Assembly: GCA_951406725.2 (NCBI GenBank)
Contig: OX597818.1
Span: 74,710,001-74,774,000 of the forward strand
Direction of reading: 5' to 3'
Length of the DNA: 64,000 nucleotides
From: Octopus vulgaris
Taxonomy: Eukaryota
The notes under the pieces were generated by a model. It saw nothing but the letters and a program-made list of their open reading frames with translations. It was not told where the DNA came from and searched no databases. This document shows positions 1 through 64,000 of this stretch, piece after piece (within the stretch, counting starts at the first letter, position 1; each line of letters begins with the position of its first letter). The translations under genes were made by a program, and so were the position numbers.

Positions 1-454
1 ACCCGTAGTTACTATTTTTTTAAATATTGGTTTCAACTTTTGGCATGAGGGCAGCAATTTCGAGCGAGAGCTAAGTTGATGAGATCGGACACAGAGTTGG
101 ACAGGTTCATGCAACTTCAATCATACCTTGCTATTTTATTTGCATGATCTCCTCACTTCACTTTTGTCATGATCAATAAAATGCATGCCGCGCAATAATC
201 ACCACCGGTAATCTTTCCTTTCTCGAAAACATATCAGCGCTACCCATTCCCCTAAACGCGGCTAGAGAAAAAAATGCTTTAAATTGGTGAAACAATTGGA
301 TAGAAATTGGTACAATTAAGAATGGTCGCTCGTAGAGACTATTCCTAAACGAATAAAGAAGGTATTAACAGGGCTCCATGTAAAAACTCAAATCAACATT
401 TACCCCATGATTAAGCAGATGACGTATATCATATATCAGCAGGGTGTATATATC

Positions 455-560
455 CATCATCTACTAGACCTCATATTGACGTGGGATAGAGCCTTCTGGC
501 ACATCCTCCATAGGATTCTATCACAAGCTATCGTCATTACACTTTCCAACTGAATTCTCT
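455..560 (-). mobile_element. Possible 3' end fragment of an RTE-like LINE
   Basis: The minus strand reads ...MTIACDRILWRMCQKAL..., resembling the A.DR..WR C-terminus of RTE elements, and ends in GATGATG. Short and degenerate. Confidence 0.35.
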
Positions 561-1047
561 GGTGTGACCAAGTAAGATCATAGTTAATACCCAACATCTC
601 GTACTTAGTCTAACCATAGATATCCTATATATATAATAAACTGATGCAGAGTATGATCAAGGCCTACTAAAGAAAAATAACACTACCCTCTCATACGCAT
701 CTCCATGCAAGCTGCAATGGTTTTTGTGAGCATGTGGTTTGTACAATTTATCACGGATAGGAAGGAGACAGGATATTTGATCGCAGTATCATAGTTTGTT
801 TATAGAAATGACACAGATTTAACATTTGTTACTAGGGTGTTCTAAATTCATGGAGATATTGCTTATAATTTAAAGCCTTGTTATTAAACTTTTGAAAATA
901 GTGACCCTACCCTGATAGGTGAAGTTTTGCGGGGCGATGAATAACCGAGATGGGGGATGAAATGATGGTTGCAATTCGATAAGTTTATTCGTTTTTTCAT
1001 TAAAGACTGAGCGGGGTATATGTATACTATATACTATATATTATATG

Positions 1048-1846
1048 TTAGGTCATTAAGAATGAAATGTCCGATTTTGCACTCAAATTGTATTTTACAT
1101 TATCCACCAAAAGTAGCAATGCAGTTAATCAAAGTATGCACCTAAATTAACAGCATAATTTTGCCGTTTTATCAGTATCTTACTTATGCTGGCAGCGAAG
1201 AATTTTGAAGAGAAAGAGGGGACGAAATCACGGAAAGCTGTTTTTGATTCTTCAGATTTTGAAGTTTTTTCTTTGCAAAATGTTGTCTAATGCTTGGAAA
1301 ATGTGATAATCAGTTGGTGCAAGGTCTGGTGAAAATGGTGGATGGCGGAGTACTTCCAAGTTCAGTTCCTGTGACTTGAGTAGCATTCTATGTGCAACAT
1401 GTAGTTGAGCATGGTCTTGCAAGAGAATTGGCCTGTCTCTATTGACCAATTTCGGTTCTTTAATTGCAAGTTCACTCATCATTTCATCCATTTGCTTGAT
1501 GTACATATCCGCTGTAATTGGCTTACCAGGTCTCATGAAGTTGTAGTAGATGACACCAGCGCCGGACTATAAAACAGATACCATTAGATTTTTTTGGTGC
1601 ATATTCTTTTTTGGATTGTGTGTTGGCACTTCCGCTCTATTCAATTTACTATTCTTGAAAAGAATCCATTTTTCCTCGCACGTAATATTACAATGCAAAA
1701 ATGGTTCGTTCGATTTGTTTCAGATGGTCCAATACAGTTGCAATCGAAACATCAATCGTTGCTGCTAATTCATGCGTATTTTGAGATGCATCCGCTTTCA
1801 CTAGTTTCCAGCTCATCAGTATCCTCCTTTGTCTCAAGTTCACCAG
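1048..1846 (-). mobile_element. Decayed mariner (DD34D-type) transposon with internal deletions
   Basis: ORF 1252-1536 has LQDHAQLHV...HPPFSPDLAPTDYHIF, the mariner HDNA.PH and YSPDLAPSD motifs. Upstream frames give FLHCNITCEEKWIL and HQKNLMVSV. A TTAGGT-starting TIR-like end lies at 1048, next to TA-rich sequence. Confidence 0.9.
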
Positions 1847-1967
1847 TCAATGGAACTAAATTTAGCGGAAACTAATGGGTCTGCTAATGGTTCTAAAGTT
1901 AGCGAAAATGCTAATTGGCTAAACGGAAAGTTAGCTTCCATGACTTAGGGGAACCGTGCTCACCATG

Positions 1968-2016
<49 letters not shown>

Positions 2017-2057
2017 AATAATAATTCTCTAAACGAGATATAGACAGTAACTGCTCC

Positions 2058-2275
2058 ATAACATAAGGGACGTTAGCCATCTGACTGTGGCTAGGGACAG
2101 GGCAGGGTGGTGGGGGTGTTACTGATGCATTTAGCCCCAGGCGATCATCAACGTCACCAGACGCCGTGATGGCGTCAGCCCTCCTGGTGACGTTGATGAT
2201 CGCCTGGGGCTAAATGCATCAGTAACACCCCACCGACCTGCCCTGTCCCTAGCCACATTCAGATTACGTCCTATG

Positions 2276-2279
<4 letters not shown>
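2058..2279. repeat. Fold-back inverted repeat (~100-bp arms, 23-nt spacer) between (TA)n tracts
   Basis: 2113-2160 is the exact reverse complement of 2184-2231, and the arms extend with mismatches to 2058 and 2279. Confidence 0.95.
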
Positions 2280-2324
<45 letters not shown>

Positions 2325-2878
2325 GGTATGTATGTACATACATATATATTTATTTATTTATCTATTGACATATATATATATATACACACATATATATACA
2401 TATATGTATGCATGTATGTATGTATGAACGTATGTACTTATGCACATATGAATGTGTGTATGTATAGAGGAGAAAATTTTGGGGCACAGTGTACATTATG
2501 ACATAGCGAACCTTTACAGAAAACACCAACAAAGTACTTCGCAGAACGTCGTTCTTTCATATTGTCAGGCAACACTATTCAGAATCCACATACAAACCAT
2601 TCTCGCCCAGTGCTGTTTCCGTTCAACAATTTTCATTTTTGATTAAATCTATTCGAAATAACTTAGAGCGCTTCAAATAAGTCTTGCCTTGGAAAGATAA
2701 GAACGACGTTACTTCACAAGGCTTCCACTAAAATACTCCATCAAACGGAGTCAATCTTATCTCTATCACTAAATTTGCATTTAAGTAGATTGAAGTCTAC
2801 AAAATGATGTATTACATACATGCACACATACACCATTATATTTGTATGCGTAAGTGAGATACGTATGTATGTTTTTGA

Positions 2879-2913
<35 letters not shown>

Positions 2914-3089
2914 GTATGTATATACACAGTCAAATAGTCATACATTGGATATATGTTCATATAAATACTTATATGAACATAAATTCGTACACACATATAT
3001 ACATACGTATGTATGTGTATTCGAGTGTGTGGAGTGGGTCTATGTATGTGTGTATTTGTGTGTATATATGCATATGTATCTATGTATAT

Positions 3090-3345
<256 letters not shown>

Positions 3346-3639
3346 AGAGCCTGAATATAAGACTATGCTATAATTATCAATAAACGATCGTCTTACATTT
3401 ATCAGTTTCATAAATTTGAATTGACTATCCGTCACGAATATGTCTAGACAAATCCTGAGAAAAATAGTTATTAAATAACTTAAGAATAGTTCATATACGT
3501 TGTTTAAGGATAATTACTACGGTTATTTGAATTAAGAAACTGCTGCTGTAGTCAGAATTTTTCAATGATTATAAATTAATACTCAACAGGGCAACGACGC
3601 TATAGAAATATCTTCCATTATATATAAATTACAGTCATA

Positions 3640-3945
3640 TGTAAGCACTCAGCAACTCCACAGACACGTGTACCCTTACCGTAGTTCTCGGGGATATTCA
3701 GCGTGACACAGAGAGTGACAAGGCCGGCCCTTTGAAATACAGGTACAACAGAAACAGGAAGTAAGAGTGAGAGAAAGTTGTGGTGAAAGAGTACAGCAGG
3801 GATCACCACCATCCCCTGCCGGAGCCTCGTGGAGCTTTAGGTGTTTTCGCTCAATAAACACTCACAACGCCCGGTCTGGGAATCGAAACCGCGATCCTAC
3901 GACCGTGAGTCCGCTGCCCTAACCACTGGGCCATTGCGCCTCCAC
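3640..3945 (-). mobile_element. tRNA-derived SINE (family A)
   Basis: The head GGCGCAATGGCCCAGTGGTTAGGGC...GGTTTCGATTCCC has A and B boxes. The 3' body (TGTATTTCAAAGGG...CCCCGAGAACTAC...GTCTGTGGA) is shared with the SINE at 35833. Confidence 0.9.
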
Positions 3946-4389
3946 AGATCAACCTCTACAGTAAATGATGAGGTAGAATCCATAGAGCCAGCTGGTGCCA
4001 TCCTTGACACCGTTACGGCAACTCCAGGGCAGATAGAATTCTTCAGCTCTCCAAGGCAATTCTCTTAGGGGAAGTTTATTCCAGTGTAAAGCCTTGCACT
4101 TGCTGATTACCGCAGCCGTCTTAGCCTGCCGGGACAATGTGGTTAGACTTCCAAGTCTACAGAGTGGAATCGGATTGCGTTGACTCTCTTTGATACTACT
4201 AAATGCCGGTAGGAATAAAACGCACGCATCTTCAAGGACTGTATACATAGATACTTGAGGCCGTGGCATTTTGTCTCATGATATTCGGGTACCACAATGC
4301 TGCTGATGCTGGTGGTGGTGGTGACGTTGGGGGTATTGGTAATTGGATAGTGAAAAGTGTATTTTCTCTTTTAATTGAACTTATTTTAT

Positions 4390-4782
4390 ACCAGCTATCC
4401 CTTAATGCATGCGCATAAGTGAATCTCCGTGAAATATTCTTATTTACGTGTCAGATATATGCAAGTTAAATAAAAGTTGTATCATATGTACGGAATGTTT
4501 TTTTGCTTATAGTGAAAATGGAAAACTAAGACTGAATATTTATTTTAGGAGTGCTATTGAGTCTATAAAATTGTGCATAAGATATATAAAACGTATATAT
4601 AAAGTGCATTAAATAAGCATAGTATTCAAATTTATTTCACTTTTCAATGAGGAGCAGATGAGCGAGTATGTTTCCATACAGAAGCAACACAGGCTACGCT
4701 TTCAGGTTTTTTGGATAACGATCTTAGAAATAACCCAATAGGTGTACCATTAATTCCGTGAAATATTCACGGTTCCCGCTAG
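4390..4782 (+). mobile_element. Non-autonomous Helitron-like element (3' end supported, 5' end uncertain)
   Basis: Hairpin CCGTGAA-ATA-TTCACGG (4756-4772), followed 6 nt later by CTAG|T, the canonical Helitron 3' signature. Confidence 0.55.
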
Positions 4783-7494
4783 TATTGTATTAACTTGTGA
4801 CTGTCAGTACATTTTCAGCTGGCCGATACTGGCAATCTACATGCCCTAATTTGATGGCTAATGTACTATTCATGTGTGATATCTGCAATGATTGTCACTT
4901 TGGAATAGAACTAAACATATTTGATATGTTTCAATACATGTGAGTTTGAACACCTATCCTTTCATAAATGTATGATTATACGCATGCGTATATATACACA
5001 TGCATACTGGCTCGCATGATTGTTTGCACGGATGTGTTCTCAAGCATGAGTGTTTGCTCGCTTGTATTTTTGTACATACCTTTGTATACAAGCATATTCA
5101 TATACTTGTGTTTGTGTACTTATTTGTTTGTACACGTTTATGATTACACCCTGTAACATTTGTATACATGTATACATGTATACATGTATACATGTATACT
5201 GGTATACATGCATTTTTGTTGTGCATTATCTATTTTCTCCTAAAAACTTCGGTTACTGACATTTCAGCATTCTCCCTAACAGCCATGGATTCTAGGAAAC
5301 CTATACATGTGCTTTCAAGCTTCACTGGACTAACAGTTATATTACCTCTTATCAGAAGATACCTAAACCTGACATTTGCACAAGTTGAATATCGCATTAT
5401 TTATCTGCAGGTATCAATATTATGTTACTTTATCCTGTCGATTATCATCTTTCTGTTGTGCGTGATATATTCTTTATTTAACGTTTTGGCATTACTCAAA
5501 CAAATCCGCATGTATATGCTACCTTACAGCAAATGATAATAAAGGAATTCTACTTTATTCATTCCATCCAATTGAATTCTATTCTATCGAAAATGTTATA
5601 GAATCTACAGGGGGTAGATTTCGCTGAAATATCTTCGATAAGAAGTGTTTCTATTACAGGAAGGGAAAAACAGAGAGAGAGAGAAAGATCAGTAAATTTG
5701 ATTTAAAATGATTAATAGGATGCCGCCCTCACTTATATTTCAGATATTTTATTTTCAGGTTTGTTGTTGTTGTTGCTGCTGGTTTTTATTTATTCTGTAT
5801 GATAATATTTATTGTAAATTAGCAATTTATACTTGTGGGCCTCAATACGCTATCGTTTGTAGCTTGGAAATGAGTTACACTATGGGGAAATACTAAATAT
5901 AACTTTTGAGATGAACAACAACTATGAAACTATTCAACAAGTAAAAACGCTATTTGCCCATTTCTGAACATAGATTTTCGACATATTTATGTTTTCAAGG
6001 CTAGATGAAAAAGAAAGCAAAGAGGTATGGAACGTGACAAATGTATTAAAATTAAAGTTAATATGTTGTTGTTTGATGTCAGCTTGATTTATTTTATCAT
6101 CCCGAGTTCTTGGCCAAATACATCAGTTTCACAATATAAAACGATATTATTACTACCGAATATAAATGTCTTTCACAAAATTTTGACATGAGTAATATTA
6201 CATTCATTTTTCTTTTTCCTCTTATACAATTTTTGTTCTTTTCGTTATTTATTGCTGTGTCACGGCTACTACTTTTACTCGACTACTTTACTTAGCTACT
6301 ATAAAACATACCATGGAATAAAGAAGAGGTTGATGGTTCCACTTCAGATTATACACAAGTTATATTTTCTATCACGTTAGTAAATTTTCTACGACTGAGA
6401 TTCATTGTACCGAACGTTTCTATTCATTCTTAAGTTTGTAATAGATATTCTTAACTCCTTAACTCCTGAGAGAGATACGGACAAAAGGGGATGCTCTGTG
6501 TAATGATGTTCCATCGGATGAAGCAGAGATAAATGTGTCACTCATTCATCAGAAAAAAATAAAGAGTGACATAATTAAGGCGACCAAGTCTAACATTGTT
6601 ATAGGAAGAGGAGTGGAGTAAGACAAATAATAATGGTAGGAGAGAGGGAGTGAAAGAGTGAGAGAGGATGTATGAAGAATATTAAACTGTAAGCTGGCAG
6701 AGTTGTTAGAGCATCTGACAGAATGTTGAGTTGTATTTGTTCGATTCTGAAACAGTTAAAATCCTACAAAGTGAACTGTGTATCACCTCTTCGACGCTGA
6801 TTAAGTGTCAGTCAGATTAAGTGTCAGATGGACTGGTGGAACTGCTGGCTGAATGACTTTCTGTATTTCTCCCAATTGTTTGAGTTATAATTTCAAATTT
6901 AGCCATTGTGTATGTGAGTGTAGTAATAATACGTTTTCTGGTGTAGCACCAAAACCTAGTACATTGGGTGATTTGGAAAAGTAGGTCACACTCTTGAAAT
7001 CTATTCAAAACAGGTCATAATTTTAAAGATACTTTTTCCCCTTCCCCGCAGTCTTGGAGTCACGTTCATTTATTTGTCTCCTGATTAAAGATAAAGGGAA
7101 AATTACTTGGGTTTTTTCGACTCCATGTTTACCACTAACAGGGCTTTGGGTGCATATAGCTGAAGGAGTAAATTCTAATGCAAGCATTCGAACCAGGTCA
7201 CTTGTCATCATGGCACACTGATTCATACCGCAAAAGAGTGTCCACTAAAATCTCAATCAACCAGTTCGAAACATTAGCCAATTGCCTCTTAAATCTGAAG
7301 CTATCGTCTAAAAGAATAAAGTGACATTTAATTATATAGTCCTAGCTACGCAAAGGACGAGATGATCGCACGTGTGCTTGTCAAGGTTTAGCTGGGTCCA
7401 AACTACACAAAGCTATGGTTAGAGTTTTTCCGACTCTCTTTACACGAGCCGGGGAATCCCTACAAATATATCCTGCTTCTGCACATCCTTCTCT

Positions 7495-7895
7495 ATTCTT
7501 TTACTTGTGTCAGTCATGAGTCTGTGGTCATGCTGGGCCACGCCTTGGAATATTTTCGTCAACTGAATCAACCCCAGTATATTTTTAAAGCCTAGCACTT
7601 ATTCTGTCAATCTCTGTCTGTCGACCCAGTAAGTTACAAGGATGTAAACACACCAACACCGGTTGTAAAGTGGTGCATGGGGGACAAACACATACACAAA
7701 GACATACACTCACGCACACATACATATGTGTGTGTGCGTGCGCGCGCGCGTGTGTTTGTGTGTGTGTATACGACGGACATTTTTCAGTTTCTTTCTACAA
7801 GTAGAATGAGTCTTGCCCAAGGTGCCACGCAGTTGGACTGAACCTGGAACCATGTGACTGGGAAGCAAGTTTCTTATTACACATCCATTCACAGC
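7495..7895 (-). mobile_element. tRNA-derived bipartite SINE (family B), degenerate
   Basis: Matches the copy at 21854-22258 (CATGGTTCCAGGTTCAGTCC..CTGCGTGGCACCTTGGGCAAG; CAGCATGACCACAG) and has an internal (TG)n. Confidence 0.8.
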
Positions 7896-8694
7896 TATTC
7901 ACTAATTAACATAAATATTCTCTGAATTTAGGATTCTACGGAATGAGGTATCTTTCTGTATCATACAACAAATTATATATGTTGCATAGCTTTTGAGAAG
8001 TTCGGAAAAATATTCTTCTTTGGAAAAAAAGCGCCCTAGCAAAAACAAATATATGAAAATATGTCGCAAAGAAGTGAGAATGATAAAAATAAACAATATG
8101 GAAATACAAGTAATGAGTTTTACGTATACAAATGTCTAGTTGTATTTTAATGGTGCTTTTTTATTATTTTAATTATTTCATATATTTTACGAATTGCATA
8201 GGAAGTTATTGTTTTCAGTATATGTATCAATTAAGGTTACTGGTTTTATATTTAATATTTCTCACAAGAAATAGAGCGAGTGGCACAAGTAATAATAGTG
8301 CAAACTACTTTGTCTTACGCACTCTATTTGAAATCATGTGTATGATATTAATAGTCTTTCTTACTAATTCTTTTTTCATAGATGAACTATGTTCACAAAC
8401 CATAAGGTGAATCGGTCACATCCAACTAAAAATAACAACTGTTTAATTACCTTTGAGTTCTGAAGTAAAGTTTGCCTGTAGACAACCATATTTAGCTATC
8501 ATTTCGTTCGAGGGTAAAAGAAAATACACTCGTATGTTTTTTGCATATAGTTTAAAAGAGTTTTGATATTACTTAGTGTTGAAACGAACGTGTTGTATAT
8601 TAGGAGGGACATAATGCCAAAAACAAATCACGCACTGGTTCATTTATTATTATTAATCTTATCATTATTATTTTATTATTATTATTATTATAAG

Positions 8695-8716
8695 TTGTAG
8701 TAGCAACAGCAGCGAC

Positions 8717-8772
<56 letters not shown>

Positions 8773-8782
8773 CAGCAGCAGC

Positions 8783-8825
<43 letters not shown>
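8695..8825. repeat. (GTA)n/(GCA)n trinucleotide microsatellite
   Basis: Direct observation. Similar arrays occur at 14199-14418 and 55825-55920. Confidence 0.97.
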
Positions 8826-9489
8826 CAGAGCCGGAAAGTACATAACAGCAATTTCTTCCTACTACATCATTAGTTTAAACATCATTGGGCTGCTTTTCAT
8901 CATTTATATATATATATAAAGATGTCAGTTGGATAAAGTTAAAGATGGTCTGGATTTCACGTTTTTTATTTATGTTGTTTTAACATTAAAAATATATAAT
9001 TTGTAATGCTCATAAAGTTAAATTAACGCTTTCATTCATGCTGTTATTTCCGTTCAGAACAGGTTTGAACATTTTAATAAGCCGTTTTTCATTTATCTTT
9101 CTTCCAAACTCACTTGCGTCATGTAGCTTTTAGAAAGGAAATATTAGAAATATTGAGCGAACATATAGAGACATATAATCAGAAAATATTCCAGGTTATG
9201 TCCTTTTTGATGATTGAGACCATCGATAACTAACTGTTATTTACGGTCTAAGGAAGACAATCAATTTCTGACTGTTACTTCGCAAAGTACAGACCTTCTG
9301 ACACTAGAAGAGCTATTGCTCCATGTTACTCCATAATTCAAAAATCTAAATAGTGTAGAGCCATCTGTGGAACATTAGCAATGTATTTGCCATGTGTGAA
9401 CGAAATTGAAAGAAAAATATTACGTGGGGTCAAGTAATGGTCGGTCACGTATATCCACACACACACATCTTTTATTTTGATATATTATA

Positions 9490-9559
<70 letters not shown>

Positions 9560-9634
9560 GTATGTGTAGAGCCACAGATACATGCATACATAAGTATGTA
9601 TGTAAGTATGTATCTATAAGCACAAACAAACGTA

Positions 9635-9686
<52 letters not shown>

Positions 9687-9705
9687 GTATCTCTCTCTCT
9701 CTCTC

Positions 9706-9756
<51 letters not shown>

Positions 9757-11181
9757 CACTGAACCGCAAAAGAAACGCGATTTTTTCAAGCGTCATTATT
9801 ATATGGTAAATTCTGAACATCTATGTCGGGGATGTAAGTGTAAATACTGCAAGTCATGCTCGTTTATATTTGAGACCCTAACTGCAGGTAACCTTTCAAC
9901 TTTCCCTGAAACGAGACACTAAAATGCAACTGCGTTGAATGCTGTAGGCGGCAGTCGTAAACAATTGTCATGAAAACCGAAATGCACGTGCATCTCGTGG
10001 AGTTTATGGCTATAAAGATGAACTTGAATCGCATTCCTGACATTCGTAATTTGGACGCATCAGGTATGACCCGATTGTTAGCAGCGTAGAGAGAAAAAGA
10101 TATCGGCCGGTAGCAAGCAGGGCAGCGTGCCCTAGTTGTTGCGAAAGCTTACAATGCCCATGTCAGCACCATCTATCGGCCATAACAGCAATGCAACAAT
10201 ACCAACAGCACTGCAGACCGTGCCTGCAGAGGGTGCCGCCGGATGACCGCGCCCTGGCAAGACCGCTTCATCCACTTGCACCACCTCCGTGATCGCTTCA
10301 GACCGGCCAGCGTGACAGCTCGCGAGACTAGACAGCGACCCATCAGTGACGACACAGTACGATGTCGACTTGCCGCCAACAACCTACGTTGCCGTCGTCC
10401 TGCTCGAGGGTCTGTCCGCACTACCCGCCACTATCGGACAGGACTACAGTGGGTTACACAGCACAGACATTGGCCGCATCAACAATGAAGGTCGATGGCA
10501 GAGTGAAGGCGTGGTGTAGGAGGATCCAACGCTACAGAGACGCATGTGTCATGAAGAGAGATGCGTGGGGTGGCCAAAGCATCATGATCTTGGGTGCTAT
10601 AGGCCTGAATCAGAAAATTGAGACCCATGTGTTCCAAAATGTTGATGCAGGCAGCGGGAATGGCATCACAGCGCAGCGCGATGTTGACCAGAAACTAAGA
10701 CCTCACATCGTGCCCTTCCTCGCGCGTTAGCTACGTGTTCCAACAGGACAATTCTCCCTCCCACACAGCCAGGGTAACTGTGGACTTCCTGCGTCAGCAC
10801 AACATCAGAACCATGCCGTTACCGGCTCTCAGCCCGGATTCGAACCTAATTGAACACATGTGGAATGAAATCCAGGACGGCTGAGCAGGTGGCCCCATGC
10901 CCAACAACACGTGTTGAACTGAAGGTAGTTTTCTCCAGGGTTTAGACCGGTGTATGGCCGTTTTGAACAGGCAATGAGGGCATACACGGTATTGAACATG
11001 TCACGCCCTACAATCTCAATGTGCTGGATCTACCTACTACCAGAAAACATGGCAACGACACATAGATTGTGGTCAAAGTGCATCCAAGAAATTGCCATTA
11101 TCAGATTTATCAAAATTTATCTCTGACATAATATAATTAAAACAGTCTCCACATGTCTCGCTTTTCTTTTGCGGTTCAGTT
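9757..11181 (+). mobile_element. Tc1-family (DD34E-type) transposon with both TIRs and a pseudogenised transposase
   Basis: TIRs CACTGAACCGCAAAAGAAACGCGA / TCGCTTTTCTTTTGCGGTTCAGT are flanked by TA. Frames from ~10067 to 10995 give QDRFI..HLRDRFRPA, TVRCRL, FQQDNSPSHTA, SPDSNLIEHMW and GHTRY*, with stops, frameshifts and a deletion over the first catalytic D. Confidence 0.95.
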
Positions 11182-11949
11182 TATATACAAGTCATTGTAT
11201 GCTATTGTCCTTATACGTATCACTTATACAGATAATGTCGAATTCAATACATTTTCGTCGTATCCAGTTCCAAATTCATTCTCTTAGTTCATCGTGACAT
11301 GTTTATACACACATTTCATTTAGTTGACAATCCTTAGAATCATATAATATATTAATATTCATTTAATCTTTCATATTTCTGTAATATATTATGTCTATTT
11401 TACGTAAATATTTCTCAAACACTCCTTATTATTCCTAGTTATTCCTTTTATTATATCTTATATCTAATAACATTTCTCGGTTCAAATACTCATTATATCC
11501 CTTCCGCATTGCAATGCAATTTTTCCATTCATCACAAATTAAAGATAATTTAACATCATTTATTGTTACCCCTGCTGTGGTTTTATCAACAAATTATTTC
11601 ATTAATACCGATACTCTCGAAGTACATTCCATTGTGGTTTTCGTATGGTAGTCTAATTCTAATTGTGATAATGTTATGAGAGAACCCTGTATACACCCAC
11701 GTGATTGAAAGTGAACTAACGGGTTGCAATAAATAAAGAACTGTGTGAACTGATGGTCGACCGTATTGTTCACTGTGTTAGTGCGACGCGTGTTGGTTTA
11801 ATATTGCACCTGTGTTCGCGTAGTACGGAGTTCGTTCTGTGTGAACATGCTAATTCTGCGATAGGTTATTTTAGATAGCCACATCCAAATATTTATTTGG
11901 GTACTACTATTTTACACCTGACGTGTACACGAACGTAATAACAGAGAGT

Positions 11950-12620
11950 TAGCCTTTCCACTATACGCACAATGCCTGAAATTTCTTCAGGACAGGCTAA
12001 CCTATAATACCGACCCTAAAATCAACGGATACTTTTTCTATTGACTATAAAAGCATGAAGAGCAGAGTTAACGTACACCGGATTTGAACTAAAGAGGTAA
12101 ATTTCCGACAGCAATAATGCTAAGCATTTGTTCAGACGCACATGTTAGTTATAATGATAAAATAAACAACAATAATAATATTGGTTTCGAATTTTGGCAA
12201 TTTAAAAGTTGACAATTTTGGGGGAGACGGTAAGTTGGTTACATCGATCACAGACATCGAGTGGTACTTATTTAATTGACTAAAACTGATAAAGAGTAAA
12301 GACGACTTCGGCGAAATTTGAATTCAGAACATGAAGACAGACGAAATGCCACTAAGCATTTCTGCCGGCGTACTAACAATTCCGCGCGCTCACCGCCTAT
12401 AAACAACAACAAAAATATAGGTGTCAAGATTTTTGCACAAGGCCAACAATTTCTGGGGAGAGGGTAAGTCTGTTATATCGATCCAGCTCAACCGGAAGTT
12501 ATTTTATTGTCTCCAGAAGGATGAAAAGAATAGTAGAGCTATAAGAAAATAGAGGCAGACTAAAAGCTACTGAACATTTTGTCCCTTATGCTACCGATTC
12601 TGCCAGCTGGCTGCCTTAGT
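11950..12620 (-). mobile_element. Three adjacent degenerate copies of tRNA-derived SINE family C
   Basis: Repeated GGCACAAGGCC...AATTTT..GGGGAG, GATTTGAACT and CTAAGCATTT motifs. The best copy (12180-12398) matches 31880-32100. Confidence 0.75.
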
Positions 12621-12819
12621 CTGTTTCATGTAATGATAGAAATCGTTTCTACAATAGGAAACATGCGTAAAATTTTGTTGGGTGAGATTGCATCGAGCCT
12701 AGTTCTAAAGTGAGATATTTATTATCGATTTTAATAGGATGATGGGCATATTTGACCGCGATTTGAAATAAGAGCGTAAATGAGCGGAAGCAATCATGAT
12801 AAGCTGAGGCTTTTCATGA

Positions 12820-13100
12820 TCATAATCATCATCATCCTCCTCCCCCTCATGATCATCATGATGATCATCATCATCATCATCATCATCATCATAAGAAGAA
12901 GGAGGAGGAGGAGGTGGTGGTGGAGGAAGAGGAGAAGAAGGAGGAGGAGGAGAAGGAGAAGGTGGAGGAGGAAATGTAGAAGAAGAAGAAGAAGAAGAAG
13001 AAGAAGAAGAAGAAGAAGAAGAAAAAGACGAAGAAGAAGAAGAAGAAGAAGAGAAAGAAGAAGAAGAAGAAGAAGAAGAAGAAGAAGAAGAGGAAGAGGA
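12820..13100. repeat. (CAT)n-(GGA)n-(GAA)n compound microsatellite
   Basis: Direct observation. Confidence 0.97.
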
Positions 13101-13869
13101 AGAATCCACTGCTTTCAGTTTCACATAATATCATATACTGTTTACACTTTTTTATTTATACATTTTGTTATTTAGTGATTCTTTTGTTGTTTTACCCTAT
13201 ATTTGTTATTCTCAAAGCAGAAACCACTTGGTGTTTGAAACTTATCTCCTTAGCATCTGTGTGATGATAAAGATGATGACGATGATGATCATCATCATGA
13301 TAATAATGATGATCATCATCACGATGATAATGACGACGACGACTACGACGACAGACGATGATGGTGATAATAATGTGATCGAGATAATGGTGGTGGGGGT
13401 AGTAGTAGTGGGGGTGGTTATTCTGATGACAGCAATGACAATGACGACGATAATGATGATGATGATGAAGTAGAAAAACAACCAACAACCAAAATAAAAT
13501 AAACATCATGAAAACTAATTATGATAATAATAATACATAGACGATACCAAGAATGGCTAAGAAATAGCAATAAGGGATATTTTTACCCTCATGAAATCAT
13601 GTAAAAGTTGTCCTGTCAGAGATGGCTTCCACTGTAAAATGTTATCCAACTTTGACACGAATTTCTCTGACATTACAATCGTTGTTACGAATGAAATGAC
13701 AGTTAAGCATTAGAAAATAAACTCCAGCCTTTATTTTCTTCCAAGCTTAAATGGAAAAATACAAAATCAATTAGATTCTTGCCAAACAGATTCCATTTAA
13801 GAATTAGTTTCTTTTTTTCTCAGGTTATTAGGAAAATTAAGCCAAATTACCATTATTGTTTTTATTACT

Positions 13870-14198
13870 AGTGGCTGTGTGGTAAGTAGCTTGTTTACGA
13901 ATCACTTGGTTCCACGTTCAGAGCCACTGCGTGGCACCTTCGGCAAGTGTCTTCAACTATAGTCTCGAGCCGACCAAAGCTTTGTGAGTGGATTTGGTAG
14001 ACGTAAACTAAAAGAATTCCGTCATATATAATATATATAGTTACGCCCCGGTAACTTAGCGGTTCGGCAAAAGAGAACGATAAAAAAAGTATTAGGCTAA
14101 CTAACAATATAAGTCCTGGGGTCGATTTGCTCGACTAGATGTGGTTCTCCAGCATGGCTGCAGTTAAATGACTGAAACAGATAAAAGAATAAAAGAAT
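13870..14198 (+). mobile_element. tRNA-derived bipartite SINE (family B)
   Basis: GTGGCTGTGTGGTAAGTAGCTTG...GTGAGTGGATTTGGTAGACG...(TA)n...CTTAGCGGTTCGGCAAAAGAG...CTCCAGCATGGCTGCAG...AAAAGAATAAAAGAA. Confidence 0.9.
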
Positions 14199-14419
<221 letters not shown>

Positions 14420-14628
14420 TTTTGTTTTTGATGTTATTGCTGATGCAATTGTTCTATCTGCCGATTCTTGAAAGAATGTACATTTTTAGTGCGTCAACAT
14501 ATTTGCATAAAATAAGAGAATTGTTCGTTATAAATAATACTTCATGAATCTGTTAATTTATTATTATTATTATTATCATTATTATCATCATCATCAGTTT
14601 TGTCAACAACAACAACAACAACAACAAC

Positions 14629-14670
<42 letters not shown>

Positions 14671-15229
14671 CATTAAATAACGTTTAAAGTTACATTTGAT
14701 GGTAAAAATGTCATTTTACTTTGCATTTGCATAGAGTTGTTTCTTGACAACTTCCTGGAGCAATGCTACTTTTAAGTCGATGAATTTAATGAGCTTGTTA
14801 ATTGTTCAGAAATTTGTGTTTTCTTTTGTTTTAACTATTGATGTTTTCCTTCTTGTCGTTGTATGTGTTGCTGTTGTTGTTGTTGTTGTTGTCGTCGTCT
14901 ATCTCTCTTTGTTAATATTTCAACATGTGTAAATCTTTAGAAACTTTTACATAATAAAGACCATTAGTACCGGCACAACCAGCTGAGTCCATCCGCCATA
15001 AATCTCAACGCCGTTGGAGAGAAACTCTCCGTTGCTGAGCAAAGTTTCTACTGACAAATACTTTATGTCAATATTTTTAAATACACGAAAGAAACTTGTT
15101 CTGAGATAAAATGAAAAGACGAATAGTTGCGGCCGATAGCTAATTGTTTGATGACGAATAATTACTTATTTTTTTAGAAAAATACATTAATCTTGTTTTA
15201 TAACTTTGCAAAGAAGTTTCCTCATTATC

Positions 15230-15625
15230 CTTCTTGTTTCAGTTACTGGACTGCGGTCACACCCGGCACCAACTTGCAAGTTTTAGACAAACAATTCGAC
15301 TCCAATACTTATTTAACATTTTAAGTTTGGTCTTTATCCTCTCGGCCCCTTTTACCAAACAGCTGAATTATGGGAACCTAAAGAAACCACCCGACACTGG
15401 TCATCAGTTGGTGGGAAACAAACACAAAGTCACAACTACACGAAACACCCACACATATATACGACGAGTTACCGTAGTTTCCGTTCAGGATATTCACTCA
15501 CAAGGCATTGATCGGATCGGACCTGTAGTAGAAGACATCTGCTCATAGTGCAGGATTGAAAGACTGAACCAGAAACCATTTGGTCGCAAAGCCTTTGCAT
15601 TTTAAACCATCTGTTGACTACATTT
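15230..15625 (-). mobile_element. SINE family B, degenerate
   Basis: Partial matches to family B motifs (GTAGAAGACA, ACTGAACC, CACTCACAAGGCATTG). Confidence 0.65.
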
Positions 15626-18121
15626 AATGAGCTGCCATAATATTCAGGCATAGCTTTCAATCTAAATTTTAAAGGATTCTATATACAAACGGCTATCTAT
15701 TTTTAAATAAATATTCTTATGAAATTATATCTGTAATGCAGGCACGTTTTACGGGTGTAAGCTAATTGTAAACACAAAATTAACCAAGCAGTAAGAATTA
15801 ATAAATTCTGAAGCACAAAAATATTTAACTACAGTAAAAGATGAATGATATAATTTATATATGTCGATCACTGGACTGCTGGGGTTCTGCTTTAAAGAGT
15901 TTAGACTGTTGCCAATTTCTCACAGAACGCATTAATCAACTTGAGGCAGTAGTAGAAGATACTTACCCAAGGTGATGTACAGTGGTATTGAAACCGTAGC
16001 CATGTATTTACCAAGCCAGCTCTTTAACCACACTGTCCTGCTCGCACCTATATGAATATATTATTCTGTAATGAAAGCCCGTTTCTGACCGTACAAATGA
16101 TATGTTTAATGATATCCTTGAAAGGAGCAGCATCGAAATATGTATTGTAAATGAGAAATTCTATACAGAAATGGCGGTGTACTCGGCTATAATTTATGCA
16201 CTGGGTACAGACAGGTTATGATGTAATAAAAGGGTCCCGTTTTAAAATTGATTCAGAGGAACACTGAAGCAAATGGTAACATTAAATGAAATCCGCATTA
16301 AACTAATTGCAGTTTATACTACGAGTAAAAATGAAAATGTGCTAGTACAACCGGGGAAACTTTTGGAGGAATATCTCAGACATGTTTGGTTCTTTTAATC
16401 AAAGATATGTTTGACGTACCAATAAATGGATAAATTTATAATGTGTCGTTCTATATTTCAATCTTTTACACACGGAGAACAGCAATGCTCAGGACCCTCT
16501 GTTTCGATTCTGAGACTGGTGTGGAATCCACTAAAAGCATATAAGCTATTGGTTGGTGATGTTAAAGTATGCGAAATATTGTGTAGGCCATATTGGAATT
16601 TCAAATCAAGAATCGGAACAACTATCTCATTACAACTGGCCCGATTTTCTTATAGTTTTGCTAAAGCACTGCAATAGATTAATGCTCAATGTGCGGAACC
16701 TGAATTGATGAAAGGCAATATTGACCTCGGCGCGATTTGAACTTCGGTCGAATATAGTCAGAATTAATGTCACGAGAGAATCTATGCAAAGCTCCAACAA
16801 CACTGGTGGTTTTCAGCCATAGTCATTAAACCATATACGTAAAGCTGTATTGCGGGGTGTAACTAGGGAACAGATGCATTAGCGTCCTCACAAATATGAG
16901 ATAATATTATAGAATTTAAAGACATTTCTTTGATCCTCAAATTGGAATATGGTAATACGTGATATCAAAAGGTACATGCGCCAATCGGAAAGTTGAAGTG
17001 AAAAGTTACATGGATATCAGCAGCTTTGGATTAATGGAAGAATTATCCCTCACTTCACAAGACTAAAATTTAATGAAACAGTCTAGTACACTCTGCAAAA
17101 CCGAAAAGACTTAAACTAGAATCGATGCTGAAGTATCTTAGTGAGTCTTTCAGTCAGATTGATCGATTTCGAAAGAGATTTTTGACAGCGATTAAACGAG
17201 AGATTGTTTGGTATAATACCAGGTGAAGCTTTAAAATACGTTATAGTTTGAGTGAATTTATAATCATTTAATAACTTGATGTCTAAAATGAATAAGTTAT
17301 TTGGGACATTTATATTTAAGTTTACACACACACAAACAAACACACACACATATATATATATATAAATATTTATATACAAATTGATAAGAAGACTTTATGT
17401 ATAAGTAGTTTAATGGTCATTTATTTATAAGTAAGTAGATAAGTAGATTCAAATGTAGGTGTCAAGAGATATCTACTTTCTAAGAATCGCGTATTGAAAA
17501 TATAGATGGTGAAATAGTGAAACTTTTGGTTGACTGACTTCGAGAGCATCAATTAGATTTAACCTGCTGCAGCAAAGTATTTCACATACCATGAACCACT
17601 ACATTAATCACGTCTCACCATCTGAATGCAGGGAAGCATCATTCACTAGAAATATAAAGGAAACATTATTTTTGTCTGTGACACTTTTCTTCATGAGCCT
17701 GAACGTATATTAATAATTCACATGAAACTAATCCAACTGCTTCTATCTATGAAGACATGTATGTAGTAAAATGTACTAATTTCCTTCTTGATATATTGTA
17801 ACATGTGTATCAATGTGTGTAAGGGAATGTGAGAAAATGTGGATGAATATGAAATGTCTATATTAGAATATAGGCATATGCTTATGTATATAATGGATAA
17901 TGATGTATATGCATGAGTGTTTAATATGAGGCTACATATATGAGTATACATTTGTATATCAACGTGCGTGTGTGAATTGATATGCTCGAAGAATAGATGT
18001 TCCAATGTATAAATGCACTTTCAGAGGTTTGGTACATATAGATGTATGTTCTTGTGCATACATTTAGATATGTTGTATTTAAACGATTAAATGCTACATA
18101 TATGTATATATCTGTATGCTA

Positions 18122-18167
<46 letters not shown>

Positions 18168-18324
18168 GTGTATGTGCGTGTCTGTGTGTGTGCGTGTGTG
18201 AGCGTGTGTGCATATATATAGATAGGTATATGAGTTTTTCTTCGCTTTCTTTTAATTTAGATTAAATTTTGAACGCCCTCCGACTTCGTAGGAATTTGTG
18301 AAGGAAAGTATGTTGATTTAACTG

Positions 18325-18700
18325 TCATTCAAATCTTAAGAAGTTATTGGAGACTTTTATAGTCTCAGATGTAGTGATCATTTCTAGTGTATGTATTAAG
18401 GATTTGCATTCTGTTCCCAATATGCCAAGTTCAGCTTTACTTTGCCCCAGACAAGTTAGTTTGTATCCTGTTGGTCCAATAATAAGGGGTATAAAGCTGA
18501 AAGTGTATCTTGAGTAAACGATGTACAAACCTTCATCAACGTTCCTTAGATGGCCTCATCATCTTTTATTTTTCTAATCACATTCGTGTCAATTGGGCTG
18601 CTGAATTCCACTACAGAAAATCTCTTGTGTTTTGTGGTCCCATACAACGATATCTGGCCGATTGTGCTTTAACTTGGTAGCTGTTTAAATTTTCAACTTC
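18325..18700 (-). mobile_element. Restriction-like endonuclease (RLE) fragment of a non-LTR retrotransposon
   Basis: The minus strand gives LKHNRPDIVVWDHKTQE..VVEFSSP.D (PD..D/E motif) and FIPLIIGPTG. Confidence 0.75.
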
Positions 18701-19384
18701 TAACAGTCTCAGTATGTATTTGTATATGTATATGCAAATGTAGGTATGAATGTATAATGTATATGTGTGTGAATCTTGTATCGTTTATCCCTCATTAGTT
18801 TCAGCCATATACATATATGTGTGTGTGTGAGCGTGTGTTTCTCTGTCTGTGTGTGTCTGTGTCAGTGCCTGTATGTATCTGAATGTGCGTGCGTGTCTGA
18901 TGGACTCTCACGTCGAAGAATTTTATGTGTGTTCAGCTTTTGCGGAACGATCTGCACAAATGATTTGTATATAATGATGAAATGCTCGCACATTAGCTTA
19001 ACTCACTCTCTCCATCAAAGCGACCTTCTCTGAACAGGTTCAAATTCTCGGCTCCAAGAGCACCCTCTCTGTGTGTTGCGACCTGGCGTTAGTAGTAGCC
19101 ACTGAGTTTATGAAAGGTGCGTTGTTCCTGAAGGACAGTTGACAAATTGCCTTGAATGTGTAGATATAGTGGAATGCTGATGCTACTGCCGTTGAAGTGG
19201 TTGCTGTTTTAAAGAGAATAGCATTTGATTGCTTATTACTGTTGCTTATTACTTGTTGTTCTTAGTTGACCTTTATAAAACGACCCATACGTACCGATAC
19301 ATAGTTGTTCACATATACATCCATATACATACACTAATGCAGGTACACATACATACACATACATATGCACATATATGTATATAT

Positions 19385-19426
<42 letters not shown>

Positions 19427-19949
19427 GTAGATACATAGATCCATGTATAGTAAACATACAGGTACGCATACGTACATATAGAAATACAAGCAAAAATGGA
19501 TAGGGGAAGGGGGAGAAGGAGAGAGTTCACTGAATTATTATTATCATTCTACAGTGTTGTTTCTGGAAAATGAAAATTTGGCGCGGTGACAACATCTTGG
19601 GATCTTCTTGGTATGCTTCTTTACCAAGTTTTCGTTATTTATCTTAATGCACAAGGTTTCGTCAAGGTACATAAAACGGATAATATATTATATGGGTGTG
19701 CTTTTCTCATTATTGACCATTCTATTTCATATTTTATTTTCCCTTGTTTTAAGATCCATTTTTTCAATTATCTATTAACACACGACAGAAGTTCAAACGC
19801 CAAACTGAAAGTACGTATAAAACTAATACTGGATAGTACGGGGTGAAATCTGAAGGACGACGCGCTAATACGTTCTTAATAGTCTTAACAGAAAATATTA
19901 TAAGTATATATATAAACATATATATTCCAACACATAATAATAATCATAA

Positions 19950-21770
19950 TCATACAAACATGTCTATGGCTTGGATTAACTTTAAGAAGGCATAAGATAT
20001 GATGCCTCATTCTTGAATCGTTGAATGCCTGTTTGGTGTTGCTCACAACATCACAAATTTCCTGGTGCATAGCATGAAAAAGTAGAAAGCCAAATTGTAC
20101 TCAAGTTACGTATCCCTTGCAGAAGTTCACATTAAAACAGGGACCCGTTTTGTCCGTTACTTTTTGTATTTTGAACTAATACCTATAACAATGACAATTA
20201 GGAAAGTTAAGATGGGTTGCTGAGGTGGGAAGAAAGGCCCATCATTGAAGCATCTGTTAATGGATAATCTGAAATTGTTTGGGAAATCTGATAATCAGAT
20301 TCCTTAGCCAAAACAGTCCGGAAATGTGGTAGGGAGATCGGTATGGAATTTGGGATCACCAAATGCTCAGTACATAGTATGACAAGACGGGATAAAGTAG
20401 GTTGCAGGTGATTGCGGTTACCATCAAGAGAGACCATGGGTGAACGCGACGGTAATGGGTAAATATTTAGCGATTTTGGAGCTGGATGACATTCTACACA
20501 GAGAAATGAAAGTCAAGATCAACGAGGCGTATCAGAAAAGTTTGAAGATGGTGTTGAAATCCAACCTGAATGCCAAGTACTTGATTACCGCAATGAATGT
20601 CTGAGCAGTTGCTGTGGTCAGATATAGTGCGTTCAACCTCAAATAGACTAAGGCGGAAACATCAACACTGAATAGAGGGACGAGAACATTGATGACTCTG
20701 CATGGGGCGCTACACCCTAACGCAAACGTAAACATACTGTATATGAAAAGAAAGAATGGTGGCAGAGCACTAATTAGTATAGACCATTATGTAAGGAATG
20801 AAAGGAGAAGGCTTGCCGAGTATTTGATAAATAGTGATGAAGACCTGCTGCAATATGCCGCTAAAGATATGGATGTAAATGCAGATGAAATGATGTGCAA
20901 GGTGGAGTTTAACCAAAGAGCTGAGGAGAAGAGAAAAGAAGACCTTCTTGAAATGAGAATGCATGGATAGTTTGAAAGGAAAACACAAGACGTGAAGGAT
21001 AATGCAGCATCATGGTCATGGCTTGAGCGAGGTGATTTGAAGCGTACCACCGAAAGCCTGATCATTGCTGCACAAGATCAAGCTCTCGCTACCAATTCAG
21101 TGAAGTATAACATCTAAAAAAACTTCTGACACCCAGAAATGCAGACTCTGTGGAAAGAGTGTGGAAAATGTGTCCCACTTGGTAAGTGGATATGAGAACA
21201 TTGCACAAAAGAGTACAAACGCCGCCATGACAAAATATGTGTGTATCCTCATTGGTTCTTATGCCATAAATGCCAATATGAAGTAACAGAGAACTGGTAT
21301 GAGCATGTACCAAGTAAAGTTATGCAAGGAGGAGGAAAAGTAACGATACTCTGGGACTGATTTTCAGACGGATCGTGTAATCGAACACCGTCGGCCGGAT
21401 ATTGTCATATTGAATAAAAGAGACAAATACTGGTAGATCATTGATTTAGCTATATCAAATGACATGAATGTTGGGAGTAAAGGGGTTGAAAAAAATCACC
21501 AAGTGGAATTAGCAAGACTCTATTGAATGCGAGAGGGTAATGTAAAAGTGATACCAGTGGTGATCGGTGCGTTGGGTTCAATCCCATTGAAACTTCAATA
21601 CTTCTTAAGGCAACTGGAAATCCCATGCAAGATTGATGTCTTGCAAAAAGCAGCCTTATTGGGCACAGCGCAAATCTTAAGGAAAGTATTATCTGTCTGA
21701 GGTCCTTGTTGTGACTTGACAGATGACTAAAGACTCCAGTGCCTTTTTACCTACACTGTGTTACGAAAGA
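19950..21770 (+). mobile_element. 5'-truncated R4/Dong-clade non-LTR retrotransposon (RT + CCHC + RLE), pseudogenised
   Basis: Motifs: MAWINFKKA*DMMPHS, SPLLF, HLLMDNLKLF, GMEFGITKC, HGALHPNANVNILYMKRKNGGRALIS, ESLIIAAQDQAL, CRLCGK..E..SHLVSG, YKRRHD, HRRPDIV, IPVVIGALG, LQKAALLGTAQILRKVL*. Ends in (TAA)n. Confidence 0.92.
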
Positions 21771-21788
21771 ATAATAATAATAATAATG

Positions 21789-21853
<65 letters not shown>

Positions 21854-22258
21854 CTTTACTCTTCTACTCTTTTACTTGTTTCAGTCATTTGACTGCGGCC
21901 ATGCTGGAGCACCGCCTTTAGTCGAGCAAATCGACCCCGGGACTTATTCTTTGTAAGCCCAGTACTTATTGTATCGGTCTCTTTTGCCGATCCGGTAAGT
22001 GACGGGGACGTAAACACACCAGCATCGGTTGTCAAGCAATACTAGGGAGACAAACACAGACACACAAACACACACATATATATATATATATATACGACAG
22101 GCTTCTTTCAGTTTCCGTCTACCAAATCCACTCACAAGGCATTGGTCAGCCCGGGATTATAGCAGAAGACACTTCCCCAAGATGCTACGCAGTGGGACCG
22201 AACCCGGAACCATGTGGTTGGTTAGCAAGCTACTTACCACACAGCAACTCCTGCGCCT
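21854..22258 (-). mobile_element. tRNA-derived bipartite SINE (family B), best-preserved copy
   Basis: GGCGCAGGAGTTGCTGTGTGGTAAGTAGC head, GGGTTCGGTCCC B box, internal (TA)n(TG)n, 3' tail GAAACAAGTAAAAGAGTA. It lies within a (TAA)n array. Confidence 0.92.
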
Positions 22259-22259
22259 A

Positions 22260-22330
22260 TAATAATAATAATAATAATGATTATGATGATAATGATGATA
22301 ATGATGATGATGATGATGATCATCATCATC

Positions 22331-22364
<34 letters not shown>

Positions 22365-22387
22365 TAATAATAATAATAATAATAATG

Positions 22388-22453
<66 letters not shown>

Positions 22454-22732
22454 TTAATGATAATGATGATAATGAAAATAAACCTAATTACATTTGGTAC
22501 ATACCCTTATGCTATGAATATGAAGACAAAATTAATTAAACAATTATATAGATTAATTGAGAAGCCTTTCAACGTGAATAAAAAATATAGGCAAATAAAC
22601 AATACAAATAATATCAGGATGGCTCATTGCGTAACCAAAAATTTATTTCCAATAGTTCCATCTTTAAATAACAGAATGTAGGAAACTTCTATAATAACAA
22701 AACTGGCAATAATAATAATAATAATAATAATG

Positions 22733-22773
<41 letters not shown>

Positions 22774-22796
22774 ACTGGCAATAATAATAATAATAA

Positions 22797-22827
<31 letters not shown>

Positions 22828-23010
22828 AAGAAGAAGAAGAAGAAGAAGAAGACGAAGAAGAAGGAGAAGAAGAAGAAGAAGAAGAAGAAGAAGAAGAAGA
22901 AGAAAAGAAGAAGAAGAAGAAGAAGAAGAAGAAGAAGAAGAAGAAGAAGAAGAAGAAGAAGAAGAAGAAGAAGAAGAAGAAGAAGAAGAAGAAGAAGAAA
23001 AAAGAAGAAG
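22260..23010. repeat. (TAA)n/(TGA)n and (TAA)n-(GAA)n microsatellite arrays
   Basis: Direct observation. Includes a local tandem duplication carrying ACAAAACTGGCA. A similar TAA-to-GAA array is at 47005-47170. Confidence 0.97.
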
Positions 23011-23327
23011 AATTAAAGATGTGGAAAAGATAACTCAAATGGTCTGAGTAAATTTGTTTTTGTTAAATATAAGTAGGTTTCAATTATTTCATTAGTATTG
23101 ATAATTTATAAATCTGACTGATTTTTTAATTCATGTTAATTTATATCAATATGCCATTAATATATCTTTAGAACTAATATTTATACTGTTGACATAAATT
23201 AGATAAGGTTAGTCATGATACGAATAAATTATTTTAATCATTTAATTAATGACATTATTGGTTATAAGTATGTAATATAAGTCATTAGGTTTATATATAT
23301 ACATGTATGTGTATATGTATTTATGTA

Positions 23328-23403
<76 letters not shown>

Positions 23404-23974
23404 AAATTTTTATTTCCCGTAAATTACTTTTGAATACACATAAAATTTTAGCCTGTACACATGTGAGTACACTTTTTGCAAGATATAACTAGATTTCTAA
23501 TATTTCATTAATATAAATAAATAATAAAATCTGACTGTGTTTGCAAGTTATTCATTTAGTTGATAGCAATATCTTATTAATATATATGTTAGTACTAATA
23601 TCTATACGGAGGATATATTTGAGATAAGGGATAGTCATTATATGGAATAAATCAGTTTTTTTTTTATGTCATTTTTAATTATTTACTCATAGAATTTTTT
23701 GCTATAAATATAATTATGTTCATATATATGTATATTATATAAATTATATTGTAGGATATGATAGTTTATTTTAAGAATCTTTATTATATTGTATTTCTTT
23801 TTCTCTTAAATTGTTTTGCAACATTGGTGAGAAATGTGTGTGTGTGTGTGCGTGTGTGTGTATATTTGTATATATGTATATATATATAAATATGTCACAA
23901 TGTGTCTATGTATGTATGTATATATGTATGTATTTGTATGTATATTTATATGTATGTATATATGTATATGTATG

Positions 23975-24045
<71 letters not shown>

Positions 24046-24431
24046 TGTATGTATGTAGTGAAAGATATGTCAGAGGTAATTTACCATATAACAGTTAGAT
24101 GTACCCATAGCCACACCTAGTTTTACCTCAGTATGTATGGTCCTTGTTATAAGGTATATGTTAGTAGGTAATTTAAAGGTAATATTCATATATATAAAGA
24201 CGATAAGAAATGGAGCAATAAACAGTGAGAAGTGGATCGTTGGTGTTATAAAGTCATTATTTAATTAAGAAGAGGTGTATGCTTACAGCTGCTTCAGTAT
24301 ATCAAGCTAGGGTAAATTTGCATTTACCTCGCTGCAATTATTAGACATCATCGGAACGATTATATAGCAAAGATAAATAGAAGGAAAATATAAAGTAAGT
24401 ATATATATATATCTATATATATCTATATATA

Positions 24432-24952
24432 CCGTAAATCCTCGAGTATAATCCCCCCTATTTTCCCCAAAATTTAAATGTTAAAATGCCTAGTGCGTGA
24501 TATATGCGAGGTTAAAAATGAAAAATATTTGCTAAGCAATGTCCGAGTCTCTATTTGCCGTCCGGTTTTGTTCGGATGCATTTTGTGAAGTCGGGTGCGA
24601 AATTACCTTAAGTTAAGTCTGAAAGCAATGAAGTTACAAAAGAATCATCCATAACTTGCAGTAAGCAACATTTATAAAAAATAATAGTTTTCAGAACACA
24701 GAATAACTTGTAAAAAAAATAACGATTTGCAAACATATTCACATTCCCGTATAACATTTAAGAACATCACCATTATTGTTTTACGCATGCGCGGAAGTGT
24801 TTGTTCGACTAGGTTCTGATGGCTTAATTACACACGACTCAAGTTAGAGAAGGGGTGCGTATTATACACAAGGTTTAGGTTTTTCAGAAGTACTGCCCCC
24901 TAAAATCCCCTGCGTATTACACTCAAGGGGGACTATACTCAAAGATTTACGG
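24432..24952. mobile_element. Non-autonomous pogo/Tc2-like MITE
   Basis: TIRs CCGTAAATCCTCGAGTATA / TATACTCAAAGATTTACGG, TA on the left, subterminal TGCGTATTA repeats, no ORF. Confidence 0.8.
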
Positions 24953-24955
24953 ATA

Positions 24956-25019
<64 letters not shown>

Positions 25020-25159
25020 ATTTCCTACCGAAATGCATTGCGAATAAGCCCGCCATTTTCATAGATATGTAAAGATAAATATTCGTACATGCTACGACGA
25101 ATTCTGCGGTTGGCTGTCGGGTTTGTAATGTTATGTTTTTTCTTATATGTCTTGAGTTT

Positions 25160-25223
25160 GTCGCACTGATGAGCATAGAATGCATATTCTGCATTAATTG
25201 CGAAATCACAGGTGATATGTAAC
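25160..25223 (+). ncRNA. Putative type I hammerhead ribozyme
   Basis: gtcgca-CTGATGA-gca[...]tgc-GAAA-tcac-ag-gtga-TA-tgtaac. The core is intact, helices II and III pair, and helix I has one mismatch and one G-U. Confidence 0.7.
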
Positions 25224-25352
25224 TAAATTTCTTTATTTTAAATGACTTGCTTTGAAGTTTTCCATTCGGTACAATTTGTTTATTTTAGTAGTTTTGACCG
25301 CAAGGGTCCCTCCTAGCGTGCGGTATCTATGAATAGTAGTACCCTCTATATA

Positions 25353-25390
<38 letters not shown>

Positions 25391-25681
25391 TAATTCTTTT
25401 TATCCTTATGTTCATTTTTTTATATCTAAATGTTCATATTTTCATATTTGTGGATATTTATCTACCTATTACGGTTTATGTCTGTATATATGCATATGAT
25501 AGTAGATATGTTAGTGGGTTATGTGTGTGTTTGCGCATATGTTGTGTATTTATGTAAATAAATTTATATGTGGGAGTATCTAATTTTACGTATAAATATG
25601 TGTGTGTATATATGTTTTTATATTTTTTACATATGTTTACGTGTATGTATATATGTGTGCATATTGATGTGTGCGTGCATA

Positions 25682-25742
<61 letters not shown>

Positions 25743-25772
25743 GTATATGTATGGATATTTATGTATGCATTC

Positions 25773-25857
<85 letters not shown>

Positions 25858-26979
25858 TGTTTGGGTGGGTATATGTTTAACTATTTTTCAGCCAAATTTG
25901 AATAGATGAAATAACTTTATTTACGATCTATATATTTTTTATACCTTTGCTTTCTACTTCATTTATGTTCGGTATAGGTGTATGTATAATTAGTATATAT
26001 GAATATATATATTCTTATAATTAACATTTAAAAGGTACATATTTTAATAGTTTTATTCATTAATTATCTTCTATCTGATTTTCACTCATTCTAAATATCG
26101 CTTAATAATTGACCATACATTTTTGTTGTATTTACCTCAATTCCTCCACATCTAGTATTTCCCTCTTCTTCTAACCGAATCTATCTATGGAAGCGCATAA
26201 TTTCTTCTATTTTCTAAGTTTCCTTAATATCATAGTATCACCTCAATCTTTACCTTCGTTTCTCTTCCTATGAATTGATAATTTTAATTACTTTTATCAA
26301 TTTAGTAAATTAACCGTGCTTAGCCTTGTATCTGTGTTTGTACATATATATATATATGTATGTGTATGTGTGTGTGTTTATGCATGTATGTATGTATGCA
26401 TGTATGCATGTATGCATGTATGTATGTATGTATGTATGTATGTATGTATGTATATATATATATGTGTGTGTATGTGTGTGTTTGTGTGCGTAAATGAGTG
26501 TACATGTATATGTGCATGTGTGTAAATATGTTTATATGGAATACTTAATTATTTCATTTCTCTACTCCTATAATTTAATAACCGGTCTATTGTTTGTTTA
26601 TATATCACCATTATTCATATTTTTGCATGGGTATGTCTGCATTATTATTATAATCATTTATATTAATTTATGACTATAACTTTTTTTTATAAATGTATCT
26701 ATTTTCATTCAGGTATATATTTCTAACTTTAATAGTACACCGTATTCTTTTTAATGATTTTATTTTATTTTACATATGATAAATTTCCTTGTATGTTCTT
26801 ACCTGAAGATATTCTTGTTTATAGTAATTAACTAAATTGATTTGGTTAAATTAAAATAAATTTGCTTGATTGTATTCTGCACGTGATAAATTGAAACAAT
26901 GGTAGAACTCGTCTTGTTAATGTATTAATAAAATGTTATGAATCTTATCTCCATCTTTTCTCGTTTTTTTTAATAATAT

Positions 26980-27099
<120 letters not shown>

Positions 27100-27178
27100 T
27101 GAACACTATCAACGCGAAAAGTACGTGCATGTATATGTGCATGAAACTTAAATTCAACTGTTTGCAACTATATGTATA

Positions 27179-27601
27179 CTAGCAGAATTGCCCGGCGATG
27201 CTCGGGGCTGAATTGCTTGAAAGTACTGTTAATGATTGCACTGAATTATGATGATTATTCAGGCAAATATTGATATAAGTTTACGGCGAATGAATGTATT
27301 TGTAAGTGTATAGAAGGCCGTGTAAAGGAGTTCCTACCCCCTCGTAGAATGGTGTAAGAATTGAATGCGAGGTTGCCTTGAAAAGAGCCATGTTATTTTT
27401 CTCATAATTGTAAGAATTTGATAGTCGTGGAAGGCGGTGTAAAACGTTTGCAGGTGAATAGGGTCTCTTCGATTTCCACGAACGGCAGCGGGTGTGTTGT
27501 TACAAAACTTCATGCTGTGTTAAAAGAGAATGGATGCCCTATATAGGCAAGAGGGGAATGAAGCATGGGTAAGTAAATATGGGTAATTTATAAAATATAG
27601 A
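27179..27601 (-). mobile_element. Non-autonomous Helitron-like element
   Basis: The minus-strand 3' end is CCCGAGCATCGCCGGG (hairpin) + CAATTCTG + CTAG|T. A candidate 5' TCTATATTTTATA is at 27601. Confidence 0.65.
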
Positions 27602-27654
27602 ACACGCATGTATATATATATATATATATGTATGCCTGTATATATGTACAAAAT

Positions 27655-27783
27655 CCACTGAGAAGGCTTTTGTTGGTCTGAAGCTACAGCAGAAGACACA
27701 TGCCAAGTCACCACACAGTGGAACTGAACCCAGGACCATGTGTTTGGAACGTAGTTTGTTACCACACAGCCACACCTGCCCCT
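27655..27783 (-). mobile_element. SINE family B, 5' half
   Basis: GGCAGGTGTGGCTGTGTGGTAAC...CCTGGGTTCAGTTCCACTG...GTGTCTTCTGCTGTAGC. Confidence 0.8.
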
Positions 27784-30305
27784 ATGTATATGTGTGTGTG
27801 TGCGTTTGCGTATGTGTGTATGAGTAGATGTATTATGCATGCATATATGTATAGATATTACATGTACATCTATATATATACATCTACACATGAAATACAA
27901 AATACAAAGTTATATCTTGATATCGCTAGTGATAACAATACTCAAAATATATAACAGACTGGAATTGTAGGCCCGTCTCTTGCAATTTCGATCAATTGGA
28001 TCTTGTCCTCCCTCTTGTATAGAAGTGTACGGCTGCAGCGAAATTCATTTTTGGACTTTCTTCTATCGAAGGCATTTTAGCAAAAATGTTTCCGTAAAGA
28101 CGGTGAAAATATTGTCAATTTCCCCAAACAGGGACACATTCAAGTTTTAAACAATAACCAAAGCCCCTTCTCCAAAAGGGGGAGGGTTTCGGTTTACAAA
28201 TATTTAACAAATGCAACACAACAACGTTTCCTTGACGAGGAACCAACAAACGTTATTACAATAATCAAACAGTAATAATAATAACAACAAACCTTTTTAA
28301 TTTATCCTCATTTATATGAAACCACTTATTCAAGTTCAAGTCATTGATGCAATTTTATACGAATTGCTAATACACACACACACATAATAAGGGTGAAAAA
28401 TTAAATATTAATTTGATTAATATGAATTGAAAACCAGTGATATAGCATATAGCGGATCTTCCTCTAGCAAAAAGGATGACCAGCATTAATGGCTCATCCC
28501 TGTTATATAAATACTTTCACTTTAATTGTTGCACACTTGCAAAGAGAAAGTATGAGAAAGTGTGGTGGTAATGGAAGGAGTGAAGCACTTTAAATGAGAG
28601 AGGGAAATCGTAAAATATTGAGTTTTCTCAATATTTATTAATTGGGGGTGAAATTGAAAAAACTTTACATGCCATGACCCAATGGAATCTACTTCGAAAA
28701 TTCATAGGTAATTCCCAATTGAAGAAATTCTATATTGTACAATTGTATAAAAACCGAACGATTTGAGAGGCAGAGAAAATCTGCCTTTTATCATAAGAGA
28801 TAAACTGATGAAATTGTATTTTGCTATTGACTGCTTTCGAATTGATTGACCTCATACTGACCAGGACACCTTTCATCATCTTAGACCAATCTTTATTCCT
28901 CCTTCCCCTCTCGTTCATATTCTTTCTCTAACTCTAACCTCAGTCTATCCTCTCTTAAACTGTTTCCTTTGCTAATATTCACAGAAATTAATTCCAATTA
29001 ACCATGAACTTATGTTGCAAAATGCAAACGACAATAAAAGAAAATAGCGATTTCTTCTTTTCCTCCTTCTCAGAAGGATCCGACAATAATTTCCGGAAAT
29101 GCTTCTCCTAACAGCATACGAAATATAACATCTTTTTAATTTACTGTTAAAAATTGTTTTTTTTTTAAACATAGATTCTTAACAACATAGATTACTTAGA
29201 TTATTGTATTTCGACTGCTATTTACAATTCATATATATACATTGTATGAATCTATATCATATATCACTCTATTCGCCATCATACCTGTCTTTCTGTGATA
29301 TTTCGGTTTTAGTTTTAACCCCTTTCTTCAGCGATTCATCCCATCTCTTGTTTACCTCTTTCTTAATAACACTACTTTTCGTTTATGATTATTTATTATA
29401 TTTCGTTTATCATTTTCCTGATTGTTTAATTCTCACCTTTTCTTCATTTACCTTATTCCTATTTTTCATTTGTATAATTTGGTTTTCTTTTTATGTTATT
29501 TTTCAGTTTAATTTCTCTCATCTTTTTAATATATTTTTATATTTGTCATTCCATTAAATATTCGAGTGATAATTCCTTGTAGATGCAAAGTACTTAAAAT
29601 GGATTTATGCGACATACACTTTGAATGTATATGTGCGTATGTGTGTGTGTACGTACATAGGCTTATATATATATGTGTGTATATATATATATATACGTAT
29701 GTATATATTATTAGTATATATGTCTGTGTCAGCGCGCGTATGTGTGCACATATATATGTATACCTGTATGTATGAATACGTTTGAGCGTGTATGTATATT
29801 TGAGTGTGTATGTATGTTACCATACAAATATATCGATATAGCGCTACCATACTGATGTATTCCTGTAATTAATATGCACTTATGCCGCACCATTTTCCGA
29901 CTATGGTGCCTCTCACAATATGTGCAAGACTTCATAATGTTAAATGCCTAAATTCATTCTCAACAGCAGTTTTCCTACTTTGCTCTGAAAAGCAAAAATA
30001 TACCTAACTTTATCCATAATGGTTTATATATATGTACACATATATACATATGTATACATATACATATATATACATATGTGCATATATCAATAATAATAAT
30101 GGGTAAAATTAATTAATTAATTAATAATTAATAATTTTCCCAAGTACTTCAGTATTTTAAAACAACCATTATCGGTAAACTTAAACAAAATTTTTATAAT
30201 TATGAGTATAACTATAATTAGGCTCCAGCAAAAAATTTGCTTCACCACATACCGAAATTTAGAAATAGCAGTTAAAACTAGCTATTTCTCTACCATAATT
30301 GATTC

Positions 30306-30390
30306 ACTGTAGACGCGTTTCGGAGTTAGATAGATGTCAAAAATGTAAAAACCACGTTTCCACTTTATCATTCTCACTCTTCAGTAGAGT
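30306..30390 (-). ncRNA. Putative type I hammerhead ribozyme (copy 1)
   Basis: Minus strand: actcta-CTGAAGA-g...long helix II...c-GAAA-cgcg-TC-tacagt. Palindromic helix III ACGCGT; one helix I mismatch. Confidence 0.7.
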
Positions 30391-30894
30391 AATTCAAGAT
30401 TTTAAATTTGAAAGCACTGTAAAAATTAAACATATTTATCTGATCAAGCGACATTAAACCACATATATCCAACAACCAGTACTTCCGAATTCAAACTGAC
30501 GAATGAGATCTCGTATTCCCCCTCAGTTACCCACGTGTACTAATGAGTAAAAACTCTACAGAAAAATGTATTTTACTAACAGGGAGAAATTTATTTTATC
30601 ACTAATAATAAAGGGTAAAAATAGTTAATTAAATTAATTAATAATTAATAATTTTACCAAGTAGTTCAGTATGTTAAAAGAACAATTATCGGTAAATTTA
30701 AACAAAAGTTTTTATAATTATGAGTATAATTATAATTAGGCTCCAGCAAAATATTTGCTTCACCACATACCGAAATTTAGAAATAGCAGTTAAAACTAGC
30801 TATTTCTCTACCATAAGAACATCTCCCAGGCAACAATACTCAACAACCCACGCAGGCAAAGGGAAAAAATAATGAATGCACCCGGCTTTGATTA

Positions 30895-30979
30895 ACTGTA
30901 GACGCGTTTCGGAGTTAGATAGATGTGAAAAATGTAAAGATCACATTTTCACTCTATCATTCTCTATCTTCAGTACAGT
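30895..30979 (-). ncRNA. Putative type I hammerhead ribozyme (copy 2)
   Basis: Minus strand: ACTGTA-CTGAAGA-...GATAGAGTGAAAATGT..ACATTTTTCACATCTATC...-GAAA-CGCG-TC-TACAGT. Perfect 6-bp helix I and a GUC cleavage triplet; the helix II closing pair is mismatched. Confidence 0.75.
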
Positions 30980-31290
30980 AATTCACGATTTAAAATTTGA
31001 GATTACTGTAAAAATTAAACTTACTTATTTGATCAAGCGACATCAGACAACATACATCCAAAAACCAGTACTTCCGAATTCAAACTGACGAATGAGATCT
31101 CGTATTCCCCCTCAGTTACCCACGTGTGCTAATGAGTAAAAATTTTGAGAGATTTTCTTATGGTAGAGAAATAACTAGCTTTAACTGCTATTTCTAAATT
31201 TCGGTATGTGGTGAAGTAAATTTTTTACTGAAGCCTAATTATAATTATACTCATAATTATAAAAATTTTATATATATATATATATATATT

Positions 31291-31473
31291 AAATATAGGA
31301 TAAAATCCTTATAAGAATTTATCACGTAGCGTGAAAAACCTCATAAGGGAAAAAATTAATTATTCCCTTTAAATATGTTTATTTATATTAAGGGAATAAT
31401 TAAAATATTTTCCCTTATGAGGTTTTTCACGCTAACTACTTGATAAATTCTTATAAAGATTTTGTCCTATTTT
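31291..31473. repeat. Fold-back inverted repeat (~80-bp arms) between microsatellites
   Basis: TAGCGTGAAAAACCTCATAAGGGAAAA / TTTTCCCTTATGAGGTTTTTCACGCTA and flanking matches. Confidence 0.92.
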
Positions 31474-31576
31474 AAAATTTTACATATATATACACACACA
31501 CACACACACATATATATATAGGGAGATGTACTCGTATAGCAAGTAATTTGATCTGAGATCGTGTGCTGAAACGAAA

Positions 31577-31862
31577 ACAATTGCAGCGTGGAAGGTGTTT
31601 GTAAGCCATTTAAGAAACACACAAAAGCCGTTCGATTCACTTCAACATTTAAGTTTAATTTGTCAAAATATTTCCGTCGCTAAAATCCGCGACCTGTTCA
31701 CTGACAAAAATCTGTGCTGCATCACGGATTTTTATCAGTGAACAGGTCGCGGATTTTAGCGACGAAAATATTTTGACAAATTAAATTTAAATGTTGAAGT
31801 GAATCGAACGGCTTTTGTGTGTTTCTTAAATGGCTTACAAACACCTTCCACGCTGCAATTGT
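31577..31862. repeat. Near-perfect palindrome (140-bp arms, 6-nt loop) ending at (TA)n
   Basis: 31577-31716 is the reverse complement of 31723-31862, with about 4 mismatches counted by eye. Confidence 0.97.
31731..31780 (+). ncRNA. Putative variant hammerhead (G3-C8 core)
   Basis: ttt(a/g)tca-GTGAACA-g-gtcgc[ggatttta]gcgac-GAAA-atat-TT-tgacaaa. Confidence 0.5.
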
Positions 31863-31879
31863 ATATATATATATATATA

Positions 31880-32100
31880 TTTCTTTACTACCCACAAGGG
31901 GCTAAACACAGAGTGGACAAACAAGGACAGACAAACGGATTAAGTCGATCCCAGTGCGTAACTGGTACTTAATGTATCGACCCCGAAAGGATGAAAGGCA
32001 AAGTCGACCTCGACGGAATTTGAACTCAGAACGTAACGGCAGACGAAATACGGCTACGCATTTCGCCCGGCGTGCTAACGTTTCTGCCAGCTCACCGCCT
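31880..32100 (-). mobile_element. tRNA-derived SINE family C, well preserved
   Basis: GGCGGTGAGCTGGCAGAAACGTTAGC head, GAGTTCAAATTCC B box, GCCTTTCATCCTTTCGGGGTCGATA core, tail GGGTAGTAAAGAAATA. Confidence 0.9.
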
Positions 32101-32112
32101 AATATATATATG

Positions 32113-32170
<58 letters not shown>

Positions 32171-32177
32171 TATATAC

Positions 32178-32212
<35 letters not shown>

Positions 32213-33426
32213 AAACTGTGTAACATTGATAACTCGATGAAATTTTGAATTTTCACAAGAAAACAAGGACATTAACTTGTTTAATGCCATATGTGACAAG
32301 CTGTACCTATTCAAAGGTATTGTATGTGTGCTTGTGTGTATGTGAATGTTTGTGTGTCAGTGTGTGTGTGTATGTGTATGCGAGTGTGTGGGGGATGATT
32401 ATATGCGTGTGCGTAAGAAAGAAAAAGAGAGAGAAAGATATGAAAGAAAGAAAGAGAGAAAGAAAGAAAGAAAGAAAGAAAAAAAGAAAGAAAGAAAGAG
32501 AAAAAGAAAGAAAGTTTTAATGATCGAAGAAAGGAAAAGACAGAGGCAGTAAGTCAATGATTTCAGCAAAGCTATGGGCAACGATGCTACAATCCAAAAG
32601 TAGCCTCAATTATGTACTATTTATAAATAGATAGTGTTGCATAGCTACTTGTCGAGAAAGCAACCTAAGTTTTATCTCCTCCACATTTTTGATAGGGCAC
32701 TCAGAAGCAAAGTGATCGATGGATATTCCCATGTGTCATATTGTAACATCCTTCATAGGCTTTTCTTTGTATTCATTCTACCATCGTGTGTGATGGTGGT
32801 GATGCAAGTTTTATTCTTTAGAATTATTCTTCAATTTCATAATTTTGCAATGAATTTACGGATAATTACTTTTTTCTTTAATTTTGTCAGGAGAATGGGA
32901 GATTACTGTTTCAAAGTTGCTTTACGATCTTGAAAATTAAAGTATAGTTGCACACGGTATCCATTGTAAAATATTCCGTTCTATCGTCGATATCTAATTT
33001 TGATATGATTTTCTATTCTTAGATGTTTAGCAGACTGTTTTGCAGTCCATGCTCAAGTAGTTGGTAAGAGAATTATCCCGTGACATTAGAATGTCTTCTG
33101 GGCATGGATGGATATTTAGCCTGAATTTTCAAAGTCACGGAAGGCAGTCTGTTTAAGAAGCCATTATTTCTTTACGTGAATTTTATAATTTCAATATTAC
33201 ATATAGTAATGGTTGTAACAATGTTTTGGTAGTGGGCATTTCTTGAACAGAGATCGATATTCGCTGCCATTATTTCGATACCTGCCATATTTTCTGAAAC
33301 ATTATGAACGACACTGTATTATTCTAAAAACATTGCCCATCATCTGTTACAATAATTTTCATAAATTCAACTAGATATTGCCATTACTTTTTACGTCAAA
33401 ATGTCAAACTGCTGTTTCAATATTTT

Positions 33427-34181
<755 letters not shown>

Positions 34182-34719
34182 GTACTTACATTTCAGGTAA
34201 TATTGCGTCGATTAGAGTAAGATGAAAGATGAATACAATTATTGCTCATGTTGACTTGCCACCTAATTGAAGTGTTTCAAACGATCTGGTGTGTATGTCT
34301 TAGAATAAAAGTATAAACCAACAAACTACTGGTATCATATTAGATTGTGAACTGTAATGTACTCTCTGCAGGTCTATTCTCGAAACAGGTGATAGTAACT
34401 AACGGCATATCTTTTCCTTTTTTGAACCGGTTTTGGCTTATACCGACTATAACAAGATTTGCCTATCTAATATCAATAATTTACAGTTATATATATTTTC
34501 AGAGATAATAGCAGCATATATTACAGCCATTATGAGCATTCCCCAACTAACTTTGTATGTATCACCTCTTGTCTAAACTCTAGTAACCTTCAACTTTACC
34601 CAAATAAATGGCATGACCTGACCTGATAGAAGTTGTTCCTCTGTTCCGGCCTCATCATGACCTGGTGGGGGTACAGAAAACTTAAGTAATCCTTAGCAGA
34701 ACAGTCCACAACTCTTTTA

Positions 34720-35800
34720 TTTTACAGTGGGTGTGTAGATGGCATTAATATCATAATTAAGACCAACTCTAGTAACTGTAATGTAGAAACTGAGAGGAAC
34801 ATAATGGAGAGTATCCAGCAAGTATCTAACTCTATCCACCGAAGCATCAAGGTAACTATAGATTGCCCCACTACGCATGCCAGCATCTTGCTGGCATTTA
34901 GAGACTGTGAAAAATAGAGTGCAGCTCCTACACTCCTATTACATGAAACCCATAACTTCGAAATATGTTGTTTACGAGAACTCAGCTTTGTCACACAACA
35001 TGAAAATTAACATACTGATAGCAGACATAGTTAGAATATTGAACAACGTGTACCTACTAGGCAAACCCTATAAAACAAAGAAACGTATAGAACTTCATGC
35101 ACCGCATGCAGTTCTCTGGATATGATCAGAAAGATAGGGTTCATGTATACTGGGGTGCTAGAAACAAGTTACCATTATATGTAATGATACCAGTGGTACC
35201 TGCCCTAGATACAGATACAAAGTGCTTGTGACAAAGCAAACAGGGTGAACACGTGAAATGAAACCGACAAATATCAAGGACTGATGTTTGTATAGGCCAG
35301 AGCCCATGGAGAAATAGCCCCTAGATTTAGGAAAACTCTGAAGGAGGCCAAACTCAGCATTGAGATTGCCGAAAAGCCTGGGAATTCCATCAGATCACAA
35401 CTGTGTAGGACGTACTCCCTTGAGAATACTATATGTACCGATGATAACTGCATGGTAATTAGGATTAGCCCTTGCATTTACTGTAGAACTAGAAATGTAC
35501 TCTACAGCATAAGATCCATAGAAGGTACTTGTAAAGATATGAACATGACATAGGGGAGACATCTAGGAGCATTGCGGAAAGACTAAATGATATTTGAGAC
35601 AATATGACGACAAAAACGCAGTCCTCCATACTCTACCAATATGCCAAGGACCAACATGGATGCAACCTGACTCAACTTGACATCCGCATTCTATCGAAGG
35701 ACCCAAAGGACGCAACACTCAAACAAATACGGAAGTACGTCTTCACAAATGAAACATCCCCAGTACCAAATAGGAAATACACGCAGTGGATAATCACACA
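34720..35800 (+). mobile_element. Decayed Penelope-like element (RT thumb + GIY-YIG)
   Basis: YYMKPITSKYVVYENSAL..MKINILIADIVRIL, then CRTRNVLYSI..., GETSRSIAERLN and SILYQYAKDQH. Confidence 0.75.
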
Positions 35801-35832
35801 CTCATACCCACAGATTATATTTATAAACAGGT

Positions 35833-36167
35833 TGTGAGGGCGCGTGGCTTGGTGGTTAGGGCATTCGGCTCATGATCGTAAGGTTGTGAGTTCGATTCCC
35901 GGCGACGCGTTGTGTCCTTGAGCAAGACACTTTATTTCACGTTGCTCCAGTCCACTCAGCTGGCAAAAATGAGTTGTACTTGTATTTCAAAGGGTCAGCC
36001 TTGTCACTCTCTGTGTCACGCTGATTATCCCCGAGAACTACGTTAAGGGTACACATGTCTGTGGAATGCTCAGCCATTTGCACGTTAATTTCATGAGCAA
36101 GCTGTTTCGTTGATCGTATCAGCTGGGACCCTCGTCGTCGTAACCGGCGGAGTCTTTAAGTCTTTAA
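35833..36167 (+). mobile_element. tRNA-derived SINE (family A') with 10-bp TSD
   Basis: Head GCGCGTGGCTTGGTGGTTAGGGC...GAGTTCGATTCCC, then TGTGTCCTTGAGCAAGACACTT, tail (AGTCTTTA)2. TSD ATAAACAGGT at 35823-35832 and 36168-36177. Confidence 0.93.
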
Positions 36168-36929
36168 ATAAACAGGTAGAATATTTAGTGGGCTGTTATG
36201 TAGATAGGTGTATCTAAGTGTGTGTGTATATATATATATGTGTATGTGTATATGCACATGTTTGTAGGTATATGGATATGAAAGGAAACAGATAGACATA
36301 CATACGGATAGGTACATAGGTTATATGAACAGACAAGCACACATTCACACACAAATACACAATTGAAGACTGAAACACATGACCATATACACACACTTCA
36401 CGTTACACAAAGACACATATGGGGACATACGTTCACACATATGTAGATACCTATCCATACACACAGACACAGTACATAGTCACAAAAGCCAATACGCACA
36501 CAGACACACTCAGACATACACACACAAGGAGACAGAGGTGTACACACACACTCATGCAAACACACACACATTAAAACACACAAACATGAACACACAAACA
36601 CGTGAATATGCAGAATATATACATACAAACATACACAAATATATATGTACATACGCACACACACATACATGCATACATTCATACATGTGTATACACACAT
36701 ACACTGACCCACACACATGCACACAAGAAAACAAAAAGAACGTAGTTTGAATAACCAACAGAGTCAACAACTATTGAAAAGGTTCCACGATGCAGCGAAA
36801 ATTTTAGAAAAATAAATAAGTAAATGAGTGGAAATTTTACCGGTGAGTGTGGTAATGCACGAAAAGAGAATGACTCTCCCCAGACACAACCGTATGTGTG
36901 TGTATGTGTGTGTGTGTTGTGTGTGCGTG

Positions 36930-37128
36930 TGAATGTATTTCTCCCCGCTTCCACTGCCTGATATTCGATTCTGGTTTGTTTATGTCCCCATAAACTGGTT
37001 TTTCGGCCAAAAAACCGATAGAATATGTACTAAGCTTACAAAGTTCTGGGGACGATTTCTTCAACTAAAACTCTTTAAGGCGGTGCTCCAGCATGGCTGC
37101 AGTCAAATGATTGCACCAAGTAAAAGTA
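36930..37128 (+). mobile_element. SINE family B, 3' half
   Basis: AAGGCGGTGCTCCAGCATGGCTGCAGTCAAATGA...CAAGTAAAAG. Confidence 0.8.
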
Positions 37129-38918
37129 TTATATATACATACACGCGCGCACAAACAAACACGTATTATATTTACATGGAACATGAAATTACAGAATACT
37201 AAAAAGAAAGTACAATATTTTTTTAAACACGACAGCTGTTTCGGAAATCTCGGATTTCTCTACTAATCTTAATTCGCAGATAATGTGGAGAAGAGGCACT
37301 GCTATCTCTAGCGGTCGAGCGTTTGTCATTGATGCAACCAAGGAAGATCGAAATTATGCGACAGCGTGGTTTCGGCGCTGGAGATGGCGGAAATTCATCT
37401 ACCCACTATCGATATGAACAAGAGTGCAATTTGCACCAAAGGCTAATATGTGAGTTTCTCCTATGTTATCTACCGCTGCATAGTTTGTTCTAACAGAACA
37501 TCCACTGTTAATCGGGGACAAATATTACATTTCAGTATTAATATTGCCTCTATCGCTAATATGTATTTTTTAAAATCAAACTATACTATACATCTGCCAT
37601 CACAAGAATAAACTACAGATTTCATATAATATATGGACAGTAAGTGAACGGAAGAGTGAGGATTGGGAAACTAGAAGATTATTACATTCCGATTCTTTCA
37701 TACTAAGCTGATATCATTACTCTATACATATTATCCATAAAAAAAAGTATAGAGTTTAAATGTTTAAATGTGAATAGCGAATTATTACATCGTAACTACA
37801 GTGACTCGGGAATAATACTTACATCCGAGCAACTGTAGTCTGATTTGTATAATATGACAGCATGAGTCTGGATATAAAAGGAAACAATAAAGTACAAACT
37901 AGACGCTAAGTAGACTAGCGATCAATGTTTAGATAAGATCAAAGCAATAGAGAAACTTTTAAAATAACAAAAGATAAATCCAAAACGGAAATTCAGAAAC
38001 TACTAAAATAAAATGGAGATAATGTCCTCGTCATGGTCAATATCCTACAGACCGTCACAGAGAGGAAATGAAACACCATTAAAGCTAACAAAGGTTCAAA
38101 CACTCTGGACTAAAGGCAAAAACACATCACATTTTAACTACACAGCGTTAATGATTACCTACAATTTGTAACAAAATAAAATAATAAATCTAGTAACTAC
38201 CACCATCTAAAGACTAGGCAATCAGTATTAAAGAACAGTTGGTTATTTCTGCTTGATCAGTCGTCACAAAGATATAATATATCCATAAATACAACAGTGT
38301 TTGTAGTGATATCTACTAGACAGCTAGGGAAATTGAAGTATATGATGTAAGCACACACCAAACCCATTATATAAGAATGGTATTGGTATTGTATTCTAGG
38401 ACGCCATTGACCAGGGTGTTAATAATACAGAATAGCTAAGTTGAGATATAATTAAAAACTGAAATGAAAATTTGTAGGAAGTGGCAGCTATTTTAATCTC
38501 ATCCCACCAAACCATCATGTAAAAATCTAATAACAGAAATCAGGAAAAGAATATAAACAGTACCTGCAATAAGAGAGCAAATTATTAATAATACTATGTA
38601 TTTGGTATAGTAAATGGAACATACACTAAAAGAGAAATTTCCCATCAATACTGACAACGTCAAATTAGTTCTAAATGTTCAGAATTTATATAAAAGTTAT
38701 TCCCAGCAATACATTTCACACAATTGTGCAATCAAGTCTTAATATTGATTTCAAATCTTTGCTATAATGCTAGCAATTTCCGAGGACAGCGCAAGTAGAG
38801 TACACCGACACTACTGCTTTACTGGTGCTTATTTTATCGACTCCAAGTGGATGAACGGCAAAGTGGACCTCGGTAGAATCAACTCCTAATTTTAGAAACA
38901 TATTTATAACACGGTTTA

Positions 38919-38965
<47 letters not shown>

Positions 38966-41788
38966 CCGCAAGTATAAAGATGTTCTCGTAGCAGTCATGC
39001 ATTTCCGGTTTTGATCCACATGCACAATATCATGTGCCTTCTACGGAAACTTAATTAAAAATAGGTTAGTGTGGAAGCGAGGGAGGTGGAGTTCTCCACA
39101 CATATTTGTGACTCCTCCCGGTTTCCTTCGAGTTACGCCCGGTAGTGTTCAGAAAGTATCGATTTCTCTGATTTAATCTTGTTTCTGCTGTTGTCTTTGC
39201 TCATATTTCTCCCCGTTTCTTTTGTCTCTATTTTACTAATCCCTCTAAACTGCACATTCATTGTTAGCTTTCCTTCTCCCACATCCAACTACTACTCCGA
39301 AAAGCGCTGTGTTCTTTGTGTGTCAGGTCTTTGTGTTGCTGAGGACATATAAAAGTATGTTTCATTTTTGAGTAACTTATGTGTGTTATCTTTCATTCTT
39401 TCCTCGACGAAATTATCAAGCAAAGAGGCCGTAAGTTTGTGACTATTTTTTTCTTCACGAATAAGTTCCTTTATTGGCTCTGAATGACACAAGGGAGTGT
39501 ACACTTGACAGTTTATGCTGCTCAAAATGTCGCTTCATTCAACTCCCATTGTCTTAGTGATAGATGCATAGATGCATTCAAGAGTATAGCCCGATTTCTG
39601 ACTCATAATAAAATATCTGCAGAATAGGTAGTAACTCCTTCAATGCCTCAACTACCCTAAGGCTAAAAAGTAAAATTTCTCTTACTTTTTCTTCGTTCTG
39701 GGAGTTGAAAGAAGTTTATTAGTTGTTCTCTCATATTTGTTGCCTTCCTTGTTTAAATTCTATCGGTGTTTTTTCTGTTAATATTCTCACAAGGGTATCC
39801 GTTTACTGATTAATTTCTTTCAGTGTATTTCCCAGTGTTAACATGCATGTTCATAATTGGGTCTATTTGTTCAATTGTCATTATTTTATCTCATTTCTGC
39901 TCGTCTTTAAAAGCTGAATTTCTGTTTAAATGGTTTCCTTATTTATAATTTTTCGCGTAGTATACTTTGGTGTTGCGTTTGTGGCTAACAGCACCTAACC
40001 ACTACTCTAGAAGGTGTATTAATTTTATGAGATACAAAAACTGGATGAAAGTAAAACAATTATTCTCCTGCTTCAAGCAAAACGAAGTGAACAAATAAAC
40101 GTTTCGAAGTCCCTTGTTAAAAAAAATATGAAACCAAAATCTATTCCATGACATTAAATGGGAAAAAATAAATATCCATGAATTGAGTTGTATATTCCAC
40201 TTTTGCACACCACAAAAAACAGTCCCTACCATCCAAAGAATAATATGGATTTCTTTTATTGGCCTGAAAGTCACACGACATTGATGACATTATCAGGGGC
40301 CGAAATACAACATACAATAGGTGAGTTAACATTGATCAAACGGAGGTCAACAACATTAAAGTTACGACAAATTATATCAAAAGTAAACCAAAATATTTTA
40401 ACGTTGAAACTCAAAGTAGATAAAGCCATAAGCAATGGTAAGCACATCTGTCATAATCAAAGAAGCTGTGGGTTCGCGTCCCACTGGCAATCTTCGATAT
40501 TTTTCATCCAATGGAATTTTTAATCCAATACTCAACGCGCTTTTTTTCAGAGCTTTTACTTCAAGTTCGTTCGTTACAAATAATTTCCTTTATATTTGTC
40601 AACGTCTCTAAATTATCATCTTACAATTTACTGTGTTAAGAACAGGTCTTCTACAATGGATTGCGAGAAATCGAAGAGAATGTTTGGTACAATATTTTGC
40701 ATTTCTCTCATGTTTTAAGAAGATATGGGTTCCATTCCCAAATGTAAAATTCAAATTTTTAATGCGATATTCTACATGATATTATTTATAGTTTTATCTG
40801 CATCGAGTTCTATCCTTAACAAGAATCTGTTTCATATTTCCCGAAGTTTATAAATTCTTACAAATCAAAATATTATTTCTAAAAATGTGAGAAATCCTAC
40901 CCACATGTTTTCTTCTAGTTTTCTGGTACATGATTAGTCCTCATATTGGAATGTTCTATAAACTAGGTGGATATGTAGATAAATCTATTTTCTATCACCC
41001 ATTTCCAATATCCTTCCTTTCTGCACTTCGTAGTCCGCATCATCGACGGAGTTCTGCAGCAAGCTGTTTGTAGTTGTGCGGAAAAAGATCGAGATCGTGA
41101 CATTATGGACTTTAATGTTATTATTGCTGTTAATGCTAGAAGATAAGGCTCATGTAGTAGTAGTAGGAGGAGGAGGAGGAGGAGGAGGAGGTTGAGGATA
41201 AGGGTAAAAGGTGCAGGAAAAGGAGGAGGAGGAGGAAAAGGAGGAGGAGGAGGAAAAGGAGGTGATATATTGGCAGCAGTGAGAGTATTATAATGTATCT
41301 GTTGCTGGTATTGATGTTTTGCTAATAATCACCAGATTATATTTTCTTGCTTTTGTGGTGACGGAGGCGGGCATAGAGATGGTATTATTATAACATCTGT
41401 TGTTGATTTTGGTGCTGCTAATGGTATTCACATTCATACTAGACGTATTGTTGGCATCATTGTCATCAACTGTGCTGATAGAAGAAGTTGACGTTAGTCA
41501 TGGCTTCGACACTGATGTTTCAGCCATTGTTTATATTAGGAGTCAGACAAATTTAACATTTCATTGTGTTCGCGAGGCTTCTTTTCTTTTGCGGTAAAGG
41601 TTTTTCACTCCTACTTCCTCTGCATCTCTCTTGTTTCCTGGATCAACTGCAACTGTGGAACCATCCTTTCCATCACCGTTTCGAGTAATTCGCTATCTTC
41701 ATAAATGATTTATAATATGGTAGAAAATATATCTACCTCAAACAAGCATTTTTATTTTCGACCCTGCCGTTCATATTCATGCCCAGTG

Positions 41789-41852
<64 letters not shown>

Positions 41853-42459
41853 TACATACACACAAATGCGACAAAGATATTTTATTCCACACGAGTAGAA
41901 ATATCGGTATAGTAGGATTTGAAAATGCACTAAGAATAGTTAGACTATTTTTTCTCAATATATTTATAGATCTAACCGGTTTCACAGTTAACATTGATTT
42001 TCAAAAAGTTCAAATAGAAATACGTGGCATATATTGCAGCTCTCTTAGTTCTGACGAGTGTTTGAAGTTTACCCTATTTTTATAGGGAATTCCTGGCTAA
42101 ACTTAGTATATGTTTTGAATAGGATTTGATTGATAGAGGATAGTCACATGACTAGTCTTAGAACTTTTTGTAGATAACCAACTACGTCCATGTGTTAGTA
42201 TGAGGTGACAATGTTTGGCGTCAAAAGTTAAGGGTGACACGATTGACTGAACATGTCTAAGCAATCAATGCTCTAAAAGTTTTCTCTCAGGTTTTTAGAG
42301 AGAATCAACACATAATTAACTTTATAACTTTTTGTGCGTTTCCTGCTACATCGGTACATTAGTGTCACGTGACAGTATATTTTGGCTCTAAAAATCCCGA
42401 CACAGTAGAGTGAAATGATTAGTTATAGCCAAGACACTGCAAGTTTAATTGTCTGGTGG

Positions 42460-43085
42460 GTGAGTGCACATGAGTCGTTTTCTTTGTCTATCTGTGCTTC
42501 ATCTGTGGTATTCGCTGAACATAGAGTGGGAAAACCTGGAATTTTAGCGACTTATTTTTTGCACATACATCTATGAGTCTAATCAGTTGAATCTATCTAG
42601 TATTGAGGTCTCGTATTTGTTGTCGGTGAATGGTCAATCTATTTCTTACAATAAGCTTTGTTTGACCTATGTAATCTTCATTACATTGTTTACATTTGAT
42701 AGCATATATTGAATTCCTTGAAGAACATGTAAAGTCATTTTTTACGGTAAAAATTTGTCCTGATTTGAAATTCAACGCTGCATCTTTAATATGGTTGATG
42801 CAGATCCTGCAATCGGGGCGGCAGCACTTTTTGATGGTCGGTGTAGCAATTTTGGAAGGTAATTTAGCATTTGTGAGTAATTTTTTGAGGAACTTTTATT
42901 GGCATTTCCTTTTGATTATTTTGTGTATTTTGAGTACTTGATTCATTCTTAGGGCCTGTTTAAGTAGCAGGATGTTCTGGTGCATAATATTGTAAATCTC
43001 TGTGTTTCTTGGGTTGTATGTTGTAAAAAAGGGTATTGGACGTATCTGGAGCGATTTCCGATTTTCGCATTTCTTCGATATTTAT
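42460..43085 (-). mobile_element. Decayed Penelope-like (Neptune-type) GIY-YIG fragment
   Basis: PFFTTYNPRN, KKCCRPDCRIC, FTCSSRNSIYAIKCKQCNEDYIGQT...RLTIHRQQI; contains stops and frameshifts. Confidence 0.9.
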
Positions 43086-43573
43086 TGTCTTTTGTTGTAA
43101 TATATAAATAATATTTGATATCTATCAATTATTCATTTTATCTCCATTTTCTCATTTTTCCTTAAATAAAGTGAAACTTCGGTTTATTCCTTTTCCTATC
43201 TAACATTTATGAGCACTAATATTAGTACTCGTAATCACATATAGGTAATACACCAGTAATTCATTGGATACAAATATCTCTTAGACGGTGTTTATAACCT
43301 CTAATTGAACTCACCAATACACACACATACACACAGACACACAGACACACACACACACACACGCACACACACACACACATATATATATATATAGTTTCAA
43401 TTTATAGAAAAAGAAAAGACGAAGATACGAAGACAAGGGTAGGAACAACAAACAAATGTTTTAGTTTGACAGTCGGGAAAATGAAAAAGTCTTTTACATC
43501 TCGATCCTACATTCTTTGACAGAAAATAATTACAGGAAATAAAGAGAATAAATGTATTTATCTATGCATATAA

Positions 43574-44037
43574 ATATTATTCTTAAACAAGAATATTATT
43601 GACAGTGATTTCGAAGTTTAGGCAAGTTAAGCCATCGTTGCACTACGATGCAATGAAGTTGACTTTGGTTTTATTTAGTCTCTGTGGAATTAAAAATATT
43701 CCTTAGGTACGTGGCTTTGAGAGACGTACTGATTATGTTTTAGGTTGGGTTGTTATGGAGAAGTGTTTTGGATAAATTGTCATTGATAAAATTTGGGGTT
43801 ATGTTATTATTCACATGCATGTTTTGTTCATATGCATGACAGACTTTATAAGCAGACTTTACATTAGGTTTTCTATTTTGATGCGTAGGTAGATGATGTG
43901 TTAGTAGGAAGATTTTTAACTCATCTGAGGCTATATAAGTCCAATGTTACCGTCAATGCATCGCAGTCCGACGACGGCTTCACTGGCAAAAACTTTGAAG
44001 TCACTATGAATAATATTCTCGTCTAAGAATAATAAAT
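43574..44037. repeat. Degenerate inverted repeat (~130-bp arms), related to the element at 2010-2280
   Basis: TTATTCTTAAACAAGAATATTATT...AAGCCATCGTTGCACTACGATGCA versus TGCATCGCAGTCCGACGACGGCTT...AATAATATTCTCGTCTAAGAATAA. Confidence 0.75.
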
Positions 44038-45355
44038 TTGTATTGTACAAAATTGCAGAGTAACATATATTAACGTAAAATCGTTTTTATTATACCAGGC
44101 CTGCGCACAGTTAGGCTCACCCAATTCTGTATAAATGAATACTGTATATTTGTTTACACAGAATTGAGCGCCGTGAGTTTATAATTGAAGACACTTGAGC
44201 CAGATAGTGCAGCAACGCCAGTCAGAAACCAAGTGTATGTGAAGCGAGTTTGTTAACTATGAAGACATTCCTGAACCTACATGTATCGTATAGAAATACA
44301 TCCAGACGGCTGTGGCCTTTAGCTTTATGCTTGCACAAGGTAGTATGATGTACATTTCATTTAAAACAACAGCAAAAACAATATATAGAATTTCTCCTCC
44401 CGTATGCTATGACACTAGGTGTGTAAGAGCACAATTCCTGCGATACTAGCATACTTAATAAATAATATATTACGCATCGAAGTTAGAATGGTTTGCAGTA
44501 TTCGTTTGAATTCCTTGTGTCGTTAGTTCAATTTCCACTGAGGCTGACTCTGTTTTTTATTCTTTTGAAATCGATAAATATAATATTAGTCAAATAATGA
44601 AGTCCCTCACTCTTTCGTAGATATTTTTCTCTGGAAGTAATCGTTTGTTTTCAGACTTAATGAAAGAAGGACATTGCTAGAATTAAAAGAGTCACGACAC
44701 GTTGTATGACCCGAGGTCTCAGAATACCTAACACTATGCTATTTATACAATTAACATTTATATTGCTGTTGGGTAATTAAAAGTTAAAGAGAAACAATTA
44801 CATATATTCAATACTTCATTTGAGGTCAGCTGTTCTTCTTATAACAATGAAATGCAACCGTAATTTATGAGACGATAAATATTCGGATTCTGTTAACAGC
44901 AATCAGAAGCAAAGGAATCGAAATTCAAGGATTGTCACTGAAATTAATTAAACGTCGTCATATAGTACTGGGGCTGCCATATTTAGATGTAATTAAAATA
45001 ACGGCTTTGATGCATGAGTAAATACTTGACTGCAAATGCTAACATATGGTACTGGCAATGAGCAATGATTTGCAATGTTTCTCCCAGAGCGACTTAATAA
45101 TTGATGGTGCATTATGTATATATGTATGTATGTAGGTAGGTAGGTATGTGTGTACGTATATATGTTAGTATATATGTGAGTGTGTATGCATACACACACA
45201 TGTATACATATCTGTCTATCAATACAGTGACATATACATAACAAATACATGCACATATATACGTACATGCATACATGCATACGTACATTCACACATACGC
45301 ATATATATGTGTGTCTATATATATATATGTGTGTATATAGATATGTATATATATG

Positions 45356-45386
<31 letters not shown>

Positions 45387-45435
45387 TATACATATACATA
45401 TATTTATATATATATACATATATATTCATATATAC

Positions 45436-45503
<68 letters not shown>

Positions 45504-47002
45504 AACATTCACGAGGTTTGTGTTTTGCTAGGTCGTGGGTCGGTTGCGGTTTTTAGGCGTAAGGAATATATTCTTTATACACCTGGTGTAAAAAAACACG
45601 ACAGTAAGTCATAATGAAGCTAAACAACTTAAATAGGTCCTTCGAGGAGCGACAGGATGATGCTTCGTCATTGCCAGAACTAAAATGGCGTCACATTTTA
45701 TATCGATGAAATGTATTCCTATGTTTCTTCTGCTTCTTTATGTTCTGAAGTTAACTTCAACCGTGGTCAACTCTGCCTTTCGTCCTTTCCAGCTCGATAA
45801 AATATAATATCAGTCAAGTATTGGAAATAATAGCATCAACTAACTCTCGACACTCAATATTATTGGCTTTCTTTCTAAGTTATAAACCGCTAATTACCAA
45901 CTTCTGTCCGTACACTTAAAGCAAGTCTTGTATTAAATAATGGAGGAAAAGGTTCAACATTTCGATGCAGTTTAGAAGTTTAATTTTATATTTCTAAATA
46001 ATATGACATTGGTTTAGTGAAGGAGAAATCTTTAATATTTTAATGGGTGATAAATTTTATCTTGCTTTAATTGGCGAGGAGTTCGAAAGAATTTTTCTTC
46101 GACCTTAGTATTTATAAAATCTATTACTCGAGTTGCATAACATGAAATCACAACATTCACCCGTGAACAGAATGTCGATTGGTTGCAGCGCTAGAGGAAG
46201 AAACAAATCATTTTCGTGGACCACAATACTTGACTGCTACCATATTTTCTTGACCCAGAGGGCCTGAAAAGCAAATTTGATCTCAGCTGGATTTGAATTC
46301 AGGAAGTGAGTAACCAGTTTTTTGTTCGACGTGCTAACAATTCTGCTGGCTCACTGCCCTCGCATAACATCTATGGTTGTTTAATTTTAAACATTTTAAT
46401 GAATAAATAATATGTCTTAGAGAGAGACACTCGAATAAGCATGGTCACTTTACCCTAGCTAAAATTTAGATTATGCTAGGGAACTTGTTTGATGAAGTAT
46501 AGTCACATTCTTTATGTTTGTGTAATTTCTAAGCCAGAAGTAAGCAATTCTTATACAATTATCACACCACTATTACCGTTATAATGGAAAAATTAATGAA
46601 TATGCTATGACATTGGTCAAAATAAAACTACATGCTTAATTTATCTGTTAACCAACCGATTTTAATTTATGCAATATTAATCAAGAACGCAGATGCGAAG
46701 AGTCAAGAGTTCTTAATTTTCTTTAGAAGTTAATGATCCTTAGAATATTCTTCGCCGTTACTCCATAAAATATTAAAAAAAAGGAATGGACGCTTTAGAC
46801 ACTGTAGAAGATGTTTAGCAAATATCGTTTTCTGCACTATTATTTCTGGTCGTATCGATTTTCAGTTGAACAAAAAATAATGTTAAGCATACTTCGTCTC
46901 TTTTCCGATTCGGCAAATAAATTAGATGAAAATTAAAATGTCGAAGATTACTTTCATTATAATAGAATTGGAGAAATCGTCTTTTAATAGTCGTATAATT
47001 TC

Positions 47003-47137
<135 letters not shown>

Positions 47138-47987
47138 AAGAAGAAGAAGAAGAAGAAGAAGAAGAAGAATATTAACAATAACAACAGCAAAACAGCAACT
47201 ACATCCTCAGCAGCAATATAAAACGTTATTGTACAGATCAAGGTCAAAATGAATGGGCTACCAGAGAGACTGACATGAATTCTAATTAACCTCGTGACTA
47301 TGTAAGGGGTGCGGCAAAACCCACAAAAACCTCAAATTTACCATTCTTGATAAACATTTCAAGGGCAAACGCACAACGTTCACTGGTCCAAATAATGATG
47401 ATTAGTGAAACAAAAGAAAACAATAAAATCTTAGCCCCAGCAAAAAATGTCACTGCCTAACTTTACTAGTACAACATCAATGGATGAATAAATTATGGGA
47501 GGTTTTTGTGTAGGCATATTTCTGCAGTTAAGACGTTCTTGTTGCTACCACGCAGCTTCTACTACGATTCTACAGCACGACAATTTACAAAGTTCTTTTT
47601 CATATACCCTCACTCAAATTAATGAGATTTAATGGCCAGAATCTTTATGGAAACCCGTCAGAGATTTAGTTGTGTTTTAAGAAGTAAACTAAATTGTTCT
47701 CCTTATATGAACAGACTGAATAAGCTCGATTGATATTAATATTTGAAATATGTCTGAAAATAACTTTACGACTTTCCTGCGGATATATGTATGTACGCAC
47801 GCACACACACACACACACACATACACACGCACCTACACACACACACAAACACATTCATATATTATTTGATAAGAATTTAGAAATTTCTTGAGAGCCTGAA
47901 ATAATTATTCTTGAAAGGTAAAATTCGGTGTTTATAAAATATGTAAATATATGTGCATTTTCGTTTTATAATCCCCGAATTACACAG

Positions 47988-48074
<87 letters not shown>

Positions 48075-48092
48075 TGTATGTATGTATGTATG

Positions 48093-48124
<32 letters not shown>

Positions 48125-48497
48125 CAAATAAAAATTGGGGTGATAACATACATATATACTGACACTCTTCGCATTTTCTTTTTGCAGAGTTTATAATCGG
48201 GACAAATTCTAATATAATCTGAATCTTAACAATATCTATACCATTTGAAATGTATTTGTAGGAAACTTATTTTTTTTAAGTATCCACGTTTCTGAAAGTT
48301 ATGTGGAAAGATATTCATAAGAACACGTCTTTAGGTTTGGTTCAACTAACACCGACCGGTTACTGTATATCATTGTGAATCATTACAGGAACTTCACATT
48401 AAAAATATATCATTTTACTTATAGACATAGATATACAATCACAAACACACACACGCAATCACTCGCATACACATACATAAGCTGATTTAGCCTCTTT

Positions 48498-48542
<45 letters not shown>

Positions 48543-48551
48543 ATATGTATA

Positions 48552-48587
<36 letters not shown>

Positions 48588-48597
48588 TGTATGTATG

Positions 48598-48628
<31 letters not shown>

Positions 48629-48855
48629 TATAACGTGCATATCTGTCTGTGTATATCTGTATACCCAGACAATAATACGGCCAAATTTGACGACAGAATA
48701 AATAGCACAGGCAATGACTTATTTGACCGACCACAAGGGTTATGACACTTTGATTTTTGGGGTAGTAAACAATTCCATTCATGAAAAGTAGTTGGACAAT
48801 TCTATATAAGCAAGGAAAAATAACCTTACTTTAAGGTTTTGTAAAAAAAAGCAAC

Positions 48856-51155
48856 AACACTCTCAACTGAAGAAATCTGACACCAATTTTAACCCAAATA
48901 TTCTAGGGGGCGTGGGTTCATAATGCCTGCTCAAGTTTTTACGAAATTTGGTGTGCTGATGTAATGCAATGCAGAAACAGTATATCTGAATTTTCAGCTT
49001 TCACCTTTATGTAGAGTTTTTAATTTGTTACCACTTAGGCTCTACTTCAGGAAATATCTTTTTCCTGTCCTTTTTATTTCTTTGACGCTAAAAACTCTGA
49101 CTATATTAACTGTTTTTCAGAATAGTAGGCTTATCCATCTACATTATCTAAAATAATGTCTCATAAGAGTAGTGCATGTGTCACTCAAAGAAACAAAAAC
49201 ATCTGGACGACGAATCTCGTGCAATTTCAAGACTTACGCAGGAAAAGAAAACATGTTCCTCTAGAAGAGCATTTTTTGGAAAACAGCTGCAGGGTACCAA
49301 TGATACTTCATATCTGTAGTTGCTACCTGTTCCTTGGAGATACCATTAGAGGAAGGAAAGAAAGAACTAAGGAAATTTCGAAAGAAGTACCTTCTTTTAT
49401 GGCAAAAGAAATTAAAATTCCCATATTTATCACTTCAAAATGTGCAAGGAAGAGTAGAAAAGTGCTTAATACCTATGATAAATGTGTAAAAAGAGGAAAA
49501 TACGATTCATTGAAAGGAATTTTTGACATTACAAAAGAAAACGGTGAATGGCTATGCAGTGAGGATAGAAGGTTATATTATCTTGAAATTGAAAGCAAGG
49601 GACAGTATGGGTATGGAACTGGAAAGGCAGCCATCCATCCAAAAGAAGGAAAGTGTCCTTAATGCCTACTCCGACCAGAGCAACTCCAGTGTCATCGTCA
49701 ACGTCTAAGGCAGAGACTGAAAGTGAATATGAAGAGTCCGAAAACCAAATGAAGAATCCACACTAACAAGAAAACACTACATTTAGAAAACTGGTCATTG
49801 CAGTTTGATGGTAAACGTATTGATGACCAAGATTACCAAGTGCTAGTTTTAAAGAATGAACAAAGAGAATTTAAGTTAGAAGCACTCCAATTACCAAACG
49901 GAAAAGTCGATACTGTTGTGAAAGAAATAACAGCTGCTTTAGATGAATACAATTTATGGAACGGTGTAAAGATGATTGCCACTGATGCAACGAGTGTGAA
50001 CATTGGGAAAATAAATAGCATTATCATTCAGTTGAAGAGACTGTTTACCCAAAAAGGTTTGAAAGAACCGCAATTTATTTGTTGTCAGCATCATATCCTT
50101 GATAGAGTTCTTCGTGTTGTAATGGATAACAAACTTGGAGAAAAAGTAGTCATCTCACAGTATTGAATATACATTTATCCCAGAGCTTCTAAGTAATTAC
50201 GAGAAACTCCAGGGTAATTTCAACAATGGTGAAGAAAAGATTATTGAATCAGCAGGATGGCAATATGACATGAAATTTCTCTTTCATTTGACCAAAGATT
50301 TTCGTTTCTTGGAAGAAACCGGAAAAATTCCTACTGTAAAGTTTCAAAAATACCCTAATTAAGTAATGCACGATGGAATTCTCGAGCAATACTAGTTCTG
50401 TTGGCATTTATTTTTCTACCAAAGAAAGGAGTTTTGCTTCTCAATGTTTGTCGATTCATCTCTTACAGCTGGGCAGATTTTTGGTTTACTGACAAAATGT
50501 TGAATGCACATGATTATCAGAAGTTATGTGGTAGCCTGCAAGTTCATAAAAAAGCATTGCAGAGGAAAACCATAAAAACTGGAAATTCCCAGAACAAATC
50601 AGAGTGCAGAACGGCAATCAAGTGCCTTCAAGTTCTTTATGAAGAAAAGGAGAAAATTCAGCTTCGATTTATTTTATCTAGCATAACATATTAATTCTTT
50701 ATTATGTTTAAAAGTTTGCTAACATTCAGCAGCCTTTTTCTTAAAAGTTATTTAAAGTTGGAATTAAACATATAAAGTTAATTTTTTTGTTTTTAATTTT
50801 GTATGTTAACGAATGCTTGTAGTGAGCTCTATCTTAAAATAGACTAGTTTTTAACATTTGCATAGAGCAATTTCATTTCAGTAACCTTACGAATGTATAG
50901 ATACACTTTTATTTTACATCTCCCTTGCATTTACTGAAATTGAATTTAGTGCCACCTAGTGACTAGAGTTAAAACCAGATCCACAACTCCGAAACCACTT
51001 CAACTAGAAAGTTGAAATTTCAAATATACTATTTCTGCATTGCATTAAGTCAGCACACCAAGTTTGGCAAAACCTTGAACAGCCGTTATGAGTCCAGATA
51101 GAATTCCGCATGATTTGGGTCAAAAGTGGTGATCATTTATTAAGTAGGGAGTGAT
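48856..51155 (+). mobile_element. Decayed hAT-superfamily (hATm-like) DNA transposon with ~150-bp inverted ends
   Basis: QFDGK, MIATDATSVNIG, CCQHHILD (CxxH), NARWNSRAI and RTNQSAER motifs, with frameshifts. 48856-49002 and 51007-51155 are reverse complements (TTTGGTGTGCTGA..TAATGCAATGCAGAAA.AGTATAT). Confidence 0.75.
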
Positions 51156-51493
51156 GTTTTTCTAATAAACAAAAATAAATGTTAATTTCATGACTTTTAT
51201 CAAATAATTCATCGAATTATAATATAGGGTTATTAGGTTGTGAAAAAGTCATAACTATACTGACCACTTCCAGGAGGTGATCTAATATCGCCGCAAAGCA
51301 ATGACTAAAACACAAAAAAGAATGAGGAATACAAATTTGAAACAAGATCTGAAACGAAAATGAAATGAAATTTGATATACACGTATGGTAAATTGAAAAT
51401 ATTACGCTCACACACGCATACACACATATATACACAAACACGCACACATACACACACCCACCCACACACGCACATACACGCACACACACACAT

Positions 51494-51533
<40 letters not shown>

Positions 51534-51650
51534 TCTAGGTATGGTAGATGAGTTCAGTAAAAATTTAGATTCAGATGAATATGGTACTTAAGTTGAGGCA
51601 TCAGAATTTAGTACGGTATTATCCATACAATTTCAATATAAGGTGATTAA

Positions 51651-51948
51651 AATCAAAATAAGCAGCAAGGATATCCAGAGGTCATGCAGTCCGATCGTTT
51701 CATGCAACTCCATTTATTTGAACAATGCAATCATTTCATTACATCAATTTAAGTTGGGAGTGATGTCTTTTCTAATAAACCGAAATAAAAGTTCTTTCAA
51801 CTATGATGTTGTAGGTACAACATGTTCTTTGTCTACCACCATAACATTTTAAATTGGTGTAATGAAATGATTGCATTGTTTAATTAAAATGGAGTGGCAT
51901 GAAACGATCGTACTGTATTACCTCTGGATATCCTTGTTGCTTATTTTG

Positions 51949-51951
<3 letters not shown>
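51651..51951. repeat. Fold-back inverted repeat (~100-bp arms) ending at (TA)n; pLTR-like fragment
   Basis: AATCAAAATAAGCAGCAAGGATATCCAGAGGT... / ...ACCTCTGGATATCCTTGTTGCTTATTTTGATT. The right arm has GAAACGATCGTA, like a hammerhead 3' half. Confidence 0.92.
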
Positions 51952-51986
<35 letters not shown>

Positions 51987-52126
51987 TACTTATTATATAT
52001 TGATCATTCATTTTTATACTTTTTGACATCTAGTTATATGTAAACATATATTATTTGTTATTTATGTTTTGGTTTATGTCTATCACTGTTTGGATTATAA
52101 TAGTGGTTTTATCTCCAATTTATATT

Positions 52127-52159
<33 letters not shown>

Positions 52160-52161
<2 letters not shown>

Positions 52162-52960
52162 GTGAGATTCTTCACGCCCTGACCCTGACGATTCTTTTGC
52201 CCCAACAGTCTGGTATCAGCGTCCATTTCTCCCCATGTAACATCGTGTTGCCAGATTTTTTCGCCTCCTCTTCTGAAAGAAAAGTTACTACTATAGTTCC
52301 ATATCTTCTTCCTCTTGTAATAAAACGTTATCTTCTCTTCCATGTTCACCACCAATATTTCCTCTATCTCTTCCTGCGGCGCGTGTTCCATTCTCCCATT
52401 TTCATTCGAAAATGTTCAGAATATAACCGTCTGGCTTTCTATATTTCTTTTTTCCTCCTCTGGCAAGGCCATTTTTATGTCTGACTCTTCCTTCTTTATC
52501 ATATCACAATACTTGGTTATTTTCTCTTCATTACACTCCAACATCTCCGGCTTTAGCACACGTGGGTCTATAGTATCTCGACCTCCAGTAGCTTCTGCGT
52601 AACTCTTCCTTTTTCAATAATTCACTACCACCCAACGATGGTGGCCTCGCAAAAGAAATCTCGATCAGTATTCTTCAAAAACAACAAAAACCGAGCCTGG
52701 TGGAGATGACTGTAGCTCGCCTCGGCCCGCAACATATATATTTCAGGCGAACACACAGTCACTGATTTTGCAACAAGCAAAAATGCTAGTTCTAAAATCC
52801 CTCTAAGAGATCAACACAGCAGTTCTACTGACAAGTAAGATTCCTAGCCACTTCAACACGCTCGCAATTTATCAGATGCAGCTCTGCATCGTTAACTCTT
52901 GGGGTTAAAAAATCGCAGTAGACTCCGTTCGAACAGACAGCCATATTGAATTGGCTACGA
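52160..52960 (-). mobile_element. 5' part (UTR + ORF1) of a LINE, degenerate
   Basis: Broken frame KRKSYAEATGG...ITRGRRYGTIVVTFLSEEEAKK...WTLIPDCWGKRIVRVR. SYA and RRM-like ORF1 character; the clade is not determinable. Confidence 0.55.
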
Positions 52961-52979
52961 ATATTATATATATATATAT

Positions 52980-53153
52980 ACACCTCCTTCTTTCTGTGTT
53001 TTTTTCTCTCTGTGTATCTTTCTGTTGAAGAGCGTAGGCTCGAAACGTTAAAGACTTGTTTTATTTATATTTCCTGAGCGCCATACTAATACAATTGTTT
53101 GTTTGTTTTCCACCTGCCTTCGTCTTTTGTCTATTTTCATAAAGCTTCCCGTT
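52980..53153 (+). mobile_element. Short (TA)n-flanked pLTR-like repeat with a hammerhead-like motif; degenerate minus-strand copy at ~43400-43550
   Basis: TCTTT-CTGTTGAA-GAGC-gtag-GCTC-GAAACGTT-AAAGA. The second copy reads TTCTGTCAAAGAATGTAGGATCGAGATGTAAAAGAC. Confidence 0.6.
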
Positions 53154-53502
53154 ATATATATATACATATATATATGGCATGTATGTATGTATGTACGCAT
53201 GAATATATGCATGTATAAATGTATGTGTTTGTATGTATGCATGTATGCACATATGTATGTATGTATGAGTGTATGTATGTACGTATGTATGTATGTGTGT
53301 ATGTATGTATGTAGATATATGATTAAATTTAAATTTCGTTTTAAACAACGCTTTTGAAATGACAAAGAAATTTAGACATGAAGACCATTTTCATTTATAT
53401 TCCGCCTGTCTTCTTTAGCCACTTATATCTATCTTGGAATATTTTCCTCCATTGATTTCATATATTTGTAGTCTGATTCTTTGTTTTCTGTTATATTTTC
53501 TT

Positions 53503-54196
53503 TACAATCACGTGGTTTCTCTCTACTGAAATTTCTATAATTCTATGGGGTATTATTTTCATTAGGGATTCTTTCTGGTGGGATTTTTTATATTCGTTTA
53601 ATTTGTTCAGTCATTAAACTGCGACCATGCTGCAGCACCACTTCAACGGATTTAGTCGAATGAGGTTTTTATTTTATATTTTGTAATCCGACACTTTTTC
53701 TACTGGTCATATGAAGAACCGCTAAGTGACAGGCACAAACCATAATCGATTATGAAATGTACCGGGGGCAGTATATATATGCATATATGTGTGTGTGAAT
53801 GGGTGTGTGCGTGTGTGTTAGTGACTTTAGATTTGTCCCCAGTATATTTCATAATCGATTATGGTTTGTGCCTGTCACTTAGCGGTTCATCATATGACCA
53901 GTAGAAAAAGTGTCGGATTACAAAATATAAAATAAAAACCTCATTCGACTAAATCCGTTGAAGTGGTGCTGCAGCATGGTCGCAGTTTAATGACTGAACA
54001 ACTTAAACGAATATAAAAAATCCCACCAGAAAGAATCCCCAATGAAAATAATACGCCATAGAATTATAGAAATTTCAGTAGAGAGAAACCACGTGATTGT
54101 ACATATATATATATGCATATGTGTGTGTGTGCATGGGTGTGTGCATGTGCGTTAGTGACTTTTGATTTGCCCCCAGTACATTTCATAATCGATTAT

Positions 54197-54201
<5 letters not shown>
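53503..54201. repeat. Recent local inverted duplication (~268-bp arms) of a decayed SINE plus flank, with a re-duplicated spacer
   Basis: 53503-53770 and 53835-54101 are near-identical reverse complements, and 54102-54201 repeats ~53772-53867. Confidence 0.95.
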
Positions 54202-54270
<69 letters not shown>

Positions 54271-54630
54271 TATATATGTGTGTAAGTCTCTGTACAACGA
54301 GCTTCAACACAGTAGTCATCTGCAAAAATCACTCATAAAGCATGTGTCCGCCTAATGTTGTTCTAAAAGATATTTTCCCAAGTTTCAGCTTAATAGACCT
54401 GGATCCAAGTCCATGCGAATATGAAGCAGTCCATTGCAATTTCCCTATCAAATTTTGTTTCTTGAATTACGCTTAATCTTTAACAATTTTAGGTAAATGA
54501 TTCGCACTCGTTTTGCAGGAATTAATATGATTTTCTGGCTCCTCACACGATTAACGTTTGTTACATTAATACCAACTGGCTCGTCTACATAGTGTATAGA
54601 TCATATATACAAAGTATTAATCATATGTAG

Positions 54631-54670
<40 letters not shown>

Positions 54671-54757
54671 GTGTGTGTGTATGTGTGCGTATGTACGAAT
54701 TGCATATGTATGTATTTATGTGTTTGTGTGTGTGTGAGTGTGTGCAAATACGAGAGG

Positions 54758-54790
<33 letters not shown>

Positions 54791-55599
54791 TTATATATAT
54801 AACATTATAATAAAAACCACAAACCACTGTAGTTGCAGCTACCCAGTAATATTTTGCAGCTAAAATATTTATTTCGTCACTTTTCAAGCAGATAAGACAG
54901 CGGTTTGACAGTTTGAAGCAGATAACCCTTAAATCAGAGAAAGCCCATAAGGGACAAGACGGAAAGAAAAACACATGGAATGTATCTAGCGTTACAACAA
55001 ACAATGATGTATAAAACGTAAACAAATCATTACGCAACATTGATTCAGATGTCGACGAGTAGGAATCCACAAAAAAGAATTGTGTGAAGTTCGTTTTATT
55101 TTTATTGTGGATGGATTTAAGCTAGCATATCACTAACTAGCATATCCATAGAAACAGGTTTGACGATCTCTTAATTTTATTATTAATGTTCCTTAAAAAC
55201 GTTTGGCTTGCTAAACCTAACTCAGTCGGGTTAATTAGTCTTACTTTGGTCTATTATGCAAATCAGGTTTATGATTCCTCAGTGAAATGAATATCTCCCA
55301 CTTGGCTAGCTACCATGTTAATAGAGTTGTAATTATTTATATCATATTTTTTATATTTATTCATAATGCTATTAGTTAATGATGTATTATGCATATCTTT
55401 ATCTACCTCTTATAGATTGCTAGTTTTGTCCGAGAATATAAACTTATATGAGTTTTTAAATAGTCATATATCTTTAGATTGAAAATGATTACAGCAAGGG
55501 TACTTACTAAACTTAATCGTGGAAATAAGGTTCAGTAATTTGGTCTCGAGAGAAACAAGGTCTTTGACATGTGAAGGACATATGTGTGATTTAATATGA

Positions 55600-55803
55600 A
55601 GGCGACAGATTGGCAGAATCTTTAGCACGCTGTACAAAATGCTTAGTTATTTCAACACGTTCTGAGTTCAAATGCTGCTGAGGTCGACTTTAGGTTTCAC
55701 TCATTTTGAGTTCGATGAATTAACAACCACTTGAACTTTGAGGTCGATATATTGTACTAGGGCAGGCCCGTAGAAATTGCTAGCTTTGTGCCAAAATTTG
55801 AAA
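55600..55803 (+). mobile_element. SINE family C, degenerate (other remnants at ~6690, 38750, 46190, 58016)
   Basis: TGGCAGAATC.TTAGCACGC...TTCTGAGTTCAAAT...GAGGTCGACTTT...TTGTGCCAAAATTTGAAA. Confidence 0.8.
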
Positions 55804-55865
55804 TCATTAATATCATTAATAATGTAGTAGCAGTAGTAGTAGTAGAAGTAGCAGCAGCAGCAGTG

Positions 55866-55920
<55 letters not shown>

Positions 55921-57047
55921 GCAGATTGTGGTGAGATAAGATGTGAATAAAGAATTGACTTGAATATCATATTCCCGTATGTTTCCCCTTTCAAACTGGT
56001 CACAGGAAATCGTCTGAATGCAAAGTCATGTGATGGGCTGTTTTTATTTTACGTGGATTTGTGCTTGTGTATGTATATGTGCATATATATACTTGAACAT
56101 GTATATATTTGTGTGTGTGTGCACGCGCACGTATTTGTGTGTGTGTATGTGTGTTTTGTGCGTGATGGTACAATGAGATAGCATTGGTAAAAGATCAATA
56201 TTTTCAGACATGTCTGTGGAAGGAGAAAATCTTGTAAATGAATAAAAGACTACGACCAGTGGGACCTCGTTATTCGGAACATTCTGAGAGACAGTGTTAT
56301 GAAGATGATCGATATTTTTATGGAGGTAATCAGATGTAAAGAATTATCTTATTGCAAGTGAAATCACGACAATATCGGAGACTCTCTAGGTTTATTATAG
56401 TTCAAATCATTCCCTACCCACCTTGATTCAGCGCTTGGATATGTGGCACTTGACATGGGAATAATATTTTATTAACGTCATGACATGGATCTTTTGTTAC
56501 ATATTTCTTCTATTTCTTCATTTATTTACAATTCTCTGCGAAAGATTAGAAATATCTAAAGCGGTTGAATTATTTATAAAAGACAAGGAAGCATAAAATT
56601 TATTGAAATATAGAATAATAAAATAAAAGATAACGTATATTCCCATTATTTCATTTCAATTTTCCTCTATATGAGAAAATTTATTTTTAACTTTTTATTT
56701 CCTCTTAATATTATCTATTCATTTATTCATTTTCGTATTGCTGATATCTATAATTGAAAATGGAAGTAGAAAAACCAATTCTTATGAGAATAATTTAGAG
56801 GAAAACAGTATTATTTTTACTGAACATACACATGGAAATCCCATTCTTGTTAATTAGCAACAATGTTATATTATTGATAGAGCCAGGCTTGGATGGATCG
56901 GACAATACTGGAATAAACTGCTATGCCGATTACGGGGATGTTTCCAAAATGCGTGACATGAATCTAAACTTTGAATTTTTCTCTCCAAGCACCTTAATGA
57001 TGCAGCGTGTTTTCCTTGTTAATATGAAGGTCTCTGGGGTCTCAAAC

Positions 57048-57490
57048 ACTCTCTCTCTCTCTCCCTCACACACAGACACACACACACACAATAAACACAT
57101 ACACTCACTCCCTCTCTCTCTCTACCTTTCTCTCCCTCTTGCTTTCCGTCTCTCTCTCTTCATTTCTCCTTCTCTTCTTCTCTCTCATTTCTCTCTCTCC
57201 CTTTATCTTTGTTCCTCTCCCTCTTCCCTATTCATTTCTCTCACCCTCACTTTCCCCTCTCCTTCTCACCCATTCATTTCTCTCTCACTCTCTTTCCCCC
57301 CTCTCCCTCTCCTCTTTTCATTTCTCTTTCCCCCTCTCCCTCTCCTCTATTCATTTCTCTTTCCCCCTCTCCTTCTTTCTCTATTACTCTTTATTTCTCT
57401 CTCTCCCTCGAACTCTCATTTCTCTCTCTCCCCCTTTCTCTCTTTCTCTTTCTCCCTCTCGCATAACCTCTTACATTATATCTCTCCCGC
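57048..57490. repeat. Polypyrimidine (CT-rich) low-complexity tract
   Basis: Direct observation, with internal CTTTCCCCCTCTCCCTCTCCTCT repeats. Confidence 0.95.
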
Positions 57491-59510
57491 CAAGAAAAGG
57501 AAGAGCGTTGAGTTAAGGGAAAACATTTTTTTCTGATTTAAAATGTTAAAAAAATAACCACGGAAAGAAATCAAATGATTTGGCAGAAGTGGACGGACCG
57601 ATGTACTGGATTGCCTGGGCAAAAAGAAAATTGCCCTCAAATAGATACACGCCATTTAATAGCATCACCTCCCTTTGAGTGACTTCACGAGGGTGAATTT
57701 ATTGAATGCACTACCTCATTTCTGTCTTTATGCCTCTCTATAGATATTTTGATCAACAAATATCCAGTCTGGGTATCAGTCACGCACATCTCACACCCTT
57801 TGAGTGGAGACTGTTCAGAAACTTCATAGAATCACCCTGTTTTTCTCAGTGACTAATCTTTGTTATCATTAATTCTTTGCCACTGAATGGATCGACGCGA
57901 ATAAATTGATGGTTTAAAGCACGATGCCGAAAACTGGAGCTACAGAAAAACGTTGCATTTATTAACATCAATCTAAAACTGTTACTTTCATTCTTAGCGG
58001 TAAACTATACCATGAAGGCGGGAAGCTTGCAGAATCATTAGCACGTCGGACATAATGCTGAACAGTATTTCCTCTGGATATTTACATTCTGAGTTCAAAT
58101 CACGCTGCGGTCAGCTTTGACTTTCGTCTCATCGGGGTCGATGTATTCAACTTACCTACTCTTAAAATTTCTATCCTTGAACCATGTAAGAGACCAGCTT
58201 CCCGTTCGAGAGAATGTTGTGATCTCAGTCACTTATACGCCCAGGATCAGAATAACCGGTCTTACGAAAAGACTTGTGAAAAGTATAAAAACCATATCAT
58301 GGTGTAGTAGTTACATTCAGTTTAGTGAATTGTGGAAGGAAACATAATTTTAGTGTGGACACAGGTATTTATGACAAATGCGTTTCTTGTGTAGAACATT
58401 GCCAATGTTTTATGTCCCTTCCAATATAATATTCAAACCATTAGCATAGATTTGATTTTTAAACCTGATATTAATGAATTTTCATACTTTATTTAAATTC
58501 AGTGGTTATAAAATAAGCGAAACAACGGAATCGCTGCTTGCAGGTATTTCGGTAGATTTCTTTATCTCTGTCGTTCAACTCTAAGTTCTCTTTGCGCTTG
58601 TGTTAGATGAATAAATTTAAACCAAGAAATATAATTGGTATAAGAGACTATACACCTTTCTCTAAATATTTAGACGCCTGTCAATGTTTAAAACGATCAT
58701 TAGGAGTGATTTACGTCAAAGGACAGATTTTTTATAGAGATTAAATGGTATGGAATAAAAGAACGAGACCAGTGGGACTATGTTACAAAGAATATAGACA
58801 ATACTAAAGTAACTGACAGATATTTTTATGGAGGTAATTAAAGGTAACGTATATTCTTATATCAAATGAAATCGCAAAACTATCACCAATTATCTAGGTA
58901 TATTGTGGTTCGAACTACTTATATCATTGCTACAAAATGTCGTACTTACCGTGAGAATAGAATATATAATGATGCAAACATAAATAAACGGGGAAATGTG
59001 AAGAGAGAGAGAGGGGGAGAGAGAGAAAGCGACAGAGACAATGACAGACAGAAAAAGTAAGTCAATTAAAGTGGCCATTAATTGATGCATCTGTACTTGA
59101 AGTGGAATTTGAATTATGACACCTGGATTACTAGAAATTTTAAAAGGACAACGCCATATATAAAAGGAAATGACAGTAATATAAATAATAAGAATAAAAT
59201 GGCAAAAATAATGACAACAGCAACAGCAATAATGATGATAATAAGTTCTAAGGTAAGCTTAAAGCTATTCATTTTGATGAAGAGAATAGTGAATGATTTT
59301 ATCGACCAAGGCGTGGTTTTAGAACCAAACTGCAAAGAAACGTATTTACGTACCGCACGAAATTTTGTTCACAATTATACTTATTTTGCAATTTACCGAA
59401 CAAATACGATATTGGTGATGATAAATAGGAGGGAGGAGGCGTATTTCTTTATTGTGATCACGCGACATATATGCAGTGCCCCAAAACTCAATCCACCTAG
59501 ACATTAAGGC

Positions 59511-59619
59511 TTCTTTTAATTGTTTATGTCATTAGACCGTGGCCATGCTGCAGCACTGCCTTGAAGAATTTTTAGTCGGATGAATCGACCCCAATACTTT
59601 TTACTTTTAAAGTTGGTGC
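59511..59619 (-). mobile_element. SINE family B 3' segment; the remainder resumes at ~61556-61680
   Basis: GGCCATGCTGCAGCAC...GAATCGACCCCAATACT here, and GAACCGCTAAGTTACGGAGATGTAGATACACCAACACC on the far side of the LINE. Confidence 0.8.
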
Positions 59620-61555
59620 AAGTGGAAAAATGTCGGGGAGAGCGTAACAGCAGGTGTTTCTCAGAGGCGTAAACTCCTTTAGGCAAGTGTTTCGGCCCTT
59701 AACTCCTGACACTTAACTCCTTAACTCCTGACACATCTGAGTCATGACTCCCGGATGCCCACCTGCTCTCCGTTTTAGTACGCCTTAGGTGGGATTGGTT
59801 ACTCTGGTTTCTAGCACTACTGTGACATGTGCTGCGGCCCTGAGAAAGGTTAACTTTCTGTTTCCAGCTGAGTACACTGGTGAGCGCTCAGACGACCCAA
59901 GTGTGAGGTTCTTTTTTTCTCACCGTCCCAGCGGGATTCGAACCCGGATCGCCGGCTCCAGAGGCGCAGGCCTACACGACTACCCCAATGTGGCACTCTT
60001 TTGAATTGGGGCAAATTAAATCCTATGACGTTGACCTTTGTTCCTTCTAGACCAGATCCAACTTGAGGCTTTCTCCGCCGCTTCTCCCATGGCGCTCAAG
60101 ATTCTAGTTCTATTTCTTCCAAAGATATACAGCTGTTTCATGAGGCTGTAGGCAGATGAGCATATACATACCCTCTGCCAACCTCGAATGCAGGGACTTA
60201 GGTTTTGAATCTAGCGTCCGTCAGGTCTCTGGCCAAGTCGGTGTACTTTTCTGTCTTGTAAACATGGGCATCTTCACTCCTGGTTTCGTAGTGCACAGTG
60301 AATTCAATCAGGCCTTTGGCATTCTGGGAGTAGAGCACTATGTCGGGTCTCGAACCTCTTTTCTTGATGCAGCGCACTCCCGATCATCTGTTTCACTGAG
60401 CAGGCCTTTCTGCAGGATCTGCGTGGAATTTTTGTAGTAGGCCAAGTTTTCTTGCTTCCTGCCGCATGAAACCATATCTCAGGTTCTGTGCGTCGTCCTT
60501 TGCTCTTGGTCGTATTGAATTCGACCACTTCGGCAATCTCTTTCAGGACTTGGTTGTGGCTCCAAGTATATCTCCCTTGAGTGAGGGCTGCTTTGCAAGA
60601 GCTGAGATCGTGCTCCACTGTATGTCTTCGGTTGCAGAGCGGAGAGGAGGGGTTCTCAGATTTCCCCCATTTTATCAGGGTGGAATTTGAGGGTAGGTCA
60701 TACACTGATCTGGAGAATGAAGCTGATCCTGGGTGGAGCCATGTGCTACAGGTCGTTGCAGGTCAGGCCTCTTTGGAGAGCACTTTTCCATGTTGTCCAT
60801 TGTGCCTACTGACTTTGTTGCACTGCCTTCTGGAGCCTTCCTTTCTCTTCCTCTTCCCTGATCTCTTGGATTACCAAGTCTCTCTTTGCTTTTCCTTTAG
60901 TTTTGGACCACAATTCCATTTTAGAGGATCCTAGTCCTTGTCTGTTGGCTTGAGTTCGCCCAGTGATCTCTCTCATCCTTAGGCTCTCCTTAGCTACCTC
61001 TACAGCTTCCTTCACCTTCCACGTCCTGCCTGTTTTCAGCTCTGGTTGGACAGCTCTCACAATCAGGTCCGTTGAATCTTCAAACATGCTGAGGAGTCTG
61101 GCTTACCCTGCCTTATACCCTTGCAGGATGGATTTCAAAGGAAGTTTCACCTTTGCCTGGCGGCAATAGAGTGTGACGTCTGTGAGACTGGGTGGGACGC
61201 CAAGCCATTTCCTTGTATACTTGTTGATTTTTGCTTCCATGGTTTCCATTGTGCCCGAGCAAATGTCAACAGTGGTCAGAGGAGTTTGGGAATGAGCAGG
61301 TACTGCAGGCACCAGGCCTTGTATTTGTCAGGAAAGCTGCATGAACCTGTGGTCTCGGGGCGTTCCTTAGTTATTTTAATGGACTCTTTCCCTCGGTGTG
61401 TGTATTTCAGGGAGGCGTCATACCATAATTCCAGGATTTTGACTGGTTCCTCGGAAACTGTTGGGATGACTTGGTCCGCAACGCTGAAGGTCACTGACTC
61501 ATCCATTTTTCTCTTGCGCAGGGATAGGTTTCTGGACTTCTTTGGTTTGAACATC
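59620..61555 (-). mobile_element. 5'-truncated HERO-like (RLE) non-LTR retrotransposon, pseudogenised
   Basis: FKPKKSRNLS, YKAWCLQYLLIPKLL, RKWLGVP, KTGRTWKV..AV....GRTQANRQGLG, YDLPS...WG...PLC...EHDLSSC..AL.QGRYTWSHNQVL, RPDIVL, AAEKASSWIW; stop at 60016-60018. Confidence 0.88.
59924..59995 (-). other. tRNA-Gln-like SINE head (not a functional tRNA) just 3' of the LINE stop codon
   Basis: GCCACATTGGGGTAGTCGTGTAGGCCTGCGCCTCTGGAGCCGGCGATCCGGGTTCGAATCCCGCTGGGAC: perfect B box and CTG anticodon-like loop, but a poor acceptor stem. Confidence 0.65.
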
Positions 61556-61884
61556 GTTTTTTTTCTTGAACCGCTAAGTTACGGAGATGTAGATACACCA
61601 ACACCTGCTGGCAAATGATGGTGGGGTACACACACACACACAAACACACACAATCACAAACACACACACACACACACACTCACACACACATATATATATA
61701 TATTTATATATATTTAAAAGTCTGCGAAAATTACGTGATACTATTTTACTAAGTAAATAGATTTTTTTTAACAAAATTATTTTTTTTATGTCATAAATAC
61801 TTTATCAGAACGTTACCAATCTTTGTGGAATAAGTTTCGAATATCTTTTGAAAAACATGTGTTCTTGTATAAAGTATCAAAGAG

Positions 61885-62170
61885 GAAGGTGGTTTATTTT
61901 CGGACTTATGATTTTCATGAAGTATTCTGCCTTAGTCTTTCATAGTTAATCATTTTTATCTAATATTTTGTAAAAGAGGAATATGTAAATATTATTTAGC
62001 ATTGTTTATTATATGAAGTGTTGACTATTTTTGGTTTAGTTTCCGATTTAGAATTCTTATAAAGTGTTTTTCTGTTGCCTTTCATAATTTATCATTTTCA
62101 TCCTTTACTTTGTAAAATGGAAATATTTTGAATTTTCAATTTACACAAATATCTAATGTTCACAAGTATC
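61885..62170 (-). mobile_element. Two tandem remnants of a Penelope GIY-YIG C-terminus
   Basis: KFKIFPFYKVKDENDKL*KATEKHFI...KLN followed by IFLFYKILDKND*L*KTKAEYFM...PKIN. Confidence 0.6.
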
Positions 62171-62190
62171 TAAATTTTCCTGCCTCACCA

Positions 62191-62241
<51 letters not shown>

Positions 62242-62322
62242 TAAGAAAGTTGGTTTGTGAAAGCACGTGGGTGAATATATAAAAAATAGTAAAGAGTGAA
62301 AAAACGACAGAAGGCTTAAGAG

Positions 62323-63036
62323 GATGGGATCAGACGTGCAACAGAAATCAACATAGAAACTTTAAGAAAAGTTCAACACAACAACACACCTTCCCCGAAA
62401 ATACTACCTTACATATCTACATACAACCCCAGAAACAAAGAAGCCTTCACCATCATCACCCAGAATTTACCAATACTTCATAAAAACCCCAAATTAAAGG
62501 AAATTCTAAACATACACCAAATCATTAAAAGCTACAAACAGCCTAAATCACTTAAAAAGATTCTCACAAAGGCAAAATTGTCTTCTGAAATTACGGATGC
62601 AAAAGTAAAAAAATGTGGTAGATCGAACTGTGCAACATGTCCTAACCTGCTAGAAGGATCAGAATTCCTCTTTAAAGAGGGACAGAAATTCAAGATCAAA
62701 TCTAACTTTACTTGTGCCTCTGAAAACATAATTTATGTCATAAAATGCTCGGGCTGCCACCAAGACTACGTGGGTTCCACGGGACTATCACTCAGACGTA
62801 GATGCACACTGCATCGACAACAGATTGCATTCCCAGAATATAGAATGATACCTTTTAGTGAGCACATTGAGAAATGCGCAAAGCAACTACAACCACAATT
62901 TTTAATCTTTCCATTCTACCAATGTGCTTTAGGATCATCAACACAAATTAGACTAAACAAGGAAACATTCTTCATTGAAAAGTACAAGCCCAGACTCAAC
63001 CATCCGAACATACTGATACAGAGAAATTCACATTAA
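62323..63036 (+). CDS. Uninterrupted C-terminal part of a Penelope-like polyprotein (linker, Cys-rich motif, GIY-YIG endonuclease); no natural start
   Basis: Open frame DGIRRA...LPYISTYNPRN...KCGRSNCATC...FTCASENIIYVIKCSGCHQDYVGST...RCTLHRQQI...EHIEKC...IFPFY...RLNKETFFI...PRLN. Confidence 0.85.
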   Translation, partial: DGIRRATEINIETLRKVQHNNTPSPKILPYISTYNPRNKEAFTIITQNLPILHKNPKLKEILNIHQIIKSYKQPKSLKKILTKAKLSSEITDAKVKKCGRSNCATCPNLLEGSEFLFKEGQKFKIKSNFTCASENIIYVIKCSGCHQDYVGSTGLSLRRRCTLHRQQIAFPEYRMIPFSEHIEKCAKQLQPQFLIFPFYQCALGSSTQIRLNKETFFIEKYKPRLNHPNILIQRNSH

Positions 63037-63167
63037 GGGAAAGGAAAAAAAAATTTAAGCGATTATCTCCCTTACACCGGAAGAAATCACCCACTACCTT
63101 CCCTTATTTAGAACTCTCCGGAGCTTAAACACAAGGATAACTCTATTAAACATAAACATAACGTCAC

Positions 63168-63206
63168 AAGAAATTTGAAAAGCTAAATGCGAAACCGGTC
63201 TTTCTT
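63168..63206 (+). ncRNA. Putative minimal hammerhead (U3-A8 core) in the Penelope 3' pLTR
   Basis: AAGAAA-t-TTGAAAA-gc[taaat]gc-GAAA-ccgg-TC-TTTCTT; palindromic helix III ACCGGT and a GUC triplet. Confidence 0.6.
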
Positions 63207-63332
63207 TAAAAATTATGTCATTATAAAGGGAAAAAAAATTTGTTTAAAATTTTTTTAATATTCTTCAGACATATTGACGCAAATATATATATTTTTTAAC
63301 ATTTAAGCCTTCTGTCGTTTTTTCACTCTTTA

Positions 63333-63365
<33 letters not shown>

Positions 63366-63449
63366 CGTTTAAATATCACTGAAGCAAAATAACACCAAAT
63401 ATATAGTGCGTGTGTTTTTATTGGCTAAACTGGCAATATGACCATTCCG

Positions 63450-63486
<37 letters not shown>

Positions 63487-63489
<3 letters not shown>

Positions 63490-63645
63490 GGCAAACTTCT
63501 TTTAGCTTCTGTGTCCCAAATCCACTCTCAATGTTTTGGTCAGCCTCAGGCTGTAGTAGAAGACAGTTAGCCAAGTTGCCATGTAGTGGGACTGAACTTG
63601 TAAACATGTGGTCGCGAAGTACACTGCTTACAACCTAACCACGCT
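63487..63645 (-). mobile_element. SINE family B, 5' half, degenerate
   Basis: CCAAATCCACTC...GTAGTAGAAGACA...CAGTGGGACTGAAC-like motifs. Confidence 0.75.
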
Positions 63646-63847
63646 TTGTCCCCCAGTACCGCTTCACAAAGGTGTTAATTACTTATACTATTCGACAAAA
63701 TTGAATAGCATAAGTACCAGAATTAAAAATAAATATTGGAGTCAATCAATTCGACTAAAACATGATGCTAGATAGATAGATGCAAAAAATATATAATTTT
63801 CACAGCTACATTTATGTATGTATGTATATATATGTATATATACATAC

Positions 63848-63878
<31 letters not shown>

Positions 63879-64000
63879 CTAACAATATAGGATGAAGTCC
63901 CTTTCTCTACAGAAAAGGAATCCACCAGGAAGCGTGGGCAGTATATTTTAAAAAACCGTTACGGTTTAAGTATAAACATCATATAATTAAGGGCTAAAGA

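Follow-up and report, generated by a model that had tools for sequence, protein, structure and literature searches.

The 64-kb window (the whole stretch of DNA analysed here) is AT-rich, microsatellite-dense DNA of animal type. On its forward strand, at 25017–25346, it carries a repeat copy with a GC content of 36%. Judging from its flanks and from a family of similar sequences in public contigs, this is likely a 5'-truncated 3' end derived from a Penelope-like element (PLE), made up of an ORF tail and a 3' UTR/pLTR. In line with the preliminary description of this DNA, the copy forms a module of about 330 bp between (TA)n tracts, placed by a repeat scan at 24953–25016 on the left, the putative insertion target, and at 25347–25387 on the right; the presence of (TA)n on both sides refers to this copy and was not counted across others. 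A MITE-like element (24432–24952), itself between TA tracts and with TIRs of 26 bp (23/26 identical), adjoins the module on the left. Further left, also between TA tracts, lies a non-repetitive 360-bp piece with a GVAMGT-like stretch (24043–24400, minus strand), which we rejected as a PLE RT given its weak tblastn matches (E 0.03–0.7), motifs out of order and lack of a match to the PLE profile. Neither a tRNA gene nor a pol III A/B-box pattern occurs in the module, hence there is no sign of a tRNA-SINE. BLAST and pattern scans found no second copy within the 64 kb: the candidate at 11897–11912 has 3 mismatches, is equalled in 9 of 100 shuffles and sits in an unrelated context, and that at 37997–38012 is unrelated.

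At 25160–25223 (plus strand) the module contains a type I hammerhead ribozyme motif, recovered by descriptor scan and folding, which ends 123 nt before the module end at 25346, on the sense strand. The elements follow the type I order, CUGANGA, GAAA and UH with helices I to III: the catalytic core strand C3–A9 (CTGATGA) occupies 25166–25172, with N7 at 25170 (T or A in the family), and is followed by a segment (25202–25217) comprising GAAA (25202–25205), a self-complementary helix III stretch (25205–25216, ending in U16.1) and H17, an A at 25217, giving the triplet AUA. The core is thus complete as originally described, and the position of the predicted cut, after 25217, holds as well. Helix I (25160–25165 with 25218–25223) is indeed imperfect, with a C-A mismatch at 25162/25221. 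Helix II is extended (25173–25201), with a 3-bp closing stem (25173–75/25199–201, the GCA/TGC already reported), a 3×3 internal loop, a predicted 6-bp inner stem (25179–84/25190–95) and a 5-nt loop; this inner stem, which by eye is also the one kept in two divergent family variants, displaces the AGAAT/ATTCT stem proposed earlier. Helix III spans 25205–09/25212–16 and had been drawn as 5 bp with a 2-nt loop; it is modelled as 4 bp with a 4-nt loop, at −0.6 kcal/mol.

With helices I, II and III set to at least 3, 3 and 4 bp, the motif is the sole match on both strands of the 64-kb window. Block-wise dinucleotide shuffles gave 0 matches in 100 with helix III of at least 4 bp, 3 in 100 with at least 3 bp and 22 in 100 at the loosest setting. 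The Rfam hammerhead models, which the preliminary description had put forward as a check, gave no match either at the gathering score or at E≤10. That last result, together with the matches of loose descriptors in 22 of 100 shuffles, would suit a chance motif inside an unrelated repeat; against it stand the 0/100 at strict settings and, as set out below, the behaviour of the motif in other copies of the family, so that this explanation is exceedingly improbable and the hammerhead motif is real. Among three repeat-linked hammerhead-like motifs in the window, this one is the most complete. A CTGATGA...GAAA pair at 1819 (minus strand) fails the helix I/III test and was treated as chance; it lies beside a mariner-type transposase remnant (1252–1900, minus strand, Pfam Transposase_1).

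Parts of the module occur in 20 of the 24 public runs listed (8 studies, three coded organisms), and no run contains half of its words, which is in keeping with divergence of this copy. Contigs from four of the 24 runs (X1, X2, X6 and X15) were aligned to the module at 80% likeness, with 472, 569 (the two genomic-size runs), 69 and 35 contigs matched per run; X6 and X15 are labelled RNA by guess, none of the runs that contain the module being on record as RNA. In the two large runs the summed word depth, which is not a copy number and has no single-copy control, reaches about 12,000–197,000 per bin from 25027 on, and indicates that the module belongs to a high-copy repeat family. Pattern scans of metagenome contigs and prokaryote genomes returned 0 module matches.

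Variant positions, taken from 40 of 57 rows, number eight within 25160–25223 among the rows listed. At 25162 the family letter is T, which makes up the entire depth in each of the four runs (30, 35, 3 and 4 contigs); since it replaces the C-A mismatch by a U-A pair, helix I of the family is 6 bp long and C25162 is private to this copy. N7 is a hammerhead core position free to vary, and it is the sole core variant among the rows listed, with A at 47, 33, 71 and 44% across the four runs. The 12 fixed core positions show no variant among the same rows, which has little weight alone, the estimated probability of this by chance being about 0.2 at the listed density. Two divergent variants, seen among the 24 of 125 loose ends that were read by eye, keep the core even though 11/21 and 8/17 of the following letters differ in ungapped comparison; the first is represented by 6 contigs (agreement 0.77) and the second by 1. 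By eye, the first retains the inner stem of helix II at 25179–84/25190–95: U-A has become C-G at 25181/25193, C-G has become U-A at 25183/25191, and one further pair is now G-U. The AGAAT/ATTCT stem is broken in this variant. The second retains all 6 bp via G-U pairs. The repair of helix I by the family letter, the restriction of listed core variation to N7 and the pairing kept in both divergent variants all speak against a chance motif. Uniform ribozyme function is another matter: G25173 (G10.1) is replaced by A at 48% of the depth in X1 and 63% in X2, its partner not being among the rows listed, and this counts against such uniformity in the family. Variants at 25173, 25178, 25198 and, very nearly, 25177 appear in X1/X2 and not in X6/X15; as contigs drop variants, we place no weight on this difference. 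If the common variants at 25173, 25177, 25178, 25196 and 25198 are linked, they would add one pair to helix II and place tandem G-A pairs within its internal loop.

At its 5' end the module reads, at 25019–25072 (plus strand), NFLPKCIANKPAIFIDM followed by a stop, that is 17 codons and a stop. Upstream loose ends extend this frame by up to ten codons and show, by eye, a short FR(L/I/V)G motif; their differences are mostly silent or conservative, and in one from X6 the frame is interrupted by a stop. Compared by eye with the C-terminus of Neptune1_Ap, as given in the supplement of PMC8557442, the tail and its upstream extension show 6–7 ungapped identities in 13. On translation, loose ends and this resemblance, 25019–25072 is probably the C-terminal remnant of the parent's GIY-YIG endonuclease ORF, of Neptune type. 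The module had been said to have no coding capacity, which is right to the extent that it contains no long plus-strand ORF and overlooks this probable remnant. Protein searches with two read-through module frames found no relatives, a Pfam search with the module frames no match, and a PLE profile built from 28 fetched proteins and run across the window no match at the module; an FR(L/I)G ending occurs in 0 of 152 fetched PLE proteins, which are related to another PLE of this window. The parent clade is probably of Neptune type. A source in the Hydra clade, considered for the form of its helix III and its preference for (TA)n, was set aside because by eye the tail fits the Neptune1_Ap ending better than that of Hydra; Naiad was rejected as these elements lack canonical hammerheads (PMC8557442).

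The loose ends that precede 25019/25026 in X1, X2 and X6 (three of the four runs) share a common upstream sequence, seen over 30–43 letters and unlike the 3' end of the module; no full-length parent was recovered. Since other copies continue upstream of 25026, this copy is 5'-truncated, and its portrayal as stand-alone is half right: the module is clipped at the 5' end, with upstream sequence in three of four runs. The contig joints tell of further breaks. Four of the six listed lead from a 5' point (25075, 25134 twice and 25151) to 25256–25288 on the opposite strand; pieces of the 3'-terminal region (25256–25346, plus strand) starting at 25256–25288 thus recur inverted at the 5' break points of other copies. 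A 979-nt contig (record 10 of X15) has 25075–25226 adjoining an inverted 25279–25350, and in a further loose end the 3' terminus appears as its reverse complement. Of the two remaining joints, one returns from 25311 to 25197, resembling a partial tandem, and the other leaps over 50 bases. Copies truncated at the 5' end, partial tandems, an inverted partner joined at that end and (TA)n as target have all been described for PLEs (Craig et al. 2021, PMC8557442), and variable 5' truncation with an inverted 3'-end partner or partial tandem is what the contigs contain. The reading as a PLE/pLTR is therefore supported by the inverted 3'-end pieces, the variable 5' breaks and the (TA)n site.

A different account, the main rival, would have the module as a clipped monomer of a non-autonomous, PLE-mobilised short element of the non-LTR retrozyme type, with a unit somewhat longer than 330 bp that includes a scrap of the parent ORF end; it may be transcribed from tandem copies, self-cleave and possibly circularise. 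The canonical-size hammerhead and a unit of 330 bp or more fit metazoan retrozymes, which measure 150–450 bp (PMC7229834), dispersed retrozyme monomers derived from pLTRs are common (Li, Clavereau & Pollet 2026, bioRxiv 10.64898/2026.07.22.740005), and the parent ORF was not found. Word depth falls about 8-fold in the first bin, a point in favour of such a unit that the divergent first 10 bases of this copy partly explain; the family is also present in X6/X15, whose RNA label is a guess. On the other side, no end-to-start (head-to-tail) joint appears in the contigs of the four runs, which as contigs cannot prove absence, the upstream loose ends do not resemble the 3' end of the module, and breaks at variable 5' points joined to inverted 3' ends are what truncation of copies from a longer template would leave. 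We regard this account as rather unlikely, bearing in mind that retrozymes and PLE pLTRs grade into each other (bioRxiv 10.64898/2026.07.22.740005). Of the two identities offered in the preliminary description, a solo pLTR or a retrozyme monomer, the former comes close, given the inverted joints and (TA)n, and the latter is the less likely one as end-to-start joints were not seen.

The PLE reading gains from a parallel elsewhere in the window. At 62276–63340 (plus strand) lies another 5'-truncated PLE with (TA)n flanks, which retains an ORF end with a CxxxxCxxC linker and GIY-YIG (62317–63036), a decayed minimal hammerhead (U3-A8 core, about 63168–63206) some 130 nt downstream of the ORF end, and, at its 5' break, a 44-bp inverted copy of its own 3' end (62276–62319); its full-length relatives carry an RT with a C-terminal GIY-YIG domain. 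This element and the module have the same layout and no common sequence, and the parallel was counted in favour of the PLE reading. The profile built from the 28 fetched proteins also picked out further decayed PLE endonuclease ORF ends at 43090–42443, 62153–62031 and 9153–9049, all on the minus strand. A second short module, without similarity to that at 25017–25346, occupies 52981–53155 (plus strand), where a (TA)n tract precedes it and TA repeats form its end; it has a minimal type I hammerhead-like motif (about 53014–53056) with a 4-bp helix II, a palindromic helix III, a 5-bp helix I, a core change at A6 and an extra base after A9, and is likely another truncated pLTR family.

Set beside known systems, the module comes nearest in layout to the 3' ends and pLTRs of EN+ PLEs (Neptune, Hydra, Penelope/Poseidon; PMC4209133, PMC8557442), with which it shares a sense-strand type I hammerhead some 120 nt before the 3' end, the (TA)n target, 5' truncation, an inverted 3'-end partner, a self-complementary helix III and the probable ORF tail. 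The hammerheads of animal PLEs are mostly of the minimal form (Cervera & de la Pena 2014, PMC4209133), whereas that of the module is not: its helix II is extended by the internal loop and the 6-bp inner stem, no extra base separates A9 from G10.1, and helix III has 4–5 bp. The long helix II and the 4–5 bp helix III are instead like those of canonical retrozyme hammerheads (PMC7229834). Within PLEs, the Hydra clade has a helix III of 3–4 bp with short loops, and the hammerhead of Hydra-1_Obim differs in sequence from ours (PMC8557442). Naiad PLEs share the (TA)n preference, truncation and inversion, yet end in the RT and are without a canonical hammerhead, which the module has in full (PMC8557442). 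With metazoan non-LTR retrozymes (Cervera & de la Pena 2020, PMC7229834; Li, Clavereau & Pollet 2026, bioRxiv 10.64898/2026.07.22.740005) the module has in common the canonical-size type I hammerhead, the size of about 330 bp, the GC content of 36%, high copy, the lack of a long ORF and co-occurrence with PLEs; it differs in lacking a tandem arrangement in the window or the contig joints, in its variable 5' ends with inverted partners and in the probable ORF remnant. Three module motifs had no match in a version of the supplement of Craig et al. (PMC8557442) with long protein lines cut short. No such family is described in the titles and abstract openings of the cephalopod and octopus retrozyme or hammerhead literature, subscription papers and Repbase lying outside this set, and the word 'ribozyme' does not turn up in the accessible text of a paper on Octopus vulgaris repeats (PMC13282606).

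Could this copy cut? The preliminary description had held it to be the best candidate in the window for monomeric cleavage. Folding predictions contradict this: in the best fold the core strand is paired with the helix III strand, and the catalytic fold lies 9.9 kcal/mol above that misfold (9.0 for 25140–25240), with an ensemble share of about 1e-7 and a pairing probability of 0.0 for helices I and III in three sequence contexts. Because C25162 both disrupts helix I and makes the misfold stronger, this copy is predicted to be inactive and is a poor candidate for cutting alone. With family letters the computed gap narrows to 1.1–5.8 kcal/mol over eight assumed combinations, with its minimum where N7 is A. 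The idea that this copy is itself active as a monomer, cutting read-through transcripts of the host after 25217, would find some encouragement in the intact core nucleotides, in a helix III longer than in minimal PLE motifs and in the nature of the energies, which omit Mg2+, tertiary contacts, concentration, kinetics and co-transcriptional folding. Against such an activity weigh the private helix I mismatch, the 9.0–9.9 kcal/mol deficit and the finding that 8 of 9 predicted Xenopus retrozyme dimers were uncleaved in vitro, intact cores often failing (bioRxiv 10.64898/2026.07.22.740005); we hold it to be very unlikely.

For the family the computed energies point elsewhere. Helix III alone is predicted at −0.6 kcal/mol as a hairpin and −13.2 kcal/mol as a self-dimer. 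With T at 25162 the double hammerhead, at −38.2, equals the best predicted dimer and lies below two monomers, at −32.8; for this copy it stands at −30.6 against −41.2 for the best dimer. These predicted values fit the dimer model proposed for animal PLE hammerheads (PMC4209133), and in tandem transcripts the hammerhead of the family is likely to work in dimeric form. Counting against this, canonical invertebrate retrozyme hammerheads, which the motif resembles in its long helix II and its helix III, do cut as monomers (PMC7229834, PMC7761336), among them those of coral and mussel (PMC7229834).

Taken together, we favour, with a probability of about 0.7, a model where a truncated PLE cDNA inserted into a TA tract and left behind an ORF tail and a pLTR, the family ribozyme being likely dimeric and this copy predicted dead. 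The RT/GIY-YIG protein of the element would have nicked the TA tract, and reverse transcription from the RNA's 3' end would have stopped after about 330 bases, so that what would remain is the final 17 codons with their stop codon, plus the 3' UTR/pLTR. The family hammerhead would work as a dimer when two pLTRs share one transcript; in a monomer, its core strand would instead be taken up in pairing with the strand of helix III. C25162 would be a later gain of this copy, bringing a broken helix I and a stronger misfold. A more elaborate proposal, of an abundant, PLE-derived transcribed family whose hammerhead is a switch, off as a monomer through pairing of the core strand with the helix III strand and on as a tandem dimer, with a tertiary contact through a conserved, extended helix II and release of unit-length or circular RNAs, strikes us as unlikely.

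Both the hammerheads found at the ends of PLEs and the retrozymes derived from PLEs have been described in detail, and one more truncated copy adds little. For an Anolis PLE, hammerhead cleavage was dispensable for insertion in vitro (PMC11167929). The modest value of the present sequence lies in its family, whose hammerhead stands between the minimal motifs of PLEs and the canonical motifs of retrozymes, and it is the family-type sequence, not this copy, that is worth assaying. Such a sequence is predicted to be weak as a monomer and active as a dimer, and would in this way bear on the role of PLE hammerheads.

Follow-up and report, generated by a model that had tools for sequence, protein, structure and literature searches.

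Penelope-like elements (PLEs) leave insertions of a recognizable layout, in which a partial tandem is accompanied by an inverted 5'-truncated copy, a tail is found on one side only and the target is a microsatellite (PMC8557442). Work on an anole PLE equated the tail with the distance between two internal start sites of the reverse transcriptase (RT), identified the uncleaved RNA as the main template, and found that the ribozyme cut only when the PLE protein was present (PMC11167929). Animal non-LTR retrozymes consist of low-GC, non-coding units in tandem, every one with its own type I hammerhead, and their monomer is highly self-paired; they have been proposed to be pLTR derivatives that are moved by PLEs (PMC7229834; bioRxiv 10.64898/2026.07.22.740005). 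The preprint derives retrozymes from pLTRs and reports that 1 of 9 dimers cleaved. Non-autonomous Chlamys PLEs, MRC1 among them, are likewise described as ORF-less, with pLTRs and head-to-tail insertions (PMC8557442, PMC9940879). The SINE and the microsatellites of the host look like those of an octopod; if that is its identity, recently active Penelope families have been reported in one octopus genome (PMC13282606). Because Penelope-repeat hammerheads and non-autonomous tandem derivatives are already described, the kind of element examined here is not new. The locus, which lies within a 64-kb window (the whole stretch of DNA that was analysed), is a real, repeated and structurally conserved, yet damaged, copy of this known kind of element, and its unusual trait is a hammerhead helix II of 56 nt. 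It has in common with the retrozymes a tandem of non-coding units of low GC, a type I hammerhead in every unit and a self-paired monomer, and it shares with the Chlamys elements the lack of an ORF, the pLTRs and the head-to-tail arrangement. The latter differ from it in being green-algal and, as the two sources describe them, mostly devoid of canonical hammerheads, with a documented link to autonomous families.

Layout and coding content of the insertion

The insertion is non-coding and consists of ~1.93 direct periods of a ~589-nt unit and one inverted partial copy, all placed within a (TA)n run, with TA-type microsatellite flanking it on the left and on the right. Inspection of the sequence identified a (TA/CA)-type microsatellite at 30025-30084 as the left side of the target and (TA)n at 31270-31289 as its right side. 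Read along the minus strand, the order is an inverted 5'-truncated copy (31146-31269, itself in plus orientation and 93% identical to 30828-30705), a 3-nt T filler (TTT) that joins this copy to the next unit, unit 2 (31142-30597), a spacer (30596-30554) and unit 1 (30553-30085). A preliminary description of this DNA had reported two direct units, followed by an inverted partial unit and then (TA)n. The inverted copy and the (TA)n directly after it are present as described, and the tandem pair is real, but its units are unequal, with a 71-nt deletion in unit 1 and a 43-nt spacer between the two; the left boundary, which had been placed at 30089, was measured at 30085.

As delimited by blastn and alignment, the upstream copy (unit 2, minus strand) is 546 nt long, which is 43 nt below the full period, and the downstream copy (unit 1, minus strand; blastn and global alignment) is 469 nt long. 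The units are spaced by 589 nt in the hammerhead half and by 518 nt in the other half, because unit 1 is without the 71-nt segment at 30817-30887 (minus strand; defined by alignment, folding and family contigs). We regard this change as a loss from unit 1, since the inverted copy carries the first ~12 nt of the segment and contigs of the wider family cover it. The 43-nt spacer (30554-30596, minus strand, from the alignment) occurs once in the window and is unlike both of its flanks; it represents either the 5' extremity of the unit or a junction left by a deletion. Comparison of the copy ends reveals that, on the 3' side, the direct copies extend beyond the inverted copy by 102-108 nt. This 3' extension forms a 102-nt 'tail' in unit 1 (30085-30186, minus strand) that ends in an AU-rich terminal hairpin (fold z -2.3 and -2.1), and its counterpart in unit 2 is located at 30597-30704. 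Searches of the 64-kb window by blastn and nhmmer returned no further copies of the element.

A partial tandem, an adjacent inverted copy, a tail at one end only and a (TA)n microsatellite target are all found together. The Penelope-type signature that the preliminary description saw in the tandem and inverted repeats is supported, and the origin of the element from a PLE is near certain. The same tandem, inversion, one-sided tail, hammerhead and (TA)n are combined at the ends of EN+ PLEs (Penelope/Poseidon, Neptune and Nematis; PMC8557442, PMC11167929). The locus differs from these ends in having 43 nt between its repeats, as opposed to ~3 kb with RT/EN, and in the length of its tail, which is ~100 nt (102-108) compared with the 30-40 nt described in PMC8557442. 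Parts of unit 1 and unit 2 are 97-99% alike, and both units carry at 31086 a letter found in about 1% of family depth; as this near-private letter is common to them, the units are close kin. Both observations favour a local, DNA-level duplication of one truncated PLE end after insertion, an explanation that we nonetheless hold to be highly improbable, as a plain duplication cannot supply a 43-nt spacer that resembles neither flank and is single in the window.

The absence of RT/EN coding sequence, noted previously, was confirmed. The longest stop-free frame in the element is 70 aa, and no trace of RT/EN better than E 1.6 was obtained with two PLE RT-EN proteins, which are longer ones among 758 candidates retrieved with the window's other PLE endonuclease and may belong to another clade. 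The same two proteins detect both of the window's EN fragments, at E 1e-36 or better. A plus-strand frame of 70 aa (30876-31085) was considered as a gene and rejected, having no Pfam match and an ATG that differs from the family letter. The RT and GIY-YIG ORF that lies between the repeats of an autonomous PLE is absent here.

Hammerhead motifs and predicted RNA structure

A scan of the 64 kb for hammerheads in which helix III is palindromic and helix I forms no fewer than 5 of its 6 pairs yielded two matches in all, both located in the element, compared with an average of 0.01 per window in 100 dinucleotide shuffles (counted with palindromes of at least 6 nt). On the minus strand both cores read CUGAAGA, 56 nt, GAAA, CGCG and UC, with C3 at 30973 and 30384 and a C at position 17 in both. 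Motif scanning and folding place copy 1 of this type I motif at 30306-30390 and copy 2 at 30895-30979 (both minus strand), with predicted cleavage sites 30312/30311 and 30901/30900, respectively, in agreement with the preliminary description of two minus-strand hammerheads ~589 nt apart. The palindromic helix III reported there (ACGCGT in the DNA, ACGCGU in the RNA) is present in both copies, and its self-duplex has a calculated energy of -7.5 kcal/mol. The reported 6-bp helix I is perfect in copy 2 (6/6) but not in copy 1, where 5 of 6 pairs form around a C.C mismatch. The long helix II insert measures 56 nt; in copy 2 it pairs as originally drawn, with 21 of 22 pairs (z -5.0), and in copy 1 three of the 22 pairs are broken and its stability is at the level of shuffled sequences (z -0.2). 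Copy 1 keeps the G10.1-C11.1 pair, and in copy 2 a U replaces G10.1. The earlier proposal that each copy has one different defect does not hold, as copy 1 alone contains four mispairs (one in helix I and three in helix II).

Minimal type I hammerheads of metazoan PLEs (PMC4209133) have the same CUGANGA/GAAA/NUH core, the same G10.1-C11.1 pair, which is found in copy 1 and in 91-94% of family depth and is lost in copy 2, and a similarly short palindromic helix III that implies dimers, with no obvious loop-loop contact. Two features set the present motifs apart from those described in that source. Helix II comprises 22 predicted pairs over 56 nt, in contrast to 7-8 bp in the minimal PLE hammerheads, and the unpaired base, which is positioned between 9 and 10.1 in the published minimal hammerheads, here follows G10.1 or is deleted. 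A descriptor with a 7-17-nt spacer, as given in the methods of PMC8557442, would miss this hammerhead. The long helix II indicates that short-spacer searches can overlook PLE ribozymes, a point of relevance to lineages described as devoid of them. In Rfam, a hammerhead was absent among 73 matches at E<=10, and hairpins and microsatellites gave only sub-threshold matches of miRNA type.

For the helix I strand of copy 2, folding predicts a competing partner, a 9-nt complement that lies upstream (probability 0.93), and the core of copy 1 is hidden by the predicted fold. When a double hammerhead was enforced in three contexts, it lay 10.9, 19.8 and 23.3 kcal/mol above the minimum-energy fold, values that are folding predictions in which proteins are ignored. 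In a dimer, the unit-1 site takes the core of copy 2 and the unit-2 site that of copy 1, and each site therefore inherits a defect. The preliminary description had envisaged that a minus-strand transcript releases a ~590-nt RNA that circularizes. For this locus that proposal is unsupported, given the defects, the cost of 10.9-23.3 kcal/mol and insertion ends that do not coincide with the cleavage sites; both copies are damaged and, judged from the modelled folds, would probably not release the circular RNA.

The 589-nt monomer that extends from site to site is strongly folded (z -5.5). Its hammerhead domain is enclosed by a predicted long-range stem, in which a 5' arm at 31105-31138 (minus strand) forms a duplex of -36.8 kcal/mol with the 71-nt segment as the 3' arm; this stem was equalled by 1 of 1000 pair shuffles and by 0 of 40 whole-unit shuffles. 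With the 34 nt at its 5' end paired to sequence that lies 3' of the ribozyme, the unit is predicted to fold as a closed module. Unit 1 also contains a 93-nt upstream hairpin (30402-30494, minus strand; z -4.3 on folding) that includes UACAGU, a copy of the 3' strand of helix I, and the hairpin is broken in unit 2 (30991-31083, z +0.2). Three other candidate structures were considered. Evolved pairing of the spacer with the next segment is not significant, being equalled in 91 of 1000 shuffles. An 'anti-core' helix of unit 1 that would hide CUGA is weakened by the family letter at 31086 and may be peculiar to this locus. Finally, a second hammerhead on the plus strand, at CTGACGA near 31085, was dismissed because 99% of family depth has an A at 31086 and a closing core was not found.

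The repeated family in other sequencing data

Part of the stretch is contained in 19 of the 24 sequencing runs listed (from nine studies), none of which contains half or more of it, and four runs were compared. Family contigs were aligned to 30554-31145 at 80% likeness, with 30554-30743, including the tandem junction, left out. In two DNA runs of two organisms 1585 and 1409 contigs align, and the family is highly repeated, with several subfamilies. Summed depth, which is not equivalent to copy number, is steeply 3'-biased, reaching ~500,000 at 30754-30793, 30,000-39,000 across the ribozyme's 3' half and no more than 1,400-4,400 at 30934-31053 (run X1); the long single contigs listed for this run have depths of 40-90. 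The highest summed depth marks the most widely shared 3' block (30755-30807, minus strand), which contains a 9-bp hairpin at 30807-30779 (fold z -3.8), and loose contig ends are found at 30755, 30789, 30794 and 30795.

The suggestion that the consensus is intact is borne out by the family majority, which gives G10.1-C11.1 and an A or C at position 17. In the two DNA runs, position 10.1 is G in 91% and 94% of depth, position 17 is A (which is permitted at the cleavage position) in 83% and 79% and otherwise C, and a deletion of the base that follows 10.1 is seen in 21% and 18%. Among the 40 of 81 variant rows listed, no further variants affect the core, helix I or helix III; 37 rows were used in one analysis and 36 in a pairing test, and the rows set aside are missing, or all but missing, in the DNA runs. 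Predicted helices contain 19 of the 36 variant places; at 17 of them the variant preserves or creates a pair on the minus strand. For 7 of the 19 the argument is circular, since the helix in question was drawn from unit 1, and unit 1 has the other letter. In the non-circular subset the pair is kept at 10 of 12 places; the exceptions are 30920, where a pair is lost, and 31109, where pairing requires a shift of two in register. Transitions in Watson-Crick pairs become G.U on the minus strand in 7 of 8 cases (P 0.035), and no clean two-sided covariation was detected in the pair test of the 36 places. Taken at the level of the modelled helices, these data point to selection on the structure of the minus-strand RNA, without true covariation.

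Four opposite-strand joints at other loci are present among the 15 joints listed of 18, and other loci therefore share the inversion; the deletion and the inversion joint of this locus are absent from the rows listed. Three of the eight ends of the opposite-strand joints fall within 31120-31145 (P about 0.012 if uniform, or 0.003 counting this locus), an interval that was picked after seeing the data, with the four joints chosen by support. The locus's own end, 31142, adjoins these clustered ends of other loci. In addition, 14 and 15 contigs continue past the 5' end of the aligned stretch, into what could be ORF sequence.

Among the runs that contain part of the stretch, none is recorded as RNA. 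Two further runs, guessed to be RNA, have 29 and 138 contigs; in bins, their depth tracks that of the DNA runs (Spearman 0.81 and 0.90), and these contigs say nothing of ends, strand, level or expression. An intron ahead of the hammerhead, for which the Penelope of D. virilis is the comparison case, was considered on the basis of a donor-like site near 31118 and an acceptor-like site near 31007; it is not supported, as none of the 15 joints listed is backed by the RNA-guess runs, and one contig from these runs is unbroken across 30838-31141. Pattern scans of metagenomes, viral contigs and prokaryote genomes gave 0 matches. Identity with a Naiad consensus was also discarded, as six of seven motifs had no match in the PMC8557442 supplement and one 9-mer had two unrelated matches, in a source whose line breaks and cut runs could hide a match. 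Literature searches listed no published description of this family; Repbase and Dfam may contain it.

Template and mode of copying

The explanation that we prefer, with roughly even confidence, is that the unit is a Penelope derivative of the solo-pLTR type, lacks an ORF and is copied in trans, with a linear, uncleaved RNA as template. The minus strand of the unit would be transcribed from a start near 31142-31185 (unit-2 numbering), the protein of an autonomous relative would supply the copying activity, and a PLE GIY-YIG endonuclease would cut the (TA)n target. Reverse transcription would then begin at two internal sites ~100 nt apart (the equivalents of 30085 and 30187), giving a long direct cDNA with the tail and a short inverted cDNA without it, and the tandem would result either from a dimeric transcript or from a jump to a second RNA. 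The family hammerhead would be a dimer-dependent minimal type I motif within a folded domain, of which both copies at the locus would since have decayed, with cleavage likely poor or absent. A linear, uncleaved template is favoured because ends cluster at one 5' boundary, the unit forms a closed module and the insertion ends differ from the cleavage sites. It is plausible that an ORF-less unit spreads on its own, the fixed ORF-less period being seen at a single locus, the present one.

The clustered 5' ends could reflect stalling of RT at a hairpin rather than a transcript start, and the 3'-biased depth is as for truncated copies of a longer parent. These points bear on a second reading, to which we give tentative credence, in which the locus contains three 5'-truncated ends of an ordinary autonomous PLE with a long structured UTR, and there is no ORF-less family; RT would have stalled twice at the same hairpin and then switched to another template. 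Autonomous PLEs commonly show partial tandems and inversions (PMC8557442), most genomic minimal hammerheads have been read as parts of truncated PLEs (PMC4209133), and the strong 3' bias, the 14-15 contigs that pass the 5' end and a possible hairpin across the spacer and the unit start (z only -1.6) are all compatible with such an origin. It accounts less readily for 589 nt that lack any ORF remnant, for two direct copies that end within 43 nt of each other at a place where other loci end too, and for the pairing of the 5'-most 34 nt with sequence 3' of the ribozyme, which closes the module.

A linear template also has to be weighed against a circular one. If the locus were a retrozyme, dimeric hammerheads would free a 589-nt monomer, and the resulting circle would serve as template for a PLE RT that goes round it 1.93 times. 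Non-coding tandem units with one type I hammerhead each are indeed found here at the level of the motif, with both copies damaged. The 589-nt unit contrasts with retrozyme monomers of ~170-400 nt (PMC7229834) and falls within the 51-972 nt of the preprint (bioRxiv 10.64898/2026.07.22.740005), and its predicted ribozyme is minimal with a long helix II, as opposed to the canonical type I hammerheads of the PMC7229834 retrozymes. Because size and ribozyme type differ, we do not assign the element to retrozymes of the PMC7229834 type; it conforms to the looser motif definition of the preprint. The site-to-site distance matches the period, the monomer is strongly structured (z -5.5) and the family letters preserve the ribozyme, all of which suit a circle, as do the more-than-unit copying of a circle proposed for PLEs (PMC4209133) and the circles shown for coral, mussel and axolotl retrozymes (PMC7229834). 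A circle, however, has no preferred 5' end, whereas the ends cluster near 31120-31145. One circle copied twice should also yield identical units that decay evenly, whereas the differences between units 1 and 2 are uneven, with 22 in 139 nt (30925-31063) against 5 across 228 nt of flanking blocks (P 0.025 in a scan test), a pattern more in keeping with two related templates or with conversion at a later time. The minimal PLE hammerheads are, moreover, weak cleavers in vitro (PMC4209133), insertion of the anole PLE did not require cleavage (PMC11167929), cleavage failed in 8 of 9 predicted Xenopus dimers (bioRxiv 10.64898/2026.07.22.740005), and the double hammerhead of this locus is disfavoured by a predicted 10.9-23.3 kcal/mol. 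Copying from a circle is accordingly judged unlikely.

We are equally doubtful of a more elaborate version, in which the family is a ~589-nt, high-copy, ORF-less Penelope parasite with a folding-gated hammerhead of 56-nt helix II, and circles from its intact members are copied for more than one round by the Penelope RT. The gate in that model would consist of the upstream hairpin, which would hide the helix I decoy, and of the long-range stem, which would close the ribozyme domain. If true, it would tie the spread of retrozymes directly to the Penelope reaction, with tandem, tail and inversion in one insertion. As a short ORF-less unit with a tail, an inversion and a ribozyme, the element is a compact substrate for asking what role the PLE hammerhead has, and it suits the question of which RNA, be it cleaved, circular or uncleaved, serves as template.

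Another, EN-coding PLE is present in the window at 62221-63348, and its stop codon lies ~140 nt ahead of a minimal hammerhead with U3-A8, a core variant reported among minimal hammerheads (PMC4209133). In the element described here, at least 213 nt upstream of the hammerhead core are non-coding and are predicted to fold as RNA.

Sequence details inside the repeat

The ORF-less Penelope-like repeat at 30085-31269, which carries minus-strand hammerheads and is set in (TA)n, contains several letters that are private to its upstream direct copy (30597-31142, minus strand). Within 30939-31004, these letters either convert G.U pairs that the related genomic copies have in helix II (the 56-nt hammerhead insert) to Watson-Crick pairs, or extend a competing inverted repeat, as would be expected of templated (quasi-palindrome) changes.

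Other Penelope-like sequences

A 5'-truncated Penelope-like element (PLE) is located at 62221-63348 on the plus strand. It has an endonuclease frame and a minimal hammerhead, as well as an inverted 5' copy that bears a ~50-nt tail. The frame encodes 238 amino acids with a CxxxxCxxC linker and a GIY-YIG domain whose Pfam E-value of 0.0097 falls short of the cut-off; a search matched it at 73% to a longer, RT-bearing PLE protein (P0001). Its hammerhead, at 63175, has a U3-A8 core variant and an ACCGGU helix III. The 8-mer CACGTGGG in the tail (62264-62271) also occurs in the otherwise unrelated repeat at 30085-31269, in the 5' arm of the long-range stem that encloses its hammerhead domain (31119-31126), and may be shared by chance. 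The second PLE endonuclease fragment in the window (42521-43036, minus strand) is broken and 45% identical to the first, and an inverted pair lies near it at 43575-44034.

Fold-back elements and neighboring repeats

Two unrelated fold-back elements, each bounded by (TA)n, lie directly beside the ORF-less repeat at 31271-31492 and 31577-31862. The latter, whose 143-nt arms are 97% alike, resembles a PLE end with its tail, as it has an extension of ~57 nt on one side only. The surrounding microsatellite looks like a recurrent landing site. Long fold-back elements at 1969-2364, 51648-51954 and 53503-54101 also end at (TA)n; in the last of these, part of the center is repeated after the element. 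A SINE-like repeat at 31880-32105, which resembles an octopod SINE, has seven more matches elsewhere in the window. Reading frames at 1252-1566, 10186-10730, 20647-20970, 49129-50694 and 60304-61618 resemble pieces of transposon proteins, including those of Tc1/mariner and LINE elements.
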